DNA of 51,559 nt, taken from positions 1 to 51,559 of the forward strand of contig JAFGST010000010.1 of the NCBI GenBank assembly GCA_016934475.1. Direction: 5' to 3'. The notes below the pieces were generated by a model. It was not told the DNA's origin and ran no database searches. It was given only the letters and a program-made list of their open reading frames with translations. The translations under genes were made by a program, and so were the position numbers. Origin of the DNA: Candidatus Aminicenantes bacterium. GTDB taxonomy: Bacteria; Acidobacteriota; Aminicenantia; UBA2199. Positions 1-51,559 of this stretch are shown piece by piece; the stretch's first letter is position 1; each line of letters begins with the position of its first letter.

Positions 1-1140
1 CTGGAGATCGAGAAGCTGGAGAACGAGTACATCGACCTGATCAAGCAGATCAATTACCTCAAGGAGCTCCTAGCCAGCGAGCGCATGATGCTGAGCGTGA
101 TCAAGGAGGAGCTGCGCAAGGTCAAGGAGCAGTTCGCCGACAAGCGCCGAACCGAGATCGTCGCCAAGCAGTTGTCCGAGTTCAAGATCGAGGACATGAT
201 CAAGGATGAGGATTTCGTCATCACCTACACGCGCAGCGGCTACATCAAGAGGACGACGCTCAGCTCCTACCGCAGCTTGAACCGCGGCACCATGGGCCGA
301 AGGGGGATCGGCCTGAAGGAGGAGGACGCCATCTCCCGGGTGTACGTCGCCTCCGCCCACTCCTATATCCTGGCCTTCACCGAGAAAGGACGCATGTTCT
401 GGATCAAGGTATACGACATCCCCGAGGGCGACAGCGCCGGCCGCGGCAAGCCCATCAACCGCCTGATCGGCATCGGGCCCGAGGAGCAGGTCTGCTCGGT
501 CATCAACGTGAAGGAGTTCCCCAAGGACAAGTTCGTGATGCTGTTCTCCCGGCAGGGGTATGTGAAGAAGACCTCGCTGGCGGAGTTCTCCCATCCGCGC
601 ATCAGCGGCATCATCGCCGCCGAGGTGCCGAAGGATGACCGCCTGCTGGAGGCGGTGATCACCTCGGGCAGCAACGAGGTCATCCTGGGCACCTGCCTGG
701 GCAAGGCGCTGAAGTTCAACGAGGGGAATGTCCGGCCCATGGGCCGCGGCGCCCGCGGCGTCACGGCCATCAAGCTGGGAAAGGGGGACGTCGTGGTCGG
801 GGCCGATGTCATCGACGAGAAAGACAAGTACATCCTGACGGTGACCGAGAACGGCATCGGGAAGAAATCGGACTTGTCTCTCTACCGCCTGCAGAATCGC
901 GGCGGCAAGGGCCTGATCAATATCAAGATCGGCGCGAAGTTGGGGAAAGTAGTCGGCCTGGTCACCTTGAACGACGAGGACGGCGAGATCATCCTCTGCT
1001 CGGAAAAGGGGATCCTCAACAAGCAGGACACCGTCGAGCTGCGGGCCAAGGGGCGCGCCACCCAGGGAGTGAAGCTGGTCAACCTGCGGCCCGGCGACCG
1101 CCTGGTGTCCATCGAGAAAGTGAAGCGCGAGGAAAAGTAG
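1..1140 (+). CDS. gyrA: DNA gyrase subunit A (type IIA topoisomerase A subunit), C-terminal part; 5'-truncated by window edge
   Basis: Frame is open from base 1 (LEIEKLENEY...). Contains FADKRRTEI and beta-pinwheel repeats (GYIKRT, GRGKPI, GYVKKT, VRPMGRGARGV, RLQNRGGKG, GRATQGV). Confidence 0.88.
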   Translation: MEIEKLENEYIDLIKQINYLKELLASERMMLSVIKEELRKVKEQFADKRRTEIVAKQLSEFKIEDMIKDEDFVITYTRSGYIKRTTLSSYRSLNRGTMGRRGIGLKEEDAISRVYVASAHSYILAFTEKGRMFWIKVYDIPEGDSAGRGKPINRLIGIGPEEQVCSVINVKEFPKDKFVMLFSRQGYVKKTSLAEFSHPRISGIIAAEVPKDDRLLEAVITSGSNEVILGTCLGKALKFNEGNVRPMGRGARGVTAIKLGKGDVVVGADVIDEKDKYILTVTENGIGKKSDLSLYRLQNRGGKGLINIKIGAKLGKVVGLVTLNDEDGEIILCSEKGILNKQDTVELRAKGRATQGVKLVNLRPGDRLVSIEKVKREEK

Positions 1141-1917
1141 TCAGCGTTTCAGCCGCCGGTAGTTTTTCTCGATCTGCTCCAGGAGGAGCGTCACCTCGAC
1201 TTTCTTGATGGCGGCGATCTTTTCCACGATCCGGGTGACGGCCAACGGCGAGTTGGTCCGGCCGCGCTCGGGCTCGGGAGCCAGGTAGGGGGAGTCGGTT
1301 TCGCTGAAGAGCCGCTCCAGGGGCGTTCGCTCCACGACTTCCCGGAGCTCCTCGGCTTTCTTGAAGGTGATGATGCCGGAAAAGGAAAGGAAATACCCGC
1401 GGGCGAGGATCTCGTCGGCGGCTTCCCGGTCTCCGGTGTAACAGTGAAAGACGACCGGCTGGTCGAATCCCTCCTCGTCCAGAAGCCGCAGCACCTCCGC
1501 CTCGGCGCGACGGGAATGCACGACCAGGGGCAGGGCGCACTCGCGGGCCAGAGCGATCTGCCGGCGGAAGACGGCGGCCTGGTTCTCGCGGGTCGAATGG
1601 TCGTAGTGAAAGTCCAGACCCGCCTCGCCGACGGCCAGGGTCCGGCAGCGGTCGATGAAGTCAAGGATGCGCTTCTCCGTTTTCCTTGAATAGCGATCGG
1701 CTTGGTGGGGGTGGGCCCCGATCGTGGAATCGATGCGTTCGCAGCGGGCGAGCATCTCGGCGGTCAGCGCCGGCGACCGTTCGTCGTCCGGATCGGCGAC
1801 CGTCACCAAGGCGGCGAAGCCCGCCGCGAGGCATTGCTCGATGATGACCCAGCGGTTCGCATCATAGACGGCGTCGTCCAGGTGGCAATGAAAATCGATG
1901 GGACCGCGTTGCTCCAT
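1141..1917 (-). CDS. tatD: TatD family deoxyribonuclease/hydrolase
   Basis: DFHCHL, GAHPH, VGEAGLDF, VVHSR, VFHCY and SETDSPYLAP motifs. Start placed at ATG 1917. Confidence 0.92.
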   Translation of the reverse strand: MEQRGPIDFHCHLDDAVYDANRWVIIEQCLAAGFAALVTVADPDDERSPALTAEMLARCERIDSTIGAHPHQADRYSRKTEKRILDFIDRCRTLAVGEAGLDFHYDHSTRENQAAVFRRQIALARECALPLVVHSRRAEAEVLRLLDEEGFDQPVVFHCYTGDREAADEILARGYFLSFSGIITFKKAEELREVVERTPLERLFSETDSPYLAPEPERGRTNSPLAVTRIVEKIAAIKKVEVTLLLEQIEKNYRRLKR

Positions 1918-1929
1918 GGCGACATTGTA
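1918..1929 (-). promoter_or_regulatory. -10 box (TACAAT) 6 nt upstream of tatD ATG; probable leaderless promoter
   Basis: Minus strand reads TACAAT-GTCGCC-ATG, with no Shine-Dalgarno. Confidence 0.5.
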
Positions 1930-1974
1930 GCGCAAAGAGCCGCGCCGGGACAGCCCTTCCGCACCGCCGCCAGG

Positions 1975-2003
1975 TTGACGGCCCCTGGGCGACGGCGTAT
2001 AAT
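1975..2003 (+). promoter_or_regulatory. sigma70-type promoter for the HD-GYP gene
   Basis: TTGACG (1975-1980), 17-bp spacer, TATAAT (1998-2003). Confidence 0.75.
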
Positions 2004-2019
2004 GGCCGGCAGGACGAGC

Positions 2020-3237
2020 ATGATCGGCGGTTTACACAAAAACAAGGTAGCTGCGATCTTGAAGATCACCGAGGACCTCAACCAGATCAAGGACATCGAC
2101 TCCTTGCTCGACCGGGTCCTGCTGGAGGCGCGGCGCTTCTGCCGCGCCGATGCCGGGTCGATCTATTTACTGGAAAAGAACCGGAAACTGCGCATCAACT
2201 ACGTGCAGAACGACACCCTGATCCAGAAGGAGAGCGGTAAGAAATACCTGTACCAGAACCACGAGCTGGACATCAACGACAAATCCATGGCCGGCTATGC
2301 GGCCATGACCAAGAAATCACTGGTTATCGACGACGCCTACGGCCTGGACGAGCGGGTCCCTTATCGCTTCAACCGCTCCTTTGACGAGACGGCGGCGTAC
2401 CGCACCCGCTCGGTCCTGACGCTGCCGCTGATCGCCAGCCACAACCGCCTGATCGGGGTCATGCAGATCATCAATTCCCTGGACGCGAGGGGGCGGGCGG
2501 TCCCCTTCCGCGGCGAGGACGAACTGGTGGTGGCCTATTTCGCCAACCATGCCGCCGGCAGCATCGAGAAAGCGAAAATGACCCGCGAGATCATCCTGCG
2601 CATGATCGGCATCGCCGAACTGCGCGATCCGGAGGAGACCGGAGCCCACGTCAACCGGGTCGGTTCCTACTCGATCGAGATCTATTCCAAATGGGCGATG
2701 AACCACAAGGTGGACGATGCCGAAATTCGCCGGGTGCGGGACGTGCTGCGCATCGCCGCCATGCTGCACGACGTCGGCAAGGTCGCCATTTCCGACATCT
2801 TGCTGAAGAAGCACGGTCCGTTGGATGACGGCGAGTACGAGCAGATGCAGCGCCACGTTCTGTTCGGAGCGCGCCTTTTCAAGAATTCCACGTCGGACTG
2901 GGACGACATGGCGGCCGAGATCGCGCTCAACCACCATGAACGCTGGGACGGCAGCGGCTATCCCGGGAAGGTCGCGGACGTGTTTGACGACCGTTGGTGC
3001 CCCGGTCCGGGGAAACGGGGCGAGGAGATCCCCTTGTTCGCCAGGATCGTCGCCCTGTCCGACGTCTATGATGCGCTGACCTCGATGCGCGCCTACAAGG
3101 AGAGCTGGCCCGAGGAGAAGGTCCTGCAATACATCCGGGAGCAGAAAGGAAGGCAGTTCGACCCGGAGCTGGTCGACGTGTTCTTTTCGATTTACGACGT
3201 GATTCGCGCCATCCGCGGGAAGTATGCCGACCAGTAG
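2020..3237 (+). CDS. GAF + HD-GYP domain protein (putative cyclic di-nucleotide phosphodiesterase)
   Basis: N-terminal GAF (DAGSIYL...YRTRSVLTLPL...GVMQIIN), then ETGAHVNRV, LHDVGK, HHERWDGSGYP and DVYDALTS. Start moved to ATG 2020, downstream of the promoter. Confidence 0.88.
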   Translation: MIGGLHKNKVAAILKITEDLNQIKDIDSLLDRVLLEARRFCRADAGSIYLLEKNRKLRINYVQNDTLIQKESGKKYLYQNHELDINDKSMAGYAAMTKKSLVIDDAYGLDERVPYRFNRSFDETAAYRTRSVLTLPLIASHNRLIGVMQIINSLDARGRAVPFRGEDELVVAYFANHAAGSIEKAKMTREIILRMIGIAELRDPEETGAHVNRVGSYSIEIYSKWAMNHKVDDAEIRRVRDVLRIAAMLHDVGKVAISDILLKKHGPLDDGEYEQMQRHVLFGARLFKNSTSDWDDMAAEIALNHHERWDGSGYPGKVADVFDDRWCPGPGKRGEEIPLFARIVALSDVYDALTSMRAYKESWPEEKVLQYIREQKGRQFDPELVDVFFSIYDVIRAIRGKYADQ

Positions 3238-3303
3238 GACCCTGGCCCAAGGCCTGGACCGGGAAGAGGCCTGCGGCGCCGGCCGTGCCGACCGGAGACC
3301 GAC

Positions 3304-6300
3304 GTGAGCGATCCCGGAGGCGGGAGCCAAGAGCTCGGTGGCGAGATTTTTTTCTCCTGCGATCCTTCGGGAACCGCGATCGACCGCCTGATGCCCTTCA
3401 GGGTGAAACGCTTCCTGCTGGTGGCCAGCCTCTACGACTGTTTCATGCTGGAGGAAGACGGCCGCCTGCAGGACCTGCTGCTGCAGACCTACCAGAAATG
3501 GCACCTGGGCTACGTACCGCAGTTCGTCCGGGTCAGCGGCGGCGATAACGCCCTGCGGCGGATCGCCGAAGAGAAATTCGACCTGATCATCGCGCTCATG
3601 CGCCTGGGCGACATGGATCCGTTCACCTTCGGCCGGAAGGCGAAGGAGATCGATCCGCACCTGCCTGTCGTCGGGCTGGCCTACAACACCCCGGAATTGC
3701 AGCGCCTTCTCGAACTGGATGACGGTAGCGCCGTCGACCGGGTCTTCGTGTGGCAGGGGGACAGCCGGGTGCTGCTGGGGATAATCCAGTTCGTCGAGGA
3801 TCGCCGGAATGCCGACAACGACACCGAGGCCATCGGGGTGCAAAGCATCCTGCTGGTCGAGGACTCCATCGGCTTCTACTCCTCCTATCTGCCCCTGGTC
3901 TTTTCCGTCCTGCGCGAGCTGACCGAAAGCCTGCTCAAGGAGGACCTGACCTTCTCGCAGAAGCTTTTGCGTCAGAGCGCCCGCCCCCGCCTGCATCTGG
4001 CCACGACCTTCGAGGAGGCGGTCGCCGTCTTCGACCGCTTCAAGGACCATCTCCTGGGAATCATCAGCGATATCCGTTTTCCCCGGCAAGGAGTCCTGGA
4101 TCCAGAGGCCGGGAGGCGGTTTTTGCAGAAAGTCCGCTCCGAAAAGCCGCAGCTGCCCATCCTGGTGCAATCCAGCGACGACGGGGCGGAAGCGATGGCG
4201 CAAGAATCCGGAAGCCGATTTCTCTCCAAGTTATCGCCGACCCTGCTGGCCGACCTGAAGCGCATCCTGCGCTCGTTCTTCGGTTTCGGCGACCTGCTGC
4301 CGGATCCGGGAGCCGGCCAGGCCGGGTGGCGCTTCGCCAATATGGACCAGTTGTACTCCAACCTGTCCGAGCTGCCCGCGGATTCACTGAACCGGATGCT
4401 GGCCAGCGGGGAACTCGACCGCTGGCTGCGGGCCAGGACCGAGTTCTCGCTGGCCAACGCGATCAAGGATCTGCTTGTTAAGGAGGGCCTGCCCCTCGCC
4501 TCCCCGCAAGAAGCGATCAAGGAGTTGATCGCCGCTTCCCGGACCGCCAGCCGCCGCGGTTCCATTGTCCCCTACTCGCGCCATTTCCACGAGGAGTACT
4601 CGAGGTTCAGCATCATCGGCGGCGGTTCGATCGGCGGCAAGGCCCGCGGCCTGGCCTTCATGGACCGCATCCTGGCGAAATACTTCGATTCCGGGAAATT
4701 CCCAGGGACAAGCGTTTCCATTCCCCGCACCCTGGTGCTGGGCACCGACGTGTTCGATGACTTCATGAAAGAGAACGATCTGCTTCCCCAAGCCGTGGAG
4801 GATCACTCCGACGGCCACATGGCCAGCCTGTTCATCAAGGCGAACCTGCCGGGAAAGGTCGTGGGCGATCTTCGCGATTTCATCACCCATGTCACCGTGC
4901 CCCTGGCGGTCCGCTCCTCCAGCCTGTTGGAAGATTCCCTCTACCAGCCGTTCGCCGGGATTTATGCCACCAAAATGCTGCCGAACGACCAGAGCAAGAA
5001 CGACATCCGCTTCCTCAACCTGGTCAATGCCATCAAGTTCGTTTATGCCTCGACGTTTTTCCGCCAGGCCAAGGCCTACATCGCCAGCACGCCTCACCGC
5101 GTGGAGGACGAGAAAATGGCCGTCGTCATCCAGCCGGTCGTGGGGCATCTGCACCCGGACAGCTTTTATCCCGATTTTTCCGGGGTGGCCCGCTCCTACA
5201 ATTATTATCCCGTCGGTCAGGCCCGTCCCGAGGACGGGGTGGTCAATGTCGCCCTGGGCCTGGGCAAGACCATCGTCGACGGGGGCGTTTCCCTGCGCTT
5301 CACCCCGGCCTACGCCGGGGTGTTGCCGCAATTCACCTCGATCAAGGAGATGTTTCGCTTTTCCCAGCGCGATTTCTATGCCGTCGCCATGCGCCGCGCC
5401 GATTCGGTCGCCTTCCTTGACGAAGACCAGTACCTGGTCAAGCAGGGGCTGGACAAGGCGCAAAAGGACGGGGTCCTGACGTTCCTAGCCTCGACCTATT
5501 CGCCGGAGAACGACGCCGTGTACGACGGCATCAGCTTTGAGGGGCCGCGAATCATCAATTTCGCCCATATCCTGAAGAATAAGGTCTTCCCCCTGGATGC
5601 GATCACCATGCACCTGCTGCGGCTGAGCAGCGAGGCGATGAATTGCGCGGTGGAAATGGAGTTTGCCGTTACCATCGATCCGCAGAACGCGCTCCCCGCC
5701 CATTTCGCCGTTCTTCAGGTCCGCCCCCTGGTCATCCAGGACGAGCTGGTGGAGGTGGATCTGGATGAAGGGCAGATGGAGTTCGCCTTCTGCTTCAGCG
5801 ATCGCGTGCTGGGCAACGGCACCAACCGGGAGATCCGCGACATCGTGTTCGTCAAGCCGTCGTCGTTCGACGCCGTCCGCAGCCCGCAGATCGCCGGCGA
5901 AGTCGACGCGCTCAACGGCCGCCTGCGCGCGGGAAAGGCGCCCTACCTTCTCATCGGACCGGGCCGCTGGGGCAGCAGCGATCCCTGGCTGGGCATCCCG
6001 GTCAAGTGGAGCCAGATCAGCGGAGTGAAGGTCGTGGTCGAGGCGTGCCTGCCCAACATGAATGTGGATCCCTCCCAGGGATCGCACTTTTTCCAGAACA
6101 TGACCTCGCTACGCATCGGCTATTTCACGGTCGCCTTGGACCGCGAGCACGGATTCATCGATTGGCCGTGGCTGGAGGCCCTGCCCGCGGCGGAAGAAAC
6201 CGAGTTCCTGAAGCGTGTCCGCCTGCCGGAGCCTGTCACGGTGGTAATCGACGGCCGCAAAAGCAGGGGGATCATCCTGAGGCCGGGAGCTCCGGTTGGG

Positions 6301-6312
6301 GGAAATGGCTGA
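3304..6312 (+). CDS. Receiver-domain-fused PEP/pyruvate-binding (PPDK/PEP synthase N-terminal ATP-grasp) domain protein
   Basis: Two REC-like segments (FLLVASLYD; ILLVEDS...IISDIRFP), then GGKARGL, AVRSSSLLED, FAGIYAT, MEFAV, LQVRP and a C-terminal GPGRWGS...SQGSHFF domain. No pyruvate-binding TIM barrel. Confidence 0.8.
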   Translation: MSDPGGGSQELGGEIFFSCDPSGTAIDRLMPFRVKRFLLVASLYDCFMLEEDGRLQDLLLQTYQKWHLGYVPQFVRVSGGDNALRRIAEEKFDLIIALMRLGDMDPFTFGRKAKEIDPHLPVVGLAYNTPELQRLLELDDGSAVDRVFVWQGDSRVLLGIIQFVEDRRNADNDTEAIGVQSILLVEDSIGFYSSYLPLVFSVLRELTESLLKEDLTFSQKLLRQSARPRLHLATTFEEAVAVFDRFKDHLLGIISDIRFPRQGVLDPEAGRRFLQKVRSEKPQLPILVQSSDDGAEAMAQESGSRFLSKLSPTLLADLKRILRSFFGFGDLLPDPGAGQAGWRFANMDQLYSNLSELPADSLNRMLASGELDRWLRARTEFSLANAIKDLLVKEGLPLASPQEAIKELIAASRTASRRGSIVPYSRHFHEEYSRFSIIGGGSIGGKARGLAFMDRILAKYFDSGKFPGTSVSIPRTLVLGTDVFDDFMKENDLLPQAVEDHSDGHMASLFIKANLPGKVVGDLRDFITHVTVPLAVRSSSLLEDSLYQPFAGIYATKMLPNDQSKNDIRFLNLVNAIKFVYASTFFRQAKAYIASTPHRVEDEKMAVVIQPVVGHLHPDSFYPDFSGVARSYNYYPVGQARPEDGVVNVALGLGKTIVDGGVSLRFTPAYAGVLPQFTSIKEMFRFSQRDFYAVAMRRADSVAFLDEDQYLVKQGLDKAQKDGVLTFLASTYSPENDAVYDGISFEGPRIINFAHILKNKVFPLDAITMHLLRLSSEAMNCAVEMEFAVTIDPQNALPAHFAVLQVRPLVIQDELVEVDLDEGQMEFAFCFSDRVLGNGTNREIRDIVFVKPSSFDAVRSPQIAGEVDALNGRLRAGKAPYLLIGPGRWGSSDPWLGIPVKWSQISGVKVVVEACLPNMNVDPSQGSHFFQNMTSLRIGYFTVALDREHGFIDWPWLEALPAAEETEFLKRVRLPEPVTVVIDGRKSRGIILRPGAPVGGNG

Positions 6313-7201
6313 GCTGCCGGGAGGCGACATCCCTCCCGCCGAAGGACCGTTCCTATTCGCCAGTGACCTGCACGGGCGCGAGGAGCGCTACCTGAAGCTG
6401 TTCTCACTCGTCCAGGCCAGGCGGCCCAAGGCTGTTTTCCTGGGCGGCGACCTTCTGCCCTCAGGCACGCTGCTGTTCGGCAACAGCCCGGTCTGCGGAG
6501 ATTTCCTGGAAGATTTCTTGCTGCCGGGGCTGAGTCGTCTGCGCGAGAGCCTGCACGACGACTATCCGCGGCTGTTTCTGATCCTGGGCAACGACGATCC
6601 GCGCCAGGCCGAGGAAAGCTTCCTGCGCCGGGAAGCGCAGGGGCTGTGGAGCTATGTTCACGGGCGCAAGTCCCCATTGGGGCGATACGCCGTCTACGGC
6701 TACGCCTGCGTACCGCCCACGCCGTTTATGCTGAAGGACTGGGAGCGCTACGACGTTTCGCGCTTTGTCGATCCGGGTGCCGTCCCCCCCGAGGAGGGGC
6801 GATACAGTGTCGTCGTTCCCGAGGAGGAACGGGGCTTTCCCACCATCCAGGACGACTTGGTGCGGCTCGCGGGCGCTGATCCCATGGAGCGGGCCATTTT
6901 CCTGTTCCATTCCCCCCCGTACCGTACGGCGCTCGACCGGGCGGCCCTGGACGGCCGCCAGGTGGATGGCGCCCCCCTCGACGTGCACGTGGGCAGCATC
7001 GCAATCAAGCGATTCATCGAGGAGCGCCAGCCCCGGGTCACCCTGCACGGCCATGTCCACGAGTCGGCGCGCCTGACCGGCTCCTGGCAAGAAACGATCG
7101 GCCGGACCCATTGCTTCTCCGCGGCCCACTCCGGCCCCGAGCTGGCCGTGGTCTCGTTCGACCCGGCGAATCCTGGGGAGGCAGCCCGGTGCTTGCTATG
7201 A
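6305..7201 (+). CDS. Calcineurin-like metallophosphoesterase (Icc-related)
   Basis: SDLHG, GGDL, GNDD, FHSPP and HGHVHE motifs. Start overlaps the upstream stop codon. Confidence 0.85.
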   Translation: MAELPGGDIPPAEGPFLFASDLHGREERYLKLFSLVQARRPKAVFLGGDLLPSGTLLFGNSPVCGDFLEDFLLPGLSRLRESLHDDYPRLFLILGNDDPRQAEESFLRREAQGLWSYVHGRKSPLGRYAVYGYACVPPTPFMLKDWERYDVSRFVDPGAVPPEEGRYSVVVPEEERGFPTIQDDLVRLAGADPMERAIFLFHSPPYRTALDRAALDGRQVDGAPLDVHVGSIAIKRFIEERQPRVTLHGHVHESARLTGSWQETIGRTHCFSAAHSGPELAVVSFDPANPGEAARCLL

Positions 7202-7211
7202 CCGCGGCAAC

Positions 7212-10200
7212 TTATTGGCTTTTAAGGGCCAGGGGGCGGGCGGCGTTGGTCGCGGCGTCGATCTTGACGGCGAAGCTGGTCTTCTTGGCGATATCCTCGT
7301 CGGTCAGCAGGTGATAGTCGAGCAGCCCCCCGGATTTGTAGCCGGTGCGCGAGTAGTTGATCTCGGCCAGGCACAGGCTCCAGCCCTCGAGCCAGAGAAC
7401 AAGTTCCTGCTTCTGCCGCTCGCTCCCTTGGAAGTGGATCAGGAGGTCGATGTCGCTGCCAGGACCGGCCGTGGCGTTCTTCGTCGAGCCGAAGACGTAC
7501 ATGGCCTTGACGCCGAAGCGACCCGGATCAAGCTGGCCGGCGATTCGCTCGGCCATGCGCAGCCGCCAGCCCCAATGGTCGTCGCTGGCCGTCTCGGAGA
7601 CCTCGACCCGTTCCCGCTCGGCACTCGCCTGCGAGTCGGGCGTGGCCAAAAAGCCCAGAGCCTCGCCTAGGTCGGCGTTCATCAGCACCCGCAGCACCCT
7701 GCCGCTGGCGGCGCGCGGAACCTCGATGACGCGGATGGTGTCGGCGAGGGCCGCCGACTCGGGCAGGATGTCGGGGAAGTAGTTTTGGGCATCCAGCAGG
7801 AAACGCTCGTTGAAGATGATACCCGGGTCGTCGGGGTAGAGGGGCAGGTAGCGGATCGATGATTCGACCAGGTCCTGGAAAAAATGGGTGCCGAACGACA
7901 GCTCCGGGACGTAGTTGCCCTTCTTGCGGGCGATCTCGATGAGGGCGGCGGTGTTGTTGAAATCCGAGTAGGTTACGGGCACGCCGAGCTTGATGTCCCC
8001 GCGGCTGCCCCAGCGCCCCGGCCCCATGAGGATGAACCGGCGCTTGGGCAGGAGCTTGTTGAGCTTGCCGACGGCCTGGCCGACCTCGATCATCTGCTCA
8101 CTGCGCTCGAGCAGGGAATAGTTCTCCGGGTCCACGTAGACAATGTGGGTGATGTCGGGAAGCTTGCCGTTCGAGATGTAGCGGTTGGCGGTGAAAATGA
8201 TCCGGTCCTCGGCGATGTCCTTGGGGATGAGGCTGGCCACGTTGCCCGCGGTCGAGCTTTGCGGCCGGCACTGGAGAAGGTAGAGCTGGCGGCCGTCGTG
8301 GGCGAACTCGATGTCCACCGGGGTGCTCATCTTCTCCTGGAGCGTCTTCAGCATGCACTGCAGCTGCTTGACGAAGGGGGTGCGCGAGATCCAGCCCTCG
8401 AAGGTGACGAACAGATTCGCCTTGCTGAAGTCGAGGCCGAGGGCCGAGGGGGAATAGATGTGGTCGTCCTCGTAGACGGAGACGATATTCTCGATGCCGG
8501 GATATTGGGAGCCGCACTCTGTCAGCAGGGCGGTGATCTCCATGGACTCGAACGAGCAGGTCTTCAGGTTGATGACGTCGATGCGCCGCGGCGAGTAGCG
8601 CATTGTCTCGTCGGCGGTGACGTTGACGCGCAGGTTGGGGATGCCCGGCGAGATCAGGATCGGGTAATCGTCGCTGACGCGGTCCACGGCGCGGGTGCCC
8701 AGGCCGGGGACGAGGCGGGCCAGCCCGTCCTCGCGCTTGATGCGCGGCGACCAGCGGAACTCGTTGTTGCTGAAGGCGACGCCGGCGAAGGCGGGGAGAT
8801 AGTAGTCGCCCACTTTTTGCCCGACCACTTCCTGGATCATGATGCCCATCTCCTCATGGAAGTCCAGCAGCCCGCGCTCGGCGCGGTATTCGATGGGGTC
8901 GGGGCCGAAGATGGAGGCGTAGACCTCGGCGATGGCGTCGGTCAGCGCATCCAGCCGCTCCTGTTTCGTTCCCTGGTTGGCCAGGAACAGACTCTTGTAT
9001 TTGCCGGAAAAGGCCATGCCCATGCGGTCTTCCAGTAGGCTCGAGCTGCGCACGATCAGCGGCTTGTTGCCCAGATCGTCGAGGGCCATAGACAGCCCCT
9101 TGATGATCTCGATGGGGAAATGGGCGTTTTTCAGCAGCTGGACGACATTATGGTACTCGAGGCGGATCTGGTCGATTTCCTTGTATTTCTGTTCGTTCAC
9201 TTCCTCGAGGTTGTTGTAGCTCAGGAAGTTCAGGATGGCGTCGGTGGTGATGTACCAGGTCTTGGGGAACTTGAGCTCGCACAGGACCTCGGAGTGGTCG
9301 CCCGGCTTGGTCAGGATTTTCTGCGCCAGGAACAGCCCGGCGCTCTTTCCTCCCAGGCGGCCGTAGCCGTTGGCGGGATAAATGATGCGCTGCACGAGGT
9401 CGTAAAAATGGCGCACCTCGATGTGGTTCTTGGCGATGTTGATGAAATCGAGCTGGTCGGAGAAGAAGCGGCGGATGAGCGAGACGCGAAGCCCCTTCTC
9501 CATGGGGGGCGAGAGCTCATACGTGCCGCCGGAGATGTAGTGGTAATGGGTGATGGCGTTGATGACGTCGACCAGGGGCATGTCGATGTTGTTGATCGCC
9601 CGGCTCAGGAAGCTGGCCTTGTCCTCCTGGATCCACTTCTGGATGCGACCCAGAATATCCGAGTCGCTCAGGTAGCGCGCCGCGATGCGGAACGTCTTGT
9701 CGCTGAGCTCCAGGAGCTCCAGCTGCGATTTCTTCTGGCTGGGGCGGTTCATGTCGTCGCTCATCTCGGTCTGGGCGGCGCCCTGGTCCTTGCTCAAAGA
9801 CTTCAAAAGTTCCTTGGCCTCCATAACGCCGTTCCAGAAGAGGTGGTAGACCATCTTGCGACCCAGGTGGATGTAGAGATTCTGGTCGGTGCGGCGCAGC
9901 AGGTCGATGACGACCATCCATTCCTTCTTGATCTTGTCGCTGAGGTCCTTCTGCGCCGTCTCCCATTCGCGCGAGACCTGCTCCAGCTTGAAATGCAGGA
10001 CGGTGCGGCCGATGCGCTCGGCGATGGTCTGCAGCAGTTTTTGCTCGTCCTTGAGGAAATAGCTGTTTTCCGTCTGTGGGACGTCACGGGTGTAGGAAAC
10101 CTCGATGAAGCCGATGACCTTCTCCTCCTCCTTGATGTCGACGCGCTGCACGCGCGTCGACGGTGTAAATCCCGGGCTCTGGTAGGTGTGGTCCTCGTGG

Positions 10201-10394
10201 ACGATCCGCACCTGGCAGATGTTGGGGAATTGGTAGCCGCCGGGGATGACCTGGAGCAGCTGGGTGAAGATCTCGGACAAAGGCAGGTTGGTCCTGGTGA
10301 GAAGCTCCTCGACCTGGTACAGGCAGTTCAGTTCCTTGGCCCGCTCGCGCATGTCGTGGAGCAGCTTGTCGATCGGGTTTTGCGAATTGTTCAT
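7212..10394 (-). CDS. GAF-like + PEP/pyruvate-binding ATP-grasp + C-terminal nucleotidyltransferase fusion protein
   Basis: N-terminal ERAKELNCLY domain; LGGKSAGL, IVRSSSLLED, FSGKYKS, DIEFA, LQCRP, GPGRWGS and SFGTHFF; C-terminal YVFGS...SDIDL pol-beta-type NTase motif. Confidence 0.82.
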   Translation of the reverse strand: MNNSQNPIDKLLHDMRERAKELNCLYQVEELLTRTNLPLSEIFTQLLQVIPGGYQFPNICQVRIVHEDHTYQSPGFTPSTRVQRVDIKEEEKVIGFIEVSYTRDVPQTENSYFLKDEQKLLQTIAERIGRTVLHFKLEQVSREWETAQKDLSDKIKKEWMVVIDLLRRTDQNLYIHLGRKMVYHLFWNGVMEAKELLKSLSKDQGAAQTEMSDDMNRPSQKKSQLELLELSDKTFRIAARYLSDSDILGRIQKWIQEDKASFLSRAINNIDMPLVDVINAITHYHYISGGTYELSPPMEKGLRVSLIRRFFSDQLDFINIAKNHIEVRHFYDLVQRIIYPANGYGRLGGKSAGLFLAQKILTKPGDHSEVLCELKFPKTWYITTDAILNFLSYNNLEEVNEQKYKEIDQIRLEYHNVVQLLKNAHFPIEIIKGLSMALDDLGNKPLIVRSSSLLEDRMGMAFSGKYKSLFLANQGTKQERLDALTDAIAEVYASIFGPDPIEYRAERGLLDFHEEMGIMIQEVVGQKVGDYYLPAFAGVAFSNNEFRWSPRIKREDGLARLVPGLGTRAVDRVSDDYPILISPGIPNLRVNVTADETMRYSPRRIDVINLKTCSFESMEITALLTECGSQYPGIENIVSVYEDDHIYSPSALGLDFSKANLFVTFEGWISRTPFVKQLQCMLKTLQEKMSTPVDIEFAHDGRQLYLLQCRPQSSTAGNVASLIPKDIAEDRIIFTANRYISNGKLPDITHIVYVDPENYSLLERSEQMIEVGQAVGKLNKLLPKRRFILMGPGRWGSRGDIKLGVPVTYSDFNNTAALIEIARKKGNYVPELSFGTHFFQDLVESSIRYLPLYPDDPGIIFNERFLLDAQNYFPDILPESAALADTIRVIEVPRAASGRVLRVLMNADLGEALGFLATPDSQASAERERVEVSETASDDHWGWRLRMAERIAGQLDPGRFGVKAMYVFGSTKNATAGPGSDIDLLIHFQGSERQKQELVLWLEGWSLCLAEINYSRTGYKSGGLLDYHLLTDEDIAKKTSFAVKIDAATNAARPLALKSQ

Positions 10395-10420
10395 CGGTGC
10401 CTCCCCCGGGGACAGGAAAG

Positions 10421-10443
10421 GGGGGGCGCCGGCGGCGCCCCCC
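10421..10443 (-). terminator. GC-rich hairpin just after the gdh stop (partial terminator or mRNA stabiliser)
   Basis: GGGGGGCGCC-GGC-GGCGCCCCCC perfect 10-bp stem, followed on the minus strand by only a short CTTTCC tract. Confidence 0.45.
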
Positions 10444-10455
10444 GGGATGTTCGGG

Positions 10456-11742
10456 TTACACCCAGCCCCTCAGCCTGCAGGCTTCGGCGACGCGGGCGAC
10501 GGCGATCATGTAAGCGGCGTCGCGCATGAAGGCCTTTTTCTGCTTGGCCAGCCCGTACACGGCGTGGAAAGCCGCGGTCATGACGTTGTCGAGCTTGCTC
10601 AGGACCTCTTCCTTGGTCCAGAAGTAGTTCATGTTGCACTGGACCTGCTCGAAATAGCTGCAGGTGACTCCGCCGGCATTGGCCAAAAAGTCGGGGATGA
10701 CGAAGATATTCTTTTTCTTGAACACTTCGTCGGCCTCGGGAGTGGTCGGGCCGTTGGCGCCCTCGGCGACCACCTTCATCTTGGCGGAGATCTTCTGCAC
10801 CGTCTCGGCGTTGATCTGGTTTTCCAGCGCCGCCGGCACCAGGATGTCGACATCCTGTCCGATCCAGGCCTCGGCGTCGGCCACTTCGTAGCCCAGGCCT
10901 TTGGCCTTGGCCTTGTCGATGCCGCCGAACTTGTCGGTGATGCCCAGCAGCTCGTCGAGGTCGATGCCGCTCTTCTTGATGAAGGTGTAGGACTTGTTGT
11001 CTTTCTGGTCCCAGCAGGAGACGCATACGGCCTTGCCGCCGTACTCCTGGTATAGGCGGACGGCATACTGCGAGACGTTGCCGAAGCCCTGGAAAGCGGC
11101 GCTCGTGTTCTTGATCTCGATGCCCAGCTCGCTCAGGGCCTCGCGCAGGGTGTAGATGACGCCGAAGCCCGTGGCCTCGGTGCGCCCCAGCGAGCCCCCC
11201 ATGCCGACCGGCTTGCCGGTGATGAAGCCGGGATACTTGGCACCGGTGAGCTTCTCGTACTCGTCCATCATCCAGATCATGTGCTGGGCGTTGGTCATGA
11301 CGTCGGGGGCCGGGACGTCCTGCAGCGGGCCGACGTTGCGCACCACCTGGCGCACCCAGCCGCGGCAGATCTGCTCCTGTTCGCGCATGGAGAGATTGTG
11401 CGGGTCGCAGATTACGCCGCCCTTGCCGCCGCCCAGCGGGATGTCGACGACGGCGCATTTCCAGGTCATCCAGGTGGCCAGGGCCTTCACCGTGTCGATG
11501 GTCTCCTGGGGGTGGAAGCGGATGCCGCCCTTGCAAGGGCCGCGCGAATCGTTGTGTTGCACCCGGAATCCCTGGAACACCTTCACGGTGCCGTCGTCCA
11601 TCTTGACCGGAATGGAGAAATGGTACTCGCGCAGCGGGTTGCGCAGCAGATCGCGCGTCCCCGGATCCAGGCCCAGTTGCTCGGCGACGCCGTCGAATTG
11701 CTGCTGCGCCATCTTGAACGCGTTGAACGATTTATCAGCCAT
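10456..11742 (-). CDS. gdh: Glutamate dehydrogenase (Glu/Leu/Phe/Val dehydrogenase family)
   Basis: RGPCKGGIRFHP, MTWKCA, GGGKGG, VPAPDV, GRTEATGFG, QGFGNV, EGANGP and PDFLANAGGV motifs. AAGGAGGT RBS before ATG 11742. Confidence 0.93.
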   Translation of the reverse strand: MADKSFNAFKMAQQQFDGVAEQLGLDPGTRDLLRNPLREYHFSIPVKMDDGTVKVFQGFRVQHNDSRGPCKGGIRFHPQETIDTVKALATWMTWKCAVVDIPLGGGKGGVICDPHNLSMREQEQICRGWVRQVVRNVGPLQDVPAPDVMTNAQHMIWMMDEYEKLTGAKYPGFITGKPVGMGGSLGRTEATGFGVIYTLREALSELGIEIKNTSAAFQGFGNVSQYAVRLYQEYGGKAVCVSCWDQKDNKSYTFIKKSGIDLDELLGITDKFGGIDKAKAKGLGYEVADAEAWIGQDVDILVPAALENQINAETVQKISAKMKVVAEGANGPTTPEADEVFKKKNIFVIPDFLANAGGVTCSYFEQVQCNMNYFWTKEEVLSKLDNVMTAAFHAVYGLAKQKKAFMRDAAYMIAVARVAEACRLRGWV

Positions 11743-11777
11743 GGGGTTTACCTCCTTGTGCATTCGTGAGTACGGCC

Positions 11778-11807
11778 ATTTTACCACGCCGTCGGTCCTT
11801 TTGTAAA
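11778..11807 (-). promoter_or_regulatory. sigma70-type promoter of gdh
   Basis: Minus strand: TTACAA/TTTACA -35 and extended -10 TG-G-TAAAAT (11778-11786). Confidence 0.55.
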
Positions 11808-11858
11808 TAGTTTACTCTATAACAATAGTGGCAGCCGGGCATTTTCCTTTCCAGCGCC

Positions 11859-14429
<2,571 letters not shown>

Positions 14430-14497
14430 GGGGCCTCCCTGCAAGATTCATTATAATACAGGTCGCCTCCGGCGGGAAAACCGGAGGCCCTGGTCTT

Positions 14498-14526
14498 TTG
14501 ACAATTTTGTCCGGACGGCATATCAT
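14498..14526 (+). promoter_or_regulatory. sigma70-type promoter for the chalcone-isomerase-like gene
   Basis: TTGACA (14498-14503), 17 bp, TATCAT (14521-14526); AAGGAGG RBS follows. Confidence 0.75.
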
Positions 14527-14549
14527 GGATGGCATCAAGGAGGAGAACA

Positions 14550-15110
14550 ATGGCGCGACACGGTTTGCTTTCGCTGGTTCTTGTTGTTCTTTTCGCCGTC
14601 CCCGTCGTGGCCGGCACCCTGGCCGGAATCACCCTGCCTGACAGCCTGGAGGTGGACGGCCAGAAACTGGTCCTCAACGGCATGGCCTTGCGCAAGAAGA
14701 TCATATTCAAGGTCTATGTGGCGGGCCTCTATCTGCCGGTCAAGGAAAGCGACGGAGTCAAGGTTCTCGCCGCCGACACCCACCGCTGCACGGTGATGCA
14801 TTTCGTGCGCAGCGTCAAGGCCAATCAGGTGAACGAGGCCTGGTATGAGGGCCTGGAGGCCAACACTCCCGGCTATTCGGCGCAGCTGAAGCAGCAGTTC
14901 GATCAGATGGCCGCCCAGATGGAAGACCTGAAGAACGGCGACAAGCTCGTCTTCACCTACAAGCCCGGAGTCGGGACCGAGATCAAGGTTAAGGGCAAGG
15001 TGAAGGGAATCCTGGGGGACAAGGCCTTCGCCGACGCCTTGTTCGCCTGCTGGATCGGCGAAAAGCCGGGGCCGGGAGAGAAGTTCAAGAAGGGCCTCCT
15101 GGGATTGTAA
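14550..15110 (+). CDS. Chalcone isomerase-like family exported protein
   Basis: Signal peptide; LVLNGMALRKK.IFKVYVAGLYL and FADALFACWIG...KKGLLG are typical of bacterial chalcone-isomerase-like proteins. Confidence 0.82.
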   Translation: MARHGLLSLVLVVLFAVPVVAGTLAGITLPDSLEVDGQKLVLNGMALRKKIIFKVYVAGLYLPVKESDGVKVLAADTHRCTVMHFVRSVKANQVNEAWYEGLEANTPGYSAQLKQQFDQMAAQMEDLKNGDKLVFTYKPGVGTEIKVKGKVKGILGDKAFADALFACWIGEKPGPGEKFKKGLLGL

Positions 15111-15135
15111 GCCGCTCCCTTTTCCGCCAGATCCC

Positions 15136-16065
15136 GTGAAATTCGACGCGGCTGAAGGGGGCAAACTTTACCGGCCGAGGGAACCGCGGCCGATCCCCTG
15201 GTCGTGGGGAGTTCCGTTCCTGCTGCTTCTCGCCCTGCTCTTCGTCCACGGCATGAATACAATCTTGCAGTGGACGGTGATTCGCCAGGACCTCAGCGAG
15301 CGGCCGGCCTACCGCACTCCGGACTACACCTTCCTCGGTTTCGCCCCCTTCCAGCCACAGAAGATCGCCGATGCCCAGCGCCTGCCCAACGCCTCGCCCG
15401 CGGGAAGGATCTTCGCCTTCTTCGACTGGCTCCATCCGGCGGTCTTCCTGATATGGAACAACGGCCGGGAGGAGGATTTCTTCGACCTGGGCCCGGTGGT
15501 GGTCTCCGTGCCCCCGGGATTCAGCCGCGTGGCCTTTTTCCCGGGATCGGTCTTCTCGCTGCGTAGCGGGTCGCGGACCGTGTTCAGGCATTTCGGGGGC
15601 GCCATTGTCGGCAGGGCCTGGCACGGTGTTCTGGCCGGGGGAACGTCCCCGCCGGCAAGAGGCCCATCGCGAACGCTCGGTTCTTTCGTGGTCAAGCATT
15701 GGGAGCGGTCGACCAGCCTCCACCTCCCCTACCTGCTCTATTTTCTTTTGCCCCTGGCGTTGATCGCCGCCGCCCTGGCCAGCTGGGGAGCGGCTGCGGC
15801 CGCCGCTTTCCTTTACTATGTCGAGATGTTTTTTCTCTTTGATTATGGAAAGCTTTTCGTCACCGTCCCTTTCGGCTGGCTGTTCAGGATCCTGGGCTTG
15901 GAGCTGTCCGAGTTCTGGATCAAGGCCGCGGCCATATTCCTGGTGACCTTGTTTTTGCTCGGCGCCGTTTTCGGTTTATGGCATTGGAAGAGGCGCGAGG
16001 CATCGCCCTGGATGAAAAGGTTCGTCCTGTTCCTCCTCTTGCTCCCGGCGGCCCTGTTCTTGTAG
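15136..16065 (+). CDS. Hypothetical membrane protein
   Basis: One N-terminal and several C-terminal hydrophobic helices. Start uncertain; no family recognised. Confidence 0.6.
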   Translation: MKFDAAEGGKLYRPREPRPIPWSWGVPFLLLLALLFVHGMNTILQWTVIRQDLSERPAYRTPDYTFLGFAPFQPQKIADAQRLPNASPAGRIFAFFDWLHPAVFLIWNNGREEDFFDLGPVVVSVPPGFSRVAFFPGSVFSLRSGSRTVFRHFGGAIVGRAWHGVLAGGTSPPARGPSRTLGSFVVKHWERSTSLHLPYLLYFLLPLALIAAALASWGAAAAAAFLYYVEMFFLFDYGKLFVTVPFGWLFRILGLELSEFWIKAAAIFLVTLFLLGAVFGLWHWKRREASPWMKRFVLFLLLLPAALFL

Positions 16066-16078
16066 TCGCCGTCGCCGG

Positions 16079-17131
16079 TCAGCGCCTGTTTTTTTCCAGG
16101 AGGACGATCGCCCGCTTGACCTGCTGCAGCCGATCGAAGGGCGCGATCAGGATGCCGCTGGCGGTGTGGATCACCGCCACCCCCTCCATCCCGATGAGAG
16201 CCAGCGGCTTTTTTTCATTGGAGAAGACCAGGGAGTTCCGCGTGTCGATGGTGATGGTATTCCCGCGGCGGACGTTGCCTCCGGAATCCTTGTCGTTCAT
16301 TTCGTAGACCGCGGACCAGGAGCCCACGTCGTTCCAGTGAAATCGCGCCTTGAACATGACGGCTTCGCGGATTTTTTCCATCAGGGCGTAATCGATCGAC
16401 TCCGGGGTGATCGACCTGTAGATCCTGGCGAATTCCCCCGGGCGGCCGTATGCCCTCTCGAGTCTGGCGTACTGCCTGCCGTAATACGGGGCATAGGCAT
16501 TCAGGAATCCCCGAAAAAAAGCCATTTTGTAGACGAACATGCCCGAATTCCAGTAGAAATTGCCTTTTTTCAGGAAGGCGGCGGCGGTCTTGCCATCGGG
16601 TTTTTCCCTGAACTGCCTGACCGGGAAGAACGGTCCCCTGTTCTTGCCCTCCGTGAAATGGATGTAGCCGTACCCCGTGTGGGGCTCGGTCGGCTTGATG
16701 CCGGCCGTGATCAGGCAACGGTTCTCGGCATGGCGAAGGGCGGCCTGCAGTTGCCGGGCGAAGGTATTCTCCTCGGCGATGTGGTGGTCGGCCGGCACCA
16801 CCAGGAGATGGGCTCCGGGATCGATCCTCGACAGGACGATGTTGGCCTGGATCAATGCCGGGGCCGTATTGCGCGGGGCCGGCTCGGCGATGAAGTTGCG
16901 GCGGGAAAATCTCGGGATGCACTCGCAAACGGCCGGCAAGTACTTCTTGTCGGCGCTGATAAAGATATTCCGGGCCGGGACGAATCGGCGCAGGCGGCGG
17001 TAGGTCTGGGTGATCAGCGGCCGTTTTCCGATGACGGGAAGGAACTGCTTGGGCTTGGCGGCGGTGCTCCAGGGCCAGAAGCGCGTCCCCTGCCCGCCGG
17101 CCATGATCAAGGCGAAATGGTTGCTGCTCAT
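16079..17131 (-). CDS. manC: Mannose-1-phosphate guanylyltransferase
   Basis: MAGGQGTRFWP..PKQFL, EPAPRNTAPA, PADH, GYGYI, FREKP, WNSGMF, SIDYALMEK and WNDVGSW motifs. Confidence 0.92.
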   Translation of the reverse strand: MSSNHFALIMAGGQGTRFWPWSTAAKPKQFLPVIGKRPLITQTYRRLRRFVPARNIFISADKKYLPAVCECIPRFSRRNFIAEPAPRNTAPALIQANIVLSRIDPGAHLLVVPADHHIAEENTFARQLQAALRHAENRCLITAGIKPTEPHTGYGYIHFTEGKNRGPFFPVRQFREKPDGKTAAAFLKKGNFYWNSGMFVYKMAFFRGFLNAYAPYYGRQYARLERAYGRPGEFARIYRSITPESIDYALMEKIREAVMFKARFHWNDVGSWSAVYEMNDKDSGGNVRRGNTITIDTRNSLVFSNEKKPLALIGMEGVAVIHTASGILIAPFDRLQQVKRAIVLLEKNRR

Positions 17132-17166
17132 GGTGGCAAGGTATCACATGTCGCTGGCAAAGACAA
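17132..17166 (-). promoter_or_regulatory. sigma70-type promoter 6 nt from the manC ATG (probably leaderless)
   Basis: Minus strand: TTGTCT (17161-17166), 17 bp, TG-A-TACCTT (-10 at 17138-17143), then GCCACC-ATG. Confidence 0.55.
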
Positions 17167-17244
17167 TTTGCCGGTGCCAGCGTCAACCGGCCCCGCTGGT
17201 CTCGCCGTAAACCGTCCACCGCGACGAGTAGAAAGGGACCGTGG

Positions 17245-18030
17245 CTATTTGAAATGCCTGCCAATCTCCTTCAGAACGGCCGGATAGAGCGCCTTGTTGG
17301 CGGCCAAGACCGTGCTGGGGTGCACGCCGAGCTCGTTTCCCAGAAAATCGCTGCTTGCGCCCCCGGCCTCGGCGACCAGCAGTTTCCCGGCCATGAAGTC
17401 CCAGGGCAGCAGGTGGGCTTCCCAGAAGAAATCGTAGCGGCCGCAGGCCGTGTAGGCCATGTCCAGCGCCGCCGCTCCGCAGCGGCGCATGTCCTTGCAT
17501 TTGCCCAGCAGGCAACGGAAGGTTCGCGTATACGCCGGCCGCTGTTCAGGGGCCTTGAAGGGAAATCCGGTGGCGCCCAGGGCCGAGGCCAGCGCGGTAG
17601 TCCGGCTGACGGTGATCGGCCGGCCGTTCAGGAAGGCGCCGCAGCCCCGGTCCGCATGAAAGATGTCGCCTGCCAGGGGATCGTAGATCAGGCCGAAGAT
17701 GACCTTCTCGTTTTTCAACAGGGCCAGCGAAACCGCGAAATGGGGGATGCCATGGATGAAGTTGGTCGTGCCGTCGAGGGGGTCGATAACCCAGAGGCTC
17801 TCGCCGCTTTTCCGTGAATAACCGCTCTCCTCGGCCAGTATGCGGTGGCTCGGGAATGCGCCGGAGATGACCTCGACGATGGCGGCTTCGGCCTCGCGGT
17901 CGACACGGGTGACAAAGTCATTCTTTCCCTTGACCTCGATGTCGGAGTCGGTGAGCATGCGAAAGCCCCGCAGGATCGCTGCCCCGGCCCGTTGCACGGC
18001 CCGCAGGGCGACCGAATGATATGGGGACAC
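17245..18030 (-). CDS. suhB: Inositol monophosphatase family protein
   Basis: DFVTRVD, LAEES, WVIDPLDGTTNFIHG, GAAALD and PWDFMAG motifs. Confidence 0.88.
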   Translation of the reverse strand: MSPYHSVALRAVQRAGAAILRGFRMLTDSDIEVKGKNDFVTRVDREAEAAIVEVISGAFPSHRILAEESGYSRKSGESLWVIDPLDGTTNFIHGIPHFAVSLALLKNEKVIFGLIYDPLAGDIFHADRGCGAFLNGRPITVSRTTALASALGATGFPFKAPEQRPAYTRTFRCLLGKCKDMRRCGAAALDMAYTACGRYDFFWEAHLLPWDFMAGKLLVAEAGGASSDFLGNELGVHPSTVLAANKALYPAVLKEIGRHFK

Positions 18031-18057
18031 CTTTTCTCCTTTGCCGAACGCCGGCGG

Positions 18058-18639
18058 CTATTTTTTTTGCCGGAAAGCCGTGAGGTTGATCCAGGCGCAG
18101 AGGACCGAGAAAAGGAAGATCGCGATGATGACGGCGACGTCGGCGGAGCGGGCGCTGGAAAAAGCCATCCCCACGCGCGGAACGACCCGCAGCAGGGCCA
18201 GGAGGTGAAAGACGGCCAGCAGGGCGAACAGGATGGAGGCGCCCAAGGCGATGATTCTCCGGCCGGAGCAGATCATCAACCCGGCGGCCAGCAGCAGGAC
18301 CGGGAGCAGGCCGATCAGCAGGGTCTCCAGGCTCCAGTGGAATCCGCGAAAGGTTTTTGTGTTGCCCCAGAGGAACAACAGGGGCCAGCCGGCCAGGAGC
18401 ACCAGGGACAAGAGGTGGCAGAGGTGTCTGGGGAATGATCTCCGGTCTGCCCGAGGCGCAATCCAGAGGAAAAAGAATCCGGCCAGAGCCGCGCCCATGG
18501 TGATAAGGCAGTACTGAATGCGCTCCGGCACCAAGTACGTTCCCAGCACGGGAACGGACTTGAGCACGGCATAGGACCAGAGGACCAATGCGGACAGGAT
18601 GAACATCGTGCCGGCGGCCAGATATTTTTTCTTGCTCAT
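18058..18639 (-). CDS. Hypothetical integral membrane protein
   Basis: About 6 hydrophobic segments; start at MSKKKY after a GGAG RBS. Confidence 0.65.
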   Translation of the reverse strand: MSKKKYLAAGTMFILSALVLWSYAVLKSVPVLGTYLVPERIQYCLITMGAALAGFFFLWIAPRADRRSFPRHLCHLLSLVLLAGWPLLFLWGNTKTFRGFHWSLETLLIGLLPVLLLAAGLMICSGRRIIALGASILFALLAVFHLLALLRVVPRVGMAFSSARSADVAVIIAIFLFSVLCAWINLTAFRQKK

Positions 18640-18748
18640 GATCGCTCCATCCTTATGAGGTTGCCCACGGTTTCCCCCAATGGTAAGCGGCGGCATTCCC
18701 AATGTCAAGGGCGGCGGGACAGGCGGCGGGATGGGTGCCGCCGCTGGC

Positions 18749-19276
18749 CTACGTCCGGCCGGCTTCTGTAGACGGTTCGGAGGGCGGCAGTCGCTGCAGC
18801 TCGATGTAGGAAACGGAGAACATCATGGTGTCGCGATCGCCGAATTTCGAATCATGGGTATGCAGATCCCCCTGAAGGTGATCGTCCTTGACGTCGAGCA
18901 GAATGACCAGTGAGTTGCGCCGGATGTCCTCCGCCTTCACCAGCGGGCCGTTCAGCCTGGCCTCGACGGCATACTCGGGATTGCCCAGCCACACCAGCAG
19001 CCAGGAATTCGGGGCGATCACCGCGTTTTCCAGCTCGGCGTCCCCGATCCTGCCGCGAACGGTCCGGTCGGGCCTGATCTCCAGTTCCACCGCGATCTGT
19101 TTTTGTTTGCACCAGCTGACAATGATTTTCCCCTCTCCCCGCCATTTTCCCAGAAGGGCCTGCGGCGGGGAGGAAGAGGAGGCGGAGCGGCCTCCCAGCG
19201 CCCATAATGGGGCCGCGGCCACGATGGGGAGCAGAAGCAGCCATGCGCGTCTTTTCGACCATTTTTGCCCGTTCAT
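18749..19276 (-). CDS. Hypothetical exported protein
   Basis: Signal-like N-terminus and LLGKWRG beta-rich domain. GAGGAGG RBS; start overlaps the upstream stop (ATGA). Confidence 0.65.
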   Translation of the reverse strand: MNGQKWSKRRAWLLLLPIVAAAPLWALGGRSASSSSPPQALLGKWRGEGKIIVSWCKQKQIAVELEIRPDRTVRGRIGDAELENAVIAPNSWLLVWLGNPEYAVEARLNGPLVKAEDIRRNSLVILLDVKDDHLQGDLHTHDSKFGDRDTMMFSVSYIELQRLPPSEPSTEAGRT

Positions 19277-20013
19277 ATCTTCCTCCTCGGGTCCGGACAT
19301 GGATCCGGATCTCCTGCGTCCGGTTCGCGGAAATCGGCGAATTCATCCTTCGTCTTCCCCCTGGGGGACAGCAGGAAGGCGATCCCGGTCGCGAACGGCG
19401 GCAGGGGCAGAAGCAGGATCATTAGGACCTGCATGGCGGGATTGCCGGCGGGCAGGCGCGTGCAGAACTGGACGAACAGCGCCGCTCCCGCAAGGATCAG
19501 GAGCGGGCCGCCGAGCAGCGGGAGGCCCCAGGCAACGGCGGTGAGGATCAGCAGGGAGATGCCGATGCCATGCTCCCAGAGGGCTCCCCTCTGCAGGCCG
19601 TGGCTCAGCAAGCTGAACAGCAGCCAGAATCCGCCGCAGGCCGCCCCCAGGATCAAACCCAGCCTGCGGACCTCCCCCTTCTTCCCGAGCAGGAAGATGG
19701 CCCTCAGGATAAGGGGAAGAAAGAGAAGCAAGTACCAGTCGCTCTCGGGATTCCTGCCGAGAACGAGCAGCTTGTGCAGAAAAAGAGCCAGGATGACGGC
19801 GTAGAGAACATGGAAGGAGAAGGATCCCGATTGGATCTCGATCCAGCATGAACGCTCGTCGCCAGCAGTCCCAAGCCTCATCATCCGCAGCAAGGGATCG
19901 ACCAGGGCCAGGACAAAAAGCAGCAGGAGCGCCTCCACCTTCCAGGCTATGGCCAGCAGCAGGATCGAGGCACTCAGGGCCCCGTACAGCAGGAACCGCG
20001 CTTTTTTAGACAT
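19273..20013 (-). CDS. Hypothetical multi-pass membrane protein
   Basis: About 8 hydrophobic segments and a GDER motif typical of partners of small XRE regulators; coupled to the XRE gene. Confidence 0.7.
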   Translation of the reverse strand: MSKKARFLLYGALSASILLLAIAWKVEALLLLFVLALVDPLLRMMRLGTAGDERSCWIEIQSGSFSFHVLYAVILALFLHKLLVLGRNPESDWYLLLFLPLILRAIFLLGKKGEVRRLGLILGAACGGFWLLFSLLSHGLQRGALWEHGIGISLLILTAVAWGLPLLGGPLLILAGAALFVQFCTRLPAGNPAMQVLMILLLPLPPFATGIAFLLSPRGKTKDEFADFREPDAGDPDPCPDPRRKI

Positions 20014-20215
20014 TTTGCCCCTCCTCCAGGATGAAGATCGATTCGACGCTGGCATGAAAGACCCTCGCCAGGCGAATGGCCAGCCATACGGAGGGGCTGT
20101 AATTCCCCTTTTCGATGGCCGCGATGGTCTGACGGGAGACGCCCACTTTTTCGGCCAGGAGCGACTGGCTCATCTCGCCGCATATGAAACGGTGAAAGCG
20201 CACCTTATTAGTCAT
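20006..20215 (-). CDS. XRE/Cro-family helix-turn-helix transcriptional regulator
   Basis: MTNKVRFHRF..EMSQSLLAEKVGVSRQTIAAIEKGNYSPSVWLA...VESIF. Confidence 0.9.
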   Translation of the reverse strand: MTNKVRFHRFICGEMSQSLLAEKVGVSRQTIAAIEKGNYSPSVWLAIRLARVFHASVESIFILEEGQNV

Positions 20216-20406
20216 TCTCGGCTCCAAGCAAATAGTGTTATCTATATAATACATTATGTAAATTAATATTACCAAATTGTCAATTAAAATATTCACTTTT
20301 TCTAAAGATTTTTCCTGAATTGGGAAAATTTGGCCTGAATTTGGGGAAAGCCGAGCTGCTGCCCAATCGGGATGCGGGCCGGCGAAAGGTTAGGGCTAGC
20401 CTCGGG

Positions 20407-20434
20407 TTGCAAGCCCGGAAGGTTGTACTATAAT
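20407..20434 (+). promoter_or_regulatory. sigma70-type promoter 6 nt from the glycosyltransferase ATG (probably leaderless)
   Basis: TTGCAA (20407-20412), 16 bp, TATAAT (20429-20434), AGCTCC, ATG at 20441. Confidence 0.65.
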
Positions 20435-20440
20435 AGCTCC

Positions 20441-21628
20441 ATGAAAAGGAAGATCGCCGTCGTGGTGCAGCGCTATGGCTTGGAGATCAACGGCGGCGCC
20501 GAATACCACGCGCGCTTGATCGCGGAGATGCTGAATCGGCACTTCAGCGTCGAGGTCTTCACCACCTCGGCCTTCGATTACGTCACCTGGGCCCACCATT
20601 ACCCCGCGGTCAGGGAGGAGCTAAACGGCATCCCGGTCCATCGTTTCCGGGTACAGCGGTCCCGCGATCCCGAGGCCTTCGGGCGCATCCAGCAGCGTAT
20701 CCTTAAGGAGGAGCACATCCTGGACGACGAGCTGCGCTGGCTGGAGGAGGAAGGCCCTCTGGTTCCCGGCCTGCTGCGGGAGCTCCAACGGCGGGAAGCG
20801 GAGTTCGCTTATTTTGTTTTTTTCTCCTACCGCTACTACCACTCCTATCACGGGATTGAAACGTTCCGCCGCAAGGTCATCCTGGTCCCCACGGCCGAAC
20901 ACGACCAGGTGGTCCATCTCAGCCTCTTCCGGGACAGCTTCAACCTGCCGGCGGCGATCGTCTACAATTCGCCGGAAGAGAGGGAATTGATCCAGAAGGT
21001 TTCCGGCAACGCCGGAGTTCCCGGGGAGGTGATCGGTGTCGGCTCCGAGGTGCCCGATCGCTTTGATCCCCGGACAACCTGCGCCCGGCTGGGCATCGAG
21101 GGCAGTTACGCCATCTATATCGGCCGCCTGGACGAGAACAAGGGGGTTCCCGAGCTTTTCCGCTTCTATCTGCGGCTGAAGTCCGAAGAAAGGATCGGGC
21201 TGAAGCTGGTGTTGGTCGGCAAGGCCTATGTCCCGGTCCCGGAGGATCCCGATATCATCCACGTGGGTTTCCAGGAGAACAAGGAGAAATTCGACCTGCT
21301 CATGGGAGCGGACTTCCTGCTCATGCCGTCGCAGTTCGAGTCGCTCTCCATGGTCGCCATCGAGGCGTGGGCCGTCGGCAAGCCGGTGCTGGCCAATGGC
21401 CGCACCGACGTGCTGCGCGGCCAGTGCCGGCGCAGCCATGCCGGTCTCTGGTACTTGGATTACGACGAGTTCCGCGAGGCCTTCCTGGTCTTGGAGCGCA
21501 ATCCCCCGCTGCGTTCGGGACTGGGGCGGAACGGGATGGAATTCTATCGCCGGAATTATTCCTGGCAGGTCATCGAGGGCAAGTACCTGGATTTCATCAC
21601 GCGCCTCGATGGGACGGCGCGGCCTTGA
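20441..21628 (+). CDS. Glycosyltransferase family 4 (GT-B)
   Basis: VVQRYG..INGGAE, YIGRLDENKG and PSQFESLSMVAIEAW..GKPVL motifs. Confidence 0.9.
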   Translation: MKRKIAVVVQRYGLEINGGAEYHARLIAEMLNRHFSVEVFTTSAFDYVTWAHHYPAVREELNGIPVHRFRVQRSRDPEAFGRIQQRILKEEHILDDELRWLEEEGPLVPGLLRELQRREAEFAYFVFFSYRYYHSYHGIETFRRKVILVPTAEHDQVVHLSLFRDSFNLPAAIVYNSPEERELIQKVSGNAGVPGEVIGVGSEVPDRFDPRTTCARLGIEGSYAIYIGRLDENKGVPELFRFYLRLKSEERIGLKLVLVGKAYVPVPEDPDIIHVGFQENKEKFDLLMGADFLLMPSQFESLSMVAIEAWAVGKPVLANGRTDVLRGQCRRSHAGLWYLDYDEFREAFLVLERNPPLRSGLGRNGMEFYRRNYSWQVIEGKYLDFITRLDGTARP

Positions 21629-21634
21629 TGAAGG

Positions 21635-23002
21635 TCAAGGCAGCAGCTGGTACTTTTTGATCTTGGACAGCAGGTTGACCCGCGATATCCCAAGAATCTT
21701 CGCCGCCTGGCTCTTGTTCCCCTTGGTGTGGCCAAGGATCCGCCGGATGTGCTCTTTCTCGATCTCGCTCAGTGATTTCAGGGCCTGGCCGCTGTCGGAC
21801 GTCTCCTGGATGCGGGAGTTCTCCAGGAAGTAGTGCGGGAGCGATTTCTTGTGCAGCTCGCTCCCGCTTTCGATGATGACGGCGCTGTTGATGATGTTCA
21901 TCAGCTCGCGGACATTTCCGGGGAAATCGTATTGTTTCAGCAGGCGCATGGCGCCCTCGGAGAGCTTCTGGATGGCTTTCTCGTTCTGCTCGTTGTACCT
22001 TTCCAGGAAGTACTGGCACAGCAGCGGGATGTCGCCCTTGCGCTCGCGCAGCGGCGGAAGGTAGACGGAGCTCATGTTCAAGCGATAAAAGAGGTCCTTG
22101 CGGAAATTCCCCTTCTTCATCTCGCTGAGAAGGTCCTTGTTGGTGGCGGCGATGATGCGCACGTCCACTTTCTGGTTCTTGGTCGATCCCAGCCGGAAAA
22201 ATTCCCCCTCCTGGAGAACCCGCAGCAGCTTCACCTGGATGGGAAGGGCCAGTTCGCCGATCTCGTCGAGGAACAATGTGCCCTTGTCGGCTTCTTCCAG
22301 GAAGCCTTTCTTGGCCGCGCTGGCACCGGTGAAGGCGCCCTTGTCGTGGCCGAAGAACTCGGAGGCGAACAGCTCGTTGGCGAAAGTTCCGGCGTTGACG
22401 GCGACGAAATGCTCGTCGCGGCGCCGGCTGATGCGGTGGATGGCCTTGGCGATCAACTCCTTGCCCGTTCCGCTTTCTCCCCAGATCAGGATGCTGTTGT
22501 CGGGCTGGGCCATCTTCTCGACCATCTGGAACAGCTTGATCATATCGTCGTCCTGGGTGATGATCTCCTGGAAGGCCTCCTTGAATTTCAGCTGGTCCAG
22601 GGATACGGCGGCTTCGGAGGCGGTCGCCCCCCGGGCGCCGCGGGTTTCCAGCACCGAGGTGATGATCTTCAGGAGCTGGTCGTTGTCGACGGGCTTGGTC
22701 AGGTAGTCGAAGGCGCCGAGCTTCATCGCCGAGACGGCCAGTTCCACGTCCTCCACGCCGGTGAGCACGATGGTCTCGATGTCGATGTTCCTGTCCTTGA
22801 TGAACTTCAGGATGTCCAGGCCGGTCACTTCGGGCATGTCCATGTCCAGCAGCAGGAGGTCGTAGCTGTTCTTGCGCAATTCCTGGAGGGCCTTGCTGCT
22901 GTTGGCCAGCACGGTGACTTCGTAGGCCCCGGTCTGCAGCAGCATGATGTTCAGGTAGTTCAGTACCGCCTGGTCGTCGTCGATGGCCAAGATCTTCTTC
23001 AT
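21635..23002 (-). CDS. sigma54-dependent response regulator (NtrC/AtoC-type REC-AAA+-Fis HTH)
   Basis: IDDD and LLDMDMP receiver motifs, GESGTGKE, GAFTGA, FLDEIGE, FRKDLFYRL, PGNVREL, C-terminal GNKSQAAKILGISR. Confidence 0.95.
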   Translation of the reverse strand: MKKILAIDDDQAVLNYLNIMLLQTGAYEVTVLANSSKALQELRKNSYDLLLLDMDMPEVTGLDILKFIKDRNIDIETIVLTGVEDVELAVSAMKLGAFDYLTKPVDNDQLLKIITSVLETRGARGATASEAAVSLDQLKFKEAFQEIITQDDDMIKLFQMVEKMAQPDNSILIWGESGTGKELIAKAIHRISRRRDEHFVAVNAGTFANELFASEFFGHDKGAFTGASAAKKGFLEEADKGTLFLDEIGELALPIQVKLLRVLQEGEFFRLGSTKNQKVDVRIIAATNKDLLSEMKKGNFRKDLFYRLNMSSVYLPPLRERKGDIPLLCQYFLERYNEQNEKAIQKLSEGAMRLLKQYDFPGNVRELMNIINSAVIIESGSELHKKSLPHYFLENSRIQETSDSGQALKSLSEIEKEHIRRILGHTKGNKSQAAKILGISRVNLLSKIKKYQLLP

Positions 23003-25107
23003 GGCGTTGCCCTCGGCGCGAGCGGAATGTGGATCGAGAACGTCGTGCCCGCCCCAACCTTGCTGTCCACCGCGATCCGTCCCTTGTGGTCCTTGATGAT
23101 CCCGTAGGCGATCGACAGTCCCAGCCCGGTGCCGCCCTGGTTCCTCTTGGTGGTGAAGAAAGGATCGAAGATCTGCTTGAGCGTCTTTTCGTCGATGCCG
23201 CTGCCGTTATCACGGATCTGAAGCAGGTTTTCGTTTTCCTTTTCCAGGTACTCGGTGCGGACGGCGATCGAGCCCATCTTTTTCTCGATGGCCTGCGAGG
23301 CGTTGATCAGGATGTTGACCAGAACCTGCTCCAGGCGCTGGAAGTTGCCCTTGATTCTCGGGAGGCGCTCGTCCAGCTCCAGCGTGACTTTGGCCTTGCG
23401 CCCGATCTGGTTGGAGACCAGGCGCAGGCAGCTATGGATGATCTCGTTGAGGTCCACCTCGTCGTTCAGCACGCCGTCGTCCCGCTTGGCGAACTTGCGC
23501 AGGCCGTCGACGATGGCCTTGATGCGGTTGGCTCCCTGGGCCATGTCTTCCAGCAGGATCAAAATGTTGCTGCGGAAAACGTCGTAGTTCAGGCGGGCGA
23601 TCTGCAGGTTCCCCTTCTTGCTGGAGTGTTCGTCAAGAATGGGCAGGATGTCCTTCATCGCCTCCTGGATGATCGACACGTTGCCGCGGATGAAGGTGTT
23701 GGGATTGTTGATCTCGTGGGCGATGCCCGAGACCAGCTGGCCCAGCGAGGCCAGCTTGTCGGTCTGCATCAGCTGCAGCTCCATGTTTTTCTGCTTGGTG
23801 ATCAGGCGCGAGAATTCCAGCACGCCATCCACCTCTCCCCGCTCGTCGAAGATCGGGTAGGCCTGCAGCAGGTAGTAATCGTCGGCGATCTTTTCCTCCA
23901 GGGTGATGGATTTTCTCTGCTGGAAGGCCATGGCTCCCGGGCAGGGCTGGCAGGGCTGGGAGCGGCCGAAGATCTTGGCGTAGCATTTGCCGTCGTGATT
24001 GCCCTCCTTGCGATTGGCCATCTTGACGTTGAAGTCGCGATCGATCATGACCACCTGGTCGGTGATGGCGTCGAAGAGCGTCTGCAGCTTGTTCCAGCTC
24101 TCCTTCAGCTTCTCGGTGAGCGAAACGAGTTCCTCGTTTTTGTGGATCAGCAGGTCCTTTTGCATTTCCAGGTCGGCCGTCCTGGCCTGGACGATCTTTT
24201 CCAGGTTTTCGTTTTGCTTGATCAGCTCCTGCTCCAGTTCCTTGCGCAGGCGGATGTCCTTGTAGACCTCCTCGATGCAGCGCCGGCCGTCGAAGTCGAC
24301 GAGAATGAACGAGCCGATGACCGGGCATTGCTTGCCCCGGGAATCGATCAGGCTCATCTCCATTCCCTCCAGGAATCCCTTTTCCTTCAGCTTTTTGAAA
24401 ATAAAGGGGCGGATGAGCGGGATGTTGGCGTACAGCTTGTCCTTGACGAAGTTCAGGTGGACCGATCCGTCCTCGGGGTAGTGCAGCATGCGATAGAAGG
24501 CGCGGTTGGCCTTGAGGATGTCGCCGTTCAGCTCGGAGATGACGATGCCGTCGGGCGCGTTCTCGAAAAGGTCCTCGAAGCGCTTCGTCGACTTTTCCAG
24601 CTCCCGGGTCTTGTCCTTGACCATTTCCTTCAACTTGCCGACGTACTTTTGCAGCTCCAGTTGCAGTTCGTGCTTCTCGACCGCCTTGGAGATCATGCGG
24701 CCGATCTCCCCGATGAGCTTCTTTTCCTCCTCGAGGAACTCGCCTTTCTCCCGGTACGCGACCTGGGCGTATCCCCTGGGAAGCCCGTTGACCACGATGT
24801 CGGCCCGGATGGCGCTGACGATGTCGGCGCAGTGGTTCTTGCCGCCGGGATAGCGGGTTCGATCCAGCATAATGCAGCCGCGCGCCTTCTCCGGATACTG
24901 GAATCCCTTTACCAGGTGCGAAGCGGACTGCTCCAGGACCTGTTTGAGCCCCTTGCCCGCCTCGATCTGGGAACTGATGATATAGAGGCACTCCAGTTCC
25001 TTGATCCGCTCCTTGAGGTCGTGCTCGAGCTTGCGGGCGCACTCGATGCATTCCTTCCGCTGGGGCTGCTTCTGCACCCTGGCCGTCGTCTTGCTGCCTT
25101 TTGCCAC
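22999..25107 (-). CDS. Cytoplasmic PAS-domain sensor histidine kinase
   Basis: N-terminal ERIKELECLY domain, two PAS-like segments, H-box GIAHEINNP, NILINA, DNGSG, FDPFFTTK and GTGLGL. No TM helix. Confidence 0.92.
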   Translation of the reverse strand: MAKGSKTTARVQKQPQRKECIECARKLEHDLKERIKELECLYIISSQIEAGKGLKQVLEQSASHLVKGFQYPEKARGCIMLDRTRYPGGKNHCADIVSAIRADIVVNGLPRGYAQVAYREKGEFLEEEKKLIGEIGRMISKAVEKHELQLELQKYVGKLKEMVKDKTRELEKSTKRFEDLFENAPDGIVISELNGDILKANRAFYRMLHYPEDGSVHLNFVKDKLYANIPLIRPFIFKKLKEKGFLEGMEMSLIDSRGKQCPVIGSFILVDFDGRRCIEEVYKDIRLRKELEQELIKQNENLEKIVQARTADLEMQKDLLIHKNEELVSLTEKLKESWNKLQTLFDAITDQVVMIDRDFNVKMANRKEGNHDGKCYAKIFGRSQPCQPCPGAMAFQQRKSITLEEKIADDYYLLQAYPIFDERGEVDGVLEFSRLITKQKNMELQLMQTDKLASLGQLVSGIAHEINNPNTFIRGNVSIIQEAMKDILPILDEHSSKKGNLQIARLNYDVFRSNILILLEDMAQGANRIKAIVDGLRKFAKRDDGVLNDEVDLNEIIHSCLRLVSNQIGRKAKVTLELDERLPRIKGNFQRLEQVLVNILINASQAIEKKMGSIAVRTEYLEKENENLLQIRDNGSGIDEKTLKQIFDPFFTTKRNQGGTGLGLSIAYGIIKDHKGRIAVDSKVGAGTTFSIHIPLAPRATP

Positions 25108-25122
25108 GGGGATATTATAGCA
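25108..25122 (-). promoter_or_regulatory. Internal extended -10 promoter for the histidine kinase (probably leaderless)
   Basis: Minus strand TG-C-TATAAT-ATCCCC-GTG. The -10 box contains the upstream gene's TAA stop. Confidence 0.6.
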
Positions 25123-28100
25123 CCAATTTGCTTTTGATTTTTGTTCTCAGGTAGTTTTCGCTGGAGAGTAGCGGCTGTTTCTCGCGGCTGTGGATGGCCA
25201 GGTCGATGGCCAGGGGGAGAAAGTGGGCCTTGCCTCCCGCAGTGGCGAACGTTTCCCTGAAGAGCCGACCTCCCCAAAAACCGCCGTCGGCGACCTCTCG
25301 GTAATAGGGATTGGCCTCGGTGATCTCCCGGAAGACTGCGGCGGCATCGATGTCCTGAAGGGGCTGGCCGGTAAGCTGGGCCAGCCTGCCGATGACTTCC
25401 AGGTTGGTCATGCCGCTGCGCGCCGGCAGGAGCGCGGCGCAGCGCTGGACGCGCCGGTCGCAGGCGGTGTAGGTGCCGTCGCTTTCCAGTGGGGTCGACA
25501 TGGGCAGGATGACATCGGCCTCGGCGGCGCTGGCCGTCAGAAAAAAGTCGGCCACGAGCTTGAATTCCACCGCGGACAGCAGGCTCCCGGCTCCACTGGC
25601 GGCCAGGGGATCCTCGCCGAAGACCAAAAGCGCCTTCACCTCGCCCTTCTTCAACCTGGCGGCCAGGTCGACCGGCGTAAATATCCTCTCCAGGGGGGCC
25701 TTCCACATGGCGCTCAAGTGGGCAATCCCGTCCTGGCCGGGGCGGACGAAACCGGGCAGCCAGCGGGGATCACATCCCATGTCGAGGAGTCCCTGGGCAT
25801 TGGCGTAGTCGCGGATGAGCAGCAGGCCGTTTCCGGGCTTGCCGGATTTTCCCAGCAGCAGCATCAGGTTCCCCAGGGCCTTCAGCTCGTCGCGCGATCG
25901 TTCCAGGTATTCGTCCATGCCGTAGACAATCACCAGGTTGGGCGACCCGGCCAGCAGCTCGACGACGCGCTCGAATTTCTCCTTTTCCATGGCCGTTTTG
26001 GCCAGGGCTTGCTTGGGGCCCAGCTTGACGATCGAGGCCTGGAATTGCGCGAAGTCTTCGCAGCGGCGCTCGATGAACTCCCGGTCGATGACCCCCTTCT
26101 TGATCAGGGCGCCGGCGATGCCCGCCAACAGGGAGGTGTTGCTGCCCCGCTTGGGATCGAGCCACAGGTCGGCGATTTTGCTGAGAGTGTTTTCCGATGA
26201 GCTGATGGAGACCAGGCGGGCCCCCCTCTTGATCGCCTCCTTGATCTTCAGTTCGGCCACCAGGTTGTTCTCGGTCAGCTCGGCGTTCACGACCAGGATG
26301 ACATCGGCCTTGGCCAGATCGTCCATCGTCGTTGTGGAGGTCGTGAACCCGAGCATATCGTCGAGGGCGTCGAGTTCGTGTCCGTCAAACATGTTGCTGA
26401 AGCTGCCGATCATATTGGTTTGCCAGCCGGAGCGCACCCATTTCTGTAGCAGGTACAGCTCCTCGTTGGCCATGCGCGGGGAGGCGAATACGGCCACGGA
26501 CTCGGTCCCATGCGCCTGAATGACGGCCTGGATCCTGGCGGCGGCGAGGGTGAGCGCCTCGTCCCAGGACGCTTCCCGAAGTCCGTTCCCCTTCTTGACC
26601 CGGGGCGCGAGCAGGCGTCCTTTGTCCAGCATGTAGCGGTAGCCGAAGCGTCCTTTGTGGCAAAGGTAGCCCTTGTTGTGCGAGTCGCCGTTGACCGCCG
26701 CGACGGCAAAGGTGTCCCGATCGAAGATCTTGTACTGCAGCACGCAGCCGACGGAGCAGAAGTGACAAATCGAATCGGCTCTCCGGGCGGCCCAGGGTCC
26801 GGGTTTGGCGAACGGCAGGCTCTCGGCGATGGCGCCGGTGGGACAGGCGGCGATGCAATTGCCGCAGGAGATGCAGTTGGTTTCCAGAAGCTTTTTCTCC
26901 ATGGAGGGACGCACCACCGATTTGAAGCCGCGGTAGACGAAGCCCAGCGCCGAGACTTGGAGGACCTCCGAACAAGTGCGGACGCAACGGCCGCAGGCGA
27001 TGCATTTGTTCGGATCCAGCGTGATGAAGGGATGGCCCTTGTCGACCTTGTATTTTCTCACTTCACCGACGAATTTGGTGATGTCCACGCCAAAATCCAC
27101 GGCGTGCTTGCGCAGAGCGCAGTCGAAATACGCCGAGCAGCCGCATTCCAGGCAGCGGCCGGCCTCGTTTTGCGCCTGCTGCGGGGTGAAGCCCCTTTCT
27201 ACCTCCTCGAAGGTCTTGCCTCTGGATGCGGCCGGCAGTTCCGGCATTTTTTCCTTCGCGATCTTCGCGAAGTCGGCGAAATCGCTGTCGGGGATATCGC
27301 CGAAGGCCTCCTTGCGGCTGATGAATTCAGCCGTGCGGGCCTCGGCCTTGCCGTTGCGGACGTATTGATCGATGGACTCGGCGGCGCGCCTGCCCTGGGC
27401 GATGGCGTCAATGGCCACGGCCGGCCCGGTGGCCATGTCGCCGCCGACGAACACCCCTGGGATCGACGTTGCGAAAGTGCCTTCGTCGTAGACGGGGGTA
27501 TTATGACGGGTCGACTGCAGCCGCGGGTCCTTTTGCAGGCCGCACAGGTCGACGTCCTGGCCGATGGCCGAGATGACGAAGTCACAGGGCAGGCGGTACT
27601 CGGAATTCGCCAGCGGCACGGGGCTGCGCCGGCCGCTGGCATCGGGCTCTCCCAGCTCCATGCGGATGCAGGTCAGTGCCTGCAGCCGGCCGTTCTCCTG
27701 CAGCAGCTCGGTCGGTGCCGAAAGCTGGACCAGTTCGACGCCCTCCTCGAGGGCGGCCTCGATCTCCATGGAATGAGCCGGCATCTCCTTGCGCGTGCGG
27801 CGGTAGAGCAGCGTCACCTTGTCGGCTCCGAGCCTGAGGGCGGTGCGGGCGGCATCGATGGCCGTGTTGCCTCCACCGACCACGACGACCGTGCCGTAGA
27901 TCTCGGGCTTCTTTTCCCCCTGGAGCTGCCAGAGGAAATCGATGCCGCCCAGGACCCCGGTGATCTGGTCTTCGCCCGCCAGACGCATGCCCTTTGCCTT
28001 CTGGGCCCCGAAGGCAAGGAAAATGGAGTCATAGCCCTGCTTTTTGAGATCGTCGAGAGTGAAGTCCCGTCCCAGGGCGCTGCTGGTCTTCAGCGTTACT

Positions 28101-28867
28101 CCCAGGCCAGTGATCCAGCCGATCTCCTTGTCCAGCAGCTCTTTGGGCAGGCGGTACTCGGGGATGCCGTAGCGTAGCATGCCCCCGAGTGCCGGCGCTT
28201 TCTCGAAGAGGGTGACGGCGTATCCCTTGAGAATCAGGTAATAGGCGCAGGTCAGGCCGGCCGGCCCGCCGCCGACCACCGCCACCTTTTTACCGTTGGC
28301 CGGAGGCAGCGCCGGCGTCCAGGGATCTTCGATGTCGATGTCGGTGGCGTAGCGCTTCAGGTAGTCGATGCCCACGCGCTCGTCGACGCGGTTGCGGCGG
28401 CAGGCCACCTCGCATTCACGCACGCAGACGCGGCCGCAGACCAGGGGCAGGGGATTGGTCCTTTTGATCAGGCGAACCGCCTCGCGCTCCTTGCCCATGG
28501 CGATGAGGGCGATGTACCCCTGGACGTCGACGCCGGCCGGGCAAGTCTGCTGGCATGGAGCCAGGCAATCGGCGTAGTGGTTGGAGAGGAGCAGCTCCAG
28601 GGCGGTTTTCCGGGCCGCGCGGATGCGCGGATTGTCGGTGTGGACAACCATCTTGTCGGCGACCGGACTGGAGCACGACGGGATCAGCTTGGCGATCCCC
28701 TCGACCTCCACCACGCAGAGATAGCAGGAACCGTAGGGCGGGAGCTTCGGATCGTGGCACAGGGTCGGGATCTCGGCAAGGCGGTTCTCCTGGATGACCT
28801 CCAGGATGGTCTGCCCGGGCCGGGCAGTCACTTGCTTTCCATCGATATTGAGCGTGATCTTTTCCAT
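25115..28867 (-). CDS. Large oxidoreductase subunit: 2Fe-2S + GltD/NfnL-like FAD/NADPH module + 4Fe-4S + molybdopterin-oxidoreductase fold (BfuA/NsoC/SfrAB-like)
   Basis: IPTLCH..GSCYLC..PSC; APCQQTCP, CGRVC..CE..C; GGGPAGL, YGIPEYRL, GGGNTAID, YRRT; RCLECGC; CIACGRC..C, CISCGNC..CP; CHFCSVGC..CHKG; C-terminal ADVILP. Confidence 0.85.
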   Translation of the reverse strand: MEKITLNIDGKQVTARPGQTILEVIQENRLAEIPTLCHDPKLPPYGSCYLCVVEVEGIAKLIPSCSSPVADKMVVHTDNPRIRAARKTALELLLSNHYADCLAPCQQTCPAGVDVQGYIALIAMGKEREAVRLIKRTNPLPLVCGRVCVRECEVACRRNRVDERVGIDYLKRYATDIDIEDPWTPALPPANGKKVAVVGGGPAGLTCAYYLILKGYAVTLFEKAPALGGMLRYGIPEYRLPKELLDKEIGWITGLGVTLKTSSALGRDFTLDDLKKQGYDSIFLAFGAQKAKGMRLAGEDQITGVLGGIDFLWQLQGEKKPEIYGTVVVVGGGNTAIDAARTALRLGADKVTLLYRRTRKEMPAHSMEIEAALEEGVELVQLSAPTELLQENGRLQALTCIRMELGEPDASGRRSPVPLANSEYRLPCDFVISAIGQDVDLCGLQKDPRLQSTRHNTPVYDEGTFATSIPGVFVGGDMATGPAVAIDAIAQGRRAAESIDQYVRNGKAEARTAEFISRKEAFGDIPDSDFADFAKIAKEKMPELPAASRGKTFEEVERGFTPQQAQNEAGRCLECGCSAYFDCALRKHAVDFGVDITKFVGEVRKYKVDKGHPFITLDPNKCIACGRCVRTCSEVLQVSALGFVYRGFKSVVRPSMEKKLLETNCISCGNCIAACPTGAIAESLPFAKPGPWAARRADSICHFCSVGCVLQYKIFDRDTFAVAAVNGDSHNKGYLCHKGRFGYRYMLDKGRLLAPRVKKGNGLREASWDEALTLAAARIQAVIQAHGTESVAVFASPRMANEELYLLQKWVRSGWQTNMIGSFSNMFDGHELDALDDMLGFTTSTTTMDDLAKADVILVVNAELTENNLVAELKIKEAIKRGARLVSISSSENTLSKIADLWLDPKRGSNTSLLAGIAGALIKKGVIDREFIERRCEDFAQFQASIVKLGPKQALAKTAMEKEKFERVVELLAGSPNLVIVYGMDEYLERSRDELKALGNLMLLLGKSGKPGNGLLLIRDYANAQGLLDMGCDPRWLPGFVRPGQDGIAHLSAMWKAPLERIFTPVDLAARLKKGEVKALLVFGEDPLAASGAGSLLSAVEFKLVADFFLTASAAEADVILPMSTPLESDGTYTACDRRVQRCAALLPARSGMTNLEVIGRLAQLTGQPLQDIDAAAVFREITEANPYYREVADGGFWGGRLFRETFATAGGKAHFLPLAIDLAIHSREKQPLLSSENYLRTKIKSKLVL

Positions 28868-28880
28868 GGAGCTTTCCTCT

Positions 28881-30647
28881 TCAGTCCTTGACGATGGCGT
28901 TGAAATTGCAGGTCTCGAAACACTTACCGCATTTGATGCATGCGGCCGGGTCAATACGGTGCGGCTGTTTCTTCCCTCCCTGGATCGCCCCGACCGGGCA
29001 GACCCTGGCGCACAGGGTGCATCCCGTGCATTTGTCCTCCAGGATGAAGAAGGTCAGCAGCGGGCCGCAGCTGTGGGCCGGGCATTTCTTCTGGCGGATG
29101 TGGATCTCGTATTCGTCGCGAAAGTACTTCAGCGTGGTCAAGACCGGATTGGGCGCGGTCTGCCCCAGGCCGCAGATGGTGTTGCTGCGGATCTTCTCGG
29201 CCAGGTCCTCCAGAAGCTCGATGTCGCCCTCCCGGCCGCGGCCGTCGGTGATGCGCTCCAGGATCTCCAGCATGCGCTTCGTGCCGATGCGGCAAAAGGT
29301 GCATTTGCCGCAGCTCTCGTCCTGGGTGAAGCGCAGGAAGAACTTGGCCATCTCCACCATGCAGGTCGTCTCGTCCATGACCACCATGCCGCCTGAGCCC
29401 ATGATGGCCCCGGTCTTGTTGATCTGCTGGTAGTCAATCTGCAGATCGCCCATGCTTGCCGGGATGCAGCCGCCTGAGGGACCGCCCATCTGCACGGCCT
29501 TGAACTTCTTGCCGTCGCGGATGCCGCCGCCGATGTCGTAAATAATCTCCTTGATCGTGATCCCCATGGGCACTTCCACCAAGCCTCCGCGGGCGATCTT
29601 GCCGGCCAGGGCGAACACCTTGGTGCCCTTGCTGTTCTCGGTGCCCAGGGCGGCGAAGGCCGGGGCCCCGTTGGCGATGATCCAGGGAACGTTGGCATAG
29701 GTCTCGACGTTGTTGATGTTGGTCGGCTTGCCCCACAGGCCGCGCTGGGCGGGGAAAGGCGGGCGAAAGCGCGGCATGCCGCGCTGGCCCTCGATGGAGG
29801 CGATCAGGGCGGTCTCCTCGCCGCAGACAAAGGCTCCGGCTCCCTCCTTGATGTGGATCTTCAGGTTCATCGTGGAGCCGAAGATGCTCTTTCCCAGGAA
29901 TCCCCTCTTGCCGGCTTCTCGGATCGAGTGCCGCAGGCGGCGGACGGCCATGGGGTATTCGGCGCGGACGTAGATATAGGCCTCATCGGCCCCGCAGGCA
30001 TAGGCGCTGATCATCATTCCTTCCAGCACCGAGTGCGGATCGCCCTCCAGGGTGCTGCGGTCCATGAAGGCCCCCGGGTCGCCTTCGTCGGCGTTGCAGA
30101 TGATGTATTTCTTGTCGCCGGCCGCCTGGCGGCAGAAGCGCCATTTCAGGCCGGTCAGAAAGCCGGCGCCGCCGCGGCCGCGCAGGCCCGATTGCAGGAT
30201 GATCTCGGTGACCTCTTCGGGAGTGTATAGCTCCAGGGCCTTGCGGATGGATCCGTAGCCGCCACGGGCGATGTACTCGTCGATGGAGTCGGGATCGATG
30301 ACGCCGCAATTGCGCAGGACGATCCGTTTCTGCTTGGCGAAGAACGTATCCTCCTTCTCCTTGTCCAGGCCGCGGACGATCCATTCGGCGACGGGCTTGT
30401 CCTGCAGCACCTGCTCGTCCAGGATCCGCTTCACTTTGTCGGGCGTGACGTTCCCGTACATGGTTTCGCGCCCGTCCTCATCGATGACCTCGAGCAGGAC
30501 TTCCTGATAGCAGTTTCCCTTGCAGCCGGTCTCCATCAGCCGCACCGGGATCTTCTCCTTGGCGATCTCGCTCTTCAGGGCGGCCAGCACCTTCTCCCCG
30601 CCCGCCGAGACGCCGCAGGTGCCTAGGCCGATTTTTATGGTTTTCAT
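28881..30647 (-). CDS. NuoF/HydB-like NADH-binding FMN Fe-S subunit (BfuB type)
   Basis: N-terminal thioredoxin-like 2Fe-2S cysteines, SGLRGRGGAGF, CNADEGDPGAFMDR, GAFVCGEETAL, NNVET, GGPSGG, SCGKCTFCR and two C-terminal 4Fe-4S motifs. Confidence 0.92.
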   Translation of the reverse strand: MKTIKIGLGTCGVSAGGEKVLAALKSEIAKEKIPVRLMETGCKGNCYQEVLLEVIDEDGRETMYGNVTPDKVKRILDEQVLQDKPVAEWIVRGLDKEKEDTFFAKQKRIVLRNCGVIDPDSIDEYIARGGYGSIRKALELYTPEEVTEIILQSGLRGRGGAGFLTGLKWRFCRQAAGDKKYIICNADEGDPGAFMDRSTLEGDPHSVLEGMMISAYACGADEAYIYVRAEYPMAVRRLRHSIREAGKRGFLGKSIFGSTMNLKIHIKEGAGAFVCGEETALIASIEGQRGMPRFRPPFPAQRGLWGKPTNINNVETYANVPWIIANGAPAFAALGTENSKGTKVFALAGKIARGGLVEVPMGITIKEIIYDIGGGIRDGKKFKAVQMGGPSGGCIPASMGDLQIDYQQINKTGAIMGSGGMVVMDETTCMVEMAKFFLRFTQDESCGKCTFCRIGTKRMLEILERITDGRGREGDIELLEDLAEKIRSNTICGLGQTAPNPVLTTLKYFRDEYEIHIRQKKCPAHSCGPLLTFFILEDKCTGCTLCARVCPVGAIQGGKKQPHRIDPAACIKCGKCFETCNFNAIVKD

Positions 30648-30668
30648 TGCGATTCTCCTTGCACGGAT

Positions 30669-31187
30669 TCAGTCGGTCTGGGCGTGCTCGGCTTTCGTCT
30701 TGTATTCCTTCAATAGTTGCTGGACTTTCTTGGGCGTCAGGCGCCCGTAGGTTTCGTCATTGATGGTGATGACCGGGGATAGGGAGCAGCAGCCGAGGCA
30801 AGCCACCTTCTGCAGGGTGAACAGCCCGTCCTCGGTTGTGTCGCCCCCGCTGATCTGCAGCTCGTCCTCGATGACGCCGGCGATCCGTTCCGAGCCGTTG
30901 ACGTGGCAGGCGGTGCCGTCGCAGACCTTGATCAGGTATTTTCCCAGCGGCTTGAGGCGGAACTGGGAGTAGAACGTGATCACGCCGTAGATGTCGGCCG
31001 CCGGCAGGCCGACGATCTCGCTGATCTGATCGATGGCCGATTCGGGGATGAATCCGTAGGTGTCCTGGGCGGCTTGCAGCAGGGGGATCAGGGCGCCCCT
31101 TTCCCCCTCGTAGCTCCACAATTCGACCTTGAAACCGGCAAGGCCGTTCCGTTTCCTTGGGGCATTCAGCTCTTCATTGGCTTTCAT
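30669..31187 (-). CDS. NuoE/HydC-like 2Fe-2S subunit
   Basis: LIPLLQAAQ..YG, GVITFYSQF, VCDGTACH and VACLGCC motifs. Confidence 0.92.
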   Translation of the reverse strand: MKANEELNAPRKRNGLAGFKVELWSYEGERGALIPLLQAAQDTYGFIPESAIDQISEIVGLPAADIYGVITFYSQFRLKPLGKYLIKVCDGTACHVNGSERIAGVIEDELQISGGDTTEDGLFTLQKVACLGCCSLSPVITINDETYGRLTPKKVQQLLKEYKTKAEHAQTD

Positions 31188-31211
31188 GCCCCCATTATCT
31201 TACATTTTGCC

Positions 31212-32222
31212 TTACATTTCAAACAGCTTGATGATCGGGGTCTCCTTGATGCGCAGCACGCCGTCGAGGGGCTTGATCTTGGACTGGATGACGCGATCGA
31301 TCTCGGCGAAGCTGGCTCCCTGCATCAGCAGAACCATATCGTACTTGCCATGAAGGCAGTCGCTGGAGACGACGTGGTCGTTCATGTACAGGGTGGGATA
31401 GATGGTTTCCAGCTTGTCTTTGTCGATCTCCAGGAAGACGTAGGAGGAGGCGCTTTTCCAGAAATTGGCGTTGTTGACAGCCTCCGGGTTCCCCTTTTCC
31501 CGACCCAGGGCCTTGTCGACGGTGCCGATGATGTTGCCGACGCTCTCGGGGAGGTGCGGCGACTCGACCGGCAGGAAGACGACTTCCCGCACGCCGGGGA
31601 GCTTGTGGATCTTGTTCTCCACCAAGGCCTGGATGTCGGACAGGGTTTCCGCCTGCAGCAGCAAGCCCAGGTCATGATCGCCCTTGAGGGCATCGCAGTA
31701 CAGCACGTTGTCCATGAAATACAATTCTTGATAGATATCGGTCAGGTTGGCTTCAGAAGCAAAATTCAGCAGGGCGTAGGCGCTGACCGCCTTCTTCTCG
31801 CCGGGGATCTCCTGCTCCATCTCCTGGGGTGCGTCAGCCGGGGTTTTCAGGGGGAGGTCGTTCAGGATGTTGGCCAGCTCTTCGGCGGTGAAAGGCTTCT
31901 CCAGATAGGCGTCGGCTTTCTGCGAGCGGGCGTCGGCTTCGGTCGCGTCGCTTCCGTAGCCGGTGATGACCACCACGGGCAACTCGGGATAGTTGAATTT
32001 GATCACCTTGAGCAACTTGAGACCGTCGATGTCGGGTAGGCGCACGTCGACCACCACATAATTGAGATCTTTTTGCTTTTGCTTGAACGCTTCCAGTGTT
32101 TTCAGGCCGCACATTCCGCTTTCGCAGGACTCGGTCTCAAACCCCTTTTGCAGCAAGCCCAGGGCCAGGCTCCGCTGCAGCGAAGATTCGTCGTCGATCA
32201 ACAGGATCTTTTTTTCTTTCAT
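31212..32222 (-). CDS. Response regulator receiver fused to two Lrp/AsnC-like ligand-binding domains
   Basis: LLIDDE, VVDVRLPDIDG, ITGY and EKPF receiver motifs, then two ~70-aa repeats (AYALL..V.YCDALKGDHDL..I.KLPGV; SYVFL..V.SSDCLHGKYDM..IKPLDGV). No HTH. Confidence 0.78.
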   Translation of the reverse strand: MKEKKILLIDDESSLQRSLALGLLQKGFETESCESGMCGLKTLEAFKQKQKDLNYVVVDVRLPDIDGLKLLKVIKFNYPELPVVVITGYGSDATEADARSQKADAYLEKPFTAEELANILNDLPLKTPADAPQEMEQEIPGEKKAVSAYALLNFASEANLTDIYQELYFMDNVLYCDALKGDHDLGLLLQAETLSDIQALVENKIHKLPGVREVVFLPVESPHLPESVGNIIGTVDKALGREKGNPEAVNNANFWKSASSYVFLEIDKDKLETIYPTLYMNDHVVSSDCLHGKYDMVLLMQGASFAEIDRVIQSKIKPLDGVLRIKETPIIKLFEM

Positions 32223-32278
32223 CTTTATGCTCCTTAGTTCTTTAATTTCAGGGGCTTTCGCTTCCCTGTAAAACAATA

Positions 32279-32295
32279 AGCAAGAGGGATGCCAA
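32279..32295 (-). promoter_or_regulatory. sigma54 (-24/-12) promoter
   Basis: Minus strand TTGGCAT-CCCTC-TTGCT matches TGGCAY-N5-TTGCW, about 57 bp upstream of the RR start. Confidence 0.75.
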
Positions 32296-32358
32296 ATCGG
32301 AAAAGCCAATATTTACTGTGGTTCTTGCTTGTTCAACGCTTTCCCCATGGGAGCGTTT

Positions 32359-32433
32359 TGCTTCGATATTTTACAGTTTTTAGGCAAAAGTGCCATCCAG
32401 TCAGGGCTTTTTGACTTGTTAAATTATTTTACA
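32359..32433. promoter_or_regulatory. Two candidate upstream activator sites for a sigma54 activator
   Basis: 17-bp imperfect palindrome TGTTAAATTATTTTACA (32417-32433) and a related TGCTTCGATATTTTACA (32359-32375). Confidence 0.4.
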
Positions 32434-32581
32434 CTTTACGAATGGCCAGAATCCCTTATCCAGTAAGACTTTTACGCTGCTAAAATATTTGCTGTATATT
32501 TTTTTGCTTGATTCTATTAGAATTGCATTTCAAAGGAGGGCGTTCTGGGCGGTTCATCTCCTTTTTCTCATGCAGATCGGC

Positions 32582-32610
32582 TTGAAATCGGGCGAGTTCT
32601 TTGCTACTTT
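32582..32610 (+). promoter_or_regulatory. sigma70-type promoter of nfnAB
   Basis: TTGAAA (32582-32587), 17 bp, TG-C-TACTTT (-10 at 32605-32610). Confidence 0.6.
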
Positions 32611-32633
32611 AGGAGTCCGTGGAGGAAACGCCC

Positions 32634-33461
32634 ATGAACAAGGTCGTAGCCAAGGAATTCCTTTCGGACAACGTGGCCAGATTGGTCATCGAGGTCCCAC
32701 TCATCGCGAAGAAGCAGAAGCCGGGCCAGTTCGTCATTGTGCGCACCGACGATCGGGGGGAGCGTATTCCTCTGACGATCGCTGACGCCGACAAGGAGAA
32801 CGGGACCATCACCCTCATCGTCCAGAGGGTCGGTACCTCCTCGCACAAGATCTGCGATCTGAACGCCGGGGACGCGCTGCTGGATGTCTCCGGTCCCCTG
32901 GGTCGCCCCACGCATGTCGAGAAAGTGGGAACCGTGCTGGCCTGTGGCGGCGGCGTGGGCATTGCCCCTCTCTATCCAATCGCCAGGGCGTTCAAGGAGG
33001 CCGGCAACAGGCTCGTCACGGTGCTGGGTGCCCGCAGCCGAGATCTGCTGATCCTGGAAAAGGAGATGGCCGTGTTCGCCGATGAGCTGGTCGTCATGAC
33101 CGATGACGGCTCCTATGGCAAGAAGGGGCTGATTACGGCCGGCATCGAGGAAGTGCTGGTGCGCGAGCCCGTCCACCTGGTGGTGACCATCGGGCCGGCG
33201 GTGATGATGAAATTCGTCGCCCTGCTCACCAAGAAGCACAACGTCCCGACCATCGCCAGCCTGAACACAATCATGGTGGACGGGACCGGGATGTGCGGCG
33301 CCTGCCGGGTCACGGTCGGAGGAAGGACCCGCTTCGTCTGCGTCGACGGTCCCGAGTTTGATGCCCACGAGATAGACTACGACGAGATGATCAAGAGGCT
33401 GAACACCTATCAAAGGGAAGAACGCCTTTCCTATGACGCATTCCGGAAAACATCGCCCTGA
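32634..33461 (+). CDS. nfnA: NADH-dependent ferredoxin:NADP+ oxidoreductase small subunit (NfnA/SudB)
   Basis: PGQFVI, GERIPLTI, GPLG, GGGVG, TDDGSYG and SLNTIMVDGTGMCGACRV..CVDGPEF motifs. Confidence 0.9.
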   Translation: MNKVVAKEFLSDNVARLVIEVPLIAKKQKPGQFVIVRTDDRGERIPLTIADADKENGTITLIVQRVGTSSHKICDLNAGDALLDVSGPLGRPTHVEKVGTVLACGGGVGIAPLYPIARAFKEAGNRLVTVLGARSRDLLILEKEMAVFADELVVMTDDGSYGKKGLITAGIEEVLVREPVHLVVTIGPAVMMKFVALLTKKHNVPTIASLNTIMVDGTGMCGACRVTVGGRTRFVCVDGPEFDAHEIDYDEMIKRLNTYQREERLSYDAFRKTSP

Positions 33462-33473
33462 AGGAGATCCATC

Positions 33474-34961
33474 ATGCCGGTTGATCTGCAGGAATTGAGC
33501 GCCGACAGGAACCAGGAGTGGAGAAACGAGCTGCGAAGCAAGTTGAGCGCCAAGGAGCGGAGCGCCTTGCCCCGCGTCCGCATGCCCGAGCTGGATCCCG
33601 GGCAGAGAAAAAAGGGCTTCGAGGAGGTCAACACCGGATTGAGCGCCGAGATGGCCGTCCAGGAGGCACGACGATGCCTGGACTGCGCCTCGCCCACGTG
33701 CATTTCCGGTTGCCCGGTGAACATCAATATCCCGGGATTCATCAAACTGATCGAAAAGGGGGATTTCCCGGCGGCGGCCAGGAAATTGAAGGAGACCAAC
33801 GCCCTGCCGGCCGTTTGCGGCCGGGTTTGTCCCCAGGAGATCCAGTGCGAGGCCAATTGCGTCTACCAGAGGATGAAAAAGCCGCCGGTGGCCATCGGCT
33901 ACCTGGAGAGGTTCGCCTCGGACTGCGAACGCCTTTCGGGAAACATCGCCATCCCGGCGATCGCCAGAGCGATCCCGCTGCAGGTCGCCGCCATCGGCTC
34001 CGGGCCGGCCAGCTTGACCTTCGCCGGCCTGATGGCCAAGCTGGGCTACCGCGTGACCGTCTTCGAGGCCCTGCATGAGCTGGCCGGGGTGCTGAGCTAC
34101 GGCATCCCGGAATTCCGCCTGCCCAAGAGCATCGTACGCTCGGAGATCGCCTATCTGGAGGCTATCGGCGTGGTCTTCGAAAGGAACGTGGTCGTCGGCA
34201 AGACCTTGACATTCGATGACATGAAAGGACAGGGATTCCGGGGATTCTTTATCGGCAGCGGCGCCGGTCTGCCGAAGTTCATGCACATCCCCGGCGAGAA
34301 TTCCATCGGCATCTACTCCTCCAACGAATACCTCACCCGCGTCAACCTGATGAAGGCCTACCAATTCCCCCGCTTCGACACGCCGATCGTCAGCGGCAGG
34401 CAGGTGGCGGTCATCGGCGGGGGCAACACGGCCATGGATTCGGTGCGCACGGCCGTCCGCCTGGGCGCCGAGAGGGCGATGATCGTTTATCGCCGCTCCG
34501 AGCAGGAAATGCCGGCCCGCATCGAGGAGGTGCACCATGCCAAGGAGGAAGGGGTCGAGTTCCTGACCCTGACCAATCCCGTCGCCTACCTCGCCGACGA
34601 GAACGGGCGGGTGAAGCAGATGCGGGTGCAGAAGATGGAGCTGGGAGCCCCCGACGATTCGGGGAGACGGCGGCCTGTGGTCATCGCCGGGTCCGAGTAC
34701 GCAATCGACGTGGACACGGTGGTCGTCGGCGTCGGCACCGATCCCAATCCCCTCATCCCGCAAACGGTCGGCGGTCTCGAGGTCACCAAGTGGGGGACCA
34801 TCGTGGTCAACGAAGAGACCATGCAGACCGCCGTGCCGGAGATATTCGCCGGCGGTGACATCGTCCGCGGCGGCGCGACCGTCATCCTGGCCATGGGCGA
34901 CGGGAAAAAGGCGGCCGAGTCCATGCACGCCTACCTGCAGCGTGGAACGAGCGCGACATGA
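33474..34961 (+). CDS. nfnB: NADH-dependent ferredoxin:NADP+ oxidoreductase large subunit (NfnB/SudA, GltD-like)
   Basis: EARRCLDC..C..GCPV, CGRVCPQE.QCE, GSGPA, YGIPEFRLPK, GGGNTAMD, YRRS and GGATVILAMGDG motifs; directly follows nfnA. Confidence 0.9.
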   Translation: MPVDLQELSADRNQEWRNELRSKLSAKERSALPRVRMPELDPGQRKKGFEEVNTGLSAEMAVQEARRCLDCASPTCISGCPVNINIPGFIKLIEKGDFPAAARKLKETNALPAVCGRVCPQEIQCEANCVYQRMKKPPVAIGYLERFASDCERLSGNIAIPAIARAIPLQVAAIGSGPASLTFAGLMAKLGYRVTVFEALHELAGVLSYGIPEFRLPKSIVRSEIAYLEAIGVVFERNVVVGKTLTFDDMKGQGFRGFFIGSGAGLPKFMHIPGENSIGIYSSNEYLTRVNLMKAYQFPRFDTPIVSGRQVAVIGGGNTAMDSVRTAVRLGAERAMIVYRRSEQEMPARIEEVHHAKEEGVEFLTLTNPVAYLADENGRVKQMRVQKMELGAPDDSGRRRPVVIAGSEYAIDVDTVVVGVGTDPNPLIPQTVGGLEVTKWGTIVVNEETMQTAVPEIFAGGDIVRGGATVILAMGDGKKAAESMHAYLQRGTSAT

Positions 34962-34982
34962 CGCCGGGGAAGCGGCCCGGGC

Positions 34983-35753
34983 TCAGTCCCGCGCCTTCCC
35001 ACCCGTTTGCGCCGGTCCGTAATCGACGCGCACCAGGGTCAATCCCTTGGCCGGCGCCGTCTGCCCCGCCCGGCGACGGTCCTTGGAGGCGAAGATAACC
35101 GGGATGTCGTCTGCGGCGATCTTCCCCCGGCCGACGTCAATCAGCGTGCCGATCATGTTGCGCACCATGTAGCGCAGGAAGCTCTTGCCGCGAACGGTGA
35201 AAGTGATCTCCTCGTTCCGGAACCGCATCCTGAACTCGTCGATCTCGCGAACCTTCTTTTTCGCGGGTTCATCGGAGGAGAAGGAGGTGAAGTCCTTCGT
35301 GCCGATGAAATGGCGCGCGGCCCGGCGCATGGCCTTGAGGTCGAGGGGATAGGGAAGGTGCAGGGCGAAGCGCTGGCTGAACGGCGACTGCACCTGGCCC
35401 GTGAATACGCGGTAGACATAGGTCTTGGCGACGGCCCCGAAACGGGCGTTGAACGCCTTGTCCGCCAGTTCGCACTCCATGATGCGGATGTCCCTGGGCA
35501 GGAGCGAGTTCATCGCCCGGCGCAGCGATTCGGGCTCGATGGCGATCGGCAGATGGAAATTGGCGGTCAGGCCGCTGGAATGCACTCCGGCGTCGGTCCG
35601 AGAGCTCCCGGTGACCAGGACCTGCTTCTTGGCGATGATTTTCAGCACCCGGACCAGTTCGCCCTGGATGGTCCGGTACTCGGGTGCCTGGCACTGCCAG
35701 CCGAAGTATTCGCTGCCGTCGAAATGCACGACCACGCGGTAGTTGCTGCTCAT
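34983..35753 (-). CDS. truA: tRNA pseudouridine(38-40) synthase
   Basis: FDGSEYFGWQ, SRTDAGVH, FNARF, DFTSF, SFLRYMVR and TAPAKGL motifs. Confidence 0.95.
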   Translation of the reverse strand: MSSNYRVVVHFDGSEYFGWQCQAPEYRTIQGELVRVLKIIAKKQVLVTGSSRTDAGVHSSGLTANFHLPIAIEPESLRRAMNSLLPRDIRIMECELADKAFNARFGAVAKTYVYRVFTGQVQSPFSQRFALHLPYPLDLKAMRRAARHFIGTKDFTSFSSDEPAKKKVREIDEFRMRFRNEEITFTVRGKSFLRYMVRNMIGTLIDVGRGKIAADDIPVIFASKDRRRAGQTAPAKGLTLVRVDYGPAQTGGKARD

Positions 35754-35769
35754 GGCGACCCTGGGCGGC

Positions 35770-36258
35770 CTATTTCCCCTGGCAAAAGAAGTCGCCGATC
35801 AGGCGCATGGCCTCCTGGGGCGTCTTCACGGCGATGACCCCGGGAATGTCCCAGGTCTGGATGCCGAAGACCTTTTTGCCGAAGACTTGGGCATAGGCGA
35901 TCTCGGAAAGGGTCCCGTAGGAGCCGTCGACCGCCACCAGGACGTCGGCATTCAGCACCACCAGCGCGTTGCGCAGGTACCCCAACCCGGTGGGGACGGC
36001 GATGTCGGTGAAGGAATTGGCTTCCTGGGCCGCTTTTCCCGGCAGGATGCCGATGACCCACCCTCCAGCGGCCTTGGCCCCCCTGGCCGAGGCCTCCATC
36101 ACCCCTTTCAGTCCGCCATTGACCAGGATATAGCCGTTTTCGGCGACCAGACGCCCCATATCCTCAGCGGTCCGCAGATGCTCGGGAGAGGGGGCGCTGC
36201 CGCCGATGAGGCCAACCCGCTTTTTTGCCGACAATCCGCCTTCAGGTCGGAGTTTCAA
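35770..36258 (-). CDS. TIGR00725 / LOG-like Rossmann-fold nucleotide-binding protein
   Basis: NGGLKGVMEA..GA..AGG..IGILP, TGLG..RN and GSYGTLSEIA motifs. The true start may be TTG 36234. Confidence 0.85.
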   Translation of the reverse strand: MKLRPEGGLSAKKRVGLIGGSAPSPEHLRTAEDMGRLVAENGYILVNGGLKGVMEASARGAKAAGGWVIGILPGKAAQEANSFTDIAVPTGLGYLRNALVVLNADVLVAVDGSYGTLSEIAYAQVFGKKVFGIQTWDIPGVIAVKTPQEAMRLIGDFFCQGK

Positions 36259-36272
36259 GCGGGGATCCCCTC

Positions 36273-36464
36273 TCAGACGGCTTTCTTGATCCTGCCGGAA
36301 CGGATGCAGGCGGTGCAGACCCTAAGGGATTTGGTCTTGCCGTCGACCACCACCTTGACCTTCTGCAAATTGGGCTCCCAGCGGCGGTTGGTGATCTTGT
36401 GGGAGTGGCTGACATTGTGGCCGTAAGTGGGTTTTTTCCCGCATATATCGCAGATTTTGGCCAT
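36273..36464 (-). CDS. rpmB: 50S ribosomal protein L28
   Basis: MAKICDICGKKPTYGHNVSHSHKITNRRWEPNLQ...VCTACIRSG; AGGAGG RBS. Confidence 0.96.
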   Translation of the reverse strand: MAKICDICGKKPTYGHNVSHSHKITNRRWEPNLQKVKVVVDGKTKSLRVCTACIRSGRIKKAV

Positions 36465-36495
36465 GGGTGACTCCTCCTTTTTCTCTGAAGTCCTT

Positions 36496-36556
36496 ATTTT
36501 ACACTTTTCCGGCGCGGAATGCAATCATTGAAAACCGCCCCTTTCCGTGCTACGAT
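36496..36556. promoter_or_regulatory. Back-to-back sigma70 promoters for rpmB (-) and the C10 peptidase (+)
   Basis: Minus: TTGCAT (36519-36524), 17 bp, TAAAAT (36496-36501). Plus: TTGAAA (36528-36533), 17 bp, TG-C-TACGAT (-10 at 36551-36556). Confidence 0.65.
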
Positions 36557-36574
36557 CGGGAGGCGAGGTCGATA

Positions 36575-38026
36575 ATGAAAAAACTCCTTGTGACGGCCGT
36601 TCTGTTCCTGTGGTTCGGCATGATCTTCGCCGCTCACGTTCCGTTCGCCGACGCCAAACAGGTCGCCCAGAATTGGGTGCAAATCCTGGCAGACGAATTC
36701 AGGGACCGGGTCACGCTGGCCGGCGGTGAATCGCTGCGGCGCCAGGGAGTTGTCGTCGGCCATGTCTTCCACCTGGCGCCTTCCGGCTTCGTGCTGGTCG
36801 CCGCCGAGGATTATCTCCCGCCGGTCAAGCTGTACTCGCTGAAGAACGAATTCGGCCGCGAGGGGCGGACGTTCGAGGAACAGATCATCGGGAACCTGCA
36901 GGCCCTGATCGCCAAGGTGAATGCCGGGACCCTGGACCCCGAAAAGTATTTTCTGGGAGTCAACCGGGACAATTTCGCCTGGCTGAAGAAGGAGCGGCCG
37001 TTGCCGCGGGCGCTGATGAGCGTGACCCCGGTTCAGGACGCCGCCCCCCTGCTGCGCACGGCCTGGAACCAGGGGGACCCCTACAACGCCCTATGCCCGG
37101 AGATCAACGGCCGCAAGCCTCCGTGCGGCTGCGTGGCCACGGCCTTCGCTCAGATATTCCACTATTTCCAGTACCCGGCGACGGGGCGGGGATCGCACAG
37201 CTACCAGTGGCGCGGGACATCCCTCACCACCCGCTTCGACCATCCATACCCCTGGGATCAGATGCTGCTCGACTACAACGAGACGCCCGGCAGCACGGAA
37301 CAGCGGAACGCCGTCGCCCGGCTGATGTTCGATCTCGGCGTGGCCTTCGAAATGGACTACAACCTGCGCGGCAGCGGCGCCTACCCCACCGACGCCCTGA
37401 CGGTCCTGCCGCTGTATTTCAAGTATTCCGATCGCATCAAGGCTATCGAGCGCAGCGGGGTCTCCAGCGATGAGCAGTGGTTCGCCATCGCCCGCCAGCA
37501 GCTGGACAACGGCCTGCCGCTGGCCTTCGCCATCTACAGCGAGGATGTCGGCCATGAGGTGGTCATCGACGGCTACCGTGTCTCCGGGGGCGCGACGAGC
37601 TTCCATATCAACATGGGCTGGGGGGGGGCGTACGACGCGTATTATTCCCTGAACAACATCATGGATTTCGATGTCAATGAATGGCAGATCTTCGTATATG
37701 ACATCTATCCGCCCGACTTCCTGGCCGTGCCGCCCCCGCAGAACACCGGCGGCGAGGCTTTTCTGAACGAAAGCCTGTTCTTTTCCCAGTATTTCTGCCG
37801 CATCCGTTGGGAAGCCGGTCCCGGCGGCGACGCCGAGCTGGGCAAATATGTGATTCTCCAGAGGGACGGCCAGGGGAACGTCTCCACGCTGGGGGAGGTC
37901 GAGCCCCGGGTCAAGGAATTCACCTTCCGCTGTGCCGATTATTCGGCCTGCAGCTACGCGGTGGTGGCGGTCGACCGCAGCGGCCGCCAATCGGTGGTGA
38001 AATATTTCCCGCTGCTCCTGCGCTAG
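36575..38026 (+). CDS. C10 family (streptopain-like) cysteine peptidase with signal peptide, pro-domain and C-terminal Fn3-like domain
   Basis: WNQGDPYN..CP, GCVATAFAQI (catalytic Cys), GHEVVIDGY (catalytic His) and HINMGWGG. Confidence 0.88.
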   Translation: MKKLLVTAVLFLWFGMIFAAHVPFADAKQVAQNWVQILADEFRDRVTLAGGESLRRQGVVVGHVFHLAPSGFVLVAAEDYLPPVKLYSLKNEFGREGRTFEEQIIGNLQALIAKVNAGTLDPEKYFLGVNRDNFAWLKKERPLPRALMSVTPVQDAAPLLRTAWNQGDPYNALCPEINGRKPPCGCVATAFAQIFHYFQYPATGRGSHSYQWRGTSLTTRFDHPYPWDQMLLDYNETPGSTEQRNAVARLMFDLGVAFEMDYNLRGSGAYPTDALTVLPLYFKYSDRIKAIERSGVSSDEQWFAIARQQLDNGLPLAFAIYSEDVGHEVVIDGYRVSGGATSFHINMGWGGAYDAYYSLNNIMDFDVNEWQIFVYDIYPPDFLAVPPPQNTGGEAFLNESLFFSQYFCRIRWEAGPGGDAELGKYVILQRDGQGNVSTLGEVEPRVKEFTFRCADYSACSYAVVAVDRSGRQSVVKYFPLLLR

Positions 38027-38493
38027 ATAGGGATCGGGCCGAGAAAAATCCGGTGGAATGCCAGCAATACCCCCAGCGTGTACAGCCCGGCCAGGATGTC
38101 GTCGGTCATGATGCCGAAGCCGCGGGGCAGCGATTCGCTCAGGAGGATGGGGAAGGGCTTGACGATGTCGAAGGCGCGGAAGATAAACACGGCGGCGATG
38201 TAGAGCAGCGCCTGGCGCGGCAGCAGCCACAGGGCGATCATCTGCCCGGCCACTTCGTCGATGACGCAGGGCTGGGGATCCTTGTCCTTGAAATGGTGCT
38301 CGCTGGCCGTCGCGGCCGGAACGCCGAGAGCGGATACGATGCCCACGGCCAGGATGTATGTTAGGATCGGAGCGGAGGACAAGGGGGTGACATAGACGAT
38401 CAGGGCGGTCAGGAACGAAGCCCAGGTTCCCGGGGCGACGGGCAGGAACCCGGTGCCGAAAAATGTGGCGATCACGACCCATGGTTTTTTCAT
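38023..38493 (-). CDS. pgpA: Phosphatidylglycerophosphatase A
   Basis: FGTG..PVAPGTWAS, DPQPCVIDEVAG, FRAFDIVKP and GIMTDD..AG motifs. Confidence 0.92.
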   Translation of the reverse strand: MKKPWVVIATFFGTGFLPVAPGTWASFLTALIVYVTPLSSAPILTYILAVGIVSALGVPAATASEHHFKDKDPQPCVIDEVAGQMIALWLLPRQALLYIAAVFIFRAFDIVKPFPILLSESLPRGFGIMTDDILAGLYTLGVLLAFHRIFLGPIPI

Positions 38494-39815
38494 GCTTTCT
38501 CTCCGTGCAGCATCTCGTCCTGGAAACCCGTGATGCGGACGGCCGGCATGGGCAGGCCCTCGGAGCATGCGACCCCGATCCGGCAATGGCCGTCGACCTC
38601 GGGAGCCTGGGCCCAGATGCGGCCGATGGTGCTGCCGCCGCTCCAGGGAGCCAGCGGCAGAAAATCGACCGTTTTTCCGATTAGGCTGCGGTTGAACCGG
38701 CGCGTGTTCCGCGCGGCCATGTCCAGCAGCCGCTTCTTCCTTTCCTCGATGACGCGCGGCCTCCTACGTCCCTTCAAGGCGAAGGCCGCCGTGTTTTCCT
38801 CGGGCGAGAAGGCGAATACGCCGATCCGCTCCAAGGCCGATTCGGCGCAGAAATCGAGCAATGCGGCGAAATCATCCTCGCGCTCTCCCGGAAAGCCGAC
38901 GATGAAGGTGCTGCGCAGGACGGCGGCGGGGAAGCGGCCGCGGATCTCGCGCACCAGCCGCAGATTCTGGCGAACGCTGCCGCCGCGTTTCATTCTTTTT
39001 AGCACCGCCGGCGCCACGTGCTGGAAGGGAAGGTCGAAGTAGGGCAGCACCGTGGGCTGTTCGAAGCCGGCCAGGATGTCGGGGGTGATCTCCTCGGGCA
39101 TCAGGTAGAGGACGCGCAGCCAGCGGAAGCCGAGCCCGGACAGCTCCGCCAGCAGGGCAGGCAGCCGCGAGCGGTCCCCGCGATCCCTGCCGAAATGGCT
39201 GGAATTCTGCGAGATGAGGTTCAGCTCCTCCACCCCCCTTTTCTTCAGCCCCTCGGCTTCCTTGACAATGGAGGGGATGGTCCGCGAGCGGAACGCTCCG
39301 CGGATGAGCGGGATGGCGCAGAAACTGCAGCCCATGTCGCAGCCCTCGGAGATCTTGATGAAGCTGGAGTTTACGGTGGTGAAGACGGGACGGCGGTGAC
39401 GTTCCGAGTAGAGGAACGGCCGCCGGTCGGGATACTCCCGCCGCTGCCCGGAGGCGATGGCGTCGGCGAGATCCTCGGTGTCGTTGACCCCCCAGAGGAT
39501 GTCGGCCTGAGCGAAGGTGCTTCTCAGCTCTCGATGGTATCGTTGGACCAGGCAGCCGAAAACAGCCAGTTTCCCGATCTCCCCCTTCTCTTTTTTTTCC
39601 AGCGCGGCCAAGATCTCCTCAATGCTCTCCTCCTTGGCGTCGCGGATGAAGCCGCAGGTGTTCACAGCAAGCCAATCCGGGTTCTCGTACTCGCTGACGA
39701 TCTCCATCCCCCTTTCCTGAAGCATCCCGGCCAGCACCTCGCTGTCCACCGTGTTCTTGAAGCAGCCCAGGCTCACGAAGGCGATGCGGCTGGCGGATTG
39801 GCTGCTCTTTTTCAC
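38490..39815 (-). CDS. rimO: Ribosomal protein S12 methylthiotransferase RimO
   Basis: SLGCFKNTVDSE, NTCGFI.DAKEES, GCLVQRY, KISEGCDMGCSFCAIP, YFDLPFQH, RSTFIVGFPGE and APEVDG motifs. Confidence 0.93.
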   Translation of the reverse strand: MKKSSQSASRIAFVSLGCFKNTVDSEVLAGMLQERGMEIVSEYENPDWLAVNTCGFIRDAKEESIEEILAALEKKEKGEIGKLAVFGCLVQRYHRELRSTFAQADILWGVNDTEDLADAIASGQRREYPDRRPFLYSERHRRPVFTTVNSSFIKISEGCDMGCSFCAIPLIRGAFRSRTIPSIVKEAEGLKKRGVEELNLISQNSSHFGRDRGDRSRLPALLAELSGLGFRWLRVLYLMPEEITPDILAGFEQPTVLPYFDLPFQHVAPAVLKRMKRGGSVRQNLRLVREIRGRFPAAVLRSTFIVGFPGEREDDFAALLDFCAESALERIGVFAFSPEENTAAFALKGRRRPRVIEERKKRLLDMAARNTRRFNRSLIGKTVDFLPLAPWSGGSTIGRIWAQAPEVDGHCRIGVACSEGLPMPAVRITGFQDEMLHGEKA

Positions 39816-39933
39816 GGGACAAATTCATTCCTTGGAAAAAAGCCATTGTAACAGAAGAGCTCCCCTCCGGCAACCCGGTGTGCCCCCCGGCCGGGCGTCA
39901 GCCCGCCGGGAGGCCCCGGGGCAATATGTTCCC

Positions 39934-41520
39934 TCAACCCTCCCGTTCGCCGGTCAAGGGATTCACCTTGGCCGCACCGGATCCATTGGCCGGCCTGCTC
40001 GGCGGGGAAAGAAGCGGAGGCGGACTGCTGGTGCCGGGCTTCAGGTCGACATATTCGGTTTGGACTTCGGTCGTAGCCCCAGCGCAGTGGAAATGCAGCA
40101 TGAGGTAGGTCGGATTGTAGGTCGAATCACTGAACGTATGGAGGCTGGTGCCGTTGATCAAGAATGAATAATTGCTTCCCGATTTGACGACCTTGAGAAT
40201 GTTCCATTTGTCGAGGCCGGCCTTGATGGCGGCGGACGAACCTGATGTGATGTAGACATAACTGCCGCTATCGGTAACGAAATTGTAGGGCCCGACGCGC
40301 CAGATCCCCCATTGTCCGTTGGTCCTATAGATAAACCAATAACCGTAGGCGCTGGTCTTGCTCGTGTTGGTGCTGAGAACTATAGCGTTGGAGTAGCTGC
40401 TGCCACCCTGGAGCCGGTTCATTTCCGCGCTGGCCGTGTAATCGCCGCTGAAGGAATGGAGATACACGCTGGGCGATCCTCCGGACGGGGAGCCTTTGTA
40501 ACGGTATTTCGCCGCGAAGATATCCCAGTCGCTCGAGTAGTAGGGTGACCAGCAAGATGAGATGGGAATGCGAAAATCCTCGCGGATTCCGACGGTCAGG
40601 GTTGGGCTGACGGTGACGGTCTGGCCGATGTTGATCGAGACCGCCTGGTGGTATTCCCTGTAGCCGCAGCTGCCGCGCACATATACGTGCAAGTCGCTCT
40701 GGGCCGTGCTGAAAAAGAACGAATAAGGAGTCGTGTGGCCAGTGTCGACATAGTCGAGGTAAATGCGGGCGCCGGCCGGGGTCGAGTTGACCACCAAGTT
40801 GGCCCCCTTCAAGGCCGCCGATAATGAATGATTGTCGTTCATGGTGATGGTGCCGGAATCGGCCGCGCTTGCCCCGTCGATCTCGACCTCCAAGCCGGAA
40901 TAGCCGCCCTCGGGGGCGTAGCTGTAAGAGACGTTGGTTCCCCTGGCGTAGGTGTAGGTGCCGCTGTTGGGCGTGCCTGTGATATGTGCCCCCTTGCTGA
41001 CCGTCAGCACGAAGGTCTTGGTGGAGTTGGCCACCAGGGTGTGGTCGCCGTTCATTGTCACCGTGCCGCTGGCGGCGACGGGAGCGCCGTCCAGGGTAAC
41101 CGAAAGGTCGCTGTAGCCGCTCTGCAGGGAATAGCTGTAGTTGACGACCGTTCCTTTCTCGTGGGTCGTCGATCCGGAAGTCGGAGTCCCGGTGACGCCT
41201 TCGCCCACCGTGGTCGTCAGAGTGTAATTTTTCTTTTTCAGGACCAGGAAATACAGCGCCGCCGCCCCGGCGGCCACGACGACCAGGCCCACGATCAGCC
41301 AGGGGAATTTCTTCCCTTTCCTGACCGCGGGCGCCGATTCCTCCTGCTCGATGAACCCGGTATCCTCGCTCGACTCGTGTGAGGCGGCCGCGCTTTTCTC
41401 GGATCCCGGAGCGGCGGTGGGCGCCGCCGGCATCTGGTTGGCCCAGAAGCATACCATGGCTAAAAAGGCGATGGCCACGACCATGGACAGCGGTTTGCGA
41501 AAAATGCTTGTGGTTTTCAT
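39934..41520 (-). CDS. Surface protein with two InlB-B/Flg_new-like repeats, a PEGA domain and a C-terminal lectin-like beta-sandwich
   Basis: Signal peptide, second TM (FPWLIVGLVVVAAGAAALYFLVL), two ~70-aa repeats, PEGA (VNSTPAGARIYLD..DTGHTTP) and an aromatic beta-rich C-terminus (WNILKVVKSG..YSFLING). Confidence 0.72.
   Translation of the reverse strand: MKTTSIFRKPLSMVVAIAFLAMVCFWANQMPAAPTAAPGSEKSAAASHESSEDTGFIEQEESAPAVRKGKKFPWLIVGLVVVAAGAAALYFLVLKKKNYTLTTTVGEGVTGTPTSGSTTHEKGTVVNYSYSLQSGYSDLSVTLDGAPVAASGTVTMNGDHTLVANSTKTFVLTVSKGAHITGTPNSGTYTYARGTNVSYSYAPEGGYSGLEVEIDGASAADSGTITMNDNHSLSAALKGANLVVNSTPAGARIYLDYVDTGHTTPYSFFFSTAQSDLHVYVRGSCGYREYHQAVSINIGQTVTVSPTLTVGIREDFRIPISSCWSPYYSSDWDIFAAKYRYKGSPSGGSPSVYLHSFSGDYTASAEMNRLQGGSSYSNAIVLSTNTSKTSAYGYWFIYRTNGQWGIWRVGPYNFVTDSGSYVYITSGSSAAIKAGLDKWNILKVVKSGSNYSFLINGTSLHTFSDSTYNPTYLMLHFHCAGATTEVQTEYVDLKPGTSSPPPLLSPPSRPANGSGAAKVNPLTGEREG
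40810..41226 (-). repeat. Two tandem ~70-codon intragenic repeats
   Basis: YTLTTTVGEGVTGTPTSG...VNYSYS..GYS.L.V.LDG....SGTVTMN.DH versus FVLTVSKGAHITGTPNSG...VSYSYA..GYS.L.V.IDG....SGTITMN.NH. Confidence 0.8.
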
Positions 41521-41699
41521 TCCCTCCTCCTTTTTGAGAGATCGAAAATTCCTATCAGACAATTATATTGGATTTGTGATTTTATCTCATCTTTTTTTTA
41601 AATATTTTTTTCTCTCGTGGAGTGAACTAAGGTTCAATTGACGGGTTTTCAATACTGTGATATATGAATGGCGGATTATTGTCTAGAAAGGAGGCATAT

Positions 41700-42845
41700 A
41701 TGAGTCTTTCGGGGGAAAAAGCGCCGCAAAAGAGGTATCGCATCGCCTGGCTGCCCGGCGACGGCATCGGGATCGAGGTGCTGGCCGCGGCCAGGGTCGT
41801 CCTTGACAAACTGCATTTCACCGCCGAGTACGTCCACGGCGACATCGGCTGGGAGTTCTGGTGCAAGGAGGGCGACGCCTTCCCGCAGCGCACCATCGAC
41901 CTGCTCAAGAGCGTCGACGCGGCCATGTTCGGCGCCATCACCTCCAAGCCGGTCAAGGCGGCCGAGGCCGAGCTTGTGCCCGAGTTGAAGGGCCGGGGCC
42001 TCGTCTACCGCTCGCCGATCGTGCGCATGCGCCAGCTCTTCGACCTGTACAATTGCCTGCGCCCCTGCAAGGCCTATCCCGGCAATCCGCTGAACTTCAA
42101 GGAGAACATCGACCTGGTGGTCTTCCGCGAGAATACCGAGGACCTTTACTCCGGGGTGGAGTTCAACCAGGTGCCGCCCGAGCTGGCCGAGGTCCTGGCC
42201 AGGCTTTCCAAGCCCTTCGCGGCGTTCAAGGATCTTCCCGGCGACCAGTACGCCATCTCGACCAAGATCAATACCCGCAAGGGATCGGAGCGCATCATCC
42301 GCGAGGCCTTCGAGTTCGCCAAGAAGTTCGGCCGCAAGAAGGTCACCGTGGTGCACAAGGCCAACGTGGTGCGCGCCACCGACGGCCTGTTCCTGGAGAC
42401 CGCCAGGGAGGTGGCCCAGGGCTATCCCGAGATCCAGATGGACAACGCCAACATCGACGCCATGTGCATGTGGCTGCTGAAGAACCCCTTCAACTACGAT
42501 GTCCTGGTGGCCCCCAACCTCTACGGCGACATCATCTCCGACCTCTGCGCCCAGATGGTCGGCGGCCTGGGCTTCGGCTGCTCGGGCAACATCGGCGAGA
42601 AGCTGGCCGTCTTCGAGCCGACCCACGGCTCGGCGCCGAAATACTCCGGCCAGCAAAAGGTCAATCCCATCGCCACCATCCTGGCCGCCAAGATGATGCT
42701 CGACTGGCTCGGCGAGACCGAGATGGGCGCGCGGCTGGAGACCGCAACCGCCGCGGTGATCAAGGAAGGCAAGGTGCGCACCTACGACATGGGGGGGGCC
42801 AACAAGACGCTGGAGATGGCCGAGGCGATCGCCGCGAAGCTGTAA
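41700..42845 (+). CDS. Isocitrate/isopropylmalate/homoisocitrate dehydrogenase family protein
   Basis: LPGDGIGIEV, FGAITS, SPIVRMRQLFDLY..LRP, FRENTED.Y, HKANV, NLYGDIISD and EPTHGSAPKY motifs; AGGAGG RBS. Confidence 0.9.
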   Translation: MSLSGEKAPQKRYRIAWLPGDGIGIEVLAAARVVLDKLHFTAEYVHGDIGWEFWCKEGDAFPQRTIDLLKSVDAAMFGAITSKPVKAAEAELVPELKGRGLVYRSPIVRMRQLFDLYNCLRPCKAYPGNPLNFKENIDLVVFRENTEDLYSGVEFNQVPPELAEVLARLSKPFAAFKDLPGDQYAISTKINTRKGSERIIREAFEFAKKFGRKKVTVVHKANVVRATDGLFLETAREVAQGYPEIQMDNANIDAMCMWLLKNPFNYDVLVAPNLYGDIISDLCAQMVGGLGFGCSGNIGEKLAVFEPTHGSAPKYSGQQKVNPIATILAAKMMLDWLGETEMGARLETATAAVIKEGKVRTYDMGGANKTLEMAEAIAAKL

Positions 42846-42898
42846 ATCCCCGGCATCTTGCATGAACGCCGGGCAAGGGCGCAAAGGGAGGTCATTCA

Positions 42899-43819
42899 AT
42901 GAATGAGATCCGTATTCATGAAGTCGGCCTACGGGACGGGCTGCAGATCGAGAAGCAATCCGTGCCCCTGGAAAAGAAGGTCGAATGGGTGGAAGCCCTG
43001 CTGGCCGCCGGCGTCGGCATGATCCAGCTGGGTTCGTTCGTCAACCCGGAGAGGGTGCCGCAGATGGCCGACAGCGACAAGCTCTTCGCCCATTTCGGCC
43101 AGGCGGGACGAAAGCCGGTTACGGCCGTCCTGTCGGGGCTGGTGCTGAATGAAAAAGGGCTTGAGCGCGGCATGGCCTGCGGGGTCGACATGTTCTGCAT
43201 GGGGGTGTCGGCCAGCGAAACCCACAGCCGCAAGAACACGGGCAAGGGCACCGATGAGGCCATCGGTCAGATCGTCGCCATGGCCCAGGCGGCCCTGAAA
43301 TCCGGCAAGCGCGTCCAGGCCTCCATTCAGTCGGCGTTCGGCTGCGGCTTCGAGGGGCCCATGGCTCCCGAGAGGGTCTTGGCCATCGTCGACAGGTACC
43401 TGGAGGCGGGCATAGGCAATATCAGCCTGGCCGACACGGCGGGTCATGCCCACCCCCCCCAGGTGGAAGGCCTGTACGGGGAAATCCGCAAGCGCGACGG
43501 CAAGGCCGAGCTGGCCTGCCACTTCCACAACACCTACGGCCTGGGGCTGGCGAACTGCTATGCGGCCATGAGAGCCGGGGTGACGTATTTCGAGGCGGCG
43601 CTGGGCGGACTGGGCGGCTGCCCCTTCACCAAGGTGGCGGCGGGCAACGTCTGCAGCGAGGACCTGGTCCATTCCCTGCAGCGCCAGGGGCTGGCCATGG
43701 AGATCGACCTGGACAGGCTCACCGAGACCGCCCGCGATCTCGGCCGCTTCTTCGGCCGCGAGCTCCCCGGATTCATCCTCAAGGCAGGCTCCATCGTCCG
43801 TTTCAGGAAAACGCCATAA
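42899..43819 (+). CDS. HMG-CoA lyase family (DRE-TIM) acyl-CoA lyase
   Basis: HEVGLRDGLQ, GSFVNP.RVPQMAD, AFGCGFEG, SLADTAG, HFHNTYG and GGLGGCPF..AAGNV motifs. Confidence 0.9.
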   Translation: MNEIRIHEVGLRDGLQIEKQSVPLEKKVEWVEALLAAGVGMIQLGSFVNPERVPQMADSDKLFAHFGQAGRKPVTAVLSGLVLNEKGLERGMACGVDMFCMGVSASETHSRKNTGKGTDEAIGQIVAMAQAALKSGKRVQASIQSAFGCGFEGPMAPERVLAIVDRYLEAGIGNISLADTAGHAHPPQVEGLYGEIRKRDGKAELACHFHNTYGLGLANCYAAMRAGVTYFEAALGGLGGCPFTKVAAGNVCSEDLVHSLQRQGLAMEIDLDRLTETARDLGRFFGRELPGFILKAGSIVRFRKTP

Positions 43820-43831
43820 AGGAGTAACACC

Positions 43832-45025
43832 ATGAAATTACTGGAAAAGGTCAGGATCGTTGACCTGACCAATGTCCTTTCGGGACCGTTCTGCACCATG
43901 CACCTGGCCCTGCTGGGAGCCGAGGTGATCAAGGTGGAGAATCCCGAGGGGGGCGACCTCGCCCGCAAGCTGGGCAATGTCCCCGGCCTGAACAAGCAGC
44001 TGATGGGCACCAGCTTCCTGGCGCAGAACGCCAACAAGAAATCGCTCACCCTGAACCTGAAGCTCGACGAGGGCAAGGAGATCTTCCGCAAGCTGGTCGA
44101 GAGCGCCGACGTGCTGGTGGAGAATTTCCGCCCCGGCGTCATGGACCGCCTCGGCTTTTCCTATTCGAAGTTGTCGGAGATCAATCCGCGCTTGGTCTAC
44201 TGCGCCATCTCCGGCTTCGGCCAGACGGGGCCCGATGCCTTCAAGCCGGCCTACGACCAGATCATCCAGGGCCTGAGCGGGGTCATGGCCATCAACGGCG
44301 ATGAGCGCCTGAACCCGCTGCGCTGCGGATTCCCGGTCTGCGACACGGTCGGCGGCTTGAACGCGGCCTTCGCCATCATGGCCGCGCTTTATTACCGGGA
44401 GAAGAGCGGTCGCGGCCAGTTCATCGACATCGCTATGCTCGACTCGATCATGCCGCTGATGGGCTGGGTGGCGGCCAACCTGCTCATCGGCGGCCAGCAG
44501 CCGCTGCTTCTGGGCAACGACAACTTCACCGCCGCCCCATCGGGGGCCTTCGCCACCCAGGATGGCTACGTCAACATCGCCGCCAACCAGCAGAAGCAGT
44601 GGGAAGACCTGGCCGACGCCCTAGGCGTTCCGGAGCTGAAGAACGATCCCCGCTTCCAGGAGCGCGACACGCGGAAAGGCAACCGCAAGCTGCTGACTCC
44701 CCTGCTGGAGGCCAGGCTGAAGGAGAACACGACCGCCTACTGGGTCGACCTGCTCAACGACCGGGGCATCCCCTCCGGCGACATCGTCGGCCTGGAGGCG
44801 GCACTGACCTCGGAGCAGGCCCGGCACCGGCAGGTCATCGAGGAGGTCAAGGAGGAGGGGATCGGAACCATCAAGATCTTCAACCTGACCGCCAAGTTCT
44901 CGGAAACCCCGGCCGGGATCGATGCCCCGCCGCCGCGCCTGTCGGCCCATACCGCGGAGATCCTCGAGGGGCTGGGCTACAGGAAAGAGGACGTCAAGGC
45001 GTTCAAGGAAAAAGGCGCGATCTGA
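43832..45025 (+). CDS. Family III CoA-transferase (CaiB/BaiF)
   Basis: DLTNVLSGPFC..LALLGAEVIKVE, NANKKS, ENFRPGV, SGFGQTGP, AYD and catalytic-Asp region FPVCD. Confidence 0.92.
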   Translation: MKLLEKVRIVDLTNVLSGPFCTMHLALLGAEVIKVENPEGGDLARKLGNVPGLNKQLMGTSFLAQNANKKSLTLNLKLDEGKEIFRKLVESADVLVENFRPGVMDRLGFSYSKLSEINPRLVYCAISGFGQTGPDAFKPAYDQIIQGLSGVMAINGDERLNPLRCGFPVCDTVGGLNAAFAIMAALYYREKSGRGQFIDIAMLDSIMPLMGWVAANLLIGGQQPLLLGNDNFTAAPSGAFATQDGYVNIAANQQKQWEDLADALGVPELKNDPRFQERDTRKGNRKLLTPLLEARLKENTTAYWVDLLNDRGIPSGDIVGLEAALTSEQARHRQVIEEVKEEGIGTIKIFNLTAKFSETPAGIDAPPPRLSAHTAEILEGLGYRKEDVKAFKEKGAI

Positions 45026-45054
45026 GCGCCGCCACAACACAAGGAGGAACCACC

Positions 45055-46347
45055 ATGGGAATGACGATGGTTGAGAAGATCCTGGTCAGGGCGACCGGCC
45101 AGGCCGAGGTCAAGGCCGGCGATGTCTTGGAGCCGAAGGTCGATCTGGCCATGTCGCACGAAAACGGCGCCCTGGTCATCAACCAGTTCAACGACATCTA
45201 CAAGGGCACCGGGCTCGAGGCCAGGGTGTGGGATCCGAGCCGGATCGCCATCATCTTTGACCACCGGGTCCCGGCCGAAAGCTCGAAAACGGCGACCAAC
45301 CAGAAGAAGATCCGTGACTTCGTGGCCAAGCAGGGGATCAGCAAGTTTCACGACATCCGCGGCGACGGCGGCGGCATTTGCCACCAGATCCTCCCCGAGT
45401 ACGGCTATGTGCGGCCGGGCCACGTCGTGGTCGGGACCGATAGCCACACCACCAGCCACGGCGCCCTGGGCGCCTTCTCCTTCGGCATCGGCGCCACGGA
45501 AATGGCCGCCGTCTGGGCATTGGGGAAGATGCTGAACGTCGAGGTGCCTAAGACCATCAAGGTGATCTGCGAAGGCAAGTTCAAGCGCCATGTGGCGCCC
45601 AAGGACCTGATCCTGCATCTGGTGGGCAAGCTGACGGCCGAGGGGGCCAATTTCAAGGTCATCGAATTCCATGGCCCGGTCATCGAGAGCATGCCGACCT
45701 CGGGCCGTCTCGTGATCTGCAACATGACGGTCGAGGCCGGCGCCACCTCGGGCATCGTGCCGCCCGACGCCGAGACGGTGCGCTATTTGAAGGAGGAAGC
45801 CGGAGTCGAAGAGGTTCCCGAGCTGTTCGGCCCCGATCCCGATGCGGTTTATGAACAGGAGATCACTATCAACGTCTCCAAGCTGCAGCCGCAGATCGCT
45901 TGCCCGCACACGGTGGACAACGTCAAGCCCATCAAGCAGGTGCTGGGTGTCAAGATCAACCAGGTCGTCATCGGCTCCTGCACCAACGGCCGCCTCGACG
46001 ACCTGGCCATCGCCGCCAAGATCCTGAAAGGGAAGAAAGTAGCCAAGGGAACACGCATGCTGATCTTCCCCGCCTCGACGCGCATCTACCGGCAGGCCCT
46101 CAAGAAGGGATATCTCGCCACCTTCATGGAGGCCGGCGCCGTGGTGATGAACTCCGGCTGCGGCCCCTGCCTGGGCATCCACCAGGGGGCCCTGGCCGAT
46201 GGCGACGTCGCCCTGGCCACGACCAACCGCAACTTCAAGGGGCGCATGGGCAATCCCAACGCCGAGGTCTACCTGTGCTCGCCGGCCGTGGCCGCCGCTT
46301 CGGCCGTCACCGGCGTCATAACCGACCCGAGAAAAAAAGGAGAATAG
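45055..46347 (+). CDS. 3-isopropylmalate dehydratase/homoaconitase large subunit (LeuC/HacA type)
   Basis: MTMVEKIL, FDH..P, GICHQ, GTDSHT..HGA, GSCTNGR, GCGPCLG and NRNFKGRMG motifs; AAGGAGG RBS. Substrate unresolved. Confidence 0.9.
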   Translation: MGMTMVEKILVRATGQAEVKAGDVLEPKVDLAMSHENGALVINQFNDIYKGTGLEARVWDPSRIAIIFDHRVPAESSKTATNQKKIRDFVAKQGISKFHDIRGDGGGICHQILPEYGYVRPGHVVVGTDSHTTSHGALGAFSFGIGATEMAAVWALGKMLNVEVPKTIKVICEGKFKRHVAPKDLILHLVGKLTAEGANFKVIEFHGPVIESMPTSGRLVICNMTVEAGATSGIVPPDAETVRYLKEEAGVEEVPELFGPDPDAVYEQEITINVSKLQPQIACPHTVDNVKPIKQVLGVKINQVVIGSCTNGRLDDLAIAAKILKGKKVAKGTRMLIFPASTRIYRQALKKGYLATFMEAGAVVMNSGCGPCLGIHQGALADGDVALATTNRNFKGRMGNPNAEVYLCSPAVAAASAVTGVITDPRKKGE

Positions 46348-46351
46348 CAAA

Positions 46352-46852
46352 ATGGCCAAAGTCGTTTACAAAGTCGGAGACGATGTCTCCACCGACATCA
46401 TCTACCCGGGACGGTTCATGGCCACGGTGTTGCCGAGCGAAACGCCGCAGTATGCCTTTGCCGATTCCCCCGAATTCAACGCCAGGATCAAGAGCGGGGA
46501 ATTTCCGCCGCAGAGCATCATCGTGGCCGGAAAGAACTTCGGCTGCGGCTCATCGCGCGAACAGGCCGCCTCCTGCCTGAAGGGTCCCGATTTCGTGGTC
46601 GTTGCCCGCAATTTTTCGCGCATCTTCATGCAAAACGCCATCAATCTCGGCCTGAAAATGGTCATCTGCCCGACGATCGAGACCAATGAGGGGGACGAGC
46701 TGGAAATTACCGCCGACCAGGTGGTCAACAAGAACTCGGGCAAGATTTTTCCCGTGATCCCCATGCCCAAGGCGCGGCAGGCGATCATCGACGCCGGCGG
46801 CCTGATCCCTTTCGCCCGCCAGCTGGTTGTCGAGGCCCAGGGCAAGGGCTGA
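46352..46852 (+). CDS. 3-isopropylmalate dehydratase/homoaconitase small subunit (LeuD/HacB type)
   Basis: GDDVSTDIIYP, AGKNFGCGSSREQA, FSRIFMQNAINLG and IIDAGGL motifs. Confidence 0.9.
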   Translation: MAKVVYKVGDDVSTDIIYPGRFMATVLPSETPQYAFADSPEFNARIKSGEFPPQSIIVAGKNFGCGSSREQAASCLKGPDFVVVARNFSRIFMQNAINLGLKMVICPTIETNEGDELEITADQVVNKNSGKIFPVIPMPKARQAIIDAGGLIPFARQLVVEAQGKG

Positions 46853-46857
46853 GCCCG

Positions 46858-47676
46858 TTGGGCCTGAACTTCAGGGAGGCGCTGTCCGCCCTCTCCCGGG
46901 CGCTGCCTTTGGTCCTTTTCCGGGCCGGGATTTTCGTGGTCGGCGGCTTCGCTGCCGTCATTTTTTTCGGCATGCTGCTCCTCGTCCTCCGCCCAAACGG
47001 CGGCGCTGGCCCGCTTGTCGCCCTGCTCCTCGCCTTGCCAATCCTCCTCGGCGGCTGGGCCAGTGGCCGGCTGCTGCAACGATTCTTTCTATTCCGCCAC
47101 CGGGCGGCCATGCTATACCTTTTCTCGGAGCAGAGACCCGCGGCCCCGGGGCTAGCCGGCGCCCTGCAAGAAACGGAGCGCTCCATCCCCGACCATGGCG
47201 CCTGGTTGGCCTTGAACCATGCCATAGGCAGAGCCTTTGCGGGCTTTCCCGGCGATGGTTCGGCGGCGATTACCGTCCATCCGGTCACCGCTGAGGTCCT
47301 CGGCCAGGCCGTCCTGGCCCTGGCATTCTCCCGGGGCGGAACGGACTTCAAGCATTCTATCCGGGAGGGGCTGGCTCTTTTTTTCTGCAACGGGGATGAA
47401 ACAAGGTGCCTGGCGCGGCGCTGGCTGGGATTCTCGGTCGCCGGCCTCACGCTCCTTTTCCTCTGCCTCGCCTTGCCCAATTGGTTTTTATTCAGCAGCG
47501 TTGGTGCGCCGGTCTGGATCGGCATGGCCCTGGCCGCAACCATCGCCTGGCTCCTGCAGCAGGCCTTTGTTTTCCCATTTGTTCTGGCTGGCGTCAGTGG
47601 TGCGCTCCTGGCCGCCACCCGCGGGCATACTCCCGACCCGGACCTGGTCGAAAAGCTGGCCACAGTCCTGCCGTAG
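46858..47676 (+). CDS. Hypothetical membrane protein
   Basis: 272-codon ORF starting 5 bp after the leuD-like stop, with about 4 hydrophobic segments. Confidence 0.6.
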   Translation: MGLNFREALSALSRALPLVLFRAGIFVVGGFAAVIFFGMLLLVLRPNGGAGPLVALLLALPILLGGWASGRLLQRFFLFRHRAAMLYLFSEQRPAAPGLAGALQETERSIPDHGAWLALNHAIGRAFAGFPGDGSAAITVHPVTAEVLGQAVLALAFSRGGTDFKHSIREGLALFFCNGDETRCLARRWLGFSVAGLTLLFLCLALPNWFLFSSVGAPVWIGMALAATIAWLLQQAFVFPFVLAGVSGALLAATRGHTPDPDLVEKLATVLP

Positions 47677-47685
47677 CGGCCTATT

Positions 47686-47782
47686 TTAGTCGCTCACTTC
47701 GATGGTCTTTATTTCGCTCCTGCCGAAATACTGGGTGTGGTATATGCTCTGGGCGACCGTCGGCATCCAGGTGAAGCGGCCC
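47686..47782 (-). pseudogene. Diverged copy of the last 31 codons of the alpha-2-macroglobulin gene
   Basis: Translates GRFTWMPTVAQSIYHTQYFGRSEIKTIEVSD*, versus GRFTWMPAVAQGMYHPQYFGRNQIMAVEVVE* at 49634-49729. Confidence 0.88.
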
Positions 47783-47894
47783 AACCACAAGCTGACGGAC
47801 CTTTACTCCAACCCCTGACCAAATAAAATGGTCCAACTTGAATTGGGGAATAAATCTTGTTAGACTTTGCCGAATTGGAGAATTCACCCTGATC

Positions 47895-49310
47895 ATGGAG
47901 AGAACAGACAAAACCAAATCCGCCATTAAAAATGACTGGAAAGTACTTCTCTTGCTGCTTGTTCTGGCATTGGGAATTTTTACCCCCTTTGTGGGGAAAG
48001 GTTTTGTCACAGATGATTTCGTCCATATCCGGCACGTTCAAAAAGGCGGCAATCCTTTAACTATCTCCCCCTTTGGGATCTACCGGCCGGTTGTCAGTCT
48101 GAGTTTTTACATCAACCACAAACTGTTCCAATTGAATGCCTTTCCTTATCGAATCACCAACCTGCTGTTGCATCTGTTGGTGATTGTGCTGTTGTTCATC
48201 TTTACCAAGACATTTACCGGGGACCGTTCGCTAACATTCCTAGCGGTTCTGGCATTCATCCTTACTCCAAAAGCACACACCATGGCAGTCAACTGGATAT
48301 CCGGCAGAACCGAATTATTAATGGGAATATTCAGTTTACTGGCCATCATCAGCTGGCTCCAGTATGAGTCCCAGCACAAAAAAAGATACTTTCTTTTGTG
48401 CATGACAGGCTATTTCCTGGCGGTGCTGAGCAAGGAGAATGCCGCTTTATTACCGGCACTTCTTTTTTTCATCTCATCCTCCTGGAAAATAAGTAAAAAG
48501 CGAATCATCGAAATTTCACTGATGTTTTCTGTTTTGGGGGCGGTGCTCCTGTTAAGATATTCTTTGGGAGCATTGATGCCGGTCTCCGGCGACGTTCATT
48601 ACAATCTGCTGATTCCAATAGGAACCATCCTGGAAAATATCATTAACTACTTTTTCCGAAGCATTCCGTCGGTGTTTTTATTGATCCTGGCGGTCTCCAT
48701 CCCCATGCTGATTGCCGGTAACCGAAAGAAGGTGAAAGGGATTCAAGCCCATGGTTCCCCCCTCTCCATCAGATCGGTATTGTTCTCCTGCATATGGTTC
48801 CTGATGTTTATCATTCCGGTCTCCCCCATCAGGATGAGAAGTGAATTATACGTCTATTTTGCCGGTTTTGGATTTTGTATTCTGGGGTCCCAAATCTTGA
48901 TCAAAAACCTGAAGGCCGATTTTTTTACCAAAAAGAGAATCAATGCTCCCCTGATTGGGGGATTGGTTGTGTATATCCTGCTAGCAGGGGCCTATATCAT
49001 CAATGGAAATATTCAATTCCTTCGCAAATCACATTTCTCAAATCAATTTTTACAAGAAATGATCCGTCAAGTGGAAATTACCCCAGATAACAATTTTCTC
49101 TATATAAAACCGGAAGACCGGAACACCGAAAAATGGGTACAATATGTATTCCAGGGGTATTTTGACATTATCGTGAAGGTGATTTACAATCGGGAGAACC
49201 TGTCCGGCCGGATGGCGTATGAGGAAGATTTTTCAGATCACAAAAACAAAACCACTTATAAGGTAAAGTATCTCGGCGGGAAACTGAAATTTATCCAAGA
49301 ACTCCCCTAA
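47895..49310 (+). CDS. Low-GC multi-pass GT-C-fold glycosyltransferase-like protein (TMTC/ArnT/PMT-like)
   Basis: FVTDDF, YRPVVSLSF..NH.LF, YRITNLLLH, H..AVNWISGRTELL and LSKENA motifs; many TM helices; visibly AT-richer than flanks. Confidence 0.75.
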   Translation: MERTDKTKSAIKNDWKVLLLLLVLALGIFTPFVGKGFVTDDFVHIRHVQKGGNPLTISPFGIYRPVVSLSFYINHKLFQLNAFPYRITNLLLHLLVIVLLFIFTKTFTGDRSLTFLAVLAFILTPKAHTMAVNWISGRTELLMGIFSLLAIISWLQYESQHKKRYFLLCMTGYFLAVLSKENAALLPALLFFISSSWKISKKRIIEISLMFSVLGAVLLLRYSLGALMPVSGDVHYNLLIPIGTILENIINYFFRSIPSVFLLILAVSIPMLIAGNRKKVKGIQAHGSPLSIRSVLFSCIWFLMFIIPVSPIRMRSELYVYFAGFGFCILGSQILIKNLKADFFTKKRINAPLIGGLVVYILLAGAYIINGNIQFLRKSHFSNQFLQEMIRQVEITPDNNFLYIKPEDRNTEKWVQYVFQGYFDIIVKVIYNRENLSGRMAYEEDFSDHKNKTTYKVKYLGGKLKFIQELP

Positions 49311-49497
49311 TCAACCACCCGTTGAATCTCACCTTGAAAACCCTGGGGATGATTTATTTTTTAGGTGTCATCAATAAGTTTTTCCAGAACCAACTCCAGA
49401 CCCGGTCAATTGTTATCCCGCCGGCGGTTTTCATCCGCTCCCGCAAATCGACGTGGATCAGCGGCAATTGTATTCCGGAAAAAGGTCTTTGTCATGG

Positions 49498-49596
49498 AGC
49501 GAATTTCCGCCGCAAACCATTATCGTCGCAGGCAAAAACTTCCCGATCATCGCCCTGCACAAAACCCGACAGGCCATCATCGCTACCGGCGGCTTT
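49498..49596 (+). pseudogene. Internally deleted relic of the leuD/hacB-like gene
   Basis: EFPPQTIIVAGKNF-PIIALHKTRQAIIATGG matches EFPPQSIIVAGKNF and (GKIF)PVIPMPKARQAIIDAGG of 46352-46852. Confidence 0.85.
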
Positions 49597-49633
49597 GCCG
49601 AGCAATCACTAAATTTCCGACCTTTTTTCTTCG

Positions 49634-51559
49634 CTATTCGACCACTTCGACGGCCATTATCTGGTTCCTGCCGAAATACTGGGGGTGGTACATGCCCTGG
49701 GCCACCGCCGGCATCCAGGTGAAGCGGCCCGAGTACATGGCTTTGATGAAGTAGACGAAGCGCATCGCCCCCCGCATGGAGTAGGTATAGAAGACCAGGC
49801 GGTCGGCGAAGTTCTCTTGGCGCACCCATGGCGTGCGATAGATGCCACTGTGCTTGGTGTTGAATTCCTTCAGCGAGCGCGTCGTGGCGATATCCTGGCG
49901 CAGCAGCTCGAAGCCGGCGGCCAGCGGCTCGTCGATCACGCCGTAGGGAACCTCCTTGTCCGAGATGACCAGAAGCTCAACCTGGTAGACCTGGCCGCGC
50001 TGGAAGGCCTCCGTTTTCTCCCCTTTCTCGTTGTATACCTGGCGCTGGATATCGATGCCGCGGCTTTTCTTCCCGGCCCGGCCCAGCTTCCAGGTCAGCT
50101 CGCTGGTGACATAGACCGGCTGGTCGGCGCTGACCGTGACCTCGAACGGCCCCGGCCTCTCCCCGAGCGGCTTGCGGACCCGCAGGACGTCGCGGGCATT
50201 GGCGAACTCCTTTGCCGCCTTTTCCCCCAGCAGGCCGATCTCGGCCCTGCGCGCCGTCGTTTTCTCCACCTGCCTGAGGAATTCATCCATGGCGCAGAGG
50301 ATCCAGAAGTTGGTCTGGGTCGTATTCCAGCAGTGCGGCTCGGCCTCGAGGAGCCAGTGGATGATGCGCTCGGCCAAGACGTGCTCTGTCTCCACCTCGA
50401 GGACGGCCTGCAGGAGCAGCGCCGTGGCGAAGCGCGAGGAGTAGAAGGGGAAATCGCGGTGGTATTTGAATTCACCGGCATCGAAATAGGCGAAGTCGGC
50501 CTCGACCTGCAGGCTGTTGTTGAACTCGCCCAGCATGGTCTTGACCAGGCCGGCCTCGATCCCCTGTTTGTGCATGGCGCGATAAAGGAAAACCTTCCCC
50601 GGCAGGGGCAGGCTGTCGCGCTCGGAAGCCAGCTTCCGCAGCTTTTTGTTGTCGGCATTCTTGTGCAGGCTCAGCACGAATTGGTAGAAGCTTTCGCAGG
50701 TCTTGTCCAGGCTGGCCCGCTGCAGGTAGCCGGACAGCTTCTGCACCAGCCGCGGATCGACCTTGTAGTCGTGCTCCCGGGCCAGATGCAGGCTCCACAG
50801 CACGTAGGCGGTCAGGTAATCGGACGAATACTGGCCGCCGCGATAATATGACAGCGCTCCTTCACCGTTCTGGAACTCGGGGATGATCTTCAGATAGCTT
50901 TCGATCGACTCGCGGATCTGGGCCTGATCGAGGCCCAGATCCAGCCGCTCGGCCAGCTGCGGGCTGAGGGCCAGGAAGGGCATCACCTTGGAGGCCCGTT
51001 GCTCGAGGCATTCATAAGGATAGAAAACGAGCTTCTTGGCGATGTTGACCGCCGGCCTGAGCAGGGAGGGGGTGGCCGTGACGGCGATGGCCTGCGCCTC
51101 CGCATCGCCTTGCGGTTCGATCGTCTTCTTCATGGCCTTGCCGCTGGCGAAGTCGAGCAGGGTCTCGCTGACCAGGCGATCGGTCACCGGCAGCTTTTTC
51201 TCCAGACCATCCTTGTCGACGGCGCTGAGCGCATAAAAGGTGATCGTGGCCTCGCCGATGCGACCGGCCAGGAAAGGGAAACGGAACAGGCCGTTGCTCC
51301 TGGGGTCGAGGGTACCATCGGCTTGCGCCGCGCCGCCGACGGCGATCCCCTCGGGCTTGATCCACAGGGAGAAGGGGAGCTTTTTCCCGGTGCGGTTGCT
51401 GAGCTGCACTCCGGCCCGGAACTCGTCGTCCTGGCGGGCGAACTCGGGCATGGCCTCGGAGATGAGCAGGTCCTTGCTGACCAGGAGCTTTTTTTCGGCG
51501 CTGCCGAAGCGATCCTCGCTGTACGCCACGGCCATGATGCGGTAGGTCGACAGCTGGTC
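49634..51559 (-). CDS. Alpha-2-macroglobulin family protein, C-terminal part; 5'-truncated by window edge
   Basis: Frame open to the window end (DQLSTYRIMAVA). MPEFARQDD, thioester YPYECLEQ, SDYLTAYV, IDEPLAAGFE and GRFTWMPAVAQGMYHP motifs. Confidence 0.9.
   Translation of the reverse strand, partial: DQLSTYRIMAVAYSEDRFGSAEKKLLVSKDLLISEAMPEFARQDDEFRAGVQLSNRTGKKLPFSLWIKPEGIAVGGAAQADGTLDPRSNGLFRFPFLAGRIGEATITFYALSAVDKDGLEKKLPVTDRLVSETLLDFASGKAMKKTIEPQGDAEAQAIAVTATPSLLRPAVNIAKKLVFYPYECLEQRASKVMPFLALSPQLAERLDLGLDQAQIRESIESYLKIIPEFQNGEGALSYYRGGQYSSDYLTAYVLWSLHLAREHDYKVDPRLVQKLSGYLQRASLDKTCESFYQFVLSLHKNADNKKLRKLASERDSLPLPGKVFLYRAMHKQGIEAGLVKTMLGEFNNSLQVEADFAYFDAGEFKYHRDFPFYSSRFATALLLQAVLEVETEHVLAERIIHWLLEAEPHCWNTTQTNFWILCAMDEFLRQVEKTTARRAEIGLLGEKAAKEFANARDVLRVRKPLGERPGPFEVTVSADQPVYVTSELTWKLGRAGKKSRGIDIQRQVYNEKGEKTEAFQRGQVYQVELLVISDKEVPYGVIDEPLAAGFELLRQDIATTRSLKEFNTKHSGIYRTPWVRQENFADRLVFYTYSMRGAMRFVYFIKAMYSGRFTWMPAVAQGMYHPQYFGRNQIMAVEVVE

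Follow-up and report, generated by a model that had tools for sequence, protein, structure and literature searches.

A conserved gene cluster joins PPDK-like ATP-grasp proteins to a distinct GDH clade: a candidate GDH control system

The window, that is, the whole stretch of DNA that was analysed (51,559 nucleotides of contig JAFGST010000010.1, from a Candidatus Aminicenantes bacterium), holds a gdh gene followed on the same strand by the gene for a multidomain ATP-grasp protein, A, whose relatives in other genomes are found beside the same clade of GDH with great regularity. Judged from sequence and gene neighbourhood, A, its paralogue B and their relatives look like a dedicated GDH control system. 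By analogy with the mycobacterial protein VadK, we tentatively propose, at somewhat less than an even chance, a GDH-dedicated and ATP-driven phospho-histidine regulator, with a core consisting of the GDH and the central part of A, to which an accessory layer is added.

The gene-for-gene content of the locus given in the preliminary description was reproduced, all of the named genes being located within 0 to a few bases of the coordinates noted there (Table 1). On the minus strand gdh comes before A, and the HD-GYP gene, B and the phosphoesterase gene, on the plus strand, converge on A. The joining of the phosphoesterase to B was also confirmed, as its ATG overlaps the TGA of B in the string ATGGCTGA. 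The hairpin between gdh and A is a perfect 10-bp GC stem and is possibly a partial terminator or attenuator, so that co-transcription of the two genes may be partial.

Table 1. Features of the gdh/A/B locus, in positions of the window
Feature	Position	Strand	Remarks
Promoter-like site	1975-2003	+	TTGACG-17-TATAAT, 11/12 matches; consensus match only; ahead of the HD-GYP/B/phosphoesterase string
GAF + HD-GYP (HD_5) gene	2020-3237	+	ATG at 2020; Pfam HD_5 9.2e-23, HD 7e-18, GAF 2e-14
Paralogue B, long form, 1002 aa	3304-6312	+	Two receiver-like domains, PPDK-type ATP-grasp, C-domain; PPDK_N 7.9e-33
B motifs	GPGRWGS 5956-5976, GSHFFQ 6079-6096	+	Both within the C-domain
Metallophosphoesterase	6305-7201	+	Metallophos 4.2e-10, 40.8 bits against a cut-off of 21.5
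Protein A, 1060 aa	7212-10394	-	PPDK_N 2.5e-61; NTP_transf_2 1.1e-7 near residues 957-994
A, GAF-like sensor fold, residues 7-135	9990-10376	-	AlphaFold2 model and Foldseek
A, helical region, residues 136-335	9390-9989	-	Model; N-x-P (N216, P218) at 9741-9749; W254
A, PPDK-type ATP-grasp (nucleotide-binding), residues 346-720	8235-9359	-	PF01326, 208.2 bits
A, C-domain, residues 726-925	7620-8219	-	GPGRWGS 8004-8024; His837 codon 7884-7886; common to B
A, Pol-beta-type nucleotidyltransferase, residues 940-1060	7215-7577	-	NTP_transf_2 35.9 bits against 21; Polbeta 29.8 bits
GC-rich hairpin in the 61-nt gdh-A gap	10421-10443	-	10 GC pairs, loop of 3, weak T tail; pattern match only
gdh, 428 aa	10456-11742	-	Both ELFV domains; ATG at 11742 gives the length of the homologues
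Promoter-like site ahead of gdh	11778-11807	-	TTTACA-18-TAAAAT with TG, 10/12 matches; consensus match only

The gdh product scores 235.9 bits against PF00208 and 186.5 bits against PF02812, and the 38 solved sequences listed for it at E ≤ 1e-60 are all GDHs (among them 1euz at 8e-125, RocG/GudB and the Thermus enzyme). Since its score against the GdhA_Arch equivalog, 479, is below the cut-off of 750, it is assigned to a separate clade (GDH-L), and its sequence indicates a GDH of the hexameric class of ~420-450 aa, from this distinct and highly conserved group, in which mean column identity reaches 80% across 71 linked copies. The clade is set apart by 21 invariant positions peculiar to it and by an insertion around W244-Y252. 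Homologues of A are 52-61% identical over 1060 aa across phyla, and the system is found in Acidobacteriota, Ignavibacteria, Calditrichota, Planctomycetota, Zixibacteria, Spirochaetota, Bacillota, Myxococcota and others.

An enrichment of GPGRWGS-containing proteins beside gdh had been named beforehand as the test of a functional link, and it proved overwhelming: 72 of 80 loci of A homologues, from more than 10 phyla, contain a GDH of at least 50% identity, as do 65 of the 67 loci with at least 3.3 kb of upstream flank, and in 69/80 it lies upstream of A on the same strand. Only three families are conserved in the flanks of the 80 loci, namely grasp proteins (79), GDH (65) and the phosphoesterase (36), the next commonest being found in 8 loci. 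The association extends to whole genomes, for in a 301-genome sample of related genomes from one phylum, on which these co-occurrence counts rest, A and GDH-L occur together in 70 genomes, GDH-L alone in 1, A alone in 12 and neither in 218; thus, 70 of the 71 genomes with GDH-L have an A homologue and 218 of the 219 without A have no GDH-L. Genomes without A (5/5) have GDHs of 36-46% identity only. Long B paralogues also adjoin, in several loci, genes for NADP-type GdhA (NF006929, 738-768 bits against a cut-off of 536).

The forms of A that lack the nucleotidyltransferase, and in some cases also the GAF-like domain, indicate which part of the protein is tied to GDH. Among such variants, taken from 20 loci hand-picked from one phylum, an adjacent GDH of at least 50% identity is retained in 17/19 (at 69% identity or more in 14 of these 17), and the 2/19 loci without GDH hold minimal forms from which the helical region is missing as well. 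Given this choice of loci and the relatedness of the genomes, Fisher P values make the associations look stronger than they are. The helical region occurs in all of the GDH-linked forms; N216 and W254 do not vary among 71 sequences, the forms without nucleotidyltransferase or GAF included, and the invariant N-x-P lies in a disordered acidic loop. The GDH link tracks the helical/ATP-grasp/C-domain core of A, not the nucleotidyltransferase or the GAF-like domain.

The remaining genes behave differently. The phosphoesterase is found near A in 46 of 75 loci with the nucleotidyltransferase vs 0 of 19 without it (29/75 having the nucleotidyltransferase and no phosphoesterase nearby), the B paralogue in 54/75 vs 3/19 and, within the nucleotidyltransferase loci, the phosphoesterase in 42 of the 54 with B vs 4 of the 21 without. 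Paralogue B, the nucleotidyltransferase and the phosphoesterase tend to be found together, as an accessory set. The HD-GYP gene, previously counted as a member of the system, is present in 1/80 A loci and in 3/3 loci of the same genus; it is a genus-specific accessory. Across 36 orthologues of the phosphoesterase the metal-ligand residues do not vary (D21, H23, G48, G95-N96-D97-D98, H202, H248, H250, H252), and D49 hardly does. Its motif III reads GNDD, the canonical metallophosphoesterase motif being GNH[DE], and by profile its nearest solved sequences are aq_1956 (2yvt, 2.3e-5) and YfcE (1su1, 6.8e-3), the latter of which we take to be a phosphodiesterase.

A and B are paralogous (27% identity over 549 aa, E 5e-35) and share GPGRWGS and G[TS]HFFQ; B ends at the C-domain, where A runs on into the nucleotidyltransferase. 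Their matches to PPDK_N (PF01326; 208.2 bits for A and 114.5 for B, cut-off 27) and the name 'pyruvate, water dikinase', borne by their homologues in several sources, would suit ordinary PEP synthases or PPDKs, a reading to which we give almost no credence. The likeness to these enzymes lies in the shared ATP-grasp family, with motifs intact in both proteins (VRSSSLLED at residue 448, DIEFA, and LLQCRPQ at residue 706 are invariant in 12 homologues), and in a domain after the ATP-grasp that carries G-[TS]-H, comparable to the G-G-x-T-S-H consensus of 17 genuine swivel domains. The differences are these: neither protein has a Pfam match to the PEP/pyruvate-binding TIM barrel (PF02896) or to the swivel domain, both the sensor and nucleotidyltransferase domains are additional, and scores against NCBIfam PEP-synthase equivalogs are about a tenth of the cut-offs (for A 56.5 vs 598 with NF005057 and 54.9 vs 739.75 with TIGR01418; for B 45.6 vs 883). 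The sole solved-sequence match to A is the ATP-binding domain 5hv6 (E 1.3e-4), and three separate genes with genuine PEP-utilizers domains are found on other contigs of the genome. The sequences thus support the conclusion that A and B are not PEP synthases, as the preliminary description had held likely. The two proteins probably work together, because natural B-A fusions of 1631 aa exist and B lies directly upstream of A in 53/80 loci. Residues ~420-993 of the long B are 43-50% identical to a short paralogue of ~580 aa sited between gdh and A elsewhere.

Signal input domains had been attributed to both paralogues, and each attribution stands in part. The N-terminus of A, modelled by AlphaFold2 at a pLDDT of about 90, gives top Foldseek matches that are nearly all GAF domains (best 4g3k, E 6e-3, probability 1.0, target TM 0.63), so the GAF-like assignment holds at the level of fold, but at the family level no Pfam match, GAF included, was obtained. 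The receivers of B have marginal support: with Response_reg the complete sequence reaches 28.4 bits, short of the cut-off of 30.2, and its N-terminal part searched alone 31.5 bits, spread over two stretches. When the first of these domains is aligned with the solved receivers RstA and BfmR (E 5.5e-3), a Leu stands where the acceptor Asp would be. In the nucleotidyltransferase of A the G-S...D-x-D motif is intact, with G969, S970, D981 and D983 invariant in 12 homologues and GSDIDLL beginning at residue 979.

The C-domain is the part on which the chemistry would depend. When excised it has no Pfam match at E ≤ 10, PEP-utilizers (PF00391) included; Foldseek of its model (pLDDT 91.4) against the PDB gives no match at E ≤ 0.001, and hhalign of its profile against the 17 genuine swivel domains gives a probability of 0.67% over 10 aligned columns. 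Top VIA-align rows include phospho-carrier domains of PPDK (2fm4, Z 5.6; 1vbg, 4.8), rifampin phosphotransferase (5hv1 residues 758-867, 5.2), pyruvate kinase (C-terminal domain, 2e28, 5.0) and Enzyme I, although their Z values of 4.4-5.6 fall in the range that VIA-align calls common and the first rank is shared with a DRTGG domain, which is unrelated. The domain follows the ATP-grasp, as does the His domain of PPDK and PEP synthase, and the histidine of G-[TS]-H sits at a helix start and is nearly invariant: among the top 150 family representatives, R794, E820, S833 and G835 are found in 154/154 and H837 in 153/154. In fold it bears a weak resemblance to the phospho-histidine swivel domains of PPDK and rifampin phosphotransferase, and we read it as a candidate, strongly diverged, domain of this kind. 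It exceeds a swivel domain by about 80 residues (~200 aa vs the ~145 columns of the swivel alignment) and has extra invariant residues. The domain might itself accommodate a small acceptor, and a small-molecule product would then be the likelier outcome.

In the phospho-histidine regulator that we propose, the core would be made of GDH-L and of the helical region, PPDK-type ATP-grasp and C-domain of A. Using ATP, A would load a phosphoryl group onto its own His837, in the way that the swivel His is phosphorylated in PPDK, PEP synthase, rifampin phosphotransferase and VadK; as the pyruvate-binding barrel is missing, the acceptor would have to come in trans, and the phosphoryl group would either be passed to GDH-L or set whether A binds and modulates the GDH hexamer. 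Dikinase-type chemistry is suggested by the intact ATP-grasp motifs, the position of the C-domain, the phospho-carrier structural rows and the near-invariant His, and a regulatory character by the GAF-like fold, the receiver-like domains and the terminator-like hairpin after gdh. The GAF-like domain of A would make the regulation metabolite-dependent. The accessory layer, namely the nucleotidyltransferase of A, B (here receiver-fused) and the phosphoesterase, may form a second cycle, of nucleotidylation and de-nucleotidylation or of phosphorylation and dephosphorylation, tuning the A-B pair. We infer that the chemistry runs through phospho-His, that GDH is the target and what the nucleotidyltransferase and phosphoesterase do. 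The signal-controlled GDH regulation envisaged earlier agrees with the presence of sensor domains, of a second paralogue and of the phosphoesterase; the HD-GYP gene and a core based on nucleotidylation drop out.

The nearest analogue is VadK (Rv1127c) of Mycobacterium tuberculosis, which is described (PMC13400623) as a regulatory histidine (auto)kinase with the make-up of a truncated PPDK: it autophosphorylates His422 in an ATP/Mg-dependent manner (mass spectrometry and an H422A mutant) and binds methylcitrate-cycle enzymes, tuning their flux. Like VadK, A would combine a PPDK-type ATP-binding domain with a His-carrying domain and no barrel, if the C-domain is a swivel, which is weakly supported; and VadK is reported there to interact with the enzymes it regulates and to tune flux rather than make PEP; for A, the link to GDH is genomic, in 72 of 80 loci. 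VadK is a plain truncation of ~50 kDa with a recognisable PPDK His domain, whereas the C-domain of A and B has no Pfam or profile match to the swivel; A and B also carry GAF-like, receiver-like and nucleotidyltransferase domains, are paired and sometimes fused, have a phosphoesterase alongside and are linked to GDH.

Other readings have to be weighed against this regulator. It is possible, if rather unlikely, that A and B are a small-molecule dikinase or signal synthase, in which the enlarged C-domain (GPGRWGS loop, R794, E820) binds a substrate and ATP is used, via His837 or directly, to phosphorylate or nucleotidylate it; the product, perhaps a nucleotide signal or a compound related to glutamate or 2-oxoglutarate, would supply GDH or act on it allosterically, with the phosphoesterase degrading it. 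The size and extra invariant residues of the C-domain speak for it, as do the relatives of the phosphoesterase (aq_1956 and YfcE, not protein phosphatases), the second-messenger phosphodiesterase gene (HD-GYP) that heads the operon in this genus and those characterised non-PPDK relatives that were considered, rifampin phosphotransferase and HpeHI, which act on small molecules (for HpeHI, PMC12167813). However, HD-GYP occurs in one locus of 80, biosynthetic or transport genes are not conserved near A, where the three flank families stand alone, and a protein partner would better suit both the almost one-to-one inheritance of A with one clade of GDH and the surface changes peculiar to GDH-L. Alternatively, A might be an ATP-dependent activase, or might bind the GDH-L hexamer stably and non-covalently, as an assembly factor or as a subunit that senses energy or a metabolite, and transfer no group to it. 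In favour are the tight co-inheritance, the very slow evolution of GDH-L and of A and the N-x-P loop of the helical region that only GDH-linked forms have; the working model for VadK (PMC13400623) is also binding-based. We consider this improbable: a C-domain in which His, Arg and Glu hardly vary points to catalysis, as do ATP-grasp motifs that are intact in A and in B, and a hydrolase of eraser type belongs to the set.

Quite as improbable, in our judgement, is a GlnE-like arrangement in which the nucleotidyltransferase of A AMPylates or uridylylates GDH, the phosphoesterase reverses this and the ATP-grasp is auxiliary. The intact nucleotidyltransferase motif, its co-occurrence with the phosphoesterase and the solved relatives of the latter agree with it, and mammalian SelO AMPylates GLUD1, whose activity falls (PMC12375108). 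Yet nucleotidyltransferase-less A still stands beside the same GDH clade in 17/19 loci, none of the 19 with a phosphoesterase, so GDH nucleotidylation cannot be the tie between A and GDH, and the preliminary description's GlnE/GlnD-like modification fails as the conserved core. The correlation of the nucleotidyltransferase with B suggests instead B or A itself as its substrate.

GlnE and GlnD control glutamine synthetase and PII. The system described here would resemble them in acting on a nitrogen-node enzyme through a writer/eraser cycle, predicted from the genes, with a Pol-beta-type nucleotidyltransferase and signal input domains; it differs in that the nucleotidyltransferase is dispensable for the GDH linkage and the putative eraser is a separate metallophosphoesterase, and no GlnE or GlnD model is found among the Pfam or NCBIfam matches of the locus proteins. 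In rifampin phosphotransferase the ATP-grasp and swivel His module is reportedly reused for a non-pyruvate acceptor, and its 5hv1 and 5hv6 structures are those that recur above, among the top C-domain rows and as the only solved match to A. In the HpeHI two-component dikinase this module is split over two proteins, also for a non-pyruvate acceptor (PMC12167813). Both systems differ from A and B in having a dedicated small-molecule-binding domain and serving resistance or catabolism, where A and B have no such domain and an enzyme gene as conserved neighbour. SelO and GLUD1 offer a precedent for a GDH switched by covalent nucleotidylation, but the writer is unrelated (pseudokinase fold), the site lies on the animal-specific antenna and there is no linkage in the genome.

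A literature search found no published account of a gdh/A/B cluster. In its boldest form, which we hold to be somewhat unlikely, the cluster would be a widespread post-translational switch of GDH, in which the PPDK-derived A and B, with a phospho-His carrier of a new type, phosphorylate or covalently gate a GDH clade in response to a GAF-sensed metabolite and two-component input, a nucleotidyltransferase/phosphodiesterase cycle setting the state of the A-B pair. If this were true, then in those clusters that contain both NAD- and NADP-type GDH genes the system would determine which way flux runs at the glutamate / 2-oxoglutarate / ammonium node.

The region consists of two converging strings of genes on the plus and minus strands (see table), ending in the phosphoesterase and in A, the 1060-aa protein encoded downstream of gdh, only 10 bp apart (window 7201-7212), so that separate terminators have no room there. 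It is flanked by TatD and the 3' end of gyrA on one side and by ClpB on the other. The preliminary description of the window genes was correct: the gene strings, the paralogy of A with the 1002-aa protein B and their common motifs are all present. The arrangement, including the HD-GYP gene, is conserved in all three same-genus genomes (3/3), and other members of the family and class have either gdh, long B and phosphoesterase or the order gdh-B-A. The latter is the usual one across loci: gdh, then a short B of ~580 aa without receiver domains, then A, with the phosphoesterase converging. The window's genome is ~80% complete, so a second, short B may lie elsewhere in it. The hairpin between gdh and A could cause partial termination, giving high expression of gdh and low expression of A.

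Features of the window discussed in the text
Feature	Position	Strand	Remarks
Promoter-like site	1975-2003	+	ahead of the GAF + HD-GYP gene
GAF + HD-GYP gene	2020-3237	+	from ATG at 2020; follows the promoter-like site
B, 1002 aa	3304-6312	+	receiver-like N-terminal domains, PPDK_N ATP-grasp
Metallophosphoesterase	6305-7201	+	own ATG overlaps the TGA of B
A, 1060 aa	7212-10394	-	after gdh and a 61-nt gap
GC hairpin	10421-10443	-	perfect 10-bp, weak T tail, in the 61-nt gdh-A gap
gdh, 428 aa	10456-11742	-	length from the ATG matching homologues; residues 244-256 are an insertion beside a dinucleotide-binding strand
Promoter-like site	11778-11807	-	ahead of gdh
NtrC-type regulator	21635-23002	-	receiver, sigma-54 AAA, HTH_8; directly after the histidine kinase
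Histidine kinase	22999-25107	-	PAS-PAS-HisKA-HATPase
1279-aa fusion	25115-28954	-	2Fe-2S, GltD-like (Fer4_20 + Pyr_redox_2), Nqo3-like ferredoxin, molybdopterin oxidoreductase
NuoF-like FMN/Fe-S protein	28881-30647	-	adjoins the 1279-aa fusion

We consider it highly likely that A is a functional partner dedicated to glutamate dehydrogenase (GDH). The best 120 matches of the protein search include full-length A homologues at 57-86% identity, in sources named as Aminicenantes, Ignavibacteriae, Bacteroidota, Calditrichia, Thermoanaerobaculia, Spirochaetota, Kiritimatiellia and Zixibacteria. When one genome per species was scanned, at least 577 places proved to have A homologues; the best 80 of these, spread over more than 10 phyla and with A 52-61% identical over 1060 aa, were extracted together with 10-kb flanks and searched with the window's proteins; the locus counts rest on tblastn, and the calling of ORFs in the flanks was crude. 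The predicted enrichment of GPGRWGS-containing proteins beside gdh was borne out: an ELFV match at E<=1e-10 occurs in 75 of these 80 loci, and a GDH at >=50% identity over >=300 aa in 72, lying upstream of A on the same strand in 69 (within 2.2 kb in 66 of them). Where the upstream flank reached 3.3 kb or more (67 loci), such a GDH is found in all but two (65/67), one of the two exceptions having an NADP-type GDH immediately downstream. When the flank ORFs of the 80 loci were clustered, only three families proved conserved, namely the grasp proteins (79), GDH (65) and the phosphoesterase (36), the next family reaching 8. HD-GYP, ClpB and TatD, found in 1, 0 and 0 of the 80 loci, respectively, were rejected as members of the system. 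Furthermore, long B and some A-like forms have NADP-specific GdhA-type genes as neighbours (738-768 bits, cut-off 536) in 11 of the 80 loci and also elsewhere, so that the association is with glutamate dehydrogenases of two classes, mutually only ~33% identical.

Some loci are more elaborate. The 18.7-kb locus L087 (genome and contig G019:C4) has five ELFV dehydrogenase genes around a long B and a nucleotidyltransferase-free A, and two tandem small ORFs in it (13239-13970) resemble the GAF-like domain of A alone. Of the loci L139 (G264:C4) and L138 (G121:C10), one has a short B in gdh-B-A plus a long B in a converging string of NADP-GdhA, long B and phosphoesterase, and the other has a string of gdh, long B and phosphoesterase converging on A. 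The long form is therefore a third paralogue in some genomes and more than a decorated B.

The linkage is accompanied by co-inheritance with one clade of GDH, GDH-L, to which the window's gdh product belongs. In a 301-genome sample of the window's phylum, searched for A at E<=1e-50 and for the clade at E<=1e-150, A homologues were found in 82 genomes and GDH-L in 71; both were present in 70, GDH-L only in 1, A only in 12 and neither in 218, a table whose Fisher P value makes the case look stronger than it is because the genomes are related to one another. Nevertheless, the co-inheritance is nearly one-to-one. Of the 12 genomes with A only, 6 contain no A other than minimal or very diverged forms; 4 have an A at 42-43% identity, with an adjacent GDH at 50-52% identity in both loci fetched; of the remaining ones, one is 73% complete and one has its match at a contig edge. 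In five A-free genomes (5/5) the GDHs are only 36-46% identical to the window's GDH, compared with 54-79% for linked copies in other phyla. Set against 6 unlinked and 5 NADP-type GDHs, the clade shows 21 invariant positions of its own and an insertion around W244-Y252 in the dinucleotide-binding domain. W244 and Y252 are invariant in it, while the GDHs used for comparison are gapped at 244 and have Gly at 252 (11/11); this loop is a candidate for a regulated or modified one. A complex prediction for A residues 136-345 and GDH (71-row alignments each) scored 0.00 in both runs and, having been run without controls, carries no weight.

A begins with a helix-helix-sheet-helix fold (residues 7-135, pLDDT near 90) that has no Pfam match; in Foldseek, nearly every leading row is a GAF domain (best E 6e-3, prob 1.0). 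Residues 136-335 are helical, with a disordered acidic loop bearing an invariant N-x-P (N216, P218) and an equally invariant W254. The PPDK-type ATP-grasp follows (residues 346-720, 208 bits), with invariant VRSS..ED and E-F-A...L-Q-x-R-P motifs, present also in B, which we take from work on PPDK to bind phosphate and Mg; the ATP-grasp of 5hv6 was the only match of the A sequence among solved structures. Finally, residues 940-1060 are a Pol-beta-type nucleotidyltransferase with its G-S...D-x-D motif intact. A and B are 27% identical over 549 aa (E 5e-35), a part comprising the ATP-grasp and the ~200-aa C-domain after it, in which both have GPGRWGS and G-[TS]-H-F-F-Q. The first receiver-like domain of B, which matches the receivers of RstA/BfmR at E 5.5e-3 and has Leu at the acceptor position, is probably a pseudo-receiver, the Response_reg match to B being marginal overall. 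Natural proteins of 1631 aa are B fused to A, with fusion residues 31-574 50% identical to B 446-993 and the remainder aligning with A; such fusions of about 1630 aa include P0046, P0048, P0050, P0051, P0055 and others, one of them from a bin named Ignavibacteriae. Thus, A and B very probably function as a working pair.

The reading of A and B as ordinary PEP synthases was rejected: the PEP/pyruvate barrel is absent in both, and their scores against PEP-synthase equivalog models reach only some 10% of the cut-offs. Genuine PEP-utilizers domains are found in three genes on other contigs of the same genome. Homologues are named in their sources 'hypothetical', 'PEP/pyruvate-binding domain-containing', 'nucleotidyltransferase domain-containing' or 'pyruvate, water dikinase'. 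A role in anti-phage defence was likewise set aside, PADLOC giving only weak matches, from the nucleotidyltransferase and the phosphoesterase.

The C-domain is best read as a divergent phospho-His swivel domain, a reading that the weak structural scores do not establish. It has no Pfam match at E<=10, and its AlphaFold2 model, from a 141-row alignment (79 rows from A orthologues and 62 from B-type paralogues), is confident (pLDDT 91.4, pTM 0.90). Foldseek found no match to this model in the PDB at E<=0.001, its best rows being unrelated, and an exhaustive VIA-align search gave modest scores, the best at Z 5.6, where the tool warns that Z <8 can reflect a common arrangement. At these modest scores, the leading rows share a theme, that of phospho-carrier domains: the PPDK phosphoryl-carrier domain (2fm4, Z 5.6, 115 aligned), the swivel region of rifampin phosphotransferase (5hv1 758-867, Z 5.2), the pyruvate kinase C-terminal domain (2e28, Z 5.0), the His domain of maize PPDK (1vbg 388-518, Z 4.8) and Enzyme I (Z 4.4-4.5). 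Tied for rank 1 is a DRTGG domain, which is unrelated, and many other rows belong to the 'swivelling beta/beta/alpha' fold class. By hhalign, comparison of the C-domain profile with 17 genuine swivel domains from related genomes was negative (probability 0.67%), only the terminal V-x-x-D-G-x-x-G hairpin being aligned. The case for a His carrier comes from the place of the domain after the ATP-grasp, which is that of PPDK's His domain, from a His that opens a helix behind G-[TS], much as in the G-G-x-T-S-H consensus of genuine swivel domains, and from its near-invariance: the His is conserved in 153 of 154 domains of the 150 best family representatives, and R794, E820, S833 and G835 in 154/154. 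The family is of moderate size (2455 representative clusters at E<=1e-3, of 1.84 billion), its ESM Atlas matches being only unnamed or 'putative PEP synthase' clusters.

Natural variation locates the part of A that carries the link. In the 301-genome sample, shorter forms lack the nucleotidyltransferase (aligned residues ~16-920), or also the GAF-like part (~150-920), or are minimal (~296-915). Among 20 loci with such forms, chosen by us within this one phylum, 18 have an adjacent GDH at >=50% identity (15 of them at >=69%), and the two without are minimal forms in which the helical region is missing too. The GDH link therefore belongs to the core of helical region, ATP-grasp and C-domain, not to the nucleotidyltransferase, which argues against GlnE-like nucleotidylation of GDH, one of the precedents in the preliminary description, as the unifying mechanism.

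The nucleotidyltransferase instead travels with an accessory module. Among the 94 loci with adequate flanks of 108 examined, the phosphoesterase is present in 46 of the 75 whose A has the nucleotidyltransferase vs none of the 19 without, and the B paralogue in 54 of 75 vs 3 of 19. Of the 75 loci with the nucleotidyltransferase, those that also have B mostly contain the phosphoesterase (42 of 54), vs 4 of the 21 that lack B. The phosphoesterase conserves all metal ligands, with GNDD as motif III; as a single sequence it has no match among solved proteins, and its profile has two weak ones, the nearest being aq_1956 and YfcE, the latter a phosphodiesterase.

Gene and domain content, linkage, co-occurrence, fusions and conserved residues are the observed ground for a more specific proposal, a phospho-His regulator of GDH, which we hold tentatively, its chances as stated falling a little short of even. 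A, and B, would bind ATP in the grasp domain and become phosphorylated on the near-invariant His of the C-domain (His837 in A). Because the barrel domain is absent, the acceptor would be in trans, most simply GDH-L itself, or else the phosphorylation state would decide whether A binds the GDH hexamer. In the main rival explanation, the enlarged C-domain would serve to make a small-molecule product. For a phospho-His regulator, the nearest experimental precedent is VadK, a truncated PPDK: it is autophosphorylated on His422, brings down methylcitrate synthase and dehydratase in pull-downs and tunes the pathway of these enzymes (PMC13400623). Like VadK, A would be a dedicated enzyme-modifying or enzyme-binding regulator derived from a dikinase module; it would go beyond VadK in its unrecognised domain, two-layer architecture and new target. 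The reports on HpeHI and SelO add that ATP-grasp and swivel parts can operate as two components (PMC12167813) and that a GDH, GLUD1, can be switched covalently, by AMPylation (PMC12375108). In the regulator proposed here, the GAF-like domain and the receiver-like domains of B would make phospho-transfer or binding signal-dependent, and the nucleotidyltransferase and phosphoesterase would write and erase a mark on B or A.

Elsewhere in the window, the N-terminal ~140 residues of the histidine kinase are 26% identical to A residues 10-147 (E 3.7e-6). Kinase and A may share a sensed ligand, or the kinase may feed the receiver-like domains of B. The 1279-aa fusion and the NuoF-like protein look like a large NAD(P)H-linked complex of formate-dehydrogenase or hydrogenase type.

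Searches through the full text of openly accessible papers returned none on the gene cluster. A 1996 paper by Baggio and Morrison (J Bacteriol 178:7212) reportedly deals, going by its title, with one or more trans-acting genes that lie downstream of gdhA in Bacteroides thetaiotaomicron and influence GDH activity, and may be relevant. GDH stands at the junction of carbon and nitrogen metabolism and is central to catabolism in many anaerobic and soil bacteria living on peptides. For glutamine synthetase, control by dedicated covalent modification is textbook knowledge; we know of none for a bacterial GDH. The protein described here is very large, evolves very slowly and is inherited together with one GDH clade in a nearly one-to-one manner, so that the question is testable with a defined protein pair from cultured carriers, those named in the locus records being Melioribacter, Ignavibacterium and acidobacterial lineages. 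A regulator of this kind would correct the common annotations 'PEP/pyruvate-binding domain protein' and 'pyruvate, water dikinase', would define a domain without a Pfam entry and would provide, after VadK, a second and independent example of a dikinase ATP-grasp/His module serving as a regulator.

Follow-up and report, generated by a model that had tools for sequence, protein, structure and literature searches.

Organization of the operon

The DNA analysed here, referred to as the window, is a stretch of 51,559 nucleotides from a Candidatus Aminicenantes bacterium whose genome assembly (G000) is 79.8% complete. Between positions 41664 and 46852, five tightly spaced open reading frames follow one another on the plus strand, separated in order by 53, 12, 29 and 4 nt. 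In particular, they encode a beta-decarboxylating dehydrogenase of the Iso_dh family (41664..42845, 393 aa; PF00180, E 1e-88), an acyl-CoA lyase of the HMG-CoA lyase family (42899..43819, 306 aa; PF00682, E 7e-40), a family III CoA-transferase (43832..45025, 397 aa; PF02515 CoA_transf_3, E 4.5e-121) and the two subunits of an aconitase-family enzyme, the large one of the archaeal LeuC/HacA type (45055..46347) and the small one of the LeuD/DmdB type (46352..46852, 166 aa). The dehydrogenase frame opens at 41664, and position 41700 corresponds to its internal Met13, an alternative start. All five products match their family models, which confirms the gene content given for this operon in an earlier note on the same DNA.

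Five nt 3' of the LeuD gene lies a membrane ORF (46858..47676, plus strand, 272 aa), for which a Pfam search gave no match. Of 114 loci that were compared, 17 have a homolog after LeuD, and the gene may be a lineage-specific sixth member of the operon; no other neighbor family is kept beside the operon among these loci. The genes flanking the operon are unrelated, encoding a PEGA-domain protein, a MiaB-like radical SAM protein, a C10 peptidase, the membrane ORF, a PMT_2 protein and an alpha-2-macroglobulin. A glutamate dehydrogenase, which the earlier note had invoked as a source of 2-oxoglutarate for a hypothetical backward run of the pathway as an amino-acid fermentation, is encoded on the minus strand (10456-11787) at a distance of 30 kb and is unlinked to the operon. 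No description of the five-gene operon was found in the literature.

Family assignment of the encoded enzymes

The lyase scores 137.5 bits against PF00682 (cut-off 29) and 272.4 bits against NF004283, the model of the HMG-CoA lyase subfamily (cut-off 246). Full-length alignments to the solved HMG-CoA lyases 6nds, 1ydo, 2ftp and 2cw6 show that it keeps the RDGLQ, HxH and GGCP segments, which we take to be the catalytic segments of these enzymes. By contrast, models of LeuA, CimA and homocitrate synthase all remain far below their cut-offs (best 83.7 bits versus 517), and the 306-aa protein carries no extra domain of the kind expected of a full-length synthase with C-terminal subdomains. Searching the window's genome with PF00682 yields just the operon lyase and one weak partial match on contig C81 (34 bits), so that the lack of a LeuA-type synthase, pointed out earlier for the cluster, holds for the assembled genome as well. 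Here a family III CoA-transferase and an HMG-CoA-lyase-family lyase take the place that a LeuA-type synthase has in operons of 2-oxoacid elongation.

The transferase matches PF02515 over residues 4-374, that is over its full length, with 404.9 bits. Its closest solved relative is the human succinate-hydroxymethylglutarate CoA-transferase 9br6, and all equivalog models of characterized specificity (succinate-glutarate, oxalate, formyl, mesaconate, carnitine) stay under cut-off, with for example 285 bits versus 750.

The large isomerase subunit exceeds the cut-off of PRK00402 (566 bits versus 385) and also those of TIGR02086 (530 bits) and TIGR01343 (522 bits), and falls below those of the equivalogs LEU2 (466/611), HacA_Meth (488/550) and aconitate hydratase PRK07229 (357/612); it is encoded by the sole aconitase-family gene of the window's genome. 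The small subunit reaches 121 bits with TIGR02087 (cut-off 109). Its loop reads YPGR[F/Y]MATVLP in all listed orthologs apart from one FPGR variant, and lacks a basic residue.

Similarly, the dehydrogenase, the only Iso_dh protein of the same genome, reaches none of the NCBIfam equivalog cut-offs, either for isocitrate dehydrogenase (PRK08997, 300 bits versus 510), for homoisocitrate dehydrogenase (AksF2, 342 versus 540) or for 3-isopropylmalate dehydrogenase (PRK03437, 276/393; leuB, 200/353). Its closest solved relatives are the NAD-isocitrate dehydrogenases 6m3s and 6ltf, followed by the homoisocitrate dehydrogenase of Thermus. In the phylogenetic tree its clade is far from LeuB, a distance of 3.8 changes per site separating it from the branch with the LeuB proteins of G017, G085 and G036. 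The substrate loop, YRSPIVRMRQ, is invariant among the ortholog sequences listed. In this loop Ser-Pro-Ile retains the serine and replaces the asparagine of the Ser-x-Asn motif, which 6m3s and the canonical G085 isocitrate dehydrogenase both possess. As judged from the sequence, this substitution lowers the likelihood of a canonical isocitrate dehydrogenase, not that of an enzyme acting on isocitrate.

Conservation and distribution

Lyase orthologs, with at least 55% identity, were found in 37 of the 201 genomes of a phylum-wide sample, which was accordingly divided into 37 carriers and 164 non-carriers; ordinary HMG-CoA lyases reach at most 43%, leaving a gap between the two groups. The survey of the cluster bore out its conservation: lyase and transferase genes are adjacent in all 36 other Acidobacteriota carriers and in 80/80 loci from many phyla, and all five genes occur together in 24 of the former and 50 of the latter. 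The order is rearranged in five Acidobacteriota carriers (G056, G083, G100, G159, G033), and a PrpB-like lyase of the ICL family takes the place of the pair in G095. Such an arrangement is far beyond chance.

The distribution of the operon is associated with that of citrate synthase. Specifically, homologs of the citrate synthase fold (PF00285) are missing from 12/37 carriers, the window's genome among them, as against 4/164 non-carriers, in counts that come from incomplete metagenome-assembled genomes and are not phylogenetically independent. In families f1 and f22 the fold is missing from 10 of 11 carriers and from none of five non-carriers, and in operon-less f1 relatives citrate synthase adjoins a canonical isocitrate dehydrogenase. 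The operon holds the sole Iso_dh and aconitase-family genes in nine carriers without citrate synthase (G000, G058, G187, G121, G051, G204, G206, G210, G224). Within one genus, G051 has the lyase-transferase pair and no citrate synthase, whereas G090 has citrate synthase and no pair, and keeps a LeuCD ortholog and, as its sole Iso_dh gene, an ortholog of the dehydrogenase (81%).

The expected absence of synthases from carriers is nonetheless partial, as 47 of 67 carriers examined also hold a PF00285 homolog. In G172, for example, citrate synthase, isocitrate dehydrogenase and aconitase genes lie side by side, separate from the operon, which would make a citrate role of the latter redundant there. 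In addition, 8 of 16 PF00285-less genomes, with 7 of their 12 carriers, hold a short gene resembling LeuA and homocitrate synthase. Its product may be a Re-citrate synthase and could be the actual replacement of citrate synthase. A condition that the earlier note had set against its own proposal, a canonical synthase elsewhere that explains the leuBCD function, therefore applies in part: the short gene lies outside the operon in two genomes of the same genus (G058, G187) and in G121 and G017. Searches of G000, G097, G051, G029 and G071 did not find it.

Relationship to citryl-CoA synthetase/citryl-CoA lyase operons

Hydrogenobacter thermophilus reportedly employs a citryl-CoA synthetase (CcsAB) and a citryl-CoA lyase (Ccl), hereafter CCS/CCL. 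Related systems are encoded near the closest paralogs of the operon dehydrogenase, which occur in 22 genomes with 57-63% identity and share the inserted loop (YFSPIVRLRQ, compared with YRSPIVRMRQ in the operon). The tree groups them with the window's clade. Citryl-CoA lyase is present in 19 of these 22 genomes and adjoins the paralogous dehydrogenase in 6/12 such loci fetched. In four of these six loci (G177, G012, G023, G046) the full order is SucC-like, SucD-like, citryl-CoA lyase (NF004869, 272 bits versus 212), HD protein, LeuC', LeuD' and dehydrogenase.

Like these systems, the operon combines a LeuCD-type hydro-lyase with an inserted-loop dehydrogenase, and would convert citrate in two steps, through citryl-CoA, to acetyl-CoA and oxaloacetate. 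Unlike them, it lacks the SucCD-like synthetase and the lyase of the citrate synthase fold, activation being assigned to an ATP-independent family III CoA-transferase and cleavage to a DRE-TIM lyase of the HMG-CoA lyase fold; it also has no HD protein and a single LeuCD pair. The operon LeuC is just 47-52% identical to LeuC', and its LeuD loop differs from that of LeuD' (GKYTY). The two lyase types are largely separated, occurring together in 1/37 carriers, while citryl-CoA lyase is found in 26/164 non-carriers; this exclusivity is not universal, as 5 of 30 carriers in another set also hold short citryl-CoA-lyase-like genes. From these comparisons we infer that the operon works like a CCS/CCL system without being a member of the class.

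A predicted citrate node

The paralogy with CCS/CCL-linked operons and the frequent lack of citrate synthase in carriers lead to the reading that we favor, with about an even chance of being right: the substrates would be citrate, isocitrate and 2-oxoglutarate, and the operon a self-contained citrate node. Features that weigh against it are the asparagine missing from the dehydrogenase loop, the LeuD loop devoid of basic residues, and the divergence of LeuC and of the LeuD loop from their CCS/CCL-linked counterparts. Among the 2-oxoacids considered in the earlier note, 2-oxoglutarate thus gains ground, and the branched-chain and adipate options lose it. The lyase is proposed to be a citryl-CoA lyase or citryl-CoA-forming aldolase, reversibly joining acetyl-CoA and oxaloacetate into citryl-CoA. 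The transferase, a predicted acyl-CoA:citrate CoA-transferase, would then let citryl-CoA and a free acid exchange the CoA, releasing citrate with no hydrolysis of the thioester. The acid is probably succinate and possibly acetate, the CoA donor of the opposite direction being probably succinyl-CoA, for which the ordinary SucCD pair of the window's genome (contig C265; 33% and 48% identity) could be a source. The LeuCD-type enzyme would serve as aconitase, with the LeuC-type protein as its proposed large subunit, and the dehydrogenase, a predicted isocitrate dehydrogenase, would interconvert isocitrate with 2-oxoglutarate and CO2. Transferase and lyase would in this way occupy the place of CCS and CCL, making the operon a functional analog of the CCS/CCL-aconitase-isocitrate dehydrogenase operons of related bacteria. 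Splitting the carbon-carbon step between a lyase and a CoA-transferase would keep it near equilibrium and reversible, and a reversible, thioester-conserving step is the most economical reading of the pair.

Other known systems are more distant. The net conversion of citrate to oxaloacetate and acetate or acetyl-CoA via a citryl thioester recalls citrate lyase (CitDEF) and ATP-citrate lyase, but the enzyme families differ, and the operon encodes neither an acyl-carrier subunit nor homologs of CitE or CitF and would use no ATP. Citryl-CoA is HMG-CoA with a carboxylate in place of the methyl group, and 9br6 and HMG-CoA lyase represent the best solved relatives of the pair; HMG, however, does not qualify as a substrate for an aconitase-type isomerase, nor would a role in its metabolism account for the linked LeuCD and dehydrogenase. 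Systems built on LeuA, CimA or homocitrate synthase together with LeuCD and LeuB follow the same logic of isomerization and oxidative decarboxylation with the same superfamilies, but depend on a hydrolyzing Claisen synthase that the operon lacks. Moreover, IlvD is missing from 17/18 carriers tested and LysW exceeds its cut-off in 0/22 genomes, so that biosynthesis of isoleucine, leucine or aminoadipate-route lysine, the alternative purpose once envisaged, is unlikely.

Alternative substrates

To our knowledge, the only characterized pairing of an HMG-CoA-lyase-family lyase with a family III transferase is that of Chloroflexus, whose substrate, (R)-citramalate, counts against the citrate reading. 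The pair of Chloroflexus aurantiacus, reportedly described by Friedmann and co-workers in 2006 and 2007, comprises (R)-citramalyl-CoA lyase and succinyl-CoA:(R)-citramalate CoA-transferase. This transferase and the lyase, of about 34 kDa, resemble the operon pair in family and act on a 2-hydroxy-2-substituted dicarboxylate; their genes are not known to be linked to LeuCD or dehydrogenase genes. A corresponding pathway here would employ these two activities, LeuCD on citramalate, citraconate and 3-methylmalate, and the dehydrogenase between 3-methylmalate and 2-oxobutyrate; given the lack of IlvD, which removes its biosynthetic purpose, it would run catabolically, from 2-oxobutyrate, CO2 and NAD(P)H to pyruvate and acetyl-CoA. 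The hydrophobic Ile-Val of the dehydrogenase loop and Met-Ala of the LeuD loop fit such substrates, and the PrpB-like replacement in G095 fits direct cleavage of a 2-alkylmalate. Nevertheless, Ile-Val is also found in CCS/CCL-linked dehydrogenases and is not diagnostic of alkyl substrates, and neither the frequent loss of citrate synthase, aconitase and isocitrate dehydrogenase in carriers nor the ortholog retained beside citrate synthase in G090 is explained. We consider the citramalate pathway unlikely.

Less likely still is a pathway in which homocitryl-CoA, homocitrate and homoisocitrate reversibly connect 2-oxoglutarate plus acetyl-CoA to 2-oxoadipate. It would be either the first half of the aminoadipate pathway, minus the synthase, or the reverse of it, serving lysine or 2-oxoadipate breakdown. 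The top sub-threshold equivalogs, methanogen AksF2 and homoaconitase HacA, point this way, as does the third-ranking Thermus enzyme, whose Ser72 has an equivalent in the operon dehydrogenase. Yet the CCS/CCL-linked paralogs rank AksF2 and HacA in the same manner, which makes the ranking a clade property and not substrate evidence. Arg85 of the Thermus enzyme (3asj), which we take to bind the distal carboxylate, aligns with a valine; LysW exceeds its cut-off in none of the 22 genomes, and no lysine-catabolic gene is kept beside the operon among the 114 loci.

Finally, it is quite improbable that dehydrogenase and LeuCD are the cell's isocitrate dehydrogenase and aconitase, fed by Re-citrate synthase or normal citrate synthase, with transferase and lyase devoted to cleavage (citrate plus succinyl-CoA to succinate, acetyl-CoA and oxaloacetate): the short LeuA-like gene (7 of its 8 PF00285-less hosts being carriers) and the full TCA set of many carriers agree with it, whereas that gene was not found in the five genomes named above and no citrate transporter is kept near the 114 loci. 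Such a division could sustain a dismutation of citrate or glutamate, one citrate oxidized to succinyl-CoA paying for cleavage and reduction of a second, with a stoichiometry that would appear to close. The citrate reading includes this scenario as a special case and is not contradicted by it.

Implications

If the citrate reading is correct, the operon would make, or use up, 2-oxoglutarate where a genome lacks citrate synthase, and in genomes with a canonical TCA set it may provide citrate cleavage or a thioester-saving bypass. The operon is common to many uncultured anaerobic bacteria, in which it may replace citrate synthase, or the enzymes that cleave citrate, and still preserve the thioester.

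Architecture and conservation of the operon

Five forward-strand open reading frames, all with coding-type GC3, occupy positions 41664-46852 of the window, separated by gaps of 53, 12, 29 and 4 nt and flanked on both sides by unrelated genes. By Pfam and NCBIfam models, the first gene encodes a dehydrogenase of the Iso_dh family; it is followed by a 306-aa lyase of the HMG-CoA-lyase family (NF004283, 272 bits versus a cut-off of 246), on which the LeuA, CimA and homocitrate-synthase models all score far under their cut-offs, by a family III CoA-transferase, by a large subunit of the archaeal LeuC/HacA type starting at 45055, and by a small subunit of the LeuD type. Promoter and terminator scans returned matches at consensus level only. 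Near-identical proteins bear names that point to Aminicenantes/Acidobacteriota as the source. Elsewhere in the window, two very large PPDK_N (PEP-utilising, ATP-binding) proteins are encoded at 3304-6312 (+) and 7212-10394 (-), one with a receiver domain and the other with a nucleotidyltransferase domain. An NfnAB/GltD-like pair, composed of a FAD/NAD-binding ferredoxin-reductase-type subunit and a Fer4_20/Pyr_redox_2 subunit, lies at 32619-34961 (+), and a PMT_2-type glycosyltransferase gene at 47838-49310 (+), in a stretch of far lower G+C content (0.47 versus about 0.62), may have been horizontally acquired.

Lyase orthologs (at least 55% identity) are found in 37 of the 201 Acidobacteriota genomes sampled, in which a clean identity gap separates them from ordinary HMG-CoA lyases (at most 43%). 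The cluster described in the earlier note proves conserved in two collections. In the 36 other copies of the phylum sample the CoA-transferase invariably adjoins the lyase, and all five genes stand together in 24, with one further copy interrupted by a contig end; three copies lack only the dehydrogenase and eight consist of the lyase-transferase pair by itself. Five genomes show a rearranged gene order. Two of the eight pair-alone genomes were examined (G017 and G051), and both carry the remaining orthologs elsewhere, beside housekeeping or unrelated genes. In every one of the best 80 loci of a species-representative collection the two genes of the pair are neighbours, and 50 of these loci have the complete set of five; contig ends truncate many of the other 30. 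Their record labels include Aminicenantes, Acidobacteria, Anaerolineales/Chloroflexota, Zixibacteria, Ignavibacteria, Omnitrophota and Armatimonadetes, among others. Operons of the Aminicenantes type (80-86% identity) also occur in records labelled Patescibacteria, Clostridia or Chrysiogenales (L094, L096, L097, L140 and others), metagenome-assembled genomes whose taxon labels look unreliable. Across 114 loci no transporter, regulator, ferredoxin oxidoreductase or other extra gene was seen to be conserved beside the operon, lineage-specific genes excepted. The substrate loop of the dehydrogenase, YRSPIVRMRQ, is invariant among the ortholog sequences listed, as is the LeuD loop YPGR[F/Y]MATVLP bar one FPGR variant, which argues for a single conserved specificity.

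Relationship with operons of a citryl-CoA synthetase-like pair and citryl-CoA lyase

Homologs of the dehydrogenase split into three identity tiers. Tier 1 comprises the orthologs (73-87% identity), present in 35 genomes, and 33 of these also have the lyase; tier 2 dehydrogenases (57-63%) occur in 22 genomes, none with the operon lyase; and tier 3 lies at about 46-57%. Tier 2 proteins have the same unusual insertion of about 15 residues as the window dehydrogenase, together with a nearly identical loop, YFSPIVRLRQ. In four genomes (G177, G012, G023 and G046) the gene order is SucC-like, SucD-like, citryl-CoA lyase, HD protein, LeuC', LeuD' and tier 2 dehydrogenase, after which comes a second LeuCD pair; the SucC-like protein gives a marginal Citrate_bind match and the citryl-CoA lyase matches NF004869 with 272 bits versus 212. 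In two others (G047 and G117) the citryl-CoA lyase directly adjoins the tier 2 dehydrogenase. Overall, this lyase stands beside the dehydrogenase in six of the 12 tier 2 loci fetched, and somewhere in the genome for 19 of the 22 tier 2 genomes. Given the shared insertion and loop and the content of the tier 2 operons, the window operon looks like the same segment with modules swapped: as judged from sequence, a CoA-transferase would take the place of the ATP-dependent synthetase, and an HMGL-fold lyase that of the lyase with the citrate-synthase fold. The HMGL-type lyase and a citryl-CoA lyase occur together in one of 37 genomes carrying the operon lyase (carriers), versus 26 of 164 non-carriers having the latter enzyme.

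In a maximum-likelihood tree the window dehydrogenase clade groups with the paralogs linked to the citryl-CoA synthetase-like pair and citryl-CoA lyase (CCS/CCL type), LeuB being 3.8 changes per site off. Canonical isocitrate dehydrogenases fall inside the window clade on a branch of length 4.1 with weak support (86/36), a position treated as a long-branch artefact from which no inference is drawn. In class-level relatives, a nine-gene operon at 1264-9907 of locus L180 (G177:C2), seen also at L174, L181 and L192, contains the SucC-like and SucD-like genes, citryl-CoA lyase, HD protein, two LeuCD-type pairs and the dehydrogenase; its SucC-like protein, 519 aa long, has an additional portion at the C-terminus, and its HD protein has 177 aa.

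Distribution of citrate synthase

A match to PF00285, the citrate synthase family, is missing in 16 of the 201 genomes, namely in 12 of 37 carriers versus four of 164 non-carriers; these counts and those that follow, in which the unpublished genomes G024, G152 and G049 figure as ordinary non-carriers, derive from related and metagenome-assembled genomes and are suggestive, not statistical proof. Within two families (f1 and f22) it is missing in 10 of 11 carriers versus none of five non-carriers, and among the further carriers reached through fetched loci, genomes of unknown completeness, in eight of 30. In nine synthase-less carriers examined, including the genome of the window (G000, 79.8% complete), the only Iso_dh and aconitase-family genes are those of the operon; in same-family non-carriers, citrate synthase adjoins an isocitrate dehydrogenase of the canonical kind, whose loop is Ser-x-Asn. 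One genus offers both states: G051 carries the pair but lacks citrate synthase, and in G090, which has citrate synthase and lacks the pair, the dehydrogenase ortholog persists as the sole Iso_dh gene. We put at roughly even chances that the operon acts on citrate, isocitrate and 2-oxoglutarate.

Several observations count against this citrate reading. PF00285 homologs are present in 25 of the 37 carriers in the phylum sample and in 22 of the 30 reached through loci, and some carriers have a full separate set, G172 having citrate synthase, isocitrate dehydrogenase and aconitase side by side. Short citryl-CoA-lyase-like genes also occur in five of the 30 carriers reached through loci (G201, G202, G209, G213 and G216). 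These five genomes, labelled Zixibacteria or Ignavibacteria, encode citrate-synthase homologs of about 270 aa as well as a full-length citrate synthase, and have up to three citrate-related systems each. Moreover, the Asn found in the loop of canonical isocitrate dehydrogenases is missing from the window dehydrogenase, and the operon LeuD loop has no basic residue and differs from that of the CCS/CCL-linked LeuD'.

Alternative substrates and synthases

Citramalate is a rival substrate: to our knowledge, the sole characterised lyase-transferase pair of these two families acts on (R)-citramalate. In the 99%-complete genome G095, in which no lyase ortholog was found, the pair's usual site, between the dehydrogenase and LeuC orthologs, is occupied by a PrpB-like gene of the ICL/PEP-mutase family (TIGR02317, 217 bits versus a cut-off of 354; L179, G095:C260, 1787-2746, -). 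This arrangement would suit an enzyme that cleaves a free 2-alkylmalate. As for homocitrate, the homoisocitrate and homoaconitase models, though below threshold, rank identically for the window proteins and the CCS/CCL-linked paralogs, and this ranking is thus uninformative on substrate.

On the earlier note's own terms, a canonical synthase elsewhere that accounts for leuBCD function would refute its proposal. None was found in G000 as assembled, but a short gene resembling LeuA and homocitrate synthase (about 390 aa, below all cut-offs) in the same-genus genomes G058 and G187 goes partly against the proposal. It occurs in 16 of the 201 genomes, eight of them lacking PF00285, and was not found in G000, G097, G051, G029 or G071. 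It may be a Re-citrate synthase. In the same-genus genomes (L037, G187:C9, 4460-5845 and 5665-5838, -; also G058:C1:870-2176) it follows a zinc-ribbon ORF of 57 aa that resembles LysW (31-33 bits versus a cut-off of 53), and gene and small partner could together form a Re-citrate or homocitrate synthase; the neighbours gave no pathway clue.

Branched-chain and lysine biosynthesis fare worse. IlvD, required for valine, leucine and isoleucine synthesis, is present in one of 18 carriers tested and absent in 17, versus three of three same-family non-carriers with the gene, and LysW of the aminoadipate route exceeded its cut-off in none of 22 genomes. These absences make it unlikely that the operon serves to synthesise leucine, isoleucine or, by the aminoadipate route, lysine; the separate canonical leuA-leuB-leuC set of G017 also speaks against the first two. 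HMG catabolism was rejected by reasoning, as it leaves the linked aconitase-type and dehydrogenase genes unexplained.

Proposed mechanism and implications

The free-energy drop of citrate synthase comes from thioester hydrolysis. A lyase acting with a CoA-transferase would retain the thioester, so that the segment from acetyl-CoA and oxaloacetate to 2-oxoglutarate and CO2 should lie near equilibrium on thermodynamic grounds. The SucCD pair present in G000 could cycle succinyl-CoA. A glutamate dehydrogenase is encoded at 10456-11787 (-), 30 kb from the operon, which may run in either direction.

What is new here is the link between the window operon and the CCS/CCL operon type, together with the phyletic tests. 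The literature consulted (including PMC4897734, PMC6469976, PMC6593406, PMC9802188 and PMC3832036) yielded no account of the operon, nor of a route through citryl-CoA that depends on a CoA-transferase and uses an HMGL-type lyase. Tentatively, and with somewhat more doubt than confidence, the operon can be proposed as a third, ATP-independent route for making or splitting citrate via free citryl-CoA, after ATP-citrate lyase and CCS/CCL, based on a family III CoA-transferase and a DRE-TIM lyase. If so, many anaerobic phyla (Acidobacteriota including Aminicenantes, Anaerolineales, Zixibacteria, Ignavibacteria and others) would possess a way into and out of the TCA cycle that is fully reversible and conserves the thioester, and to which marker-gene surveys of oxidative, reductive and reversed-oxidative cycles are now blind. 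Should the citrate reading hold, a working, reversible citrate node would exist even in genomes that are now taken to have none of citrate synthase, ATP-citrate lyase and CCS/CCL. Metabolic reconstructions of anaerobes that abound in sediments and wetlands would change, as would conclusions on (reverse) TCA carbon flow drawn from metagenomes, and pathway engineering could make use of an energy-saving, near-equilibrium alternative to citrate synthase. If one of the rivals is true instead, the operon would still represent an undescribed reversible route for shortening or lengthening 2-oxoacids in hundreds of species.
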